Source: a virus
Taxonomy: Duplodnaviria; Caudoviricetes
Reading direction: 5' to 3' (one strand)
Length of the DNA stretch: 56,418 bases
IMG/VR virus record: IMGVR_UViG_3300049595_000896
Span: 1 to 56,418 of that record
Position numbers and translations under genes: made by a program. Under the pieces are notes generated by a model. The model was not told the DNA's origin, searched no databases, and saw only the letters and a list, made by a program, of their open reading frames with translations. Positions 1 to 56,418 of the stretch are shown one piece after another (the stretch's first letter is position 1; each line of letters begins with the position of its first letter).

Positions 1-127
1 TCCAGCGGAATCGTTCGCCTCAGAAAAGGGCCAGATGGCCCTTCTCAAGGCGGCTCAGCTCATAGCGATGGAGACAGAGGTCAAAAACCTCTTCCGCGCT
101 CTGGTCGAGCCACGGGTTGGTTTCCCG
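1..127. repeat. Terminal direct repeat, identical to 56292..56418 (circular assembly overlap)
   Basis: The 127-nt match is exact. An ORF reads through the junction, and 127 is a common assembler k-mer. Confidence 0.95.
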
Positions 128-247
128 ATCAACGTCAGCCTGAAAGGGCTGAAAGCGGACGGGACCGGGTCAATCGGGTTCATCAAAGCGGCCCCGAGGA
201 AAGACCCTGAAGCCAAGCCTAAGGCCGAGCCGAAGGTGACCTTCTAA
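1..247 (+). CDS. Early hypothetical protein, 3' part of the junction-spanning ORF starting at 56224
   Basis: Continuous frame across the circular junction. Confidence 0.8.
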   Translation, partial: PAESFASEKGQMALLKAAQLIAMETEVKNLFRALVEPRVGFPINVSLKGLKADGTGSIGFIKAAPRKDPEAKPKAEPKVTF

Positions 248-316
248 CCTAGCCTGAAGACTAAGCGGATCCGGGATAACCTCCCGGGTCCGCCCTTCAC
301 AAAAAAGGAGAACCAA

Positions 317-529
317 ATGGATTACCAAGTGGAATATTCCTACCCCGACTCCCCTACGGTCTGGCATCGCTGGAGTTACTATCAGGACCAGAAAGCAGCC
401 GAAAGCGCTGTCAGGCAGGCGAGGAAGGAGGACCTGAAGATTCAGGTCCAACGGACATGGCGCGCACGCAAGCGGCCACGGGTCGGCATCGCCGACTGGC
501 TGTTCGAAGAGCGCCGGATGAAACTCTGA
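317..529 (+). CDS. Early hypothetical protein, paralog of 55680..55883
   Basis: AAGGAG RBS; shares W-S-Y, RTW, RPxxGIADWL and RRxKL with the paralog. Confidence 0.85.
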   Translation: MDYQVEYSYPDSPTVWHRWSYYQDQKAAESAVRQARKEDLKIQVQRTWRARKRPRVGIADWLFEERRMKL

Positions 530-543
530 ACCACCAAGACTCA

Positions 544-571
544 AGGCCCCGGGAAACCGGGGTCTTTTTTT
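544..571 (+). terminator. Intrinsic terminator
   Basis: AGGCCCCGG-GAAA-CCGGGGTCT followed by a T-run; near-identical copy at 55901. Confidence 0.9.
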
Positions 572-599
572 GTTTGTGTTTTTGTAGTTGTACCACAGG

Positions 600-1330
600 G
601 CCGGGGGGTTATAGCTCGCGACTAACGTGCGCGTAACTCGTACTAATGTAAAGTATATAGTATAGTGTAAAGTATGTAAAGTTATAGCCCTAGAAACTTT
701 AATCTATTTCGCCTAACTTTAATCTATCTCGGGGCTTTACGCCATAACTTTAATTTAGATCGTAGACTTTACACGATTAATGTAAAGATCCACGGAAAGC
801 TGAGGAAAACCAAGGCTATATATATAGTTAAGTTAATAATATAATATAAATAAGGTAAAAAAGGTACGATTTTTTACTAAGGTTCATACCATTTTTGCGA
901 ATTCCCCTACACTTTACAGGGGCTATACCCCCTAATCCCACCCCCATGGCCTCTGACCCCCACATTATCTCAAAAAACCTACCTTATTTAGATTGTTGGC
1001 CATAACCCATTGATTCCACATCACTTTTTTGATCTATTAAAGTTACCTCGTCACGATATTTTTGCCTCGTCCCCTAGATTATATGTAAAGTTAAGCGAAT
1101 TAATTCGGTATGTTCTGGTTTTGTCCCTATATTTTTTCGTGTTACATGCAACAACACTGCATGTAAACGCGTTTTATACAGTCGTTTGAGACTGTAAAGT
1201 GATAATTGTTTCAATGTAATGTTAAGTTGTAAACTTACCTCCCGTCCCCTTTACACGCTACGCTTAACACATGACGCTAGCCTGTGGCGCTTATGTACAG
1301 TTATCAAGAAATAAACTTTACATTCCCGGG
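600..1330. other. AT-rich non-coding region with TGTAAAGT/ACTTTACA iterons; putative replication origin
   Basis: No ORF of 60 aa or more. Motif copies at 647, 666, 675, 766, 781 (variant), 911, 1084, 1193 and 1315. AACTTTAATCTAT occurs twice (695, 715). Inverted repeats at 1142-1166 and 1177-1196. Confidence 0.6.
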
Positions 1331-1348
1331 GTGCGACATTCTGCCACA

Positions 1349-1377
1349 TTGCATCCTGTCCCGGTCTGTGGCAGCAT
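1349..1377 (+). promoter_or_regulatory. Putative sigma70-type early promoter
   Basis: TTGCAT-N17-CAGCAT with extended TG; bracketed by the inverted repeat CTGCCACA/TGTGGCAG. Confidence 0.5.
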
Positions 1378-1463
1378 CTTGGGGTCGGGGCGAATTGCGT
1401 CCAGATTTAAGTTCTTATAGAACTTAACATTAACCAGTGAATGCCCTATGGCAGGAGGTTCCT

Positions 1464-1784
1464 ATGTCTAACTTATCGTTCGTTATGCGTCATGGCATCG
1501 ACCCTGTAAGGGTTACGCCCAACGTGTCTATTACACCCTTGGCCGAAGGCGGCTTCGCCGTGGCCTATATCGCGCCTGCTAACAGCATCGCTCCGTCTCC
1601 CCCTGAGTACGCCTATACTCTGGACGAAGCTGTCTCCGTAGCGCGGACTATGGACTATAGCCTGCGTGTATTCAACCAGCAGTGTGAGGAGGCTGACCGT
1701 AAGGGCCGTCGTCAGCCGCGCTCTTATGGGCGCAGGTTCAGGACTGCCAAGGCCGCTTTCGCCTACTCTGGCCCTACGTTTTAG
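1464..1784 (+). CDS. Hypothetical protein
   Basis: AGGAGG RBS before ATG 1464. Confidence 0.8.
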   Translation: MSNLSFVMRHGIDPVRVTPNVSITPLAEGGFAVAYIAPANSIAPSPPEYAYTLDEAVSVARTMDYSLRVFNQQCEEADRKGRRQPRSYGRRFRTAKAAFAYSGPTF

Positions 1785-1793
1785 GAGGACGCT

Positions 1794-2012
1794 GTGAATA
1801 CGGACGCGATAGCTGAGTATGAAAAACTACATGCAAAAGCCGATGCTTTCTGGATTGTATACGCTTATGAAGACGATCCTGTTCTCGAGGAGCTATATAT
1901 CACGCACATTGATGCGGTGTATGCGAAACTGGAAGAGTTACTTTCAAAAATGACCGACGAAGAATTGCAGTATATATCGCGCAAGGAAAACTGGGCCGCC
2001 TACGCCGACTAA
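1794..2012 (+). CDS. Hypothetical acidic protein
   Basis: AGGAGG RBS and GTG start. Confidence 0.75.
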   Translation: MNTDAIAEYEKLHAKADAFWIVYAYEDDPVLEELYITHIDAVYAKLEELLSKMTDEELQYISRKENWAAYAD

Positions 2013-2019
2013 TATTAAA

Positions 2020-2080
2020 GAACGAAACCTAGGGGCTTCGGCCCCGATGGTCGTGGCGTTATGCGCCACCTGACGAGTTC
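2020..2080 (+). ncRNA. Type II hammerhead ribozyme; predicted cleavage after GUC at C2052
   Basis: GAAC|GAAA|CC..GGGGC-UUCG-GCCCC..GG|UC|GUGGCG-UUAUG-CGCCAC|CUGACGA|GUUC. All core nucleotides and three stems are present. Confidence 0.93.
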
Positions 2081-2109
2081 AGTTAACATCCATACAGTAA
2101 GGAGAACCT

Positions 2110-2301
2110 ATGCGGCTCTATATGCTGCGCTACGCCTCTGGTCGCGCCTATCGCACGGCTAATGGGGAGTATGTTTACTTCAATTCCAAGGACGAGGCCA
2201 AGCGTCAGAGGGACGCGCTTAACCGCGCTGTCACTGGCGAGAAGGCTGTCGTCAGCCTTGGACCGGACCATAAACGCTGGCGCTCAGGCCGCACGGCCTG
2301 A
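2110..2301 (+). CDS. Small basic hypothetical protein
   Basis: AAGGAG RBS; first ORF downstream of the ribozyme. Confidence 0.75.
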   Translation: MRLYMLRYASGRAYRTANGEYVYFNSKDEAKRQRDALNRAVTGEKAVVSLGPDHKRWRSGRTA

Positions 2302-2350
2302 CTGCCGCCCTGTTCGATACACTCTGGACATAATGAAGGAGATAACAACT

Positions 2351-3463
2351 ATGCATGCTTCACTTCTCTCGCAGACCCTTCAGGCTCTGCATAAAATTAA
2401 TCGCTCACTGTGCATCGAAGGGCCACCCGGTGGTGGCAAAACCAGCGTGGTGCGTCAGACTGCGCGCCTTATGGCGGGGTGCACTAACGACAGCGTTCAC
2501 CCTGACGAGCACATGGTCGGTTCGATCACGGTCTACACGGGCCAGACGCAGGCGTTTGGGTACAGTGAGGTCCACCTGCCGACCAAGACTGTCGATGACT
2601 TCGGCATACCGGACATGCTTAACAAGGGTGAGACTATCGCCTACCGCCTGTTCGAGTGGTTCCCTGCTATACACCGCACGGATATCCCTGAGCGTGGCAT
2701 ACTGTGCTTCGACGACCGTAACCAAGCGAGCGCTGACATCCAGAAGGTTCTGGCCAATATCATTCAGGCTAGGACGCTGCATGGCGTCATGCTTAAGCCC
2801 GGCTGGCAGGTGGTCTCTACGGGTAACAGGCAGTCGGACAGGGCGGGTGCTGGCCGTGTGCTCAGCCACCTGCGTAACCGCGAGTCTGTGGTCAACTTCG
2901 AGACGAGCCTCAAGGACTGGATCGCCTATGCTGAGGGTGCTGGGGTGCACCCTTACGTTGTGAGTTTCCTGCGGTTCAGGCCGGATCTGCTGCATGCCTT
3001 TGACCCTGACAAGCCCGCCTCGCCTACCCCTAGGTCATGGGCTGAGGGCGTTGCGCCTCTTATCGGCGTAGTGCCTGACGATGCTGAGCACGAGTTGTTC
3101 TGCGGCGCTGTAGGCGATGGCGCTGCGGCTGAGTTCGTGGGGTTCCTGCGTATCGCTAGGAGCCTGACTAGCCCGGACGTTATCCTCAAGGACCCTGACA
3201 ACTCGCCTATCCCCACTGACACGGCTACGCTCTACGCCCTTACGGGTGCGCTTGCTCACCGTGTGGTCAAGGCTCCGACCCTCCCTGACGCGCAGGTTAT
3301 GGCTTCGGCTGTGCTGCGTTACGTGACGCGCTTTGCGTCGATGGGTCGTGCTGAGTTCGGCGTCATTGCTGTATCCAGCATGCTTAAGCGCAGTGATCTC
3401 AAGGCTGCGTCCTTCCCCGGCCTGCCTGAGTTCTTCATGAAGAACCAGTCGGTCATGTTCTGA
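2351..3463 (+). CDS. MoxR/AAA_5-like AAA+ ATPase
   Basis: Walker A GPPGGGKT, Walker B LCFDD, sensor TGN, R-finger region LRNR, PTPRSW; AAGGAG RBS at 2351. Confidence 0.9.
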   Translation: MHASLLSQTLQALHKINRSLCIEGPPGGGKTSVVRQTARLMAGCTNDSVHPDEHMVGSITVYTGQTQAFGYSEVHLPTKTVDDFGIPDMLNKGETIAYRLFEWFPAIHRTDIPERGILCFDDRNQASADIQKVLANIIQARTLHGVMLKPGWQVVSTGNRQSDRAGAGRVLSHLRNRESVVNFETSLKDWIAYAEGAGVHPYVVSFLRFRPDLLHAFDPDKPASPTPRSWAEGVAPLIGVVPDDAEHELFCGAVGDGAAAEFVGFLRIARSLTSPDVILKDPDNSPIPTDTATLYALTGALAHRVVKAPTLPDAQVMASAVLRYVTRFASMGRAEFGVIAVSSMLKRSDLKAASFPGLPEFFMKNQSVMF

Positions 3464-3492
3464 TACACACATTTAACAGAGTGGAGATACCT

Positions 3493-4380
3493 ATGAAACT
3501 CAATGACAGGGCGTTGCTTGTGACGCTTAAGATCAGCCAGTGGGCTGGACGTAAGCACGATAAGCAGGTGACCAAGCAGGTCGCCAGTCAGCATGCAGCT
3601 GACACGAGCGTTGGCCGGTTCAACAAGTCGCTGCTGCCCGCTACAGGTTACCTCGAAGACGTGCACGCTATGACGTCCGCCATCCGCCAGATGGTCTACC
3701 AGAACACTATGGCGTGGGGCTCAGTCGACGGCACGAGACTGCTTCCTGTGGGCAATTATCTGGCGTTTACTGCTACGTTCAGGCGCATGCTTACGGAGCG
3801 GGAGGCTGCTGTCGAGCGCTTCCTGTCTGCTTATCCCCGCCTCAAGGAGGAGGCTAAACTCTTCCTGCCTAACGGGCTCTACAAGGAGGACGATTACCCT
3901 GACGTGGACACACTGCGGGGTAAGTTTGCGTGCTCTGTGGAGATGGGTCCGGTTCCTACCGATGACTTCAGGGTGCAGCTTGGCGATGCTGAGCTTGCAC
4001 AGATTAAGGCTGACGTTGTCGCACGTACTGAGGCCAGCATGAGGGACGCCATGCGTGAGGTCTGGCAACGGCTCTATGACCGGGTCAAGCACATGGCTGA
4101 CAAGCTGCAGGCCATCGACGACACAGCGGACGTTGAGGGCAGGGGCAAGGCGCGGCTGCACGAGAGCACTATAGAAAACATACGTGAGATATGTGAGCTA
4201 CTGCCCCGGCTTAATATTACCAACGACCCTGACCTTGAGGCCATGCGCCAGCGTGTGGCTGACTCGTTGGGCACAGTTGAGACTGACGCGCTCAAGGCCG
4301 ACCCACTATTCCGCGAGCGCACTAAGACTGAAGCGCAGTCTATCATGGACGCGATGGCTACTTTCATGGGAGGCGTGTAA
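3493..4380 (+). CDS. Conserved helical phage protein (DUF3150-like)
   Basis: N-terminal LLVTLKISQWAGRK..D and NKSLL; position between the AAA and vWA genes. Confidence 0.6.
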   Translation: MKLNDRALLVTLKISQWAGRKHDKQVTKQVASQHAADTSVGRFNKSLLPATGYLEDVHAMTSAIRQMVYQNTMAWGSVDGTRLLPVGNYLAFTATFRRMLTEREAAVERFLSAYPRLKEEAKLFLPNGLYKEDDYPDVDTLRGKFACSVEMGPVPTDDFRVQLGDAELAQIKADVVARTEASMRDAMREVWQRLYDRVKHMADKLQAIDDTADVEGRGKARLHESTIENIREICELLPRLNITNDPDLEAMRQRVADSLGTVETDALKADPLFRERTKTEAQSIMDAMATFMGGV

Positions 4381-5528
4381 TGACTAGCAGGAAGCCCAAG
4401 CGTATCACTCAGTCCGAGTTTGACACACTCATAAGCCGCACACGTAGTGTCCTGACACTGGAGCACCCCTTCTTTGGGGTGCTTTCCTTTGGCATGGAGC
4501 ACGTGCTGGACGACACTATTAACCCGCCTACTGCGTGCGTTGATGGCATGACTGTCAGCTATCACCCGGAGTTCGTCGCGTCCCTCACTAAGGACGAGAT
4601 GTTGTTCCTAGTCGCGCATGAGTGCATGCACCCCATGCTTGACCATATCGGACGCATGACAGGCCGGGAGCCTAAGCGTTGGAATATCGCCTGTGATATA
4701 GTTGTTAACCACTATCTCAAGCAGGACAATATCGGTCGTATGCCTGAGTGTGGCATCACTGACCCCGCGCTATTCGCCAAGGGTCAGGGTGTGGTTGAGG
4801 TTATATACAACTTGCTTGAGTCAAACGAGGGTCAGGGGCAGGGTCAGTCCACCCCTAGCCACGACCAGATGGACGCCATGCAGGAGGCTGACGCCTCTGA
4901 AGGGCAGGTTCAGAGCAAATGGAAGCCCCTTGTTATGCAGGCTCAGGCTGCTGCAAAGCAGGCTGGCAAGCTATCGGGTGCGCTAGAGCGTCTGGTCAAG
5001 CAGGCTGTCGTGTCGCCTCCTAACTGGCGTCAGATCATGGCTGAGTGGATGTCACGTAGTGCGATGGGTGACCAGCGCACATGGTCGCGTCCGTCCAGAC
5101 GCATGGCTGCTGCGGGTATGTATAGACCAGCCACCTACAGTGAGGCTATCGGCGAGCTAGTTATAGCAGTCGACTGTTCAGGGTCAGTCAGTCCTGAGTT
5201 GCTCGACAAGTTCATGGCGCATGTGCGTGCGCTATGCGAGGACATCCAGCCTAAGCGTATACATATTGCGTACTTCCACCACACAGTGTTCCGCGTCGAC
5301 AGTTACGAGAACGCGGACGATATGGTCATCAACATAACCGAGTCGGGAGGGACGGCGTTCTCGCCTATCTTCCGGCGGGTTGACGCGGACGGCATAGACC
5401 CCGTGTGCTGCGTCGTCCTGACTGACCTTGAGTGCAGCGACTATGGTCCTCAGCCGGGCTACCCCGTGCTGTGGGCGTCTACAACTGACGCCAAGGCCCC
5501 TTGGGGCCGCACTATCCGCATCGACTAA
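4380..5528 (+). CDS. Metallopeptidase-vWA protein (DUF2201-like)
   Basis: PTACVDG, HECMH zincin motif, WNIACD, MIDAS DCSGS..GGT..TD. Confidence 0.9.
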   Translation: MTSRKPKRITQSEFDTLISRTRSVLTLEHPFFGVLSFGMEHVLDDTINPPTACVDGMTVSYHPEFVASLTKDEMLFLVAHECMHPMLDHIGRMTGREPKRWNIACDIVVNHYLKQDNIGRMPECGITDPALFAKGQGVVEVIYNLLESNEGQGQGQSTPSHDQMDAMQEADASEGQVQSKWKPLVMQAQAAAKQAGKLSGALERLVKQAVVSPPNWRQIMAEWMSRSAMGDQRTWSRPSRRMAAAGMYRPATYSEAIGELVIAVDCSGSVSPELLDKFMAHVRALCEDIQPKRIHIAYFHHTVFRVDSYENADDMVINITESGGTAFSPIFRRVDADGIDPVCCVVLTDLECSDYGPQPGYPVLWASTTDAKAPWGRTIRID

Positions 5529-5551
5529 TCACACACAAAGGAGACTGACAC

Positions 5552-6286
5552 ATGGCTATTGTTCGTATGACTGAGCTGGTTATCGAGAGCATGTCGCGTA
5601 ACCTTGTCCAGCTGCGTAAACCTGAACTCGCCGTGCTTGAGGCTGCGCGTCCCATGAAGGCGTTCGCAGATCTGTATAACTGGATGGTGCCTGACACCCT
5701 CAAGGCGCAGCTGGATCAGTTACCCCCGCGGTATCGTCCGGCGATGATTGATAAGATACATATCAGGTTCGCCGGCACGAGTGTTGTTACTTTCATCACT
5801 GCTTCTGAGATTAACGGGTATAATCAGAGGGAGCCGGCTAAGACGGTCTATGCGCTTCTATCTCCCGGCCACCAGAGTATTATCAGGTCGGGTCAACCCG
5901 TTGTTCTTGGTAATATATCCCTCAGCCAAGACGCGATGGAGTTCAAAGCCCTTGGTGAGATAACGGAGATCCACGAGAGCATACGTGACGCATACTGTGC
6001 AGCGAGGGCGTATGCTGATAAAATAGTAGAGTACAATGCAGAAACGCGGCGGCATATTGCTACGCTGCAGAACTACCTGCAGAACCAGCCTTCACTCAAC
6101 AAGGCTGTGGCTAACATGCCTGCTATCAGGGCGTTCATCAACCCTAACCACCTCGACAAGATGGCTGAACGGGTTGAGCGTGCGCCTCGTAAGACGTCCG
6201 AACCCAAGGCTAAACAGCTGCCAGCGACGCCTGCTGACAGCGCCATGACTGAGCTTGTCATGGTCGCCGCTCAGACACGGGTCTAA
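5552..6286 (+). CDS. Hypothetical protein (possibly Nmad5-like)
   Basis: AAGGAG RBS. The C-terminal SL.KA..NMP.I..F pattern resembles Nmad5, but only weakly. Confidence 0.55.
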   Translation: MAIVRMTELVIESMSRNLVQLRKPELAVLEAARPMKAFADLYNWMVPDTLKAQLDQLPPRYRPAMIDKIHIRFAGTSVVTFITASEINGYNQREPAKTVYALLSPGHQSIIRSGQPVVLGNISLSQDAMEFKALGEITEIHESIRDAYCAARAYADKIVEYNAETRRHIATLQNYLQNQPSLNKAVANMPAIRAFINPNHLDKMAERVERAPRKTSEPKAKQLPATPADSAMTELVMVAAQTRV

Positions 6287-6289
6287 CCC

Positions 6290-6481
6290 GTGACCAAGCG
6301 CTGCGTAGGGTGCACGTTCTTCTCCGCTGAGAAAAAGATTGACAACCTGTGGAGAGGGCAGTGTACCTTAAGGCGGGCTCAAGTAACAGAAGCGACCGTT
6401 GCGTGCCTTCATTGGTTGCGTAACGGCGCTTCTTCTCGCGCCCGATCAGAAGTGTGGGATAAACTTTACGGAGACGATTAG
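6290..6481 (+). CDS. Small Cys-rich hypothetical protein
   Basis: CxxC...C...C; fills the gap in the operon. Confidence 0.55.
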   Translation: MTKRCVGCTFFSAEKKIDNLWRGQCTLRRAQVTEATVACLHWLRNGASSRARSEVWDKLYGDD

Positions 6482-6483
6482 GT

Positions 6484-6990
6484 ATGGTTGCGTCTGGCCC
6501 GATCATTCAACAAGCTATGACACGGGTCAGACGATCCTTCCCTTACTTTACAGACGATATGCTCAGGCTAAAGGACCGGTCCAAGCGGACGGTCATACCA
6601 CGTCAATACATGTGGTATCTATTGAGATTATACGGGCGAAGTTATCCTTGGATCGCTCGCAACACCGGAGGGTGGGACCACACGACTATTATGTGGGGCG
6701 TCAAGGCGCATGTGCGTGCGATGCAGAACCCTGAGAGCAGCCTCTATAAAACAGGTGTCAGATTGCAGAACACTACAGGTTTACTGGAAGAGATTGAGCG
6801 GCTGGAGCGTGAGATTAAACAACTCAGCGACACAGCGGAGGACATGCAGCGTCAGCGTCTGGCGTTGGTATATCAACTTAATGATCTGAGGGAGAAAGCT
6901 TATGGATTATCGAGTGAAGAACCGTCTCGCAGACAAACTCATGAGGGCGTTGATCGCGCTCATGCACCATCGCACCAACCCAAAGGCTAG
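6484..6990 (+). CDS. DnaA domain IV (Bac_DnaA_C)-like HTH protein with C-terminal coiled coil
   Basis: PRQYMWYLLR..GRSYPWIAR..GGWDHTTIMWG matches the DnaA PRQ.AMYL...SLP.IG..FGGRDHTTV signature. Confidence 0.85.
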   Translation: MVASGPIIQQAMTRVRRSFPYFTDDMLRLKDRSKRTVIPRQYMWYLLRLYGRSYPWIARNTGGWDHTTIMWGVKAHVRAMQNPESSLYKTGVRLQNTTGLLEEIERLEREIKQLSDTAEDMQRQRLALVYQLNDLREKAYGLSSEEPSRRQTHEGVDRAHAPSHQPKG

Positions 6991-7249
6991 AGTTACGCTT
7001 GCGTACAGGATGTGGGCTGTAACGGACAATGACTGCCGGCTGTCTCTGCTGGACCCGCCTGCTTATAGCTGGGCCGCTGGTATCGTGGGCTTTATACAGG
7101 CTATCCTTTACGTAGAAAAGAAACCGGCCCGCACCGGAGGGCTATGCCAGTGCTGCAAGCGAGCCAGTCAGCATACGCAGTATGCGCTGGCCATGTACGC
7201 CCGGGCTAGGTTCGGTCAGCGTGCACCGATCTACTCGGTCATGGCGTGA
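6902..7249 (+). CDS. Hypothetical protein
   Basis: ORF in operon context; overlaps the upstream gene. Confidence 0.55.
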   Translation: MDYRVKNRLADKLMRALIALMHHRTNPKARVTLAYRMWAVTDNDCRLSLLDPPAYSWAAGIVGFIQAILYVEKKPARTGGLCQCCKRASQHTQYALAMYARARFGQRAPIYSVMA

Positions 7250-7264
7250 GGAAGGCGATAGATA

Positions 7265-9133
7265 ATGGACATAGTTACCATAGACTTCGAGACCTACTAC
7301 GACAAGACATATAGTTTATCGAAGATGACGACGGAGAGTTATATCCGTGACCCTCGGTTCGAGATCATCGGGGTTGGGGTTAAGATAAACAACTACGCCA
7401 CAGACTGGTATAGCGGGGAGAACTTCGGGCGCGTACTCACTGGGCTTGACTACTCCGACAAGGCCATACTCGCACACAACGCTGCGTTCGACGGGGCTAT
7501 TCTGTCGTGGAAGTTTGGAATAAAACCAAAGCTCTGGCTGGATACTCTGTCCATGGCCCGGGCTAAGGTCGGACTTATCCAGAGCATATCGCTGGCGAAC
7601 CTCGTCAATGCGTTCGGGTTAGGGGCCAAGGGTGTGGAGGTTGTGAACGCACTGGGTAAACGCCGCGCTGAGTTTACACCCAACGAACTGTCCAAGTATG
7701 GCGATTACTGCATCAACGACGTCGAGCTTACGTACAAGCTGTTCAAGGTACTGGCCAAGGACTACCCCGCCAGTGAACTCGCCGCCATCGACGCAGCCCT
7801 AAGGCTATACACTGAGCCGGTCATTGAACTGGACAGGGAGAGGCTGGCCACGCACCTCAGCACGGTTAGGGACCACAAGGCTAACCTCCTGTCGATGCTC
7901 GCAGAACAGGGCGTTACGCAGGAAGATCTCATGTCTAACCAGAAGCTGGCGCACCTGCTGCTGGATCTGGGCGTCGAGCCGCCGACCAAGGTCAGCCCCA
8001 CTACAAACGAGAACACGTTCGCCTTCAGCAAGACAGACCTAGAGTTTACTGACTTGCTCAACCATGAGAACCTGACTGTGCAGAACGTCGTGGCTGCAAG
8101 GCTTGGCGTTAAGAGCACGCTCGACGAGACCAGAACCGAAGCGCTGCTCGGGGTGCAGGAGCGTGGCCCCCTGCCTGTTATGCTGCACTACTATGGCGCA
8201 CACACAGGGCGGTTCTCTGGTGGCGACAAGCTGAACATGCAGAACCTGCCACGTAAGGGTGCTATCAGGCGGGCTATGCGTGCACCGGAGGGACATGTCT
8301 TTGGTGTGGTGGACAGCTCACAGATAGAAGCGCGGGTGCTGGCATGGCTGGCCAGTGAGGACGCCATCGTCGATGCGTTCCGTAACAAGCGGGATGTGTA
8401 CAGCGAGTTCGCGTCTAAACTTTACGACCGACCAATCACCAAGGCGGACGAGACGGAGAGGTTCCTAGGCAAGGTCTGCATCCTTGGTCTGGGGTACGGG
8501 CTCGGATGGGTCAAGCTGCAACTTATCCTTGCGTCTGGGGCGATGGGCAAGAAGATCAACCTGTCCAAAGAACAGTGCCAGCGCATTGTAAATAAGTACC
8601 GTGAGACTAACCACCGTATCGCAGGGCTATGGTGGCAGGCGGGGAAAGCACTGGAGATGTTGGATCGTAACCAGTCCTTCGTGCTCGCCAATAAATTTGT
8701 TTGCGAAGATAAATCTATACGCTTGCCGAACGGCATGTCTTTACAATACCCTCTGCTGCGCCACACCAAGAACGGGTTTGGCTACTGCGCTATGCCCAAC
8801 GCATTCAAGGCAATCATGAATGCAAGGCTGGCCGGCGAAGACATGGACGACCAACCGTGGAAGTACATCTACGGAGGGAAGGTCATTGAGAACCTTGTGC
8901 AGGCGCTGGCTACCATAATCATCAAGGAACAATGGATACGCATCAACGCCAGCAAAAAGTACAAGGTTGTCATGCAGGTGCACGACGAACTCGTTGCGAT
9001 TATACCAGAGAAGGAAGCAAAAGAAGGACTTGCATATATGATGGATATTATGTCAACGCCCCCTGCATGGGCGGCGGATCTGCCTGTAGCGTGTGAAGGT
9101 GCAACTGCTAAGTATTATGGAGACGCTAAGTGA
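7265..9133 (+). CDS. polA: Family A DNA polymerase with 3'-5' exonuclease
   Basis: ExoI DFET, ExoII HNAAFD, ExoIII YCINDV; HTGRFSG, motif A DSSQIEAR, motif B R..GK..ILGLGYG, motif C VHDE. Confidence 0.97.
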   Translation: MDIVTIDFETYYDKTYSLSKMTTESYIRDPRFEIIGVGVKINNYATDWYSGENFGRVLTGLDYSDKAILAHNAAFDGAILSWKFGIKPKLWLDTLSMARAKVGLIQSISLANLVNAFGLGAKGVEVVNALGKRRAEFTPNELSKYGDYCINDVELTYKLFKVLAKDYPASELAAIDAALRLYTEPVIELDRERLATHLSTVRDHKANLLSMLAEQGVTQEDLMSNQKLAHLLLDLGVEPPTKVSPTTNENTFAFSKTDLEFTDLLNHENLTVQNVVAARLGVKSTLDETRTEALLGVQERGPLPVMLHYYGAHTGRFSGGDKLNMQNLPRKGAIRRAMRAPEGHVFGVVDSSQIEARVLAWLASEDAIVDAFRNKRDVYSEFASKLYDRPITKADETERFLGKVCILGLGYGLGWVKLQLILASGAMGKKINLSKEQCQRIVNKYRETNHRIAGLWWQAGKALEMLDRNQSFVLANKFVCEDKSIRLPNGMSLQYPLLRHTKNGFGYCAMPNAFKAIMNARLAGEDMDDQPWKYIYGGKVIENLVQALATIIIKEQWIRINASKKYKVVMQVHDELVAIIPEKEAKEGLAYMMDIMSTPPAWAADLPVACEGATAKYYGDAK

Positions 9134-9384
9134 CAGACGAAGAAGTAGATAATGTTATCAACGTAGACTTTGATCGGCGCTCTCAGGTTAAAGAAGTTCT
9201 CACTAGCGCATACGCATACGTGTCCGAAGCAAAAAGCATAGGGGACGTGGTGCTCGTGGTTACTACAGGGGATTCAGTCGCGTTGTTTTCTACAAAGATA
9301 AAGTACCCTGAAGTCTTTGCATACCTGATGGAATTTCTCAAAGATAAGATACTGGAAGAGGGGATCTTCGATGACTACAACTAG
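9130..9384 (+). CDS. Hypothetical protein
   Basis: Translationally coupled to polA (GTGA overlap). Confidence 0.7.
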   Translation: MTDEEVDNVINVDFDRRSQVKEVLTSAYAYVSEAKSIGDVVLVVTTGDSVALFSTKIKYPEVFAYLMEFLKDKILEEGIFDDYN

Positions 9385-9589
9385 AGATAAACTCGAACTC
9401 GAAGCTGACAAAGCATGGGAAGAGTGGGAGATAGCGGAACGCTGGTGGCTTGAGTCAGGAGGTATATATACAGCATCCGTTGCAGAAGAAAACGCTTGGA
9501 ACAATTATCTCCGGGCGGTCAACAAGTTGAACACTTTCATAGGGGAGCAGAACGCCAAGCACCAAGTGCGTATAACAGAGAACGGATGA
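9371..9589 (+). CDS. Hypothetical protein
   Basis: Operon context. Confidence 0.65.
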   Translation: MTTTRDKLELEADKAWEEWEIAERWWLESGGIYTASVAEENAWNNYLRAVNKLNTFIGEQNAKHQVRITENG

Positions 9590-9592
9590 GCT

Positions 9593-10258
9593 ATGACCAC
9601 ACTCGAAACACTGGCGCATTCGTATTCATCCCTCAAGCTTTTTGATAACTGCCCTAAAAGATACTACCACGAACGAATATCCCGGGAGGTAAGACAAGAG
9701 ACCGGGGAGGCGCAACTGCACGGCGAGCGCGTGCATAAAGCCTTGGAAAAGAAACTACTTAAAGAGGAGGAACTGCCACCAGATCTGGATAAATTCACGA
9801 CTGTATGCGATAAACTCATTAACTCTAGCGGAGAACTTCTACCAGAGAACAAACTTGCATTGAATAAAAATTTCTTGCCCACATCTTGGATGGGCGACGA
9901 CACGTGGCTTCGATGTCAGATCGATGTATTAGTTGTTGACAATTCGAAAGCTACCGTACTAGACTGGAAGACTGGCAAAAGACGACCCGACCCTTTTCAA
10001 CTTCTAGTAGCAGCCGTAATGGTGTTCGCTCACTGGGAGAATATAGAAAACATAGACGCCGGGTTTTTCTGGTTGCCAGATAAGAAGATCGATCCGTATA
10101 ACTACAAGCGGAGCGAGTACGAACAACTAGTTAGAACTATTAAACTTAAAACCAACAGAGTGGAAGAAGCATTCGTGCATGATGTATGGCCCGCAAAACC
10201 AAGTGGGCTCTGTAAATCCTGCCCGTGCAGATCTTTCTGCCTGTATGCAAGGAAATAA
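9593..10258 (+). CDS. PD-(D/E)XK Cas4/RecB-like exonuclease
   Basis: SYSSL...CP, HG..VH, ID..., DWKTG, QL, C-terminal CxxCxxxxxC. Confidence 0.9.
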   Translation: MTTLETLAHSYSSLKLFDNCPKRYYHERISREVRQETGEAQLHGERVHKALEKKLLKEEELPPDLDKFTTVCDKLINSSGELLPENKLALNKNFLPTSWMGDDTWLRCQIDVLVVDNSKATVLDWKTGKRRPDPFQLLVAAVMVFAHWENIENIDAGFFWLPDKKIDPYNYKRSEYEQLVRTIKLKTNRVEEAFVHDVWPAKPSGLCKSCPCRSFCLYARK

Positions 10259-10260
10259 AA

Positions 10261-10608
10261 ATGGATATCGAGACACTATACTCAGAACTTAAAATGGCTA
10301 CGAACGAACTTAAATTCGCTCAGCTTCAACGGGAAAGCTTAGATAAACAAGTACACGCAGCCGAAAAGAAAGTGCGGGATCTTGTCAACCAGCTGGCCAA
10401 AGCATCAGGAGTAACTGCGGGGAACAACTCCAAGGTAGCCCGCGCTTCCTACAGTGCAGCTGACGACGAGACGCTCAAGCAAATGTGGGAAGCTAACAAA
10501 ACCGCTCGGGAGATAGCTCTCGCACTGGGCAAAAAGTCGTCTAGTGTAAACTCCCGTATCGCCAGACTTGGACTGAGCCGCAGACCCCGGTCTAAGGAAC
10601 AGGCATGA
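10261..10608 (+). CDS. Coiled-coil protein with C-terminal GcrA-like HTH
   Basis: DETLKQMWEANKTAREIALALG...V.SRIARLGLSRR resembles the GcrA N-terminal HTH. Confidence 0.7.
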   Translation: MDIETLYSELKMATNELKFAQLQRESLDKQVHAAEKKVRDLVNQLAKASGVTAGNNSKVARASYSAADDETLKQMWEANKTAREIALALGKKSSSVNSRIARLGLSRRPRSKEQA

Positions 10609-10937
10609 GCCGATCAACTCCCGAAAACCGCGTAAAGAAGCTACTGGATACAATGCTCAAGACTGAGCGCGTCTGGTTCTTCGCGCCGCAAGCGGGTCCG
10701 TACGGGCATGCTGGCATACCTGACAGGGTTGCGTGTGTTTTCGGGAGGTTTGTCGGGATAGAATGTAAAGCGGACAAGAGCAAGAAGCCGACCGCCTTAC
10801 AGGAACTCTGCGCTAAACGCATACACGACGCAGGCGGCGCATGGTTCCTAGTCTATGATGAAGAGACCATAGAAAAAGTGCGGGAGTTTATCCATGATTG
10901 TCGTCGAGCCAGCCAAAGCGTTAGCTCTGAAACTTAA
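10605..10937 (+). CDS. VRR-NUC nuclease
   Basis: TPE..V, GIPD, FVGIECKA, PTALQ, AGG. Confidence 0.92.
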   Translation: MSRSTPENRVKKLLDTMLKTERVWFFAPQAGPYGHAGIPDRVACVFGRFVGIECKADKSKKPTALQELCAKRIHDAGGAWFLVYDEETIEKVREFIHDCRRASQSVSSET

Positions 10938-12447
10938 CAACCCGGGACGAGTATTATCTACCATACCAACAGCAAGACTGCTGCATAAAGACGGGATAGA
11001 CCTGACGATTGTCCCGCATAAACTTGATGAAGTCAAAGTACTAAGAAACCTAGGCATCAGAGCCCCATCCCCAATACTTTACTACTACAACTGGCCCGGG
11101 CGCTTCAAACCCTACGAACACCAGCGCAAGACTGCTGAGTTCCTGACCCTGCATAAGCGTGCGCTTGTGCTCAACGAGATTGGCACAGGCAAATCTATCA
11201 GCGCACTGTGGGCTGCTGACTACCTGATGACACGCAACGAGATCCGTAAGGTTCTTATTGTGTCTCCCTTGTCCACACTTGAGCGGGTGTGGGGTGATGC
11301 TATCTTTACCGAACTTGTTCACCGTAAAGCGGTGACGTTGCACGGCACTTCCGAGCGCCGCATGAAGCTGCTCAAAGCTGACGCAGACTTCTACATCGTC
11401 AACCATGATGGGTTCCAGATCATAGCCGATGCTGCGCATGGTATGTTTGATCTTGTCATTGTCGACGAGGCCGCAGTGCTGCGTAACCCGGGGACCAAGA
11501 AGTTCAAGGCGTTCAGGCGGTGGCTGCAGGAGAACCCACAGACGTGGGCGTGGCTCATGACGGGGACGCCTACACCCAACGAACCTACTGATGCATGGGC
11601 GCTGGCCCGCCTGATCGACAGCCCTATGTGTAACATGCCTTACACAGCATTCAGAGAGAAGGTTATGCAGAGGGTGGGTCCATACCGCATGGTCCCTCGC
11701 CCCGAAGCTACCGAGATTGCAAGCCAGATGTTGCAGCCAAGCGTGCGGTTCACCCGTGACGAGTGCTTCGACCTGCCCGAAACAGTTATACAAACTCGTA
11801 AAGTTAGCTTGACGAGCGAGCAGGAGAAGCACTATAAGAGCATGATGAAGACGCTGATGGCAGACTTGGCAGGAGGGCAGATCACTGCTGCGAACGACGC
11901 AGTCAAGGCGTTGAAACTAATACAGATATGTTGTGGCGTAGCCTACGGAGAAGACGGCAAGCACATCCATCTGGACTGTGCGCCTAGGGTCAACGCAGTC
12001 AAGGAGTTGATCGAAGAGGTCGGGGATAAAGTCATTATCTTTGTGCCCTTAACAGGCACGTTACGTATGTTAGAGGAGGAACTCGGCAAGCACTATACTG
12101 TGGGCGTGGTCAATGGGGAGGTGCCAAGTTCCAAGCGGGACGTGATCTTCCATAACTTCCAGAACCACAAGGACCCACACATACTTATCGCCCACCCCGC
12201 CACCATGGCGCACGGGCTGACACTGACTGCGGCGCGGACCATCATCTGGTATGGGCCGATCAACAGCAACGAGACTTATGTCCAAGCATGCGGGAGGATC
12301 GAACGTATAGGCAAGAAGTATACATCCAACATCATACACATAGAGGCCACAGAACTAGAACACCGGATGTACGAAAGACTTAAGAACAAGCAGAGCGTGC
12401 AGGGTGTCCTACTGGATCTCATACAGCAACAAAGGGGTGCGATATGA
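10894..12447 (+). CDS. SNF2-family helicase
   Basis: GTGKS, VDEA, MTGTP, HGLTL, QACGRIER.G. Confidence 0.93.
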   Translation: MIVVEPAKALALKLNNPGRVLSTIPTARLLHKDGIDLTIVPHKLDEVKVLRNLGIRAPSPILYYYNWPGRFKPYEHQRKTAEFLTLHKRALVLNEIGTGKSISALWAADYLMTRNEIRKVLIVSPLSTLERVWGDAIFTELVHRKAVTLHGTSERRMKLLKADADFYIVNHDGFQIIADAAHGMFDLVIVDEAAVLRNPGTKKFKAFRRWLQENPQTWAWLMTGTPTPNEPTDAWALARLIDSPMCNMPYTAFREKVMQRVGPYRMVPRPEATEIASQMLQPSVRFTRDECFDLPETVIQTRKVSLTSEQEKHYKSMMKTLMADLAGGQITAANDAVKALKLIQICCGVAYGEDGKHIHLDCAPRVNAVKELIEEVGDKVIIFVPLTGTLRMLEEELGKHYTVGVVNGEVPSSKRDVIFHNFQNHKDPHILIAHPATMAHGLTLTAARTIIWYGPINSNETYVQACGRIERIGKKYTSNIIHIEATELEHRMYERLKNKQSVQGVLLDLIQQQRGAI

Positions 12448-12839
12448 CATTGACAGTTGATGGCGTCATTGAGGGGTACCTCAAACTGCGCGCCAAGAAG
12501 CAGGCCATAGAGGCCGAAACAAAAGAAAGACTATCTGTTATAGAAGCTAACATGGATAAACTTGAAGCATGGCTGAAACTTAAGGCGGAAGAGACAGGAG
12601 TAACCAGCTTCAAGACAGACAACGGCACAGCTTTCCTGACCACAGTCGACTTCGCCAACGTGGCAGACTGGGACGCCGTGCTTGCACATATCAAAACTAA
12701 CGGAGCCTACGACATGCTGGAGAAGCGTGTCAGCAAGATGGCAGTGCGTGCGTACATCGAGATGCACCGCGCCGTTCCTCCCGGAATTAACTACGGTACG
12801 AAACTAGAAGTAAGCGTCCGCAAACCTGCGGCATCATGA
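12444..12839 (+). CDS. Conserved phage replication-region protein
   Basis: Coiled-coil N-terminus; VADWD, LEKRVS, PPG pattern. Confidence 0.75.
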   Translation: MTLTVDGVIEGYLKLRAKKQAIEAETKERLSVIEANMDKLEAWLKLKAEETGVTSFKTDNGTAFLTTVDFANVADWDAVLAHIKTNGAYDMLEKRVSKMAVRAYIEMHRAVPPGINYGTKLEVSVRKPAAS

Positions 12840-12853
12840 CAGAAAGGCATAAC

Positions 12854-13888
12854 ATGACCAATCTTATTCCGGCTAACGTCAACATCCCCGCCCATCTGGC
12901 CAACAGGATCGGCGCACCCTCATCCCTGAGCAAGGCGCTGAGCGGTGGCATCGGTGGCAGCACAGACATCATCCCCAAGATCAGTATCAAAGGCTCGCGG
13001 TTCCGCATTGTGGAAGGCAAGACCGAGACTGTACTGAACACGTTGACTCTTGATGTCATCATCGTGGGTGCTAACCCCCGCCTGTCCAAGACCTACTACG
13101 CTGCACAGTGGTCGCCTGAGAGCGAGCCTGCCTCGCCTGACTGCTGGTCCATGGACGGCATCCGTCCTCATCCTGACGCAGCTAACCCGCAGCATGACAT
13201 GTGTCAGGGCTGCCCCCAGAATGCATGGGGCTCGAAGGTGACTGCACAGGGCAAGGAGATCAAAGCCTGCTCTGACAAGAAGCGTCTCGCTGTGGTCGCA
13301 GCGGATGACCCCGGTGGTCCGGTCTACCTGCTGGAAGTTACACCGGCTGCGTTGCAGGGACTGGGCAAGTACCAGAAGGAACTGTCATCCCGTGGCATTC
13401 CTGTAGAGATCGTGCGTACAGTGGTTGGCTTTGATACGGACGCCAGTTTCCCCAAGCTTAACTTCAAGTTTGGCGGGTTCATCAACGAAGAAGCGCAGAA
13501 CCTGACTGCTCCTCTTCTGGATAGCGAGGAGGTAATGAATGTCACAGGACAAGCCGAAGGGTCAACGCATCAGGACGCAGGACTTCCCAGCCCGGCCCCG
13601 GTCCTTCCTGCTCCCCCGCCTCCGCCGCCCCCGCCTCCGCCGCCCGCACCCGCTCAAGCTAAGAGAGGATTTGCTTCTCAGGCCAGTGTGCTGGCTCCTC
13701 CTGCCAATCTTTCTGTGGTTCGCCCTAGTCCAGCTAGCACTGGCGATAGCGGCAATAGTGATGGTGGGGTTGGCGCTGCTGTAAAACGCGGGCGTCCGGC
13801 CAAGGTCGCGACCCCTGAGCCTCAGGCCAGTTCGTCTCTGGTTGATGATATCACATCTCTGCTGGCGGGGATGGCGAGCGATGACTAA
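12854..13888 (+). CDS. Putative ssDNA-binding/annealing protein with Cys cluster and poly-Pro linker
   Basis: ISIKGSRF; PDCWS.DG..P, C..CP.N.WGS, KAC; disordered Pro-rich tail and acidic end. Confidence 0.6.
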   Translation: MTNLIPANVNIPAHLANRIGAPSSLSKALSGGIGGSTDIIPKISIKGSRFRIVEGKTETVLNTLTLDVIIVGANPRLSKTYYAAQWSPESEPASPDCWSMDGIRPHPDAANPQHDMCQGCPQNAWGSKVTAQGKEIKACSDKKRLAVVAADDPGGPVYLLEVTPAALQGLGKYQKELSSRGIPVEIVRTVVGFDTDASFPKLNFKFGGFINEEAQNLTAPLLDSEEVMNVTGQAEGSTHQDAGLPSPAPVLPAPPPPPPPPPPPAPAQAKRGFASQASVLAPPANLSVVRPSPASTGDSGNSDGGVGAAVKRGRPAKVATPEPQASSSLVDDITSLLAGMASDD

Positions 13889-14165
13889 GTTCGAGCACGC
13901 TCCTGTCGACTTCAATAAAGTAGAAAGCTTGCGCAGGCATATGCTTCTCAACACTTCGGATATGGCGAAGCTGCTGGGAGTAAGCCGGGTGACTTACTAC
14001 AACTGGGTCAGAGGGAAACCTGTCAGGAAAAACAATGTGATACAGGTGAAGAACACTCTTCGTGGTCTTCTCAATGTGATGACTACTCACAGCTGGCCAC
14101 AGCCACACGTGATAGCCATGGAGCCTAATCAAAGGCTCGAAAAGTTACTTGAGCTTCTTAAATAA
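13881..14165 (+). CDS. XRE-family HTH protein
   Basis: DMAKLLGVSRVTYYNWVRG. Confidence 0.85.
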   Translation: MTKFEHAPVDFNKVESLRRHMLLNTSDMAKLLGVSRVTYYNWVRGKPVRKNNVIQVKNTLRGLLNVMTTHSWPQPHVIAMEPNQRLEKLLELLK

Positions 14166-14176
14166 CTCAGCTTACT

Positions 14177-14201
14177 GTGCGAGGGGTAGCACCCCTCGCA
14201 C
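14177..14201. promoter_or_regulatory. Perfect 11-bp hairpin directly upstream of the primase RBS
   Basis: GTGCGAGGGGT-AGC-ACCCCTCGCAC with no U-tract. Confidence 0.55.
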
Positions 14202-14215
14202 GAAAGGGCTCGCAA

Positions 14216-17080
14216 ATGGACACGCTGGAGTTCTTCCGGCGAGTTCTTCCGTCTTCTGGGTATTACTGTGCCTTCAATGTGGACAACAGGCAGCACGGTT
14301 TTTTCTCAACAGTCGAAGAACTGGCTAGCATCTCCGTTCGCATGGACGAGATGGGGAGAAATACCTACTACGCGATATCATCTTTTATAGAAAAGAAGGG
14401 GAGGAAGCAAGCAAATGTCAAAGCAACCAAGGTCATCGCCCTCGATGTAGATGTCGGCAAGTACGACGCAGCCGGGGAGCTACGCAATAGTTATGCCACG
14501 TTGCAGGATGCAGGCGTAGCTGTCGCCCAGTTCATAACCAAGACAGGACTGCCAGATCCGCTGATGGTGTTCAGCGGCAATGGTCTGCACATGTACTGGG
14601 TAATGACACGCGACCTGACGCCCGAGGAGTGGCAGCCTCTGGCGTCTGCGCTCAAGATACTCGCCGCAAGGCATATCATAATCGACCCGGCAGTGACAGA
14701 GGACAGCGCCCGTGTGCTGCGTGCTGTCGGCATAACCAACAGGAACAGCGGCAAGAAGGCTCAGTTATTACGCGATGCGTCAGACGTCGACCCACTCGAC
14801 TTCGCCCGGGCTCTCGGCGCTTCAGGTGTAGCCCCCCCACCGCAGGCACAACCGTCCCGCAAGACTACACTACTGGATAACTTGGCTGTAAAGACTGACC
14901 ACCCGCTGGGTGTTGCGTCCGTCATCATGTCCAAATGCCAGCAGGTTAAGGACGCAGTCTCTAAACCAGAGAGCGTGCCCGAGCCCCTGTGGTATGCTCT
15001 TATAGGCGTGGCGGCGCACTGCGAGAACCCCGAACAGACAGCCATAGAGTGGAGCAAGGGGCACCCCGAGTTCTCTCATGTGGAGACTCTGCGTAAGCTG
15101 GAGCAGTGGAAGAAGAACGCCACCGGCCCGACACTCTGCACCAAGTTCGAGAGCGAGAACCCTGACGGATGTAAAAGTTGCAGGCTGAAGGGGCGTATCG
15201 CATCGCCTGTCCATACAGGGCAGACCTATAAAGAAGTTGACCAGAGCGCAGCACCCGACCCCATAGCGCAGGCAGTCCCGCTTCCCAAGCCGTTCAAGCG
15301 CACGGCGCAGGGCATCAAGATGGTTATCGACGGCGTCGACACAGACGTATGTAGCTTCGACATCTACCCTACAAGCTATGGCAAGGACGAGATGCTGGGC
15401 TATGAAGTTGCGCGGTTTATGTGGGACAGATCCCATGTAGGATGGCAACCGCTTGTACTCAGGCAGGCGCTACTGACTGATGGGCACAGGGAGTTTGCTA
15501 CTGCACTGGCGGATCAGGGTATTATATTCCAGCACAAGAAGCTGACAGAAAGTTTCCAGTATATGCTGCGGTCCTATCTAGATAGCTTAAAGAAAACTAC
15601 CCGTATGACGAACCTGTATTCGTCAATGGGCTGGAAAGAAGACTTCTCCCAGTTTGTCATGGGCGACTCTGTAATACGTCTTGACGAGAGTGGGTCCGCA
15701 CAGGAAGAGCAGATCACTTTATCTGCACCCATGCAACGCCAAGGCTCTGAGTTGTGGGAGACCAAGGGCAGCCTTAAGGCGCAGGTGGACGGGCTCGCAG
15801 TACTCGAACGCGCAGATATGCCATGGCACATGTTCGCCATAGGCGTCATGCTAAGCGCCCCGCTCTACGAGTTCACCGGTCTCAAGGGGCTGACTGTCTC
15901 GCTCAACGGACCCACTGGCGGCGGCAAAACCCTGACGCAGTTGTGGGGCCAGAGCCTTTGGGGCAACCCGGACAAGCTGCACTTCACTTCTAAGTTCACA
16001 ATCAACGCGCTGTTTAACCGTATGTCGCTCTACCGCAACATGCCGATGACTGTAGACGAAGCGACTATGATGAACCCCAAAGACATAGGGGACTTCCTGT
16101 ACTCAGTCACGCAGGGCGCAGACAAGATCCGCCTTAACCGCAACACTGAAGAGCGCGACAGCAAGCCTTACTTCATACCTGTTGTACTCAGTACCAACAC
16201 AAGCATCGCATCGATGCTGATCTCTGCGGGCTCAGAGACAGAAGCCCAGATGGCCAGACTATTGGAGATAAACATACCATCGCATCCGCTGTTCTCCCGG
16301 GACAGCAACGCAGGCAAGATGATCTACAACCATATACATAATAACTACGGACACATAGGCCGGGCGTTTGTGTCCAAGCTGCTGGAGCTAGGACCGCAGT
16401 CCCTCAAGGACATGATTAACCGGCACTATGATCTGTTCAAAAAGAAATACAAAGCCAGCTTTGGCGGGCAGGAGAGATACTGGGAGGCGGCGGTTGTGCT
16501 TGCCGACATGGCCTTCCACCTTGCCCACAGCTGGGGCCTTGTGCCGTTCAAGTACGAACGCTGCATAGAGTGGATGCTCATACAACTGGGAGCGATACGC
16601 AAGGCTGTGGCCGACATCAAGCGCGACACGTTTGACCTGATCTCCGAGTACGTCAACGACCATGCGTCTGTGCTTGTGACCGTTATGCATACAGCAGGGA
16701 TGAAGCCGCAGGCAGACCACCTGCGCATGCCCCGGGAGGACATACGTATAAGGCTGGACCTCTACAGGAAGTCGCTTAACGACAGGTTCGACAAGGGTAC
16801 CATGCTCATGGACCGCGTCCACTTCCGTCGTTGGCTCGCAGAGAAGCGGTACGATTACCGTACTGTACTGCAGGACCTCAACGCTGAGAATGTCATTGCC
16901 AGTCCGAAGAGTGGCAAGGCTTATCTTGGCAAAGACACAGTCGCCAAGACTGCACAGACCTACGTTATAGGAGTGAACCTCAACCATCCGCGCCTTGTCG
17001 GTATCATCGACGACACCGAAGCATCCATCATGGACCTGACGCTAGGTCAGCTTCACTCTGTGCCTTCGTCAAGTCCGTAG
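14216..17080 (+). CDS. Primase-helicase (AEP/RepB-like N-terminus, Cys-cluster domain, DUF927/SF3-like ATPase)
   Basis: LDVD, SGNGLHMYW, D.ARVLR; EPLW and C..C cluster; MGW; GPTGGGKT; VDE. Confidence 0.88.
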   Translation: MDTLEFFRRVLPSSGYYCAFNVDNRQHGFFSTVEELASISVRMDEMGRNTYYAISSFIEKKGRKQANVKATKVIALDVDVGKYDAAGELRNSYATLQDAGVAVAQFITKTGLPDPLMVFSGNGLHMYWVMTRDLTPEEWQPLASALKILAARHIIIDPAVTEDSARVLRAVGITNRNSGKKAQLLRDASDVDPLDFARALGASGVAPPPQAQPSRKTTLLDNLAVKTDHPLGVASVIMSKCQQVKDAVSKPESVPEPLWYALIGVAAHCENPEQTAIEWSKGHPEFSHVETLRKLEQWKKNATGPTLCTKFESENPDGCKSCRLKGRIASPVHTGQTYKEVDQSAAPDPIAQAVPLPKPFKRTAQGIKMVIDGVDTDVCSFDIYPTSYGKDEMLGYEVARFMWDRSHVGWQPLVLRQALLTDGHREFATALADQGIIFQHKKLTESFQYMLRSYLDSLKKTTRMTNLYSSMGWKEDFSQFVMGDSVIRLDESGSAQEEQITLSAPMQRQGSELWETKGSLKAQVDGLAVLERADMPWHMFAIGVMLSAPLYEFTGLKGLTVSLNGPTGGGKTLTQLWGQSLWGNPDKLHFTSKFTINALFNRMSLYRNMPMTVDEATMMNPKDIGDFLYSVTQGADKIRLNRNTEERDSKPYFIPVVLSTNTSIASMLISAGSETEAQMARLLEINIPSHPLFSRDSNAGKMIYNHIHNNYGHIGRAFVSKLLELGPQSLKDMINRHYDLFKKKYKASFGGQERYWEAAVVLADMAFHLAHSWGLVPFKYERCIEWMLIQLGAIRKAVADIKRDTFDLISEYVNDHASVLVTVMHTAGMKPQADHLRMPREDIRIRLDLYRKSLNDRFDKGTMLMDRVHFRRWLAEKRYDYRTVLQDLNAENVIASPKSGKAYLGKDTVAKTAQTYVIGVNLNHPRLVGIIDDTEASIMDLTLGQLHSVPSSSP

Positions 17081-20000
17081 ATGTTTATCAGGTCTTCGAC
17101 CATACCCTTGGAAGCCTCGGGGGCGACCTTGAGATAACGTGCGGCGGCGGGTGTCGCAGCCTCCTTGGCTGACTTGATTGCGTTCCTCTCGAAGTCACGG
17201 ATGAAGAACTCCGTGCCTCTGGCTCCCTCGTTGAACCTGCGTACATCCTCCAGAGTTTCGCGCATACGGGCATAGTCTTTCTTGAGGTAAGCCTGCACGT
17301 ATCTGGAACGGAAGTCGGCTTTGAGTGCCTTGGCGTAGTCTGCTGCATATGTGCTAAGCCGGATCGCTGTGTTGCTATTCGCTGCTTCTGTTGGATAGAA
17401 GCCAAGCATGCGGCCAATGATGACCGTCATTGAGACATCGTTTGAAACGACCCTACCTTTCGCGTCCGTTATACGTCCGTCACTGAGATAGGTAAGTCCA
17501 TCCGCGAACCCTTTGATGCCAGACGATGGAGCGTTACGCAGGATCTCGGGCAAGGTAGCTTTCTCATACCCAACACCCAGTTGAGCAGCCCCCCAGTGCG
17601 CCAGCTGGAAGCTTGTATCAAGCGTACCGTACATGGCGGAGAAGACAGGACCAGCAAGCTCCATAAGTTCGCGGCCAGTGTCTGCGCCTGCGCGGGCTAT
17701 GCCCATTGCAGGGACGGGGGCCCCCATGCCTGTCTTGCTTGCGATATCCAGCCCAGCAAGGTTGGCGAGCCCGTTCATACCAACTGCACCAAGCCCCGGT
17801 GCTATTCCTTCCAGCATTTCCAGAGCCGCAGCTTCAATGCTGCCGAGCGGGATATCAAAGAACTGCGCAAGCGTGTCGATAAGATCAAACAAGTTCTCTG
17901 CAAACGGAAGACCTTTGAACCCAGCCAGTATCAGCACAGCCGCGAGATAATACATCTTCCCTTTGAGGGGCAGGGCGGCAACCATCTGCACCGTTATGAC
18001 CACGATCATCTTGTACATAAAGATGAACTGCGTGAAGTGGTTACGGAAAAGTTCCGGTCTGTTGTAAAGGCTGTAGTCGCCGTTAGTTTTATCGACTGCT
18101 GTTCCAGCCTGCCTGTAGACATCCTTGAACGCCTCGCTCTGGAGAAGCGCCAGTTTATTCTTTGCGGTAAATTCGGCTTCAGGTATTCCAGCAGCAACAG
18201 CGCGTTTTCTATACAGTCTATACGCTGCAAGAGCGGTTGCTCTGCGGCTGAGCTGCTCAGTATAAGTGAACATACCCATCCAAACTTTTTCGGCTTTAGC
18301 TTGGATGTTTGACTTGACGCCACCGCGTGCGGTCTGAAGAAGCGTGTTGGTCAGCGCCGGCTGGAGGTTGCCTTCTTCTGTTTGGTTGAGAAGGAACACA
18401 GCTTCATCAAACGTAAGTCCGTATTTGCCGTACTCATTTTTGTCGATCATCTGGCGCAGGGACTCTGCGTCATTGAAGACAAAATCCCTCAGCTGGTTCA
18501 GAGCTTGGATAACTTCCTGAGACGCCGCAGTCAGGCCGAACCCACCACCGTAACCACGCTGGGCGTTATGAGTGCCAAGGTACGGGATGACGTTGAATAC
18601 GATAGTTACGAGGTTGAGCAGGGCAGACGAGAAATTCATACCCAGTTGCAGCAGGACTGCAAAGTTCTTGAGCGGAGCCGCCGTCTCTGTCAGGAACCCC
18701 TGTGTGCTGTCTATGATATTAGTAGACTGCGCGTAGAAGGTAAGCAGTCTCTTGGCTTCGTCCCGATACCGCTCACCATATCCTTTGGTCTCTAGTTTCT
18801 CATTGCCGATCTTGATTATCTCGGGAGCGTTGGGCTTCCTGTCCGCCATGTGTACATAGCGGTAAGCATATTCAGCATAACGCTGAGCCGCAATTGTTAC
18901 CAGTGCTTGGTTGCCACTCGCCTTTGCGTCTTCTAGTTCCCGCTCCAGTCGCTTGAGCAGTTCCCTGTCGCCCCTCCAGTTCTTGTCGTTGGACATGATC
19001 TCGTCGGTGCGGAACGAGTACCGGTTCTTGGATGCAACATGTGCCCCGGTCTGCGTGTCAATACTCACGCTCTGTATAATATCCGGGTCCCAGCCAACCG
19101 TACCAGAACGCAGAAGAACGCGGCGGATGGCGTCTTCCATACCCGTCAGCGCCTGTATGACGTTGACTTGCTCCTGTGCAGTGAGGTTGACGTTGATCTT
19201 GGTCAGCGCCCGCAGGAAGTCGCTGAAGTCTATGGCATGACCAAGCGGCGGGTTCTTGGCCGTCTCGGATGTAGTGACACGGAACTTCACCGTTACAGAT
19301 TTCTCTGAGTAGTTATCCCGAGCATAGTCATCAGTCGGGAGCAGGAACTCCCGGTTCTCAAAAACAGACAGCCGGGAAGCAATCATGGTTGCTTCGTCTT
19401 CGTCCGCCGCCATGTAGAACGGAAGTTGTGACCTGATGCCATCACCAATAGTAACGACCCTGCCTGTGTCAGGATCGTACGCTTCCAGCCTGACATTCCA
19501 TTTGCCCCTGCGCAGCAGCGGCACGTAACCCATACCAATAGTGCGCTTGGCGTTCTGTTCCGCCAGTACCAATGTCTGCTCTTCAGCAGCCAAGTTGGTG
19601 AAGATAGGTTTGATGAACCCTATCTGATGACTTTTTGTGATCCCAAGCTGGTTCATCTCGGGAATCTTGTCGACGATATGTTTGAACGCAGGATCTTTAT
19701 AGTATTTGGCAGCAGGCGTATCCGCTGTGCCTTCCGCCCAGTCCTTGACCTTAGCCTTGTCATGCAAGGCCATCATCACTTCGACAACAAACTCCATACC
19801 CCTGCCGATAGTCTTGGCGGTGGGCAGTGAAACAACTTCGAGTTTGCCCTTGTCGTTCTCGGCGAGATGGATAAGCTCCATGTACTTGTCGCGCAGATCG
19901 TAGAAGAACTTGAGCTGGTCCGGGGTCAACGGCGCTTTGGACGCCGTCTGTATCCTTGCGAACTTGTCGTTAGTTTCTTTTATGAGTTCGAGATACCGCT

Positions 20001-23000
20001 CGTACTTGGACTGAAGTATGTCCTTGGTCTTCTCCTGCTCGACTGCAAGCAGTTCGTTGAAGATAATCCATTCCTTGCTATCTTCAGTAAGGCCCGGTAT
20101 CGCCTGCATTTTGAGAGCGGTCTGCGGTACTTTAAGCTGAGCAGCTTCCGCAGAGACATTTACCTCAAAGCCCTTCTTGAACATCTCTATGTCAGGCTTG
20201 GCCATGCCAAGGACTTCGTCCAAGTTCTTTGTGTTGAACACGAAGAAGCCTTGAGAGATGTCCCCTATCTCCCCGATCTTGTCGAGCTTACCCTGCTCTG
20301 CTTTATCCGTAAGACGGTTCTGCCTGTAGAGCGTGAAGAACGCCGCCATCTTGCCGGCCAGCAGCCGCTGTTCGTTCGTGGCGAACGCCGCAGACTGAGT
20401 CTTCTTTGTAAGGTTGTTGTACTTCTGAAGAAGCCGCTGCGTAAAGGACGACTGCTCTTTGAATAGATTATATAGCTCATTAATACCTTGGCTAAGGTCC
20501 CCGATACTGTCGAGAGACTGGACTTTTTCCAGTATCTTGGACGTCCCTTTCCCAAGGAAGCGCAACAGCTGGCGACTGGACGTGACCGCAGCAGAGGCCG
20601 AGCGGGGCAAGCGTTTGGACAGCGTGTTGTCCGCAGCCACTTCCGTCTTGAGATCCACAGCCCCAGCGATGGCAGCCGAGACGGAGCTAGGCTGTGGGCT
20701 AGCAGAAAAGCGACCAATAACAGCCTCAGTCGCCAGTTTCCGCATGTTCTGCTCAAGTATAGCCGGGCTGATGAATGTCGTGTCGCCGGTCCTGAGATAG
20801 CGTCCGGCTTGCCTTATGAAATAGCGCGCTGTCTCATCGCCGAACTTAATGCCGATCTTGTTGAGCGCATCCTTGATGGCATTCCACACTCTGAACAGTA
20901 TGTTGTTGTCGAGTTCTGCTGCATAGTCGCTTAGCACTTCTTCCGCAGCTTCTATCAGGTTCATGTTGAACCCGGCAGGCATTTTCGTGGCTTCGTAGAA
21001 ATTCTTATTCTTCGCAGTCAGGAACGCATCGCGAGCCTTGTCAGTAAAGTCTTTGTATATGGCTGCGTGACGCAGGACTTTTCTTTGGAAGCTCTGGTTT
21101 TCGTTAAGCAGTTTAAACAGAACGTCATTAAGTTCCTTGTCTGTCATGATTGAACGCAAGCCGAAGTGGCCCAGCGTTTCATGGGCCAGAACAAACTTCA
21201 GTTCCTGCTCTGTCTTTATCTGGTCCGTGAGGATGATGATCTCGTTGCCAAACGAGTATCCAGCAAAGGGCGTCGTGGCGAACGCGCCATCGGTACGCGC
21301 CGCATCAGCGCGCCTGTAGAGATCCGGGTTGGCGCGACGGAGAGCTTCGAGGTTCTTGTATACGTGGGCTGTTGGTTTGACATGCAGTTTGGCAAGGATT
21401 TTATTGACCGTATTTTTGGACTTGATCCAGTCAACAGCGGTCTTGATCTCACGTCCATCCGTGCGGATGAAACTTCCTTTGCTTGCGTTGGCTATTGCTT
21501 TTTCGAGCGCTTTGTATTCAAGCTTCCCATCTTTTTGCTGGAAAGAACTAAGCGGGCTTCCTAGGAACGATTCGCCTCCATCGATAGCAGGATCATAACT
21601 ATCTATCGCATCGTTTATATAATCTTTTACTGCGTTTGATCTTTTACTACCAGTTAGCTCTGGCATTACAGAACTGTTGTACTGAATCTCCAGAGCGCGG
21701 GCGAGAAAATCTATCGCACGTTTTGGTTTGCCAGACGTTAGATCTATAGTATCATCCTGCACCGGTTGGTTTTCAGGATCAGCCGGTCGTACTTTGGACG
21801 CTTCTTCGCTTACCCCAGCAGCTACACCACTTTTTTTATCTGCTTCAGGTATGTTTGTTACTCTTATACCTTCGCGTATGCCCGCCAGAAGTCCGTGCAA
21901 TTTAGCATACGTATACCAAGGACGTTCCCGTCCCTTAAATTTCCCCGTGTTAGCCCGGGCTTGTATAGATTCTCTTGCTGGCGCATTGAGCTTAATTAAG
22001 AATGCTGCGTTGAACAACTTGCGCTGTTGTTCGTTTAGTATCAGAGTATTCAGCCGATCAATAACAGCTTCTCTCTCAGCTTTCTTTTTGTCGGTAGCGT
22101 CCCAAGTTGTATCGAAGAACGCAGCGTCTACAATCTTCAGCGCGGCATTAGCAAACTGCTCGCTACCCGCTATCGTGGCGGTAAGTGTTGGGTTAGTGGC
22201 GTGTGCAACAAGCGCTTCTTGCGCCTGCTCTAAAGTCTTGATCTGTCGAACAGGCGCTTCTTTGGGAACCCCTTGATCCTTAGCGGGTCCTGTTTCGGCG
22301 GCGCCCTTTCGGGCAGCTGGCCCGGCTCGCCTTCCGCCAGCAGTTGCTCCAGCAGCTGCGGGTTGTTCTGCTCCAGCCACCGGCGCTGGGCCTCGCTCTT
22401 TAGGGACAAGGGCTGCCTCTCTCTTTCTAAACGCGGCGTATTCATTTTTTAATTGGCTGACAAGTTCTTCAAACTCTTGTTTCAAGACATTAGTGTCTTC
22501 ACCAGCGCTGGCGCGGGCTGCAAGATTTTCCAAGTCTGTCTTGAGTTTCTTAAGCGTATTGGAGACCGCGTATTTTCTATTGCCGACAGCTGCTATGACA
22601 TTTTGCGCAATGCTACGGATAGCAGCCGCAGGGTTTTTATCAAACAGGCGGACAGCTTTATCAGAATCCTCAATGGCGAATTGCAGTCGTTCATTTATAG
22701 CTAGTACGGACGTTTGATATTCTACATAACGCAGCCCTGCTTCTCGTCCGACTCTGACAGCGCCATCGTTTTCATCTACTGCGGCACCCTTAGGTTTTTC
22801 CTTTAGTGCTTCTCCCTTAGGCGCAGCAGCTTCAGGCGCAGCAGGTTTAGCCGCAGCTTCTTTACGAATCTTGGTTACCCCTCCACCGCCACCACCGGGA
22901 GGATTAGGATCGATGTCTTGCGATGCTGCAAATTGATCGAGCATACCGGCAAGCGCATCATAACTACTAAGTATTTCTTTTATAACCTTATTATAGGCAG

Positions 23001-25902
23001 GAAGTTGCATGCCATTATTTTTAAAGTCGCTTACTAGATCATAGAGTTTGCTAGTAGGTAATAGATATTCACGTAATCTATATTCAGCGCTTCCAATCTT
23101 ACGCTCGCTAAGCTTAAAAATTTCTCGCTCATAATCGGTTAGCGTTTTATCATTTTCCAGTATATTAAATAGGTTCTGGCTTAAAGAACTAGAATGATTT
23201 ATTATGGCTTCTAAAGCCGTCATAACATTGTTTACTTTTGTTTTTACAGTTTTTTTCCTAAAATTTATTTTCTTTTTAATAATTGCGCCTTTAATTAGTT
23301 CACGTTCTTTATTGCCTTCTGCTATATATTTACGAAGAACAGAATTTACACCAGTCTCCCACGAGAGTTTTGCTTTTGGATCTGTTTCGCTGGTAACTCT
23401 TTTCATGAGATACGCGAGCGGATTTTTTTGATAATTTGGTGTACGTACAATATCTTCTTCAAGAAAGTCTTCGTAAGTCAGATCGGGCTCTTGCTCCCGT
23501 GCTTTTAGATATGCTTCATAAGACGCATTAGATTGAGCCGCCGCTTCAGGCGCAGCAGCTTCAGGCGCAGCAGCTTCAGGCGCAGCAGCTTCAGGCGCAG
23601 CAGCTTCAGGCGCAGGTCGCCGACGCGATCTACCGCGAGCTTTTATTTCTTCTGCACCCGGCGCGGTAGGTTGAACTTCAGGTGTAGGTTCAGGTGCAGC
23701 AGGAGGCGGTTCATCCACACCCCGACGCCCGCGCCGAAGAATGTAAGGACTAACTCGGGGCGGTGCACCGGCAGGAGTACCGAATGGTTGCTGGTAGCTG
23801 AACATATCCAGCTGTCCGCCCCTGAGCGAGCTAGGAATAGGAGGGGATACGGGCGGCGCAGGAGCAACGGGTGTAGCAGGAGCTTGTCCGAGCCCCTCTG
23901 GAGTAAACATCTCCATCTGTACGGGAGCAGCGGGAGCAGCGGGAGCAGCGGGAGCAACGGTGGGTACACCGGTTATATCAAATCCAGATCCCGGCTGACG
24001 CAATCCAGCGGCAGGACGTGGGAAGTTATCAGGGCCGAACGGAGGACCGAGGTCCAGTTCGCGCTGGACGCTGTAATCGACAGGCGGCGCAATAGGCGCA
24101 GTAGGCGCAACAGTTGCAGCAGGAGTTCCAACTTCTAACTGAGTCAGAAGATTTCTAAGGTCCTGAGGTGATTGGATTTCACCCCGGTCAAATGCTTGTT
24201 TTATAATGTTCCATTTAGGCTCTTTTTTGAACGCGGAGCTTTTATTGGGCCCATTAGTTAACGTGTCATACCAACCTTTGTAAAAGTTTTCCGATATTGC
24301 TTGCCCCATACCCCCAAACATATCGGAAATACCGGCACCCCTGCCCCTGCCTCTACGCGCAGCAGGTGGCTGGTTAAACAGATCTAGTTGTTCTGGTCCT
24401 GTGCGGGGTGCAGCAGGAGCCTGCCCAAGATCTGTCTCGGGGAACAACTCCATTTGTCCCGGCTTAGTTCCGAAAGCGTCTGCTGAGAAAAGTTCCCCCT
24501 GTGTGCCGGCAGGTGCAGGCAGCAGTAACGGAGCAGCAGGCGCAGCTTCTGGCGCAGCAGGAGTTTCTTGTTGCGTAGTTGACTTAAGTAGATCGACTTT
24601 CTGAAGCGCGTTGATTCCGCCGCCCGCAATGCCACCAAACGCAGCGCCTGCAGCAAACGAGTTTATCAGACGCTTGGCGTACTCATCGGAGTAGTCGGCG
24701 CCGGCAACCTGTTCGCCAGCCGCCATGAGGATAGCTTCCTGACCACCTTCGGTCGCGCCACCGCCCAATCCACCGATGGCAACACCTGACGCAACGCGCC
24801 GCCGCATAGACGGTTTTGTAGCTACAGAAGCAGGGTTGAGGATTTTGCTAAACGCAAAGAACTCGGGCAGCGCTTCAAGCGCGCCGTATGGCAAGCCGTA
24901 AGCCAGAGCAGCCATCTTGGCGTCTACATCATTTGCATCAACACCCTGCTGGCGCAGTTCGTTGTACACATCCGACGCGCCGATCCGGTAACTGTTGACC
25001 GCGCTAGCCGCCAAGGCGCCGTAATACCCGGCTTTTCCTTTAACTACAGGCGCAAGCGCATTCATCGTTGCAGTATCGCCCAATTTCTTGGCAGCTTGAT
25101 ACTTTGCGACATCCTCGGCAAAAGCTTTTTTGGCTTCCTTGGACAGAAGCTGCTTTGCCGTAGCCCTTGCACCAATACCTATCCCAGCACCAACACCACC
25201 AGTCGCAAGTGATTCAATGATGGACGGAGTGAATTGTCCGAGGGTAGCAACAAGAAACTCGCCTACGTCCCCAATGTCCTGAATACCGGTAAACTCTCTT
25301 TGAAACGGAGCCAGTTGCTCAATACGCTGTTGCGCACCCTGAACAATATCAGATCCGAGTTTCTCAGCCCCCACCAATTGCAGGCCGGACCCCACCAACT
25401 GCATAGATCCTTGCACGCCGAGGTCTACGTTCCGCCCAAATAAATCAAAAATCCCCGGTTCTTTGATAGTTTTCAGTAGGGCGTTATATCCATCTTCGCT
25501 TAGCGGCACCCAGTCTTGCACTTCATCGCGTGGCAACGGAGTAGGCGGACGGTTAAGATACTGTTCAGATTCAAGTGCGCTGGCAAAATCATCCTTGCCA
25601 AAGACAAAGCCGTTGACGCCTACCTTTCCAGTCGACGGACTATACCCAAGCTGCGGACCATAAGGGATTTGATAGGCAGGTTGTTCTTCCACAGGTGTAT
25701 CGTAACTCTGCCTGAGGTTCTGCAACTCAAGCCGCGCATTTCCAACTTGCTGACGCAATCCAACCAATGGATCAACTGGCGAAGGGGCAAGACCCCCCAA
25801 CCCGCCGCGAGCCTCAGGCGCTTGCACCCTAGCTGGTACGAAAATGTCTTTAAGTTTCTGGTCGAGTGTAGGGGTGGGTGGGTACCTGCCGGGAGGAAGC
25901 AT
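17053..25902 (-). CDS. Giant internal virion/ejection polyvalent protein (2949 aa) with zincin MPTase and PLxRFG-like domain
   Basis: Gly/Ala hydrophobic N-terminal helices; HETLGHFGLR...EEVL metallopeptidase; YVPLLRRG; last gene of the virion arm. Confidence 0.85.
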   Translation of the reverse strand: MLPPGRYPPTPTLDQKLKDIFVPARVQAPEARGGLGGLAPSPVDPLVGLRQQVGNARLELQNLRQSYDTPVEEQPAYQIPYGPQLGYSPSTGKVGVNGFVFGKDDFASALESEQYLNRPPTPLPRDEVQDWVPLSEDGYNALLKTIKEPGIFDLFGRNVDLGVQGSMQLVGSGLQLVGAEKLGSDIVQGAQQRIEQLAPFQREFTGIQDIGDVGEFLVATLGQFTPSIIESLATGGVGAGIGIGARATAKQLLSKEAKKAFAEDVAKYQAAKKLGDTATMNALAPVVKGKAGYYGALAASAVNSYRIGASDVYNELRQQGVDANDVDAKMAALAYGLPYGALEALPEFFAFSKILNPASVATKPSMRRRVASGVAIGGLGGGATEGGQEAILMAAGEQVAGADYSDEYAKRLINSFAAGAAFGGIAGGGINALQKVDLLKSTTQQETPAAPEAAPAAPLLLPAPAGTQGELFSADAFGTKPGQMELFPETDLGQAPAAPRTGPEQLDLFNQPPAARRGRGRGAGISDMFGGMGQAISENFYKGWYDTLTNGPNKSSAFKKEPKWNIIKQAFDRGEIQSPQDLRNLLTQLEVGTPAATVAPTAPIAPPVDYSVQRELDLGPPFGPDNFPRPAAGLRQPGSGFDITGVPTVAPAAPAAPAAPVQMEMFTPEGLGQAPATPVAPAPPVSPPIPSSLRGGQLDMFSYQQPFGTPAGAPPRVSPYILRRGRRGVDEPPPAAPEPTPEVQPTAPGAEEIKARGRSRRRPAPEAAAPEAAAPEAAAPEAAAPEAAAQSNASYEAYLKAREQEPDLTYEDFLEEDIVRTPNYQKNPLAYLMKRVTSETDPKAKLSWETGVNSVLRKYIAEGNKERELIKGAIIKKKINFRKKTVKTKVNNVMTALEAIINHSSSLSQNLFNILENDKTLTDYEREIFKLSERKIGSAEYRLREYLLPTSKLYDLVSDFKNNGMQLPAYNKVIKEILSSYDALAGMLDQFAASQDIDPNPPGGGGGGVTKIRKEAAAKPAAPEAAAPKGEALKEKPKGAAVDENDGAVRVGREAGLRYVEYQTSVLAINERLQFAIEDSDKAVRLFDKNPAAAIRSIAQNVIAAVGNRKYAVSNTLKKLKTDLENLAARASAGEDTNVLKQEFEELVSQLKNEYAAFRKREAALVPKERGPAPVAGAEQPAAAGATAGGRRAGPAARKGAAETGPAKDQGVPKEAPVRQIKTLEQAQEALVAHATNPTLTATIAGSEQFANAALKIVDAAFFDTTWDATDKKKAEREAVIDRLNTLILNEQQRKLFNAAFLIKLNAPARESIQARANTGKFKGRERPWYTYAKLHGLLAGIREGIRVTNIPEADKKSGVAAGVSEEASKVRPADPENQPVQDDTIDLTSGKPKRAIDFLARALEIQYNSSVMPELTGSKRSNAVKDYINDAIDSYDPAIDGGESFLGSPLSSFQQKDGKLEYKALEKAIANASKGSFIRTDGREIKTAVDWIKSKNTVNKILAKLHVKPTAHVYKNLEALRRANPDLYRRADAARTDGAFATTPFAGYSFGNEIIILTDQIKTEQELKFVLAHETLGHFGLRSIMTDKELNDVLFKLLNENQSFQRKVLRHAAIYKDFTDKARDAFLTAKNKNFYEATKMPAGFNMNLIEAAEEVLSDYAAELDNNILFRVWNAIKDALNKIGIKFGDETARYFIRQAGRYLRTGDTTFISPAILEQNMRKLATEAVIGRFSASPQPSSVSAAIAGAVDLKTEVAADNTLSKRLPRSASAAVTSSRQLLRFLGKGTSKILEKVQSLDSIGDLSQGINELYNLFKEQSSFTQRLLQKYNNLTKKTQSAAFATNEQRLLAGKMAAFFTLYRQNRLTDKAEQGKLDKIGEIGDISQGFFVFNTKNLDEVLGMAKPDIEMFKKGFEVNVSAEAAQLKVPQTALKMQAIPGLTEDSKEWIIFNELLAVEQEKTKDILQSKYERYLELIKETNDKFARIQTASKAPLTPDQLKFFYDLRDKYMELIHLAENDKGKLEVVSLPTAKTIGRGMEFVVEVMMALHDKAKVKDWAEGTADTPAAKYYKDPAFKHIVDKIPEMNQLGITKSHQIGFIKPIFTNLAAEEQTLVLAEQNAKRTIGMGYVPLLRRGKWNVRLEAYDPDTGRVVTIGDGIRSQLPFYMAADEDEATMIASRLSVFENREFLLPTDDYARDNYSEKSVTVKFRVTTSETAKNPPLGHAIDFSDFLRALTKINVNLTAQEQVNVIQALTGMEDAIRRVLLRSGTVGWDPDIIQSVSIDTQTGAHVASKNRYSFRTDEIMSNDKNWRGDRELLKRLERELEDAKASGNQALVTIAAQRYAEYAYRYVHMADRKPNAPEIIKIGNEKLETKGYGERYRDEAKRLLTFYAQSTNIIDSTQGFLTETAAPLKNFAVLLQLGMNFSSALLNLVTIVFNVIPYLGTHNAQRGYGGGFGLTAASQEVIQALNQLRDFVFNDAESLRQMIDKNEYGKYGLTFDEAVFLLNQTEEGNLQPALTNTLLQTARGGVKSNIQAKAEKVWMGMFTYTEQLSRRATALAAYRLYRKRAVAAGIPEAEFTAKNKLALLQSEAFKDVYRQAGTAVDKTNGDYSLYNRPELFRNHFTQFIFMYKMIVVITVQMVAALPLKGKMYYLAAVLILAGFKGLPFAENLFDLIDTLAQFFDIPLGSIEAAALEMLEGIAPGLGAVGMNGLANLAGLDIASKTGMGAPVPAMGIARAGADTGRELMELAGPVFSAMYGTLDTSFQLAHWGAAQLGVGYEKATLPEILRNAPSSGIKGFADGLTYLSDGRITDAKGRVVSNDVSMTVIIGRMLGFYPTEAANSNTAIRLSTYAADYAKALKADFRSRYVQAYLKKDYARMRETLEDVRRFNEGARGTEFFIRDFERNAIKSAKEAATPAAARYLKVAPEASKGMVEDLINIYGLDEGTE
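23543..23615. repeat. 15-bp tandem repeat (about 5 copies) encoding (PEAAA)n
   Basis: GCTTCAGGCGCAGCA units; a further 25-bp copy lies at 22820-22844. Confidence 0.95.
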
Positions 25903-27963
25903 TTACTGAGGTACTCCCGGCATAAGCGATGCGCCCATAATTTGTACTAGCTTGACCGGACCACTTAGCGTGCCGCTTTGGTCTCGGCTTTGTGTTACTT
26001 GGTAAAAATTGTTTCCGATAATAGCAAGCGTAACCGACTGTCCGGAAGCGTCGTATCCGTTATAGAATTTTGGCTCTACGGTTTTTTTGCCTGCTGCTTG
26101 AGCGGCAAGTTTGGCAGTATCCATTGCCTGAGCGTACGAGTAATCACCTTTGAGCTGTTCCTTAAGAGCGTCAACTTGGCCTTGCACCAAAATTTCTTGA
26201 AGCTTGAATCCGCTCTGAGCTTCCAGTTCCGCCAGTTTTGAGGCGAGCGTGATTTGCGTTTCTGCCTGTTTCTTCTGTGTCTCAGTAACTGCAGCAGCAA
26301 ACCCGGAATCAAAAGCCATACGACCTTTGTAGATAATATCTTGTTTTGTAAGTCCTTGATTTGTGACTCTACCGTTTACAACCTCGTTGTAAAGACCGTC
26401 CGATCTAGGTTGCAACTGATAGTATCCGGGTTCTTGGCCATACATTATGGACATTACAGATGAAAAACGACCTGTACTTGTTGGATCAACAGCAAGATCC
26501 CCAAGGCTTGCCAGACCTTGTACCAGTACAAGTTGGTTATCGATCTCTCTGATCTGCGCAATAAGTTGCGAACGGACGCCCGGTATCCCAAGGCTTTGCG
26601 CTTCGTTTGCCTGCCGCACAAGTTCTTGACGGTCTGCAACCAGACGGTTCAGCGTGTTCCCGACGATAGGAAGCGCCGCTGTATAATCCCTGTCTTGCGC
26701 CTGCTCCGCAGGTGGTAGTATCGCGTTGGACGCTGCAGTTTGTGGAACGCCTAGTTGCGCTCCAGTGCCAGTGGCTTGTCTGGCATAATTTCTATTTACT
26801 CTGTCTATATAGCCCTGTGTTTCTTTTGGAAGATCTTCTGTCTTAGCGCCTTTGCTGATCCATTCTTCTGCAAACGCAGGACCTGCGTTATAAGCAACCA
26901 GTGCATGCGTAGGGTCTTTAAACTTTTGCAGCATGGCGGCGAGGTATTCAACACCAACTCGCTCGCGTTCTGCATCGCTATCGTTTTGCGCAGGGCGGAT
27001 TCCAAACCCGGGGTCTTTCAAGGTAGCAGGCATAACTTGCATACGCCCGACAGCGCCCTTCGGGCTTACAGCTTCAGGGTTTCCAGCGGACTCAGCCATC
27101 ATTACGGCTTGCGCAAAATTTGAAAATTGCCCGGCAGGTTGGTCAGCTATAAACTTAGGAACCGGAGCAAGCGCTCTTGCTGCAGCAGAAGGAGTACCGG
27201 CTGGAGTGACAGGGGCAGAAGAAAATGCGGCAGGCGGCAATCCTGCGAGTTGAGCATTTAATCTGGCTAACACGTCTGACTGGTAGGAAAAATCTTTTTT
27301 AAGTTTATCTATTCTAGCTAAAAGTTTCTGCCGTTCTTGCGCAGACATTAGCGACGAAGTTGCTTGCGCCCCGCCCAAAGCCCCTCCGCTGTAAGTCGGC
27401 CAGCCCTTCCGGACATAGTCGGTGTTTCTATTTATCTGACTGGATAGACTTTTAATTTCAGCGTCGATGTTTTTTAGTGTATTTTCTAATTCTGTTTTAG
27501 TCTTTAAAGCAACTGCTCGGTCAAACCGAATCCCTCCCTCGGGTCTAAAACTTGCTCCGACTCCTGATCCGGTAGCAGCAGACGCAGCAGACGTTACATA
27601 CGCCGCACCTTGACCTAATACATCTGCGTTTAAACCGGCGAACGGAACTACAGGAGCAGCGGCAGCAGGAGCGGCAGCAGGAGCAACGACAGGAGCAGGG
27701 GCAGCCTTGCGCGCTTGATAAGCAGACATCAAAGTTCCTTCGATGCCTAAAGTAGGCGCAGTCGTCGGTGCAACCAGTTGAGGCGTAGTTGGTATGGCCA
27801 AGTTGCTTTCAGCAACTTCTTTCGCATAGGCAACCCGACGAGCTTCCTGCTCGTCCGCAAAACGCTGCTGGTTGCGCATGCTTTCAAGCGCCGCCGCTTC
27901 CCCTTGGTTTACAGCACCCGGCCCAGCACCAAGACTACGGACAAAAAACCCGCCGATGCTCAT
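25903..27963 (-). CDS. Internal virion protein with lytic transglycosylase (SLT) domain
   Basis: AES.GNP.AVSPKGAVGRMQVMP.T ... ALVAYNAGP ... ETQGYI. Confidence 0.92.
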   Translation of the reverse strand: MSIGGFFVRSLGAGPGAVNQGEAAALESMRNQQRFADEQEARRVAYAKEVAESNLAIPTTPQLVAPTTAPTLGIEGTLMSAYQARKAAPAPVVAPAAAPAAAAPVVPFAGLNADVLGQGAAYVTSAASAATGSGVGASFRPEGGIRFDRAVALKTKTELENTLKNIDAEIKSLSSQINRNTDYVRKGWPTYSGGALGGAQATSSLMSAQERQKLLARIDKLKKDFSYQSDVLARLNAQLAGLPPAAFSSAPVTPAGTPSAAARALAPVPKFIADQPAGQFSNFAQAVMMAESAGNPEAVSPKGAVGRMQVMPATLKDPGFGIRPAQNDSDAERERVGVEYLAAMLQKFKDPTHALVAYNAGPAFAEEWISKGAKTEDLPKETQGYIDRVNRNYARQATGTGAQLGVPQTAASNAILPPAEQAQDRDYTAALPIVGNTLNRLVADRQELVRQANEAQSLGIPGVRSQLIAQIREIDNQLVLVQGLASLGDLAVDPTSTGRFSSVMSIMYGQEPGYYQLQPRSDGLYNEVVNGRVTNQGLTKQDIIYKGRMAFDSGFAAAVTETQKKQAETQITLASKLAELEAQSGFKLQEILVQGQVDALKEQLKGDYSYAQAMDTAKLAAQAAGKKTVEPKFYNGYDASGQSVTLAIIGNNFYQVTQSRDQSGTLSGPVKLVQIMGASLMPGVPQ

Positions 27964-27967
27964 GAGA

Positions 27968-29131
27968 TTATCCCTGTCCCGGGGTAGTCTTAAACGAACC
28001 GAAGCCGCCTTGCGGAGGAGGATTATTTCCAGTAACGGGCCGCCTAGGCGGTCTTCTAAACTGAGGGGTCGTCAGTCTTGTGGTCCAATCAGAGAATGTT
28101 TGTGTTAGTCCAGCTTGTTGCTGGTCTGCGCGCTGTCTGTACGGTTCATACATATTAAGTAATTGTCCGGCTGCGCCTTCAGGTGCAGTTTTAGGTAGCG
28201 CATTAAGCCCAGCTTGCCGCAGGTTTGCCTGATACTGCTGTCCGGAAAGTAGGCCCTGCCCATAGGCTCCAGCCATATTGCGGCTAACGCCAAGGTTAAT
28301 CCGCCGTTCCTCAGCTGACAATCCTTCTGGGCGCATCTGGCCAAAACGCTCAGCATAGTTTTCTGCAGCTTGCTTCTTCATCGCTTCGCCACGAAGTTGC
28401 TGGGCTTGTGCCGCTTCCTGTGCAAAATATTGCGGGTTGAAGTAGTTTGACTGACCAATCAGATCCTGAGCTGTTTTAAGTTGCAGATCAAAAAGCTGTT
28501 TGTTCTGCTGCTGTATGGACTGAAGTTCATCTTTCCGCATCTCAACAAGCTGGCGCTCGTAATCAGACAGCCCCGCCATTGGGTCTGCTGTCATAGCCCC
28601 TGAAACCAGCATGGCCCCAGCGCGAAGGGTGATATCTGCTAGCGCCTCCGGATTAGTTACAGCCTCGGCTATCTTTGTTGGAGTTTGTGCAAGAGCCGCC
28701 ATAAACTTTTCGCCAAAGCTTGGTTCCGGCCATCCGGGGAGAGACGCCGGGTTTTTCGACGCAAGTTCTCGTCCTATCTGCCCTATCATACCAGAGCTAG
28801 ACATAGATCCACTCAGCGTTGGGCTTGTTCCTCCTACGTTTAGTCCGGCTCCTCCCGCGCTTGCACCTGCACCTGCACCTGCACCGGTTCCTCCGCCTAT
28901 CATAGGCGCTCCGCTAAGCCCTGCGTTCAGGCCTGAGGCGATACCCCCAAACAACGCGCCTTGCGCTACGTTGCCTCCTGTAAGTGCAGCATTGGCTGCC
29001 CCAAGACCCGCACCAACTGCAGCAGACCCCAGCCACCCAGACATCCCGAGCGCACCTGCGATAGGGCCAGCAACAAAAGGTATTGCAATGGAAGCTACAA
29101 AGCCGAGAACTTTCTTGACGCCTTTAGACAT
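27968..29131 (-). CDS. Internal virion/ejection protein (Gly-rich hydrophobic N-terminus)
   Basis: Composition and position upstream of the SLT protein. Confidence 0.7.
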   Translation of the reverse strand: MSKGVKKVLGFVASIAIPFVAGPIAGALGMSGWLGSAAVGAGLGAANAALTGGNVAQGALFGGIASGLNAGLSGAPMIGGGTGAGAGAGASAGGAGLNVGGTSPTLSGSMSSSGMIGQIGRELASKNPASLPGWPEPSFGEKFMAALAQTPTKIAEAVTNPEALADITLRAGAMLVSGAMTADPMAGLSDYERQLVEMRKDELQSIQQQNKQLFDLQLKTAQDLIGQSNYFNPQYFAQEAAQAQQLRGEAMKKQAAENYAERFGQMRPEGLSAEERRINLGVSRNMAGAYGQGLLSGQQYQANLRQAGLNALPKTAPEGAAGQLLNMYEPYRQRADQQQAGLTQTFSDWTTRLTTPQFRRPPRRPVTGNNPPPQGGFGSFKTTPGQG

Positions 29132-29561
29132 TACTCACCTGTAAATCCATTCTGACGTAGGTGCAGGACTTGTTGAACCCGAACTTTTTGAGGTAGATAT
29201 TAGCAAGTCTTTGGTTAGCATACGTGTCAAGAAACGTAGCGCCATTGGCGCAGAGCCAGTCAAGGATGGGCTGCCAGAAGTAGGCTTTGACTTTCATAAG
29301 GTTCCGCCCTCCCATCCCGAGTATTTCCGCCCCTTTATTACCGTTTACTTCACAGAACCTCAACGCAACTGTACAGACTACCCTGTCTTTTTCCATAGCC
29401 GCAAAGATACCACACATTCCTGTTTGCGCTAGTAGATATATCTGAGTAGCAGTAGCATCAGCGTGTACAATTTCATTACTGGCGCAGGATGCGTCGTATA
29501 TACTTTCCAGCTGGGGCCACAGTTCTGTGACCTGTTCAGCTGTTAGAAGATGAAGGTCCAT
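29124..29561 (-). CDS. Hypothetical protein, possibly GNAT-like
   Basis: Usual position before podophage ejection genes; ..IYLKKFGF.. motif. Confidence 0.5.
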   Translation of the reverse strand: MDLHLLTAEQVTELWPQLESIYDASCASNEIVHADATATQIYLLAQTGMCGIFAAMEKDRVVCTVALRFCEVNGNKGAEILGMGGRNLMKVKAYFWQPILDWLCANGATFLDTYANQRLANIYLKKFGFNKSCTYVRMDLQVSNV

Positions 29562-30312
29562 TATCTTTCCCGATCATTTTGTCGAAGAAGTCCGTACCCT
29601 TTCTGCGGACCACCTCTGCCGGGATAACATACTCACCTTCATGTGCAATAATAGGCACGCTGCCGTCCTTGTTTTTGCTAGTCTGCGGGAGGGCCCCGCC
29701 CATCCGCATTGAGGCCACCGGGGGCTGCATAGCCGCCTGCGGCATAGGAGCCTGAGGCATACCCCCTTGAGGCTGCATAGCCCCACCCTGCGATACAGTC
29801 TGCGCCGCCCGCGCCGCAAGAAGGATAGCAAAAACAAGACCTTGGTCATATTGTTGCGGGAGGTCTTGTTCTGTAGCGATGCCCTGCTGAATGGCGAACT
29901 GCCTGATCTGCGGATACATCTGAGGGTTCTGCGCAGCCACCTTGGCAAGCTGCGTCATCATGTTCAGTTCCTGCGGCGTAAGCTCCCCAGACTGAAGCCC
30001 AGACATAATGGCCTGCTGTATCTGCTGCACCTGCTGCGGATGGTTCTGAGCGAACCTCTGGATCTCCACGTCCATAGCTTGAGCGGACACAGGTGCAGCA
30101 GGCTGCCCCGCAGGAGCGAGACCGCCTTGCGGTCTGATAGGCATACCGCCCGGACCCACCATACCGCCTTCCTGATAAGTAGGCAGGATACCAAGTTGGC
30201 GCAGTTCCTGCATCCCCCGCTGGGTTGCCTCATCCACTGGCTGCTGGATGGGCATGGCCATCAGCTTTTGCAGGTTCGGCGGGAGGTCCAGTGATTCATT
30301 CATACGAGCCAC
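29536..30312 (-). CDS. Gln/Pro-rich internal virion protein
   Basis: YQEGGMV; C-terminal AHEGEYVIPAEVVRRKG. Confidence 0.65.
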   Translation of the reverse strand: MARMNESLDLPPNLQKLMAMPIQQPVDEATQRGMQELRQLGILPTYQEGGMVGPGGMPIRPQGGLAPAGQPAAPVSAQAMDVEIQRFAQNHPQQVQQIQQAIMSGLQSGELTPQELNMMTQLAKVAAQNPQMYPQIRQFAIQQGIATEQDLPQQYDQGLVFAILLAARAAQTVSQGGAMQPQGGMPQAPMPQAAMQPPVASMRMGGALPQTSKNKDGSVPIIAHEGEYVIPAEVVRRKGTDFFDKMIGKDNGPSSSNS

Positions 30313-30321
30313 GATTTACTC

Positions 30322-30672
30322 CTAGACCTTCAGCTGTTGAATAAGTGCATTGAGTGTAGCCCGTATATTAGCTACATCATTTGCGAGTTTTTGTACATCA
30401 GATATAAGTCTGCCGAAATCTTCCAGCCCTGCTACTTGTGTACCACTAATAACAAACCCTGCACCTGTGGCGGATACCCGCGTCATTGTCTGATCAGGGG
30501 CCGTCCCTACGACAACCTGCCCTCTTACAAGCGCCCGGCTTGCGCGATCAGACTCACCCCGTGAACCTATGAGAAGCTCCACGTTCTCCTTCAGGGCCCC
30601 TAGGATCTGCACTTCCGTAGGAGTGATATTGGACTGGGGCAGGGCAGGTATAGCAGAGAAGCGCGCCATCAC
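30322..30672 (-). CDS. Hypothetical tail-associated protein
   Basis: Coupled to the nozzle gene; C-terminal coiled coil. Confidence 0.7.
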   Translation of the reverse strand: MMARFSAIPALPQSNITPTEVQILGALKENVELLIGSRGESDRASRALVRGQVVVGTAPDQTMTRVSATGAGFVISGTQVAGLEDFGRLISDVQKLANDVANIRATLNALIQQLKV

Positions 30673-33110
30673 ACCCTCATCAGGCTAGTAGGCGTGTCGC
30701 CTACTTGTATGGACCGTACCCGCACATTACCGGTGACACTGAACTCAAACGTGTCGCTGCGGTACCCAGTGGGCAGTCGGAATATATTACTGTCGTTCAA
30801 AGTTGTTGTAAACAAAAGGGATTTGTCCACCCACATATTGAATGTAATCTGGTCCGCGTTGTTCCAAAGTTGTGTGTTTGATTCCCAGTTCGTAAGTGTA
30901 GTGTCCCACACAGAGGTCAGGTTAGTGTAATCTGCGATGACCCGGGCTGCGCCAAAGTTAGTGTAGTCAGCCAATTTGATTACTTTAGACTTCCACTGCA
31001 TAGTAGTAAATGGTTGTTGCAGGCTGTCCCACTCATAGATGGAAGACGCCCCTGCCTGTGTATAATACAATCTTCCGGTAATGTTGTCATACCACGCGGA
31101 CGAGAACGCATAATCAGTATCAACAAAGAATACATTTCTGTCTTCTACCTGCAGAATAAAAGACTTACTTGCCGCCCCTTTTGTGTAGCTCGCAAAATAT
31201 GCATCGCCATAGTAAACAGCTTGTACAGAACTAGGATCAACCGCAGTGTTCCAAGTATCTTGAGAATGTACCTGCCGGGTAACGAGCGTAAGTCCGCCGC
31301 CTGAATACAGAGCGAGCCCATCGTGAGTGGAGTAGACAACGCCATACCCCATATTGACTATGCTTCTGGCGTTAAGGCATGGATACAAAACGTCCATGCG
31401 CGTAAGACCCAGAGTGTCCGGGTTCGAACCGTCCAGAATATAAGGCCATGCATCCGTGAGGATAAGCAGTCGCCCGCTTAGCGTCTCAAGCCCAACTATG
31501 TTGTAGTCTATGGTACGGGCGTACTTGACTGGCCATGCATGCGGTTTAGTAGGTTCAGATATATACAACGTCTTGTTTACAAACCCAACAAGCATGCCGT
31601 TGTTAAACGCTTTGAGCCCCGTGAGACCGGCAGGCGGCGGGTCGTAGTCGTCAGTAGTCAACGACGTCAGAAGAAGCGACGAATCAAAGTTGTCCGTGAA
31701 CGTATAGTTGCTATCGCCCCAGTATTGCGGAGTGGATGTACCCGGAGTTTGGGATACATCATGGAACATTGTAGCGCCGCTATCTGCCTGCGATGCACGG
31801 TCAGTCCCAGTCTGTGAATAGCTGAATGTGTAATCATTAGTTACGGCGGTAACCGTACCTGTAGATATGTTGAAGTCCCCGGCTGGCGCGGTTGCTGGCG
31901 TGGACCCGGTTATCCTGAACTTCGCCCCTACGTAAAGTTCGTGTGGGAACTGTGTTGTTACAGTGCATACGTTCGACGTCCGGGATACAGTTATGACACG
32001 GTTAGGAAACCACAATGTGGTAAGCTTGAAATACTCGGACTCGTTGCCTGCCGTTATGGTACGGTAAAGGTTGACCCCACGTACGAAGTTAGTTCCAGAC
32101 GGTTTTGCTGTAGGTAGATTGGTTATAGTCGCAGTTTCGCCTTCTATGATATACAGATCCGCAGACGGGTCAGACGCGATTGACTCCTCACCCCACGGCG
32201 TAATCCATGTATAAACATACGTCCTTAGCTCTTGCGCCCCGGACAACGTTACCCGGCCTGTCGCAGCAGTGGATGTGATCTCGGGTCCCACGCTAAAGAA
32301 CGTAAATGTAGTCGCGCCAGTTACTGTAATAGTAACATTCGATGCGTTCAGATCGACCCCGGCTATTGAAACCGTGCCGCTATCGTTGCCGATATAATAC
32401 GCCGGTACATCAAAAGCATTAACCCCGGTTACGTTCGCTACATAAGTACCACTAACCGCTTGACCTCCAGTAAAACTAAGGTCCACCAGCGAGCCATTAT
32501 CCAAGCCATGAGCAGTCATGGTAATGAAAATTGTGTCGCCTACTTTACTCCACGTACCTGTTTTATCGCCGTACCCGGTAACGCTGACTGTACTGCCGGT
32601 ACGCAATTCGTGGTTAGTCGATGTCGTTACGGTAACTATATTGGTGCTACTACGACTGATGCTGCTAATTACACGTTCGGTATAAGCAGATTTTGTAGCT
32701 GTGACTTTTGTGGTCGGTAGCGGCAGGCCAAGGTCGTAATACCCTACGGGGAAAGGCTCACTGCCAGTCGTGGCGAGATCGTAGTTGCTGACTTTGGGAG
32801 CGCCATCACCCGTATAATAGAACCGCTGGTCGTTACTAGCGGTGTCGGGAAGCGCTACAATGTCGACGTTTGTAGTCCACGAAAGCCAGCGAAGCGCGCC
32901 CGTACTTGGGTTACGTAATGCATACAGCGTCTTGGTAGTTGTCGCGCCTCGTTCCGTACTGTCTACAACAACGGGGGTAGGGTACGGGATAAGATCCCCT
33001 GAATATAGCTTGCAGTTTGCTGCGACTTGCGCCGCTGTCGCCGGAAGAAGCTCCGGAGATACCCTTGGCATAGTGCCTAGGAAACCTGCTATTTTCAGAG
33101 GATCTGCCAT
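30669..33110 (-). CDS. Tail nozzle / tubular protein B-like protein with inserted beta-barrel repeats
   Basis: F.G..PR..P.LLP...AQ.A.N; YVYTW...GEES; SEP..PHAWP; WKSK; VTT..HxL..G..V repeats. Confidence 0.8.
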   Translation of the reverse strand: MADPLKIAGFLGTMPRVSPELLPATAAQVAANCKLYSGDLIPYPTPVVVDSTERGATTTKTLYALRNPSTGALRWLSWTTNVDIVALPDTASNDQRFYYTGDGAPKVSNYDLATTGSEPFPVGYYDLGLPLPTTKVTATKSAYTERVISSISRSSTNIVTVTTSTNHELRTGSTVSVTGYGDKTGTWSKVGDTIFITMTAHGLDNGSLVDLSFTGGQAVSGTYVANVTGVNAFDVPAYYIGNDSGTVSIAGVDLNASNVTITVTGATTFTFFSVGPEITSTAATGRVTLSGAQELRTYVYTWITPWGEESIASDPSADLYIIEGETATITNLPTAKPSGTNFVRGVNLYRTITAGNESEYFKLTTLWFPNRVITVSRTSNVCTVTTQFPHELYVGAKFRITGSTPATAPAGDFNISTGTVTAVTNDYTFSYSQTGTDRASQADSGATMFHDVSQTPGTSTPQYWGDSNYTFTDNFDSSLLLTSLTTDDYDPPPAGLTGLKAFNNGMLVGFVNKTLYISEPTKPHAWPVKYARTIDYNIVGLETLSGRLLILTDAWPYILDGSNPDTLGLTRMDVLYPCLNARSIVNMGYGVVYSTHDGLALYSGGGLTLVTRQVHSQDTWNTAVDPSSVQAVYYGDAYFASYTKGAASKSFILQVEDRNVFFVDTDYAFSSAWYDNITGRLYYTQAGASSIYEWDSLQQPFTTMQWKSKVIKLADYTNFGAARVIADYTNLTSVWDTTLTNWESNTQLWNNADQITFNMWVDKSLLFTTTLNDSNIFRLPTGYRSDTFEFSVTGNVRVRSIQVGDTPTSLMRV

Positions 33111-33113
33111 CGA

Positions 33114-33227
33114 TTACTTTTTCTTCATGCATTTGCCTGCGGCTTTGCATTTCGCAGGGTTCGGGCATCCGGCGCATGGCTTGAATACCATACCGCCTTT
33201 TTTGTAGGGCATAGGTTTGCTTTTCAT
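33114..33227 (-). CDS. 37-aa Lys/Cys-rich microprotein (MKSKPMPYKKGGMVFKPCAGCPNPAKCKAAGKCMKKK); not in the ORF track
   Basis: GAGG RBS; ATGA overlap with the o-spanin stop; ends 3 nt before the nozzle ATG. Confidence 0.7.
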   Translation of the reverse strand: MKSKPMPYKKGGMVFKPCAGCPNPAKCKAAGKCMKKK

Positions 33228-33469
33228 GGTAGATCCTCTGTACTTCCCCCACACAACTTCTGATAAGTCTCGTTCATAGACACTACGTCTTTTAGAAACT
33301 GGTTATCGTTTGCAACCAACCAGTTAATAGTATCCTCTTTATTAAAATACGCAGGCTCGAACACTTCACAAAAACTAATTGGGTTTGGAGTCTGGGGGTG
33401 CGGATGTACGCAGCCAGCGGTTAGCGATAACAGCGAGATAGTCGTCAGAAGCAGCATCAACCTCTGCAT
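33224..33469 (-). CDS. o-spanin (Rz1-like lipoprotein)
   Basis: Lipobox LTAGC; overlaps the 3' end of the i-spanin gene. Confidence 0.8.
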   Translation of the reverse strand: MQRLMLLLTTISLLSLTAGCVHPHPQTPNPISFCEVFEPAYFNKEDTINWLVANDNQFLKDVVSMNETYQKLCGGSTEDLP

Positions 33470-33644
33470 CCACTTCTTTCTTAACCTCTTTGACTTCGCG
33501 GGCAGCTTCATTTTTTTCTCTCTCCTCGGCTATGATCTCTTCTTTTTTGCCGGATGCCTTACCTGTCTTAAATATAAATATAGCAGAAAGAACGCCGAAA
33601 AGAGCGGTTATAATTGTAATCACTATATCGGATGGGATGTTCAC
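33375..33644 (-). CDS. i-spanin (Rz-like)
   Basis: N-terminal TM helix, then a charged coiled coil. Confidence 0.78.
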   Translation of the reverse strand: MNIPSDIVITIITALFGVLSAIFIFKTGKASGKKEEIIAEEREKNEAAREVKEVKKEVDAEVDAASDDYLAVIANRWLRTSAPPDSKPN

Positions 33645-33859
33645 TTGAACGCCCCGCGAAGGCCGATACCTACGAGACCCATGTTAACGAGCGCAGCTGC
33701 ACTAAGTCCGGGGAACAGACTTTCCACCATACCAGAAAGCCAGTCCATGCCGGGTACTGCGGTAGCAAACGCGAGTGCAAGACCTGCAAACAGCGGAAAC
33801 ACGGAAGCCCACCAAGTAAGCGACTTAGGCTTGACGTATTTGGATACAGCGTCTTTCAT
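33641..33859 (-). CDS. Holin (two TM helices)
   Basis: KSLTWW, hydrophobic helices, GLR C-terminus; adjacent to the endolysin. Confidence 0.7.
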   Translation of the reverse strand: MKDAVSKYVKPKSLTWWASVFPLFAGLALAFATAVPGMDWLSGMVESLFPGLSAAALVNMGLVGIGLRGAFK

Positions 33860-33868
33860 ATAACTCTC

Positions 33869-34252
33869 CTATTTGTAATGCTTACGATCTAGCTCGAAGT
33901 GCGGGCCGTCTTTGAACGTCCGCCAGTCACCGCCCCAGACAATAGGCACATTAAGTTCAGCGGCTGCTTGCTTTATAGCAGGTGCTATCAACCTGAACAA
34001 CTCCCAGTCCCAACGCACTTTTCCGTCCAGCATAGGGGCTATATCCACTGCGTGACCTGTCAGATGCCGGGAGTTCATCGTCTTGGACGCTCCTGCCTTG
34101 ACGAGATCTGCCTGCCGTTCTTTGGTGCGCAGCCCCTCGGTGATTGTGAAGTCGATGGGAGAAAGCTCCAGCCCGCGCTCCATAACCTTGACCAGATCGG
34201 GGTGCACGCCCTTCAGATTGTTGAGACTACGCATGCCAAACTGAAAAGTCAT
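33869..34252 (-). CDS. Endolysin, M15-family L-Ala-D-Glu peptidase
   Basis: GVHPDL, EGLRT..RQ, SRHLTGHAVD, WGGDW..FKDGPHFEL. Confidence 0.95.
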   Translation of the reverse strand: MTFQFGMRSLNNLKGVHPDLVKVMERGLELSPIDFTITEGLRTKERQADLVKAGASKTMNSRHLTGHAVDIAPMLDGKVRWDWELFRLIAPAIKQAAAELNVPIVWGGDWRTFKDGPHFELDRKHYK

Positions 34253-34491
34253 TTGCGTAATGCTTCTTCTATGGAATCAAGTTTGTTAAAAACTGCGCGG
34301 ATCATGTCCCGTATTTCGGTAAGCTCGCGTTCGTGCGCTGTCTTCCTTTCCGCAGCTTCGGCTTTTAAAACCGCAAGATCTGTGTGGTGATCTTGTTGTC
34401 GCTTGTATATAAGCCACACAAACGCGGCGACGGGGGCGACAACCCACTTCATAATTGTTTCGACAAAAGACGCCGCGCTGTCCATAGTCAT
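34249..34491 (-). CDS. Holin/antiholin-like single-TM protein
   Basis: N-terminal TM helix plus coiled coil; coupled to the endolysin. Confidence 0.6.
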   Translation of the reverse strand: MTMDSAASFVETIMKWVVAPVAAFVWLIYKRQQDHHTDLAVLKAEAAERKTAHERELTEIRDMIRAVFNKLDSIEEALRK

Positions 34492-34715
34492 CCCTCAGGA
34501 GGTTGTGGGATAGGTTGTACAGGTATTGGTGGTATGGAAGCCGGGACGGCTGCAGTTGCCATGCTCTGCCAGTACCCGCAAATATTGTAGATGTTTTTAG
34601 CTTCTGCGGCAATCTGAATATGGTGCGAATCAACAGGAGAAACTTTCGTGATCTCCTGTGCTATGGTCCGCACTTCGTCAAGATTGGTAATCAAATCGGC
34701 AAGTAGATTATCCAT
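34488..34715 (-). CDS. Hypothetical protein
   Basis: AAGGAG RBS. Confidence 0.65.
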   Translation of the reverse strand: MDNLLADLITNLDEVRTIAQEITKVSPVDSHHIQIAAEAKNIYNICGYWQSMATAAVPASIPPIPVQPIPQPPEG

Positions 34716-34783
34716 AGGAAGGCTCCTTTTTATAATGTTGAATAGTCAGCAGTTCTTCAAGAGTGGGCTTCACGATAACCCTC

Positions 34784-35251
34784 CTAATGGTTTGTTACGC
34801 CGACATTGCCCGCATGTTCACGCCGCAACTTTGGAGACAGGCCTTTTAACCCTTGCCCGTTCTGTTCAATCCAATTCTGAAACAGGCGCGCAACAGACAG
34901 CGCCAATAATCCCGGCTGCAGGTTTTCTCGCTGCAACAGATCATTGATGATGAACCGGGTCTCCGGCCCTGCACTGTCCATGATGTGCCGTGCGTAGAAG
35001 CCCTGTACGCGCTGCTTCCGCCTTGTTTCGTAATCCTTGACCGCCACAATCCCGCGGGCTGACCATGTCGGTTTCCAGTCCGCCATTTTGATCAAATCGG
35101 CCCGTAGCTTATCTTCTCTGGCTTCCTTTGCCGGACCCGCCGGAAGTGCATCAAGCGATGCTTTCTCACGCGATGCCCAGATACGGATAGCGCAATTTGC
35201 CGGCCTTCCTGCCGCATCGTGATCCGCGATGATCGTATCAAGAACCGTCAT
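34784..35251 (-). CDS. Hypothetical protein
   Basis: Coupled (TGATG) to the upstream tail-tip gene. Confidence 0.65.
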   Translation of the reverse strand: MTVLDTIIADHDAAGRPANCAIRIWASREKASLDALPAGPAKEAREDKLRADLIKMADWKPTWSARGIVAVKDYETRRKQRVQGFYARHIMDSAGPETRFIINDLLQRENLQPGLLALSVARLFQNWIEQNGQGLKGLSPKLRREHAGNVGVTNH

Positions 35252-35973
35252 CAGTAATTGCTCACGTCAATAACAAGGACTATCTGCGCCTCTTCTCCGC
35301 TGATCAGTCCACAGCTGAAATCATCTCCCCGGTACTGATCAAACCAGAGCACAGGTGAAGCATTAGTAGTCAGCGCAGTTCCGTTCAGCTTGAAGCCGCC
35401 AATGTAGTATTGCTGACTGCACTCGTCTGGCGTTGGAATTTTCGGGTCTCCGATCACGCTGGAGGATGACGCATAGCGGCCTGGCCTGACGGTCACGACT
35501 GCGTATGTCTTGCCACTCGCCAGCGTCGTGGATTTATTCCCATCGGCAATGGTCGTCGTGATCTGGTTCGTCGGCTTGAAAGCGCCCCGCGTGGCGGTGA
35601 ATTGCAGCTCGCCCGACGAATTGTAGACCTCAAACCCGACCGTCCCGCTGGTCGTCGGGACGTCAAAAACGTAATAGGTGAAATCCACGTCTGCATCGGA
35701 AAAAACGCGGAAGGTGTAGGTGCTGCCGCTGATATTGACCGCGCCTATAATCAGCCACTGCGTCGTATTTCCATTCAGAGCAATGACCGGGTTCGTGGCC
35801 GAAGAGACGACAATGTCGTAATACCAGTAAGCTTTTGTTCCGTTATAGAGCGTCCCGCTTGAGACCTGCGTCATAGACGTGACGCTTGTCTTGCTGATCA
35901 GCTGGATATTCTTGTACGTGTCGTCTATCTGCAAGACGCCGTTGTCGTTTGTGACCTGCATTCCTACCGGCAT
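35251..35973 (-). CDS. Tail-tip accessory protein
   Basis: MPVGMQV.ND.G.LQIDD.Y.N and G.EVYN..G.L.F repeats, typical of genes after siphophage central fibres. Confidence 0.7.
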   Translation of the reverse strand: MPVGMQVTNDNGVLQIDDTYKNIQLISKTSVTSMTQVSSGTLYNGTKAYWYYDIVVSSATNPVIALNGNTTQWLIIGAVNISGSTYTFRVFSDADVDFTYYVFDVPTTSGTVGFEVYNSSGELQFTATRGAFKPTNQITTTIADGNKSTTLASGKTYAVVTVRPGRYASSSSVIGDPKIPTPDECSQQYYIGGFKLNGTALTTNASPVLWFDQYRGDDFSCGLISGEEAQIVLVIDVSNY

Positions 35974-36266
35974 CAGTAAACCCCGTAAATTATGCGGATG
36001 GCGTCAAAAGCCTGCCAGCTGATGTTCGCACCCGATACGGTGTAAGTGACGGTGTCAAAATCCAGAATTGTAGGCGGATCTCCAAGCGTCATTGAAAACG
36101 GCGCGATATACCAGACCGTGGCTCCGGTGTCGTAGCCCGGCACAGTAATCGTCCCGCTACTGGGACTCGGACCAACAGTCTGCGCGCCAGTCTGGCGCCC
36201 GATGGATGACGAAGTGTCAAATATCAAGTTACCGGATGCGTCCCATATCTGAAGTCCTTGGGGCAT
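35973..36266 (-). CDS. Small tail-tip accessory protein
   Basis: MPQGLQIWDASG.LI.D ... IIYGVY. Confidence 0.72.
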   Translation of the reverse strand: MPQGLQIWDASGNLIFDTSSSIGRQTGAQTVGPSPSSGTITVPGYDTGATVWYIAPFSMTLGDPPTILDFDTVTYTVSGANISWQAFDAIRIIYGVY

Positions 36267-39200
36267 TACCAAATCCCCATTCGGACGCGCAGACGCGTTG
36301 CGTCGTAGACTTCAACAACAGAGTTAGATATTACAATTCTCGCACCTGATGTGCCCGATTGAATTGTGATGCCGCCTGACCCTATATTCAGCGTGCCTAC
36401 GTTTGCAGATTTGATCTTTACGTTTCCGCCCGTCACCTCGAACGGGGCAACGTCAGTAGAACCGTTGAATATCTGAAAAGTATCCGCTGTGAATTTGACG
36501 CTGCTGGTGGTTCCATTGCTCAGCAGCTTCATGCTCGCTATGCGGCCATTGGCATCGACAGTCACACCGTAGGAAGCGGTCAGCTTGCCATCTACAGTAG
36601 CGATGGCAGAGGCGTTGGTGGTGACGCCGGCTTGAAGACTGTTTGAAGATCCTTCTGTCGTGTACGCTGTTGCTACTGACCCGCGTTCCAGTTTTATATA
36701 GTTAAACACTACGTCTTGGTAGCTACCAGACGCAGCCCATTCGCGTTGAAAAACGACCCGTCTACGTACGTATTCGCCGCCGCTTGTCAGAGAGGTTGTT
36801 GTCGAGAATCTTGGGCCGTAACTGTTTAACAGTACATACGGACTAGCATGGATTAGGGTTCCCGATGAATTGAAGAGTTCAATCCGCATCATCGTTCTGT
36901 CGCCCGATACGCCAGTCCCTCCATAGCCTGTCGCAGAAAGTGTATATTGCTGGTTAGTATCTATGTAAGCCGTTGCGCTGTCTTCAAGGTCGTAATAATA
37001 CCACTCCGTTACTGCAGCCCCAGAGGCACGCGCTTTGTAGTAAAACAAACCCCCGAGAGGTTCCCAATTACCCACTCCTATGCCCCCACCCCAACCGGAG
37101 GGAAGTGTGGTAGATAAAGGCTGCGGGTGCGGAAACCGATTGGAGTTGACGTTTACTCTGGCCGTTAGCGTTGTAATCAACGACGTGTTTGCGCTATCGG
37201 CAGTTGCTCTTGCTTCCGCTTCTGTACGTATAGCTGCCTCGGCTATAGTGGACGGGGCAAACATGGCCTCGAACCAATATATGCCAGCGGCCTGAACAGA
37301 TCCAAATCCGTCCCAACCGTTCATCAAAATCATTTCGGCACGGTAAGCATTAGCCGGCGCTGTAAGTTCTTTTTCGTAACGCACAACTCTGTCGGGGTCT
37401 GCGCCTGTTGTTCCATCCGTTCGAGGTGTATTTACAAATGGAATGTTTGTAGCGGAGATATACACACCAGCGTCAGTGAACCATGCAATATATATTCCAG
37501 CGGTTGCAAGCGTACCGCTAGCCCGGGCCACCTGCGCCCCAACCTTATATTTCGACCCCGGAGAAATTCCTCCGAGAATAGTCTGTGCTATTCCGCAATT
37601 TGCACCTGCATTTGCCGTCATATACAGTATGTTGCCCGCCATCCCATACGGCGCAGCTACATGTTGTATAGTTGGCGGTGTCGCAGCCCATAAATACCAG
37701 CCGGACGGTATCGTTCCAGACGTAAACGGTATACGGAAAAACGGGTTTTTAAGTAGCGAGCCGTTGGCATCGGCTCCATCGACGCGAGCCGTAAGCACTG
37801 TATCTGCCGCTGCTCGTGCGCTTGTCTCATTGGCGATGGCGGTAGCGTTATTTGTGATCTGCGCCTGCAGCCCTGTGCCCGGCGTGTTAATCAAGTCAAG
37901 AGCTGTGCGGCCTTCAATCTCGGCCTGCGATGCCGGCCTTATAGCCACTCGGTGGAATGTAATGTCATTGGCGCTTGCTATATTGCCAAGGCCGTTCCAA
38001 TGGGCCATGGCATAAATGAAACTAGTATTAACTCCCGCAGTCGTTACGTTTATCAGTTTGCGGAATTTATAAAGTCTCCCAACAACTCCGTTTCCGGGGG
38101 CTGCACCGGTAGTATCAAGATCGCTAGCAAAGCTCATATTTACACTGCCTTGCAGTCCGTCCACCCCCCAGTTTAAGTGCCCGCCAGCCCCAGAAAAGGT
38201 CCCTGAGTTAAGCGTCACGTCATACTCTAAAACATGCCATCCTTGCGTAACCCTACCACCAACATATTGTTGGAGCCCCCGGTTGAGATTAGCTGTGCCT
38301 GCGATCCTGTATGCGTAGACTTTTGGTGCAATACCTGCGACGCGGTAGCCTGTTTCCCCTCCCTCCCAAGTACTCCAATCATCTGGAACGCCTGTTGTAT
38401 TGGTATATGTTGTGAATGTCGGGTTGCTGTTGATCGCCAAGTCAGACCCGGCCACTCGCGCTGTCAGTGTTGTAGTTGTTGTCGTAAGTGCACTGTCCGC
38501 CGCCGCTCTTGCGTTTGCTTCGGTCGTAATGGCAGCGAACGTACCCGGATCAACAGACCTCTCATACGGACTCAACGCCGTCTGCGAACTGGACACTTTG
38601 CGCAGATATGGTTCGGTTATCTGATATTCGTTGGTCGCAGCAGATGCATAAGCAATTACGTTAAGAGCTACCCGTTCGGCTAAAACGGGCGCTGTAACAA
38701 ACCCGCCAGATCTGGCGTTGTTTGTCATACCATTTACGACTGTAGAAGAAGTTATATAATTTCCTGAAGCATCGTACCAGTCCGCCATCAGACTAGCGCT
38801 GCTACAGTTGGTAAACGAAACATAGGCTGACAATTCCAGTCTTTGCCCGACGCTGCATGGCGTTGCATACGTGTAGCCGACGCCAAGGTTAGACTGATGA
38901 CCAACCGTCATTCCTGTGTTCTGCCGACGGAGAAATCTTTTGCCCGCACTCGTGACAACTGACTTGGAGGCCAAAGAACCAGACTGCGTGTACAGGTTGG
39001 TCCACACCGCATCGATGTTGTCGAAATTACTATCAGGGCAGGCGTTTGCTCCGAACGCCAATCCAGTACCAAAACTTGCGGACAGGTTGGTAATCGACGT
39101 TGCGTTCGCCTGATCTCCGTCCGAAACAGTTTGTTGGAGAGTTGTTATCGTAGCATTTGTAGTTGCTATATCTGTAATTTCTTCGATTAAAAATTCACGT

Positions 39201-40930
39201 ACTTCAATTACGCCGCCAGCCCCACCGGATCTAGCCATTCCAAAACGAATGCGCCAATACGCACTGTTAGAACTAACAGCTGTGCAGGTATAAATAATGC
39301 CAAAATTAACTACACCATCTGCTTCTACAAACGGGCTTTTAATCGAAACCCGTGAACCATCGGGAGCAGATGTCCAATCAGAAGACGGATCGGTATGAAC
39401 AAAACTTGCGTTCATGCCGTTTATATAAAACGCACCTGTAAGTGTTCCTCCTCCGGTGGCATTAGAGAACACCTTGGCTGAAACGCGAGCGCGATACTTC
39501 CTGCCTACAACAGGTTGAAACACTGCCTTCGGTTGGAGGTAGCTATCGCCGGCAGACAAAGACACCCGAGCAACGCGCCCAACAGCAGCTACGTCGGTGT
39601 AGGTATACGCAGCAGGCGGATCTGCTACTGTTGTAGGAGACCCTCCAAACGCTGTAGTCCAGAACAACCCGTCCGCCACAAAATCAGAAACGGTATAGGC
39701 TACGCCGCCCTGCTTGGCATAATTTGCTGAAAGCGTGGCGCTTGAAGCAGCCGCTGCTCTGTATCCGTCAGCAAGAACTGAGGAATTATTTGCTGCGTCG
39801 GCAAAGCTTGATGCCGCATCCCTGTACCCCAGCGCGTCATTTCTATATATGAGCGCGTCGTCCCGGTACCCCTGCGCTGTGGTGGCAAACCCCTGAGAAG
39901 CTGTAGCAGACGCCCCTGCAGCACTCGCCGATGTAGCCGCCTGAGACGCTGATGTAGATGCCGCCGAAGCGCTCGACGAAGCTCCGCTGGCAGACCCGCT
40001 TGCCGCAAACTCACTTGCCGCCGCTGCTATAGCAGATATGTTTGCGGCAGACGCAGATCCTGCTGCGTTACTCGCCGACTGCGAAGACTGTGACGCAGAG
40101 GTTGAGGCAGAAGACGCCGACGCGCTTGCAGCGTTAGCAGACCCTAAAGCACCAGAAGCTGACCCGGCTGCGTTAAACGCACTCGACGCTGCGGTCGTAG
40201 CAGATATCTGAGCGGCAGACGCAGATCCTGCTGCGTTACTTGCCGACTGCGAAGACTGTGTGGCTGAAGTAGAAGCGTTTCCTGCAGATATACTTGCAGC
40301 GTTAGCAGACCCCAATGCGCTATCTGCCGAACCGGCAGCGCTAGATGCGCTGTTTGCCGCCGTACCAGAGGATATAGACGCAGCAGACGCAGACCCTGCT
40401 GCGTTACTCGCCGACTGCGAAGCTTGGTTTGCAAACGTACTAGCCTGCCCGGCGCTAGCAGACGCGGCCTGAAAACTTGACGCTGCATTTGTCTCAGATG
40501 TAAGCGCTGCTTGCGCAGAAGACCCCGCAGCGGTTGCGCTTGTACTTGCACTTGCGGCAGATCCTGCTGCTGCCTGCGCTGCTGCCTGCGCCGCTTCTAC
40601 GTTAGATGTTACGTCCACCTCGCCAATGGCGTCTTTGATGGACTTGGCTGTCACCCGCAGTTCTACTTTAGCGCCAACTGGAAACGCGATGGCAGTAGTA
40701 TCTTCCTGTGCCCGAACAACGCTGAGGTTGTCGTTCATTCGGTAAGTAACTTTAACAATTTCCATCGCGTCACCCTGCGTGGCAGAGGTCAGCGTGGCAT
40801 AGAAGTATTGAAGCGGTTCAAGAAACGGGAACTTAAGACCATCGTTCAGACGCAAACGAAGAACCGTGTCGCCAGCGCTTGCAGCAACAGCTAAGTACCC
40901 GACGACATTGTTCTTCAATACAATGGTCAT
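36266..40930 (-). CDS. Long tail fibre / host-specificity protein with Ala/Ser coiled coil, several CBM-like domains and a DUF1983/gpJ-like C-terminus
   Basis: ASYGVTVDANGRIA...F.ADTF.I...PF.V.GG.V.I..A; ends RLRVRMGIW. Confidence 0.85.
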   Translation of the reverse strand: MTIVLKNNVVGYLAVAASAGDTVLRLRLNDGLKFPFLEPLQYFYATLTSATQGDAMEIVKVTYRMNDNLSVVRAQEDTTAIAFPVGAKVELRVTAKSIKDAIGEVDVTSNVEAAQAAAQAAAGSAASASTSATAAGSSAQAALTSETNAASSFQAASASAGQASTFANQASQSASNAAGSASAASISSGTAANSASSAAGSADSALGSANAASISAGNASTSATQSSQSASNAAGSASAAQISATTAASSAFNAAGSASGALGSANAASASASSASTSASQSSQSASNAAGSASAANISAIAAAASEFAASGSASGASSSASAASTSASQAATSASAAGASATASQGFATTAQGYRDDALIYRNDALGYRDAASSFADAANNSSVLADGYRAAAASSATLSANYAKQGGVAYTVSDFVADGLFWTTAFGGSPTTVADPPAAYTYTDVAAVGRVARVSLSAGDSYLQPKAVFQPVVGRKYRARVSAKVFSNATGGGTLTGAFYINGMNASFVHTDPSSDWTSAPDGSRVSIKSPFVEADGVVNFGIIYTCTAVSSNSAYWRIRFGMARSGGAGGVIEVREFLIEEITDIATTNATITTLQQTVSDGDQANATSITNLSASFGTGLAFGANACPDSNFDNIDAVWTNLYTQSGSLASKSVVTSAGKRFLRRQNTGMTVGHQSNLGVGYTYATPCSVGQRLELSAYVSFTNCSSASLMADWYDASGNYITSSTVVNGMTNNARSGGFVTAPVLAERVALNVIAYASAATNEYQITEPYLRKVSSSQTALSPYERSVDPGTFAAITTEANARAAADSALTTTTTTLTARVAGSDLAINSNPTFTTYTNTTGVPDDWSTWEGGETGYRVAGIAPKVYAYRIAGTANLNRGLQQYVGGRVTQGWHVLEYDVTLNSGTFSGAGGHLNWGVDGLQGSVNMSFASDLDTTGAAPGNGVVGRLYKFRKLINVTTAGVNTSFIYAMAHWNGLGNIASANDITFHRVAIRPASQAEIEGRTALDLINTPGTGLQAQITNNATAIANETSARAAADTVLTARVDGADANGSLLKNPFFRIPFTSGTIPSGWYLWAATPPTIQHVAAPYGMAGNILYMTANAGANCGIAQTILGGISPGSKYKVGAQVARASGTLATAGIYIAWFTDAGVYISATNIPFVNTPRTDGTTGADPDRVVRYEKELTAPANAYRAEMILMNGWDGFGSVQAAGIYWFEAMFAPSTIAEAAIRTEAEARATADSANTSLITTLTARVNVNSNRFPHPQPLSTTLPSGWGGGIGVGNWEPLGGLFYYKARASGAAVTEWYYYDLEDSATAYIDTNQQYTLSATGYGGTGVSGDRTMMRIELFNSSGTLIHASPYVLLNSYGPRFSTTTSLTSGGEYVRRRVVFQREWAASGSYQDVVFNYIKLERGSVATAYTTEGSSNSLQAGVTTNASAIATVDGKLTASYGVTVDANGRIASMKLLSNGTTSSVKFTADTFQIFNGSTDVAPFEVTGGNVKIKSANVGTLNIGSGGITIQSGTSGARIVISNSVVEVYDATRLRVRMGIW
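39950..40500. repeat. 168-bp (56-aa, 8-heptad) imperfect tandem repeat in the fibre stalk
   Basis: GC(G/A)GCAGACGCAGA(T/C)CCTGCTGCGTTACT at 40044, 40212 and 40380. Confidence 0.88.
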
Positions 40931-40937
40931 GGCGACC

Positions 40938-41264
40938 CTAGAGCAACAAGAAGTTCAGGTCGTCTACAATGCTCTGCAAGTTTTGAACTGTTACACGAAG
41001 CGCAATCTGACTATTGCGAGGAAACAAAAGCGCTAGTGTTCCTTCTTGCGCCCGTACAACAGTCAGCACATCGCCTGATCTGGCGGTAACTTTTACAACT
41101 TCATAATCATTTTCTACACTTGCAATTGTAGCATAAAAATAATCGCCTGCTGTAAGAGACGGGAACACACTTCCGGTGTTGGCTGCTACAGTTATCTCTG
41201 TAGCAGAGGATTCAACTACGTTTGGTATAGTCGTAGAGGCATTATTCTTAAGCTTAACGACCAT
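40938..41264 (-). CDS. Fibre-anchor-domain protein; paralog of the N-terminus of 36266..40930
   Basis: Shared LKNN, FP.L....YFYAT, E.VKVT.R, L.VVRAQE.T, LRVT. Confidence 0.85.
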   Translation of the reverse strand: MVVKLKNNASTTIPNVVESSATEITVAANTGSVFPSLTAGDYFYATIASVENDYEVVKVTARSGDVLTVVRAQEGTLALLFPRNSQIALRVTVQNLQSIVDDLNFLLL

Positions 41265-41271
41265 GTGTCAC

Positions 41272-42039
41272 CTAAAACGGTTGCATTCTTGCGGCCATAG
41301 ACCCGCGAACATTCCCCATATTCGACCGCGCTCTTCGCTCAGACAAATGGAAGCTATACTGTCTGGCATGATACGACGCCAAGTCTCTATCCATCCAAGG
41401 CACGTTAGGGAGAACTAGCAAGTGCTGAAGTGCGCCGTGAACAATAACATCCTCAAGTTCGTTGAAGGCGACTTCGTCCATACCCGTAGCGGTGCGTTTT
41501 GGCTTTAGTGCATAGAACATACGCACGCTATATCGTTCATCGCCATTAGGTAGCGGCAACACGATGTACTTATCTGGCGTAACCTGACAAATTGTGTCTG
41601 GAGTTCCTGACTTCGCCACAATCTCAGGTGGCAAAACAAACCCTGAGTTCTCGTTAAAAAGCGCTTCGTTATACTCAAAAGAGTTAAACGTGCCCGGGGG
41701 CGTCAAGCTCCAGACTACGCTGGGGTCTTCCCCGCTATAAAGGTCCGCCCACTCAGGATGTGCTTGCAGCGCTTGCTCAAGGGTACGTTGCTTAAGCGGC
41801 TTATCATTCATCAATACACCAAAGACTGCGTGCACATCCGCAGTAACTGGTTTGTAGTAAGTGTATTCGTGAACCCCGGGAAGAAGAAAAAACTTAGGTT
41901 GTTCATAACGCCATGCGAGCGTTCTCTCGCATACTCGTATAGCAGCGTCTCTTATATATTCCAAAAGTGTTTGTTGCGGGCAGCCGGGCACGCTCGTATT
42001 TACTTTTGGGACTAGCGAAAGGAACGTGCGGTCTACCAT
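41272..42039 (-). CDS. Putative tail adaptor/tubular protein
   Basis: VPGCP...IRDAAI..CERT..W; HGAL..L...P...W. Confidence 0.65.
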   Translation of the reverse strand: MVDRTFLSLVPKVNTSVPGCPQQTLLEYIRDAAIRVCERTLAWRYEQPKFFLLPGVHEYTYYKPVTADVHAVFGVLMNDKPLKQRTLEQALQAHPEWADLYSGEDPSVVWSLTPPGTFNSFEYNEALFNENSGFVLPPEIVAKSGTPDTICQVTPDKYIVLPLPNGDERYSVRMFYALKPKRTATGMDEVAFNELEDVIVHGALQHLLVLPNVPWMDRDLASYHARQYSFHLSERRARSNMGNVRGSMAARMQPF

Positions 42040-42041
42040 TT

Positions 42042-42674
42042 TTACACCTGAACTGCGCCGCTCTCAACATCAGAAATAACGCGGGACCCAAGAGAAGCCC
42101 CCATACTTTCAATAAATGCGTTGTAAAATAGCTTAGCACGTTCACTGTTTACGTGTTCGTTATCCACTGATTCGGCTAGGTAAACTGTTCCGTCAACTAC
42201 TATAGGGAAAAACGAATCAGGTATAAGGGTAATTGTTTGGTTTATTGTGTATGTCTGTGGGGCTTGTACGTATTCGCCAACAAGAGTTATACCTGCAGCC
42301 GGTCTCGGATAAAGAAAATACCGCGTAGGATTACGTTGATGGCGCATGAAATTTACAGGCGTTCCAGCGGCTTCGGACACCCACCCCGGATACATCTGGT
42401 CCAGAGTTTCACGATTGGCCTCGGTAACCGCGTTGCCGTTAGTAACTTGAAATATCTCTACTAATCGAACAGCATCCGCTGGGAGAGACTGCAATACACT
42501 TCCGGCTGTAGTTGAAATTGTTCCTATGTAAGAAAACGCATCAGGTCGAAACGTAACAATCTTCTTGAGAGTTTGGTTAACAAACCCCAACAGAACAGTA
42601 TCGCTATACCGGTACGGCAGGCGCGTATCCTGAATGATGTTACGTACTTCGCCTATAACTTCTGCGGGTGTCAC
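42042..42674 (-). CDS. Putative head-tail adaptor (DUF6682-like)
   Basis: QD....RYSD..LL.FVN......RPD; F.YP.P. Confidence 0.65.
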   Translation of the reverse strand: MTPAEVIGEVRNIIQDTRLPYRYSDTVLLGFVNQTLKKIVTFRPDAFSYIGTISTTAGSVLQSLPADAVRLVEIFQVTNGNAVTEANRETLDQMYPGWVSEAAGTPVNFMRHQRNPTRYFLYPRPAAGITLVGEYVQAPQTYTINQTITLIPDSFFPIVVDGTVYLAESVDNEHVNSERAKLFYNAFIESMGASLGSRVISDVESGAVQV

Positions 42675-42925
42675 TTAGGCCATCCTCTTGCGGCAGCAGC
42701 CGCCAGTTCCGGAGGCGTCTCAGGTCCTTCGGGCTCTGGCGTAGACAGTTCAATAGGCTTTCGACCTTTGCGTTTTGTGACCGCGACCTCAAGAATTGCC
42801 GGCGGAATAAAACGCTCTGGATAGGCTTCCTGCTCTGTAACCTCATAGCACAGAGGGTTATTGGCTAGGATTGGGTCCCACTCAAAGATCCACCCATCTT
42901 TGCGGCTTTTAAGATATCTGGTCAC
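42671..42925 (-). CDS. Hypothetical protein
   Basis: Coupled ORF. Confidence 0.65.
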   Translation of the reverse strand: MTRYLKSRKDGWIFEWDPILANNPLCYEVTEQEAYPERFIPPAILEVAVTKRKGRKPIELSTPEPEGPETPPELAAAAARGWPK

Positions 42926-43095
42926 CTTCTGGGTCCTTTTTTACTGTCTGCTTCGCTTAGTGCAATAGCAATTGCTTGTTTGCGGCTAGTTACAACCGGA
43001 GCTTTTTTTGGTCCCTTTGGGTCAACCCCGCCGTGCAAAGTACCAGCTTTGAACTCCCGCATAACCTTTGCTATTTTCTTCTGTCGTTTGTCCAT
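42922..43095 (-). CDS. Small basic protein (DUF6496-like)
   Basis: KIAKVMREFKAGTLH....V.SRKQAIAIALSEA. Confidence 0.8.
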   Translation of the reverse strand: MDKRQKKIAKVMREFKAGTLHGGVDPKGPKKAPVVTSRKQAIAIALSEADSKKGPRR

Positions 43096-43096
43096 A

Positions 43097-43330
43097 TTAT
43101 TTTCTCTTGCCGCTTGGGGATACCGGCCATGATTGACGACTTGGTCCTGTTTTTCTACGCGCCATCGCTCGTTTTTCTTCCGCAGACAGTCTTGCGGCTG
43201 CAGCCTTGGGTCGGCAGGCGGGGTATGCACGCGAAGATTTCTCGGACCCGGAGCGCCCGCACTCCTTACCGGTCTTCACATCGACCCATTCCTCGCCGAA
43301 CCACTTACCAAGACCGCCTTTAGTTGCCAC
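43097..43330 (-). CDS. Small basic protein (DUF5872-like C-terminal half)
   Basis: GL.KWF.E.WVD..TGK.CGR....YP.CRP. Confidence 0.7.
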   Translation of the reverse strand: MATKGGLGKWFGEEWVDVKTGKECGRSGSEKSSRAYPACRPKAAAARLSAEEKRAMARRKTGPSRQSWPVSPSGKRK

Positions 43331-43496
43331 GTTTTGCTACCCTGTTATCGGCCCCTGACCAAGTGCCACCGCGCTTCTTGTACTCTTTCGCCGCCCATGC
43401 GTTGGCGTAGGCAGACGGAAACACGTCGAACTTACGTCTGGCTTCTGCCTGTACTCTCGACCATAACGCCTTATCGTTGGGTATGGACTTACTCAT
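43320..43496 (-). CDS. 58-aa basic protein (DUF5872-like N-terminal half); not in the ORF track
   Basis: MSKSIPNDKALWSRVQAEARRKFDVFPSAYANAWAAKEYKKRGGTW. Confidence 0.75.
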   Translation of the reverse strand: MSKSIPNDKALWSRVQAEARRKFDVFPSAYANAWAAKEYKKRGGTWSGADNRVAKRGN

Positions 43497-43503
43497 ACTA
43501 TGT

Positions 43504-43779
43504 TTACCACTTAACTTTATCGGCCCAGTACGCGGCGCTTGACGGTCCCTTGGCTATGTTCCTCGAATGCCGGGCCTTGAACGACTCCCGTTTTTTCTTC
43601 ATGCGGTCAGATTCGCCGGCCTTGGGTTTTCCCGCAGTCTCTGCTCCCTGCTCGCCAAAACGTATAACACGCTCCTTGCCATCATAACAGGCTTTGACGA
43701 CGTGCGATTTAGTAGGGTGGCCGGGGGTTCTTCTAGGCTTGTTGCAAGCCATGCTTCCCTTGTCTACTCTGTTGGCCAT
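43504..43779 (-). CDS. Small basic conserved phage protein
   Basis: NKPRRTPGHPTKSHVV...IRFG.QG...SFKARH...SAAYWA.K.KW. Confidence 0.8.
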   Translation of the reverse strand: MANRVDKGSMACNKPRRTPGHPTKSHVVKACYDGKERVIRFGEQGAETAGKPKAGESDRMKKKRESFKARHSRNIAKGPSSAAYWADKVKW

Positions 43780-44810
43780 TAGGCTATAACTCCTTTAATC
43801 ACCGCAAACGAAAGTACAGGGCTTTCAGATCCTATAGAGTTATTATCCATATTGCCGACCGATATAATACACGATCCGGCAGTCACTTCTACAACTTGCG
43901 TATGATAATACTTGCGCGTGCCCGCTGCGGCTCCGGATTTTATACATACCACAACTATGTCATTCGCACCGATGGTGCTGTTAGTCAAAACAAACTCATC
44001 TGCTTCGTGGCCAGATATGCCTGAAGCAACCAAAGTAATCTGGCCGCATATCTTGTTAAGCGTAACGCCCGTTGTGCGACTTGTAAGTTGCGTAACTGTC
44101 CCACCTGCGCCGGTAGTATAACCTAAATTTTGAGTAGCCAAAACGTCGGTGCCGGTCACGGATGCTGGAGTAGAAGCTCCTAATGTAGTACCGTTTATAC
44201 TCCCGCCTGTAAAAGCTACTTTAGTTGAAACAATGCTTCCTGTGCCTTTTGGCGACAGCACGATATCGACGTTTGTATCAGATCCCCCAGCCGAGATTCC
44301 GTTGGTCGTAATCGTAAGGTTGGTAGCTGCATTAGAAGTCGCGAACGACGTAGACCCTATAAGCGTGAGCCCGGTAAATGATCCGGTGAACGTCACGCCG
44401 GAAATAGACCCTCCGGTAATGGCTATGTTATTGGCGTCTTGCGTGGATATTGTACCAAGCCCGAGATTGGTCCTTGCCCCTGAAGCGGTCGAAGCGCCCG
44501 TACCTCCATCCAGAATAGCAAGGTCAGTGATACCGCTTATCGTGCCTGCCGAGATAGCAACCTTTGATATAACTACAGAACCGGTACCATTTGGCGTCAG
44601 TGTCAGATTGCCGTCTGTGTCGAGGATGGAAATGGTGTTCCCGTCGAGCCGCATATTATCGACTTCAATATGCGTCGTAGCGACTTTAAGCGCCGTGCCC
44701 GTCCCGGTGCCGCTGTAAACAACTTTTGCAGACGTTGTAGGTCCTGCATCAATATGCAAAAGTTGGTTATAAGAAGACGCAATCGTAGAACCTGTAAGGT
44801 TAACCGCCAT
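43779..44810 (-). CDS. Thr/Gly-rich virion fibre/decoration protein
   Basis: DGGTGASTA..AR.NLGLG; I.GG.I.G repeats; TQ.TSRTTGVTLN head domain. Confidence 0.75.
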   Translation of the reverse strand: MAVNLTGSTIASSYNQLLHIDAGPTTSAKVVYSGTGTGTALKVATTHIEVDNMRLDGNTISILDTDGNLTLTPNGTGSVVISKVAISAGTISGITDLAILDGGTGASTASGARTNLGLGTISTQDANNIAITGGSISGVTFTGSFTGLTLIGSTSFATSNAATNLTITTNGISAGGSDTNVDIVLSPKGTGSIVSTKVAFTGGSINGTTLGASTPASVTGTDVLATQNLGYTTGAGGTVTQLTSRTTGVTLNKICGQITLVASGISGHEADEFVLTNSTIGANDIVVVCIKSGAAAGTRKYYHTQVVEVTAGSCIISVGNMDNNSIGSESPVLSFAVIKGVIA

Positions 44811-44821
44811 CTGTCAGGTCC

Positions 44822-45178
44822 TTATTTAGCCGCCCAGCCCGTATTACCAGCGCCGCTTTCTTTTACATAAAGAGTTGTATTCGCCCCGCCGTCAGTTCTG
44901 AGAAACAGCGTACCAACCGAAGCAGTCACTGCACCCTCTGGCGTGCCGGACCCCCAGCGAATGCGCCCTGCGAGCGCATCTACAGCTGTTGGAATTGTTG
45001 TAGCTGATATGCTGCCAGTAGGGGTATACGGCAGATCTCCTACCAAACCTGTAGCAAGTTGAGAGCGTGAAATGCGTTTAGTCGTATTTGCACTTGTGTC
45101 AAAGATAACCAAGTCGTCGTCGTTAGCGGTATTTGCCCCGCTAACTGCCGTCAATTGCGGTATACGACTTCCCGGCAT
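44822..45178 (-). CDS. Virion fibre-like protein
   Basis: GSGTPEGAVTA.VG..FLRTDGG..TTLYVKESG.GNTGW. Confidence 0.7.
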   Translation of the reverse strand: MPGSRIPQLTAVSGANTANDDDLVIFDTSANTTKRISRSQLATGLVGDLPYTPTGSISATTIPTAVDALAGRIRWGSGTPEGAVTASVGTLFLRTDGGANTTLYVKESGAGNTGWAAK

Positions 45179-45195
45179 TTCACGCTCCTAACCTA

Positions 45196-45597
45196 TTAGC
45201 TGGCCATAATAACCCAGTTCGTGCCGTCAGACACGAGCAGAGCCCAGTTACCAGCAGTGTTGGTAACAATAGCCGTACCTGCAGTGTTGGAGTTAGCAGG
45301 GACAACGTTAGACGAAGCAGAGTTAACCGCCTGCGCCTGAATGGTCTTAATGACCAGAATACGCCCCGTCCATGACGCCGCAGCCGGAAGCGTGACGGTG
45401 CACGCCGATCCGGATTTGTTGTTGACAAGGAAAGTTTCCGTATCAGCAACAGTGAAATCTGCCGTCTTTACGACCGGAGCAGTCGACTCAAGAGCGCCGT
45501 TAAACTGCGTAACCCCGCTAACAGTAAGCGAATTAAATGTCGCGGTACCGCTAGTAATCGTTACGTTGTCTTGGGCGATGCCTGTATAGACACCCAT
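45196..45597 (-). CDS. Virion decoration-like protein
   Basis: VTLP.AA...GR....K; LVSDGTNW. Confidence 0.7.
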   Translation of the reverse strand: MGVYTGIAQDNVTITSGTATFNSLTVSGVTQFNGALESTAPVVKTADFTVADTETFLVNNKSGSACTVTLPAAASWTGRILVIKTIQAQAVNSASSNVVPANSNTAGTAIVTNTAGNWALLVSDGTNWVIMAS

Positions 45598-45608
45598 GAA
45601 ACTACTCC

Positions 45609-46064
45609 TTAAGCGTTAGTGTTAACGACCACTGCAAACGCTTCCACAACACAATCGGTCGGGACCGCAGTGTTAATAAGAAGGTCGATGGTGTCAGCCG
45701 AGGCGACAACCGAAGGATTGGCGAGGTCCGCCGCCTTCAGTCCGAGCGAGTTCGACGCGGCATCGTTGGCATAAGCGTTAGCCGCGTACGGCGTGCCGCC
45801 AGTGAAGCCGAGGTCAAACGTAGCCGTCGTATTAGTCGACTCGACCTTGGTTACAACAAGACCAGCCGAGAGCACGACGGACCCAGCAGGAAGAGAAATA
45901 ACCTGCAGCGTGTCCGCAGCAGCAAGCGCCGTAGCGCCAGCCGCCGTACGTGCGGCGACGATCTTGGCGAAGTCAAGCTCAACAGTGAACTTGGAAATGC
46001 CGTGACCGTCCGGGTACGCAGCCGAGCCTTTGTTGAAGCCCAGCGAATCAGTATAAGCAGCCAT
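45609..46064 (-). CDS. Capsid cement/decoration protein
   Basis: Immediately after the major capsid gene; beta-rich; GAAAGG RBS. Confidence 0.7.
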   Translation of the reverse strand: MAAYTDSLGFNKGSAAYPDGHGISKFTVELDFAKIVAARTAAGATALAAADTLQVISLPAGSVVLSAGLVVTKVESTNTTATFDLGFTGGTPYAANAYANDAASNSLGLKAADLANPSVVASADTIDLLINTAVPTDCVVEAFAVVVNTNA

Positions 46065-46102
46065 ATCAGTATCCTTTCAAATCTGAAGCTACAACGCGAT
46101 GC

Positions 46103-47032
46103 TTACGACAGAGTGACGACCGCTTGAGCGAGCGCTTCACCCTTGACAACTTTGTAGCCGTAAACCTGAAGGCCACGAACGATATTGCCGAAGGTAGATT
46201 CCGAACGGATGGTCTCCATCTCCGTCATCTGAGATGCGAAGGTAAAGCCCATTTTGTGTCCGGCAATAAGATTAAACTTACCGCCAGTATCGACTTTCAG
46301 ATTGTGGGATACGTAGAGCGTAAACCGATCAATCATACCAAGTCGGCCATTGCGGAGCGGAGTGACCCCGTCGCCGCTGAGCGATGCATCCTTGAGTTCC
46401 GACTTCTTGATAAGACCAGCCATCTTGGCCGGGATAACAAGGAAGCGGCCCGTCTCCGGAGCGTTGGCTTCGTCAAGAACCGTGCCCATATCGACGATAA
46501 GATCGACGACCGGGACCGTACCACCGGCTCCATCCTTGGTCACAGCACGCGGCGAAGCCGTGGTGCCGAGGTTAAAGGAGGCCGTCTGCTCACCCGCCGT
46601 CGCGCCCTTGTTGGTAGCAGCGATATCCGGCAGGAGGTCCGTCAGAACGCGCTGGTCGATCTTGATCTTAAGACGCTCAGAGGCGTCCTTGGACCAAGTG
46701 TCCATCAGCTTGATATCCGACTGGATGCGATCAACATCGTCTTCGACGCAGGCAAAGTACTCGCCTTTGTCAATGACAAGCTGGATCTTCGGCTTGTCGG
46801 GGTTCTCAACCGTCAGCGTCTGCCCTTTGACGTAATCACGGATCGTGATTTCCGGCGTCGTGCGGATGTTGACGGTGTCGCCCATGCGGCGAATCTCGCC
46901 CTCATAGTCGGTGTTTGAAATAGCCGAGAGGACGGTAGCGTCGTAGAAGTTTTCAATAAGTTTGCCAGACCAGATCTCGGGGATAAAATTACCCGAATAA
47001 TTGGGCCGACCGGGGGAAACTGGATATGCCAT
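46103..47032 (-). CDS. Major capsid protein
   Basis: FIPEIWSGKL..F....V...ISNTDYEGEI...GDTV.I; RGLQVYGYKVV; strong RBS. Confidence 0.92.
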   Translation of the reverse strand: MAYPVSPGRPNYSGNFIPEIWSGKLIENFYDATVLSAISNTDYEGEIRRMGDTVNIRTTPEITIRDYVKGQTLTVENPDKPKIQLVIDKGEYFACVEDDVDRIQSDIKLMDTWSKDASERLKIKIDQRVLTDLLPDIAATNKGATAGEQTASFNLGTTASPRAVTKDGAGGTVPVVDLIVDMGTVLDEANAPETGRFLVIPAKMAGLIKKSELKDASLSGDGVTPLRNGRLGMIDRFTLYVSHNLKVDTGGKFNLIAGHKMGFTFASQMTEMETIRSESTFGNIVRGLQVYGYKVVKGEALAQAVVTLS

Positions 47033-47052
47033 TTTTCAACTCCTTGATCTAA

Positions 47053-48033
47053 TTAAGCAGCGACAATGCGACCTTCCCGCTGTGCAGCGAAGATGTCGCG
47101 TTCGATTCGGTCGCGTTCCTGCTCCTTGCCCCTGTACTTTCCAGACTTAACATCATTGAAAAACCTTCTGATGTCTTCTGTAGAGTATGTGGCGCTGTTA
47201 GTATTTACAGGCGCTGCCGTCTTTCCTCTTCCGGGAGCAACCTGTTTTTCCAACTGAGAAGCCTGAACCTTCCGATTGGGTTGAGCAACTGACGACTCTG
47301 AAGTACCAGACCAACTATTAAAGAAGTTAGCTACACGGCGGGCATCCAGATTACGCTGTGCGTCTTCAAGATAGACCTGACGTGTAAGCCCTGTAAGCGG
47401 ATCTACTTCCAGCAACCATTCCCTGAAATCAGGACTTTCGTTGATAGTAGCCCACTGGGGCGCATACGAAGTCAATTCCGTCCAGAACTGCTGTTCGCGA
47501 GACTGAGCGTGATTAGCGGCAATCTGCTCCACACGTGGGACCACGGAGGTTTGCATCTGCCGTATAAGCTTCTCAAGTTCTGCGATACGGGCCTGCGCTG
47601 CAGCCGCTTCTTCCCTACTTACCCGACGCATAACGTCGATTGACTCGCCATACTCCTCGATATCTTTGTCAGTAATAAGCTTACTGGGTGATTCGGGAGC
47701 CGGCTGCTGCGTAGAAAAAGAAGCCATCAGCTGCTCAAGGTTAGAAATTTTGGCTTGCAACTCTTTATTTTGAGCGTGCAAACGTGGAACTTCTGCGTTG
47801 TACATCCCTTGCAGTGTACGGTATTTTTGTTCGAATGACTCTCCTTGTTGGGTGCCTGCCCGAGTTTGCTCGTTTTGGACAGGCTGTTTTGCAGTTTCCG
47901 TCACACTGTCGGCTTCAGGAGTTGCCTCTTCCGAAGATGCAGCCTGAGTCTCCTCTGGCGTCTCTTGGTTAAGTTCCAAATACAACTGCTGTACAGCCTC
48001 AGACTGTTTGCGAACCTGCTCTGGTAGTGCCAC
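47053..48033 (-). CDS. Capsid scaffolding protein
   Basis: Acidic, coiled coil, lies between portal and major capsid; C-terminal AA.REGRI. Confidence 0.8.
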   Translation of the reverse strand: MALPEQVRKQSEAVQQLYLELNQETPEETQAASSEEATPEADSVTETAKQPVQNEQTRAGTQQGESFEQKYRTLQGMYNAEVPRLHAQNKELQAKISNLEQLMASFSTQQPAPESPSKLITDKDIEEYGESIDVMRRVSREEAAAAQARIAELEKLIRQMQTSVVPRVEQIAANHAQSREQQFWTELTSYAPQWATINESPDFREWLLEVDPLTGLTRQVYLEDAQRNLDARRVANFFNSWSGTSESSVAQPNRKVQASQLEKQVAPGRGKTAAPVNTNSATYSTEDIRRFFNDVKSGKYRGKEQERDRIERDIFAAQREGRIVAA

Positions 48034-48060
48034 GTTGAACGCTCCTATCGGTGTGCGTAA

Positions 48061-48291
48061 TTAAACGGCTGCCTGTTTTGGCTTTGCCGCAAGATCAGGG
48101 GCATCTTTTGCGAGACGTGTAATCTCGCTTAAAACTTGACAGCGCCCCTGTGCAACTGTCACGTTTTGTCCACTATATGGTAAAGCTTCTAATTCTAAAA
48201 GCCTCCACTCGTTTAACCATGTAAACAATTGTGGATACTGCAATGTTGCAGCAGCCAATGCTTTTACAACGTCTGGGTCTGGGCGTTTCAT
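48061..48291 (-). CDS. Small conserved protein after the portal
   Basis: AQGR...L motif; coupled to the portal gene. Confidence 0.7.
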   Translation of the reverse strand: MKRPDPDVVKALAAATLQYPQLFTWLNEWRLLELEALPYSGQNVTVAQGRCQVLSEITRLAKDAPDLAAKPKQAAV

Positions 48292-50336
48292 GAACCCGCT
48301 CCAGTTACCCTATTACTGACGACATTACCCTCCATACCCCCCATGGTCTGACCACCGGGCTGGATAGGAGCGGGCGCAGAAGGCTGCTGCATGGAGGCTG
48401 ACTGCGCTGCAATACGCGCTTTGTGGGCTTCTTTCTCCCGGGACGGGACAACTTCGTCCACGGGCATCTGTAGCCCCTTGGCCACCTCACGCAGCAGGGC
48501 TGCGCGTCCGTCTTTCCCAATGATCTCAATATCAAACTGGTTGGCTGTAGCGTTCAGGAACTCTATGCGCCTTACATTTACAGTCTCTTTAACCGCCAGA
48601 TTGACCGCACCCATCGGCACAATCTCTGCATCGCCCTTAATAGCCTCGTCCTCGTCGTATCTCATATTGTATATAAACTGACGACGCACCATCGGCTTAA
48701 CAATGTCATGGTCTATGTGCATTACGACCTGTCGTATGCCCTTGCCGGCTGACCCCATAAGCATGGACAGGCCGGAAGCTGTGCGTCCCGCCCCTTGCAC
48801 GTTCAAATCACCATAAACATACGCCGGAATGCCGGAATGATCGTCCGCCATACGGCTAAACCGCTCGTAAACGGCCATAAGTGTCTGGGCATTGTCGTTT
48901 GGCTGGTTAAATCTGACCGCAGGGGCGCTTGACCCGAGCGGATCGTTGGTTACCTGCCAGATTTTCCACGGATGGATCTGTGTAATGTCTTCATTTGGCG
49001 GAATACGCTCCAGATTGACCTCAACTTGGGGTCCGGACGCTATACCCATGTTGTTTACAAGGGCTCTGGCCGCTGCATTACACACGGATTGGATGTCTTT
49101 GAGGATTTCCGGGATAGATTTCCCCCAAAACGCACCCGGAACCTTGATAAATGAGGTCTTTGCGTAGGGTTTTTCGCCAAGTGGATCGTAATTCAGCACT
49201 GCCTTGAGCACATAATTGCCCGACATCCACACATTTGCGTCGTATTCCTTGGCTTCGTCGGGTACGTCTTCCTCTGGCATACCCCATTCACGCAGCATCT
49301 TGCCGCTAACCTTGCCCCAGAACTCCAAAACATCGAAAGTTTCGGTCGGAGACCGGTAAGAATAGAACTTTCTCTCCAGATCGTTCTTTACAAGCTCGAC
49401 ATCTTCGTTGATCCAGCTTGAAACATTGCCGATTTCAAGCACTTTTCGTATGGCTTCGTCATCGTAACCGGGTACGCCGATAAGGTCGGCCAGATCCATG
49501 CGGCTGAGCGGATGGTGCTCAAACAAATAACCTTCATTTATATGGGTTATCTTAGGCTCCGGATAGATACGGAACGGATCGACCCGTTCGTACTCAGGCG
49601 CAAGACGCTCTGAAGGCTCTGCAACAGTCGCTCCGAAGCTGTCCTTGGACCAGCTGAGCACGCGCTGCCGCCTGACAATAGGTCCTTTGACAAACGCGCA
49701 GGGGAAAGTCGCAAGATCTGTGATAAAGTCGTTGAACGCATCAGCCCACCCGCCCTGCGCAAACTGATCGTCTATCTTGATCTTCATGCTGTCGGCGCGA
49801 TTGTGAGCCTCCTGAAGCAAGCGGAACCTGAAGTCCTGCGCTACTACTTCACGTAGCTGTTCAACCTGCGCCGGAGACGGAGCCATACCGTCTGTCTGGA
49901 TTATACCCAAGATCTCTTTTGCAAGTTCTTCCTGAATAGCCGCTTCTTTAGTAGGGTCAATTGAGGGTATAGGCGTCGGTTTAAGATCCCACGGAGGCGA
50001 GCCCGTATCCATGAGGATGTCGCGCAGCCAGCTTTCAGCTGCGCGGCACTTAACCTCCGTCAGCATCATGAAGATATCTGACCCACCAACCGCATTAATC
50101 TGCTTGCGTTTAGAGGCGTCGTACTCTCCGTTACGCTGTCTCATACTATCGAGCATGATGTACTCGATAGGTTTCTTGGCTTCTTTTGCCGCATCCCAGC
50201 ATCGGCGAAGATACGCAGCGAGGCCAAGTATTATCGGGTTATTCTGCCGTTCTGCCAGATCGCGCTCGATAGCCTCTTTTTCCGCAGCTGTAAGAGCTAC
50301 GTTGTTGACCACCCGAAGCATCGTCATGTCGGCCAT
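48288..50336 (-). CDS. Portal protein
   Basis: 682 aa; GAFWG.SIPE...DIQ..CNA.ARALVNN; RTASGLSMLM; position before the scaffold. Confidence 0.92.
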   Translation of the reverse strand: MADMTMLRVVNNVALTAAEKEAIERDLAERQNNPIILGLAAYLRRCWDAAKEAKKPIEYIMLDSMRQRNGEYDASKRKQINAVGGSDIFMMLTEVKCRAAESWLRDILMDTGSPPWDLKPTPIPSIDPTKEAAIQEELAKEILGIIQTDGMAPSPAQVEQLREVVAQDFRFRLLQEAHNRADSMKIKIDDQFAQGGWADAFNDFITDLATFPCAFVKGPIVRRQRVLSWSKDSFGATVAEPSERLAPEYERVDPFRIYPEPKITHINEGYLFEHHPLSRMDLADLIGVPGYDDEAIRKVLEIGNVSSWINEDVELVKNDLERKFYSYRSPTETFDVLEFWGKVSGKMLREWGMPEEDVPDEAKEYDANVWMSGNYVLKAVLNYDPLGEKPYAKTSFIKVPGAFWGKSIPEILKDIQSVCNAAARALVNNMGIASGPQVEVNLERIPPNEDITQIHPWKIWQVTNDPLGSSAPAVRFNQPNDNAQTLMAVYERFSRMADDHSGIPAYVYGDLNVQGAGRTASGLSMLMGSAGKGIRQVVMHIDHDIVKPMVRRQFIYNMRYDEDEAIKGDAEIVPMGAVNLAVKETVNVRRIEFLNATANQFDIEIIGKDGRAALLREVAKGLQMPVDEVVPSREKEAHKARIAAQSASMQQPSAPAPIQPGGQTMGGMEGNVVSNRVTGAGS

Positions 50337-50399
50337 TTATCTATCTCTTAAATGGTATCGAGTATATAATTTACACTAAAAAAGATAAAATTACAATCC

Positions 50400-51539
50400 T
50401 TAAAGTCTGTAAAAATCTTTTCTCCAAGTAGTCATCCGCCTGAGCCGCAACAGTTTTCTCCACTCTATGGTGCTTTCGGATGGGTTCAATGTAGGCCTTG
50501 TTATTGTAACAGCGCCTGTTGAAACGCCTGTAGCTGTTAAAGCATGCCGCTGTGTGACAGTCGCCGTCCCAACCGTTGGCGCACCCGTTGATGCGCTAGC
50601 TGCCGCGAGATTGTCTTGGTTTGATTCCGCAGTTAAAGTCGTTGTGCCGACAGTCGGCGCACCCGTCGCAACACTTGTGGCTGTTAAAGTATGCAGCTGT
50701 GTAAGCGCGGCTGTCCCAACCGTTGGCGCACCCGTCGCAACACCTGTAGCTGTAAGGACATGCAGCTGTGCAAGCGTTGAGGTGCCGACAGTCGGTGCAC
50801 CCGTCGCAATACCTGTAGCTGTTAAAACATGCCGCTGCGTAAGTGTACTCGTACCAACAGTCGGTGCACCTGTCGCAATACCTGTAGCTGTTAAAGCATC
50901 AGCAGACGCAACCGGCTCAACCGCAATTGTAGCAGCGACCCATCCGTCGGATGCTGAAACCGTAAAAGTGCCGGGGTTTTCGGAACTGGCGGCGTTGGTA
51001 CGGTAGCTTGAGCTTATGCCGCAACCCGCTGCGTTGTCGGCCTCATCATAAATACCGTTTGTGGTGTAGTTGGTCGGGAATGTAACCGGATCTGCGGAGT
51101 TGCCGTTAGTACTCAGCCCGACGAGCCACAGGGTATCGGCGCTGCCCCACGCGGGAGACAGGTTTGGAGGATCTGGGGTTGTGCTGCTGCCTGCGGCAGT
51201 TGCAGCCTGAACGCTGTCCCAACCCGTAATTCGGTAAATATGCCAAGTGAAACGTTCAGCGACGCTGGTTGTAATGCCGAGGACTTTGCTATCTTCCGTC
51301 CCGTCAGCAGTTTTATAGTATGCAACCAGTTTGTTGAGCGTAGTCTGATTTGCAGCGAATAGTTCTGTCCACGTTCCGGCTGTTGAATTATCCCACGTGT
51401 AAGTCGGGTTACCGTCGCTGGACAGCAGAATAAGTATCAGATCGCCGTTGTTGATCGTCGCCGGCAGGGTGATGTTAAAGCTGCTGACGTTTGCAAGCTG
51501 CACCGCCCGCGTGACTGACTGGACGGTCGGGAAGGCCAC
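50400..51539 (-). CDS. Repeat-rich virion fibre-like protein (beta N-domain, 23-aa repeats, basic C-terminal helix)
   Basis: GTG start after GAAAGG; LTATGIATGAPTVGTSTLTQRHV repeats. Confidence 0.75.
   Translation of the reverse strand: MAFPTVQSVTRAVQLANVSSFNITLPATINNGDLILILLSSDGNPTYTWDNSTAGTWTELFAANQTTLNKLVAYYKTADGTEDSKVLGITTSVAERFTWHIYRITGWDSVQAATAAGSSTTPDPPNLSPAWGSADTLWLVGLSTNGNSADPVTFPTNYTTNGIYDEADNAAGCGISSSYRTNAASSENPGTFTVSASDGWVAATIAVEPVASADALTATGIATGAPTVGTSTLTQRHVLTATGIATGAPTVGTSTLAQLHVLTATGVATGAPTVGTAALTQLHTLTATSVATGAPTVGTTTLTAESNQDNLAAASASTGAPTVGTATVTQRHALTATGVSTGAVTITRPTLNPSESTIEWRKLLRLRRMTTWRKDFYRL
50490..50900. repeat. 69-bp tandem repeat (about 6 units)
   Basis: GCACC(C/T)GTCGCA at 50659, 50728, 50797 and 50866. 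Confidence 0.9.
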
Positions 51540-51540
51540 A

Positions 51541-51825
51541 TCAGACCCTTTCCACAACCAGTGCGTTTGTATCAGTCACCGATACGCTAATAACGTCCCG
51601 CTGCCCGCTCCACACCTGACGCAAAGTTAGAAGAGCAGCGCCGTCATCAAGGTGCCCCGGCACAGCAACCACGATAAGTTCTTCCGGTCCCGGTTCAGAG
51701 GGGCCCGGCACAAAATCAGGTTCGGTCAGCTGAGCTTGTGCAATTTCTTCCGGCGTCATTGCTGGCGCTGCGGATCGCCGCGAGACCACGCTAGCTAGCT
51801 TGTACACAACCCATGTCTCGGCCAT
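51541..51825 (-). CDS. Hypothetical protein
   Basis: Coupled (TAATG). Confidence 0.65.
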   Translation of the reverse strand: MAETWVVYKLASVVSRRSAAPAMTPEEIAQAQLTEPDFVPGPSEPGPEELIVVAVPGHLDDGAALLTLRQVWSGQRDVISVSVTDTNALVVERV

Positions 51826-52193
51826 TACACCGCATCCGGCACGCCAACGTCAAACGCCGTCAGAGAAAAAGTGTTGCCGCTGGTGACAGATTGCGATGAC
51901 GTCAAAGAGCCGGTGGCAAGCAGCCGCTCATTTGCATGATCCGCAAGGGCCCAATGCGTTGCTGTCCCTGTTGAATTAACAGTGCCGTCAGTGATTGCTG
52001 AAATAGTGGTCTTGCGCCCGCCGCCTGTCCGATCGCTAACGGCCCCCATCGTGGGACTGGTTTTCGTCCCAAGATTGTAAGTTGAGCTGGCCTGTGCCCA
52101 CGTTGTCGCTTCCTGCGACGTGATGAAAAGACGTGTAGCTTCCCGCACTTTCTCCACGAGACCGTCGAGTGCGTAGTCTGCAATGAATGGCAT
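51825..52193 (-). CDS. Small virion structural protein
   Basis: GTATHWAL.D....LLATGSL...Q.VT.GNTF.L..FD; GAGG RBS. Confidence 0.75.
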   Translation of the reverse strand: MPFIADYALDGLVEKVREATRLFITSQEATTWAQASSTYNLGTKTSPTMGAVSDRTGGGRKTTISAITDGTVNSTGTATHWALADHANERLLATGSLTSSQSVTSGNTFSLTAFDVGVPDAV

Positions 52194-52205
52194 CGAACAT
52201 CCTCG

Positions 52206-52808
52206 TTAATCTGATAAAAGCGTGCGTAATTGACTAAGCCTGTCTTCGCGTTTAGTCATAGCTTCTTCGCGTTTAGTCATAGCTTTTTGCTCAGCTGCAA
52301 GTTTGGTTGCGGCTTCGTCAATTGCAATTTTTTCGGATGCCATAGCTTCTTTTTCCGAAGCTATCTCTGCGAGAACTTTGATAATTTTTTGCTCACGCGA
52401 AACTACATCAGCTAGTCTGTTATCGACGTGAGATCTTGCAACTTTTAGTTTTGCCTGTTCTTCTTCTATACTAGTTTTCTGATTGTTTAGTTTTGTTTCT
52501 GCTGCTTTAATAGATGCTTCTTTTTTATTTAACGCCTGAATTTTAGTTTCTAAATTAGCAATCTGAATAGCAAGCGCTTCTGTTTTTGCAAACGCCTCCG
52601 CCCGCACGGTATCAAGCCTTTCCGCCTCAGCTTTCATGGCGGCTCGCGCTTTATCGACTGCGTCCTGCTCTGCACGAAGTTTACCGACAACATCCTGCGC
52701 CCGCTCTGTGTCAGCGAGTGCGGCAAAAGCAGATAGCATATCGCCCAAAGCGCTACTTTGTACCGCTCCCTGCGCCCGTCTAGCGTTATTGAATATCCGC
52801 TGTGTCAT
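52206..52808 (-). CDS. Long coiled-coil protein
   Basis: Heptad pattern; 21-bp duplication at ~52243-52285 (AMTKREE twice). Confidence 0.75.
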   Translation of the reverse strand: MTQRIFNNARRAQGAVQSSALGDMLSAFAALADTERAQDVVGKLRAEQDAVDKARAAMKAEAERLDTVRAEAFAKTEALAIQIANLETKIQALNKKEASIKAAETKLNNQKTSIEEEQAKLKVARSHVDNRLADVVSREQKIIKVLAEIASEKEAMASEKIAIDEAATKLAAEQKAMTKREEAMTKREDRLSQLRTLLSD

Positions 52809-52812
52809 TATT

Positions 52813-53163
52813 TTATCCTCGTAGAACCAGAATAATATCTACTGAGAACCCAACCCCGCCTGAAAAATTGGGCTTAAAATAAGCAGCCGCAAGAGACAGT
52901 TCGTAGATTGCGCTTGATGTTGTTTCGATCAGGTTACCAACCGGATCGTACGCCGGGAACCACGAAACAGCGTCGTTACTCTGCAAGAGCGATACAGTGG
53001 CCCCACCAAACGTACCGCTAATCTGCACGCAACCGGCAAACCCGTATTGCCCCTGTACGAGGAACGGAGCGAGCGTATCGCTAGGAGTAACCCCCCGCCA
53101 AACAACTGTAGGGACGCCGTCGTACGAGCCCGTTCGCTCAATCGTAGGGGTTATGACACCCAT
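52813..53163 (-). CDS. Hypothetical beta-rich (jelly-roll-like) protein
   Basis: VQISGTFGGATV.L..SND...W; GGGAGG RBS. Confidence 0.75.
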   Translation of the reverse strand: MGVITPTIERTGSYDGVPTVVWRGVTPSDTLAPFLVQGQYGFAGCVQISGTFGGATVSLLQSNDAVSWFPAYDPVGNLIETTSSAIYELSLAAAYFKPNFSGGVGFSVDIILVLRG

Positions 53164-53221
53164 GCATGCCTCCCGCTATCTACACGTACACACTATACGA
53201 GTTGTATCTCGCGTGCAAGTA

Positions 53222-53262
53222 GAAAATCTCCCCCTGCCGAGGAAGCTGGCAGCAGGGGGAGC
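53222..53262 (-). terminator. Probable terminator after terL
   Basis: Minus strand CTCCCCCTGC...GCAGGGGGAG-ATTTTCT. Confidence 0.55.
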
Positions 53263-53342
53263 AGGTCTCCGAGACCACATGCCGGTAGGGGGGACAGGCC
53301 GGCATACTCTGTGTTAACACACCCGCACCCTCTCCGCAAGCC

Positions 53343-54725
53343 CTATGTCCACCCGGCAGTCGAGACTTGCCGCACCTCCCTCGCCCGGGGCATAAACCCT
53401 CCGTCGCTTATAGATGATATATGCAACATAAGGTACTGCAGCGCCTCCGCCACGTGAGAGTGCTTGTTCTTGTCGATGGCCTCGTTCTTGTGATGGTAGC
53501 GGTACCCACCCATCATGGCTGCTTTAAGCTGGGTGCACCTAGGGTCAACCAAGAACGCAGCGTCCCCGTCAACCTGCCGCATGAGGTACTCGTCCACAGC
53601 GTTTATCCTCGCGGAGATACTGTTAGTCCTAGCGGGTATGACCTTGAGCCCCTCAGCCTTGATGATGTCCACCGCACTGCGCTCGTCCGTCTGCGCCCTC
53701 TGCACCCCGGCAGGGTCAGTGACGACCAAGACAGGCGACCCCGGGAACCTCTCGTAAAGGAGCGGCCTGAGCACCGACCTCACGAACCTCTGCACCCCCA
53801 TGTCGAAGCTCACCGCCTCAGCAAGCACAAGCGCCCTGCCCCTAGGATCAAGCTGCCCCACCACAGCCGCAGGCGTCAGACCCAAGTCCATCCCTACGAC
53901 AATAGGTCGCACCCCATTGGAGATATGGCGCATGTTGGATCTGGCCATGTGGTAGTCTGGCCTGAAGTACTTGTACACAGGCTTGCCCGCAGAGCTAAGC
54001 CCATACTCTCCATCAATGTAAACCCTTATGTACTCCTCAGACCGCCCGGTCGTATCATAGTACCCCTCAGGCAGGTTATCTATGTTCTCCGCCAAGGGCG
54101 ACCGGCCAGACGGCTGCTTGAACACCTCCCACCGGTTATTGTTAGGCGACACCCCATCCTTGGGGTCCAAGTGCTCCATCTGGTAGTACCACCACGTCTC
54201 CATGGTGGGAGGGTTAGTGTCCGCCCACATGCCATGCCACGTAGGCCCGCCGTCCTTGGCCGAAGGGAAGCGCCCAACACGTTTAGACATTGCATCGACA
54301 ATGTCCGGATGAATGTCCCTGCACTCGTTGAACCAAGCAAAGGTCAACTCCAGTGAGTTGAGGTTAGCCACGTCGTCGGCGTCATCCAGCGCCCTGAACA
54401 TGACCTCACACTCGACGTCCCCCAGCTTGAGGAAATAGGTCTTGGTGGTGCGCATGAAGTGCCCACACACCCCATCAGGGAACCAGTCAAGCCAAGTCTT
54501 GATCGTCGTGTCAGTCAGCTGGCGGACAGTCTCACGCACCACGGCGCACCGCGACCGCCTCTTGCCCCTAGCGTCAGGAGCCTGCATGCTGGCCCTGCGT
54601 ATAATCTCGAAGCAGCAGGTCACACTCTTGCCGCTGCCCACGGGGCCCATCAGCACGCGCATCTTGGCGTCGGACAGCATGAACTTGCGGCCAGTAGGCG
54701 GAGGCGTGAAATCAATCGGTTCCAT
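53343..54725 (-). CDS. terL: Terminase large subunit
   Basis: GPVGSGKS Walker A; WFNE; DTNPP; GMDLGLTPA; HSHVAEALQY. Confidence 0.95.
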   Translation of the reverse strand: MEPIDFTPPPTGRKFMLSDAKMRVLMGPVGSGKSVTCCFEIIRRASMQAPDARGKRRSRCAVVRETVRQLTDTTIKTWLDWFPDGVCGHFMRTTKTYFLKLGDVECEVMFRALDDADDVANLNSLELTFAWFNECRDIHPDIVDAMSKRVGRFPSAKDGGPTWHGMWADTNPPTMETWWYYQMEHLDPKDGVSPNNNRWEVFKQPSGRSPLAENIDNLPEGYYDTTGRSEEYIRVYIDGEYGLSSAGKPVYKYFRPDYHMARSNMRHISNGVRPIVVGMDLGLTPAAVVGQLDPRGRALVLAEAVSFDMGVQRFVRSVLRPLLYERFPGSPVLVVTDPAGVQRAQTDERSAVDIIKAEGLKVIPARTNSISARINAVDEYLMRQVDGDAAFLVDPRCTQLKAAMMGGYRYHHKNEAIDKNKHSHVAEALQYLMLHISSISDGGFMPRAREVRQVSTAGWT

Positions 54726-54885
54726 TGGGGGCCATAGATTTCTGCGGGAGCCTGATAACCCTTATACGTCTAGGGGATCTACGAGTACCTTTAATAACTT
54801 TAGTTAGATAAGATTCTTTATCAAGTTTAAGTTGTTCGACATATGCTTCGTACTCCACTATGGACACGAAGTCTTTCTCAGACAT
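54712..54885 (-). CDS. Small hypothetical protein between terS and terL
   Basis: MSEKDFV...; overlaps both neighbours. Confidence 0.6.
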   Translation of the reverse strand: MSEKDFVSIVEYEAYVEQLKLDKESYLTKVIKGTRRSPRRIRVIRLPQKSMAPNGTD

Positions 54886-55360
54886 CTTCCAGCGCCCAGC
54901 CAGAGGAACTTGGCGGGCTAGGCGCATTGTCTATGATCGTCATGGGCAGGTCCTGCCCACCTAGGTTGATGCTGATACGCACCCCTCCAGACCCAGCCTC
55001 GCCTGTATCTCCCTTGGGCTCCAGTCCGCCCCACTTGACCGTAGACTTGATAAGGTCCGCTTTTACAGCCGGGGAGACCGAGGGGTCGTGGATAAGCAGC
55101 CAAGATGTGGTGAGCAGTTCTTCGGCCTGAGCGCGGGCTTTGAGGCGGAACGTCATGCCCTTGGATACGATCTCTTCCCTGTAACTCTCCACGCGCTTGA
55201 GGAACACAGGGTCAGCGTTGAACGTCAGTAGATCCGCAGGGGCCATGGAGTGGCGCTTAAGTATGTCAGCCACGGGCTCCCCGCTGCCTTCCAGACAGAG
55301 GGCTATGTCAAACGCAAGGCGGTCTGACCACTTGGTGTGGAGGATTGCTGATCTATCCAT
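54878..55360 (-). CDS. terS: Terminase small subunit
   Basis: Helical protein upstream of terL; C-terminal V.ISINLG beta strand. Confidence 0.75.
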   Translation of the reverse strand: MDRSAILHTKWSDRLAFDIALCLEGSGEPVADILKRHSMAPADLLTFNADPVFLKRVESYREEIVSKGMTFRLKARAQAEELLTTSWLLIHDPSVSPAVKADLIKSTVKWGGLEPKGDTGEAGSGGVRISINLGGQDLPMTIIDNAPSPPSSSGWALEDV

Positions 55361-55366
55361 GCGTTA

Positions 55367-55394
55367 AGGATAGCGGGGTTTAAGAAACCGTCAA
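55367..55394 (-). promoter_or_regulatory. sigma70-type promoter for terS, probably leaderless
   Basis: TTGACG-N16-TATCCT, 6 nt before the ATG, no Shine-Dalgarno. Confidence 0.65.
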
Positions 55395-55594
55395 GAGGCA
55401 AGTGGCTGGGGTAGGGAGGGGGTAGGAGCAGGGGTGAGTAAACTTTACATTTTGGATTTTTGGGTTGTGTTTTGTGCGGTTTACCATGTTGGGGGGAGGC
55501 TAGAACTCACCGTCCGACTGCCCCCCACCCTCTCGCCTCATGCACAAGCGCTGCCGAGCACGTTATGGCTTAGAAACTCGAACAAAACATGCGC

Positions 55595-55623
55595 TTGACA
55601 AATCGAATTAGATATGCCATTGT
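55595..55623 (+). promoter_or_regulatory. Early promoter P1
   Basis: TTGACA-aatcgaattagatatgc (17)-CATTGT; spacer nearly identical to P2. Confidence 0.75.
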
Positions 55624-55628
55624 TGATT

Positions 55629-55666
55629 TGTCGATGGGGATACCCCCCTCGGCAGATGTTTGACAT
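55629..55666 (+). promoter_or_regulatory. Leader hairpin plus GATGTTTGACAT (boxA-like or operator) motif
   Basis: The same 12-mer follows the hairpin after P2. Confidence 0.55.
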
Positions 55667-55679
55667 GAAAGGTTACGCG

Positions 55680-55883
55680 ATGAAATACGTCGTGGGTTAC
55701 GTCGACGCCGACGGCCAGTGGGTTACGTGGTCCTACTGTGATGTCGAGACGATGGCGCTAGTGCTCGAAGCCTGCATGGTGAAAGACCTAGAGGTTGGCC
55801 TGATGCGGACTTGGGAAATACGAGAGCGACCCAAGCGCGGAATAGCTGACTGGCTGGTAGAAGACCGCCGGCTGAAACTCTAG
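55680..55883 (+). CDS. Early hypothetical protein, paralog of 317..529
   Basis: GAAAGG RBS; shared GIADWL..RR.KL. Confidence 0.8.
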   Translation: MKYVVGYVDADGQWVTWSYCDVETMALVLEACMVKDLEVGLMRTWEIRERPKRGIADWLVEDRRLKL

Positions 55884-55900
55884 ACCTAGACTGAGACTGA

Positions 55901-55931
55901 GAGGCCCCGGGAAACCGGGGTCTCTTTTTTT
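55901..55931 (+). terminator. Intrinsic terminator
   Basis: GAGGCCCCGG-GAAA-CCGGGGTCTC followed by T7. Confidence 0.9.
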
Positions 55932-56066
55932 GTCTGTTTTTCTTTTGTGTAAGTAGTCTCATGTGGCCGGGGGGTTAGAGATCGACGCCCGCCAAACGGT
56001 CGACGGACGCCACGGGCACGCCCGCTTTCGGTCACGTTATAGCTCGCTTTTCGCGTTTTTACCCGA

Positions 56067-56095
56067 TTGACAAATCGAATTGGATGTGCTTTAGT
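56067..56095 (+). promoter_or_regulatory. Early promoter P2
   Basis: TTGACA-aatcgaattggatgtgc (17)-TTTAGT. Confidence 0.75.
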
Positions 56096-56102
56096 CGGTT
56101 CA

Positions 56103-56145
56103 CGGTTGGAGACGAACCCAACCGGCCTACCGATGTTTGACATCG
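56103..56145 (+). promoter_or_regulatory. Leader hairpin plus GATGTTTGACAT motif
   Basis: CGGTTGG/CCAACCG stem, then the 12-mer at 56132-56143. Confidence 0.55.
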
Positions 56146-56223
56146 CAAACGCGAGCCGGGCGCATTCCCGGCATTCTGAGGGCCGGACCCCGCGTGGGCC
56201 GGACCCTGTGAAGGAGAACTAGC

Positions 56224-56418
56224 ATGGCGAAAGCCAAAAGGGTTAAGAGCGTTAAACTTTCTGCCGCTGAAGCTTCCACGTGGACCAACATTCCAGCGGA
56301 ATCGTTCGCCTCAGAAAAGGGCCAGATGGCCCTTCTCAAGGCGGCTCAGCTCATAGCGATGGAGACAGAGGTCAAAAACCTCTTCCGCGCTCTGGTCGAG
56401 CCACGGGTTGGTTTCCCG
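56224..56418 (+). CDS. Early hypothetical protein, 5' part. It wraps the junction and ends at 247 (~104 aa, MAKAKRVKSVK...EPKVTF)
   Basis: AAGGAG RBS before ATG 56224; in frame with ORF 35..247. Confidence 0.8.
   Translation, partial: MAKAKRVKSVKLSAAEASTWTNIPAESFASEKGQMALLKAAQLIAMETEVKNLFRALVEPRVGFP
56292..56418. repeat. Terminal direct repeat, identical to 1..127
   Basis: Direct sequence comparison. Confidence 0.95.

Follow-up and report, generated by a model that had tools for sequence, protein, structure and literature searches.

The window analysed here spans a complete virus record, 56,418 bp long and bounded by direct terminal repeats of 127 bp. On its plus strand, positions 2020-2080 are very probably a genuine type II hammerhead ribozyme, which would cut its own polycistronic transcript between C2052 and G2053 and free the RNA of a MoxR-like ATPase cassette with a hairpin at its 5'-OH end; a classical contact between U2059 and A2019 likely aligns its stems. 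The motif is complete, is not a product of chance, belongs to a family of viral hammerheads whose stems covary, occupies a place that is conserved in related viruses and carries a signature in the bases flanking its open stem. That the site is transcribed, that the RNA cuts itself, that U2059 pairs with A2019 and that the cassette is affected in its stability or translation are inferences.

Genomic setting and architecture of the ribozyme

The hammerhead lies in the 97 nt between a stop codon at 2010-2012 and the ATG at 2110 (Table 1), and the ribozyme elements that the initial annotation had placed in this gap were all found there at the coordinates it gave. The TAA stop codon of the upstream 72-aa ORF stands 7 nt ahead of stem II, and 29 nt separate the end of the ribozyme from the next start codon, a distance within the range of 19-56 nt seen in its relatives. 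Since every long ORF across 2162-17080 is carried by the plus strand and a promoter/terminator scan found no plus-strand terminator-like site in 566-4579, the ribozyme probably lies within a longer transcript. The same scan found no promoter-like site upstream on the plus strand, and such a scan is weak for a phage whose promoter type is unknown. A search among RNA sequencing runs found none that contains the stretch. Cultured phages yielded no close relative: megablast of 1400-4400 against them returned zero matches, and the relatives of the ATPase found among them by tblastn are all at most 31% identical, including those of Vibrio phages pVa5 and VBP47, which we take to be N4-like. A 2949-aa ORF, considered as a possible N4-type virion RNA polymerase, had no PDB sequence match, and its sole match was a PHROG of unknown function.

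The elements follow each other in type II order (GAAA, stem III, cleavage site, stem I, CUGANGA), with stem II open and stems I and III closed by loops. All hammerhead core nucleotides listed in PMC3088659 are present (C3-A9 with N7 free, G12-A14, A15, U16 and H17), the core-adjacent pairs that the same source requires are intact (G2053-C2069, G2077-C2023 and A2027-U2051), and there are no repeated mispairs in short stems, so that the element passes all the screening rules given there. All 7 pairs of stem I (six Watson-Crick pairs and U2059.G2063) and all 4 pairs of stem II can form, and stem III has a single internal loop between three core-side pairs (A2027-U2051, C2028-G2050 and C2029-G2049) and five distal ones, in which GGGGC at 2032-2036 faces GCCCC at 2041-2045. 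The hammerhead fold is predicted at -27.0 kcal/mol, 0.3 kcal/mol from the minimum free energy of -27.3 kcal/mol, and the 91-nt region folds with a z-score of -2.29. Stem II had also been thought extendable by UUAA at 2015-2018 and UUAA at 2083-2086; the letters are there, but pairing them lowers the predicted stability (-25.6 versus -27.0 kcal/mol), and the extension is absent from the flanks of relatives.

Table 1. Features of the hammerhead locus and their coordinates in the window
Feature	Position	Strand	Remarks
Small ORF, 72 aa, upstream of ribozyme	1794..2012	+	No family match
A at -1, directly 5' of stem II	2019	+	Invariant in the triloop subclass; proposed partner of U2059 and counterpart of the classical loop 2 3' A
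Stem II, 5' strand GAAC	2020..2023	+	Ends in C11.1; pairs covary in relatives
Core G12 A13 A14 and A15.1 (GAAA)	2024..2027	+	
Stem III	2027..2051	+	Ends in U16.1; 3 bp at the core, internal loop UA/GAU, GGGGC-UUCG-GCCCC
Predicted cleavage site	2052..2053	+	Between C17 (2052) and G1.1 (2053), from the position in the hammerhead consensus
Stem I hairpin	2053..2069	+	2053-2059 with 2063-2069, triloop UAU; 7 bp, all 7 covary
Core C3 U4 G5 A6 C7 G8 A9 (CUGACGA)	2070..2076	+	
Stem II, 3' strand GUUC	2077..2080	+	Starts with G10.1
A at +1, directly 3' of stem II	2081	+	Purine:A opposition with A2019 at the open end of stem II
Ribosome-binding site AGGAG of the 63-aa ORF	2100..2104	+	Starts 20 nt past the ribozyme; mostly unpaired in the predicted product
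Small ORF P0001, 63 aa	2110..2301	+	ATPase-adjacent in relatives too; no family match
MoxR-like AAA_5 ATPase	2351..3463	+	Likely start ATG 2351, preceded by GAAGGAG
Protein with DUF2201_N metallopeptidase-like domain and DUF2201 VWA-like domain	4380..5528	+	

Family membership and covariation

A descriptor of type II hammerheads, which asks for the full core, at least 5 bp in stem I and at least 3 bp in stems II and III, matched a single site in the window when both strands were scanned, and none in 300 dinucleotide shuffles. The Rfam Hammerhead_II model, which had been suggested as a check, did not recover the element: the window had no matches at the gathering cut-off, the score being 15.1 bits against a threshold of 37. 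When 201 nt were compared with all families in E-value mode, the same 15.1 bits had an E-value of 1.2 and spanned the full model (1-66); matches to mir-5729 and lincRNA-p21_2 in this mode were at chance level and were discarded. Comparison with relatives indicates that the sub-threshold score reflects a structural difference rather than decay.

Models built from the relatives give a different picture. A covariance model made from four relatives of equal length, with the window left out (R1), scores the element at 51.6 bits with an E-value of 8.6e-15 in 609,097 bases searched, although its independence is only partial because one of its seeds, from the same contig as locus L013, has the stem I and loop of the window. 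In a broader model (R2) the alignment includes the window, so its 48.8 bits for the element are not independent. Underneath these scores lies clear covariation. In a first alignment of 64 hits (A3; 42 distinct), 98.1% of the cells at paired positions are paired and 15 of the 17 pairs have changed on both sides, giving a covariation score of 0.672 against 0.140 for shuffled and 0.068-0.115 for slid partners. A second set (A5) was gathered from a further 80 viral loci by means of a pattern for the architecture of the window. This pattern prescribes the core, the helix lengths and the U and G closing the triloop, and leaves the remaining stem letters free. The 139 hits of the set (132 distinct) are paired in 99.3% of cells, again with 15/17 pairs changed on both sides, and score 0.856 against 0.178 shuffled and 0.051-0.108 slid; both alignments were fitted to a model, which favours structure, and the slid controls retain the relatedness of the sequences. 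The core, the stems, the covariance model and the covariation in relatives together back the annotation of an intact type II hammerhead.

The nearest relative illustrates how the fold is kept while its letters change. It is a 57,780-bp IMG/VR contig (L009/L013) whose ATPase is 84% identical, and its hammerhead occupies the same place, upstream of a homologue of the 63-aa ORF. Stem II reads GGAC/GUCC there versus GAAC/GUUC in the window, stem I starts with A-U rather than G-C, N7 is U, and stem III is an unrelated 6-bp hairpin. In another locus, L010, stem I and core are those of the window; stem II is GGUC/GACC, stem III differs from both of the others, and H17 is A. In turn, the stem III module of the window recurs in more remote genomes. 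Four Streptomyces phages contain a 35-nt stretch, comprising stem II, core and stem III, at 91-94% identity; there the module is part of type II hammerheads with different stems I and II. It is also found in further viral contigs, among them L004, L007 and L005, the last of which is a type I permutation. Stem III is only 3 bp deep before its internal loop, and the same stem III is present in L004 and L007, both of which pass the Rfam cut-off.

The Rfam cut-off misses most hammerheads of the window's form, passing 5 of 26 model hits in 20 loci and 3 of 50 in another 9 loci. Counts of phage ribozymes based on Rfam are therefore probably low, and the element in the window is a clear example of a hammerhead overlooked by the curated model.

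Placement at the ATPase cassette

The initial annotation had asked whether related phages keep the ribozyme upstream of the AAA/vWA genes. For this comparison 28 ATPase homologues were aligned, and 80 viral loci encoding an ATPase at 47-84% identity were examined. Of these loci, 37 have at least one type II hammerhead no more than about 3 kb away. In 28 it ends 19-56 nt ahead of the ATPase start, and in 3 more it ends 194-321 nt before this start, similar to the window, where a small ORF lies between. Six loci (L014-L019) have a second hammerhead directly after the ATPase, which is then flanked on both sides. The expectation of a kept position thus holds for the 31 loci with a hammerhead within 321 nt upstream and fails for 43 loci with none within about 3 kb, 3 of which have less than 150 nt of upstream sequence. 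The R2 model found no additional hammerheads in the 80 loci, and a search of 20 of the 43 hammerhead-free loci for other ribozyme classes gave zero matches at the Rfam gathering cut-off. With 43 of 80 relatives lacking a hammerhead, the cassette can evidently do without the ribozyme. In the hammerhead-free loci that were inspected, a small ORF overlaps the ATPase start.

On a FastTree phylogeny of 81 ATPases, 4 changes suffice to explain which of them have a hammerhead at their 5' side, compared with a mean of 23.6 when the label is shuffled, a clustering to which near-identical rows on the tree contribute. The ribozyme-bearing ATPases fall into four clades, three with the structural form of the window and the fourth with the form described by Rfam. 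L066, L089 and L054, in other clades than the window, carry hammerheads that exceed the Rfam cut-off at the same genomic site. The presence of two peripheral designs at one genomic site in different clades points to selection for a cut at this position. A literature search found no publication joining a hammerhead ribozyme with MoxR.

A form without the pseudoknot and its likely tertiary contact

The two forms differ in their periphery. The Rfam-type form has a stem II of 3 bp, a stem I of 8-9 bp, a loop I resembling UGGCU and a 3' tail with AGCC that forms the published pseudoknot, whereas the form of the window has a stem II of 4 bp, a stem I of 7 bp ending in U.G, a 3-nt loop I and an A/C-rich 3' tail. 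Complementarity between loop I and the tail was measured as the longest Watson-Crick run between the loop and the first 20 nt of the tail. The Rfam-type form, which served as positive control (n=12), has a mean run of 4.58 versus 2.97 after shuffling, and the triloop form of the window (n=21) shows no excess in this test (2.57 versus 2.57). A pairing of loop I (UAUG) with CAUA at 2091-2094 had been suggested as the tertiary contact; it is a 4-bp match 11 nt downstream, and such a match is at chance level (p 0.41). The window thus has no above-chance pseudoknot of the published type, with at least 4 Watson-Crick pairs between loop I and the bases just downstream of stem II. In PMC3088659 the pseudoknot is described for the majority, not all, of the type II examples, and other contacts are considered possible.

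In place of the pseudoknot, the triloop form has conserved bases around the open end of stem II and in loop I. The base at -1 is A in 121/121 members of the set derived with the pattern and in 19/19 members of a set of ATPase neighbours that was chosen without regard to any flank. The base at +1 is A in 92/121 and 17/19, and the middle base of the triloop is A in 96/121 and 16/19, respectively. The bases of the window that match this signature are A2019, A2081, A2061 and U2059. By contrast, only 3 of 11 hammerheads of the Rfam-type, pseudoknot-bearing form have A at -1. Stop codons abutting stem II do not account for the invariant A, since the base preceding it is C in 36 of the 121.

These bases resemble a contact known from other hammerheads. 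In PMC2632901 a reverse Hoogsteen pair is described between the first base of loop 1, a U, and the last base of loop 2, an A, together with an R:A opposition, summarised as the motif UNmYN / RNnA. The equivalents U2059, A2019 and A2081 are present in the window, with loop 2 open and loop 1 shorter. Judged from base conservation and by analogy with these structures, stems I and II are most likely aligned by the classical contact of U2059 with A2019, in a version in which loop 2 has been opened into the transcript. Loop 1 is 5 nt instead of 7 nt long, and the penultimate pyrimidine of the motif is not conserved (59/121).

The signature of the subclass would then be a stem II of constantly 4 bp, preceded by an A that never varies and followed by a purine, and a 6-bp stem I capped by a U-N-A-N-G loop. 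It predicts how a type II hammerhead without the pseudoknot docks stems I and II. The flank signature of this form was not found in the literature, and the form itself may already be contained in the supplementary alignments of PMC3088659. A broader proposal is put forward tentatively, as a possibility that we rate below even: the triloop form may represent a large and largely unannotated type II subclass in which a U-A contact replaces the pseudoknot, and both subclasses may have been recruited independently 5' of the MoxR-like ATPase/VWA cassette in different clades of uncultured aquatic phages. If true, this cassette would be a natural test bed for the purpose of phage ribozymes.

Proposed function and alternative readings

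In the proposed sequence of events, once RNA polymerase has passed about position 2080, stems I, II and III would form around the CUGACGA / GAAA core, and the RNA would cut itself between C2052 and G2053, dividing the polycistronic transcript. The upstream piece would finish with the GC-rich hairpin of stem III and bear a terminal 2',3'-cyclic phosphate, and the first nucleotide of the downstream piece, carrying a 5'-OH, would already belong to the 7-bp hairpin of stem I. The products should separate at once, because only the 4-bp stem II would hold them together. The downstream piece would carry the 63-aa ORF and the genes of the MoxR-like ATPase and the VWA-like protein behind a 57-nt leader in which AGGAG is exposed; folding of this 3' product predicts stem I at its very 5' end and, after it, an unpaired leader with AGGAG. 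A 5'-OH on a terminal hairpin is a poor entry for 5'-end-dependent RNase E, and a 5' hairpin combined with an unpaired leader and ribosome-binding site favours stability and translation. The initial annotation had regarded the transcript as an early mRNA whose hairpin-capped 5'-OH product would be a poor substrate for decay by RNase E/J, and both statements are extrapolations from the sequence. Cleavage could alter the stability of the downstream mRNA in either direction.

This last point leads to the first alternative, that a real ribozyme lowers or uncouples expression and so sets the ratio of neighbouring gene products, through destabilised upstream mRNA, broken translational coupling or a 5'-OH product exposed to decay. 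Stem II of many relatives directly adjoins or overlaps the stop codon of the preceding gene, so that upstream translation and folding of the ribozyme can interfere with each other, and the 43 relatives without a ribozyme fit a role of this kind as well. The predicted 3' product, with its perfect 7-bp hairpin and its unpaired leader and ribosome-binding site, argues in the opposite direction, and we consider such a negative effect unlikely.

Somewhat less likely still is that the ribozyme, though real, is chiefly a marker or traveller of gene cassettes at recombination joints between phage modules, spread horizontally and with only secondary effects on expression. The site varies by clade: the window and L013 have the ribozyme ahead of the small ORF, others directly before the ATPase or on both sides of it. 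At least 4 label changes are needed on the ATPase tree. The 35-nt stretch shared with Streptomyces phages and the arrays of up to 11 hammerheads per locus in other viral contigs would also suit a mobile element. Furthermore, two contigs of one related population lose their match to the window at 2016-2018, the 5' edge of the ribozyme, and have unlike sequence beyond; this break was seen in one run only (X14) and could be an artefact of metagenome assembly. Within clades, however, the distance to the start codon stays fixed at 19-56 nt and covariation preserves the fold, which argues for selection on an RNA function at this site.

It is very improbable that the element is a chance or decayed hammerhead-like motif, or a plain intergenic hairpin or terminator without self-cleavage: the sub-threshold Rfam score, the z-score of just -2.29, a minus strand that folds equally well with a weak terminator-like match at 2040-2023, and a lack of variants that is not significant all leave some room for this, but they are outweighed by the empty shuffles, the score of the family model and the compensatory changes in all three stems, both in the syntenic copy of the nearest relative and across the family, by the lack of a T-run after the stem III hairpin on the plus strand and by neighbouring genes that are all on this strand. 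The variants concerned were sought in two related populations, in a comparison that covered DNA contigs of four runs, with 21 variable sites in 1700-2500 (801 nt) and 0 in 1997-2096; within the 81 nt of 2015-2095 about 2.1 would have been expected.

Relation to known hammerheads

Both the topology of the element and the kind of context in which it lies are known from other hammerheads, and the idea of transcript processing is not new. Perreault et al. (2011, PMC3088659) proposed that phage hammerheads cut long transcripts into mRNAs of gene or operon length, and reported in vitro cleavage of polycistronic prophage RNAs of about 2 kb as well as one set that cleaves in E. coli. Cleavage in vivo has been shown for three predicted type II hammerheads that lie close to phage-like genes in Desulfovibrio vulgaris (PMC8782182). 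The purpose of phage hammerheads is still described as open in the later reviews PMC6765202 and PMC6155905.

Several features set the element apart from its closest published counterparts. An intergenic phage context is common to it and to RF02276 Hammerhead_II as described in PMC3088659, but the type II consensus given there has a stem II of 1-3 bp and a pseudoknot of at least 4 pairs between loop I and the 3' tail, whereas the window has 4 bp, a 3-nt loop I and no pseudoknot above chance. The prophage hammerheads described in the same source (Agrobacterium tumefaciens ardA, Clostridium scindens and Azorhizobium caulinodans) also lie between co-directional phage genes, singly or flanking a gene; here a single gene family, the MoxR-like ATPase, is involved. 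In the type I/III hammerheads of sTRSV, CChMVd and Schistosoma (Dufour et al. 2009, PMC2632901), too, loop 1 begins with U, loop 2 ends with A and a purine:A opposition sits on a 4-bp stem II. These ribozymes differ in having a closed loop 2 and a heptaloop as loop 1, compared with loop 2 ends that run into the mRNA and a loop 1 of 5 nt (U-N-A-N-G, or a triloop on U.G) in the window.

The ribozyme thus has a defined gene partner, lying 5' of the ATPase cassette in 31 of 80 relatives and in four clades. Synthetic insulators such as RiboJ, which are engineered from type III hammerheads, strip the upstream context by self-cleavage and leave a hairpin-first 5'-OH leader before the ribosome-binding site. 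The element in the window would act on the same principle, with the difference that it is natural and of type II. Since close relatives without the ribozyme exist, the cassette offers natural pairs, with and without it, for questions of mRNA stability and translation.

Distribution of hammerhead ribozymes in other loci

The stem III module of the window's ribozyme is not confined to type II hammerheads: it also lies within a type I hammerhead, with stem I open, in locus L005, and this stem III is therefore common to circular permutations. The triloop-type architecture recurs in dense arrays in IMG/VR loci of 8-15 kb each, with 11 covariance model hits in L102, nine in L113, six in L095 and five each in L125 and L115. 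Rfam at gathering detects only three of the 50 model hits in the nine loci tested.

Hammerheads also bracket the ATPase gene in six of the ATPase-bearing viral loci (L014-L019). In L014, stem II of the first ribozyme has its first base within the stop codon of the upstream ORF, and the second ribozyme ends 1 nt ahead of an ATG. In Streptomyces phage Gibson, 6 kb of co-directional hypothetical genes holds four type II matches, all four in intergenic gaps, and the Gibson record carries no annotation beneath the hammerhead matched by blastn. Two IMG/VR contigs (L002 and L003) have arrays resembling that of Gibson.

Coordinates of hammerheads and other features in the window and in related loci
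Feature	Locus	Position	Strand
Type I hammerhead (stem I open) with the window's stem III module	L005	166-227	-
Type II hammerhead matches	Streptomyces phage Gibson (L001, MK305891.1)	429-481, 2394-2457, 3003-3064, 4409-4473	
Two hammerheads flanking the ATPase gene (likewise in L015-L019)	L014	2917-2970 and 4094-4149	
Small basic ORF family member	window	2110-2301	
Small basic ORF family member	L022	about 2824-3002	
Small basic ORF family member	L090	about 2813-3002	
40-nt repeat, 90% identical copies	window	544-583 and 55902-55941	+
2949-aa ORF	window	17053-25902	-

Gene arrangement around the ribozyme

Among DNA contigs of a related population in sequencing run X14, one matches window 1764-2018, beyond which its sequence is unlike the window; a second begins with unlike sequence and then matches window 2016-2305. 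Because these matches end and begin at 2016-2018, genes in the related population seem to be arranged differently, with the junction lying precisely on the ribozyme's 5' edge.

Downstream, the small basic ORF belongs to a family of about 60-75 aa that precedes the ATPase in many relatives, where it often overlaps the ATPase start. Members share two motifs, L-x-M-L-R close to the N-terminus and G-x-D-H-[KR] towards the C-terminus, and searches of Pfam and PHROG gave no match.

Other features of the window

A PDB search gave no sequence match to the 2949-aa ORF, and the sole match of its last 500 residues is a PHROG whose function is unknown and whose profile spans 3431 positions. The size of the ORF recalls that of N4-type virion RNA polymerases, a likeness in size only. 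Runs of a 15-nt repeat lie inside it (22804-22862 and 23521-23636). The 40-nt repeat, with copies near both genome ends just internal to the 127-bp terminal repeats, resembles an intrinsic terminator: on the plus strand it forms a GC-rich hairpin with a T-run after it.
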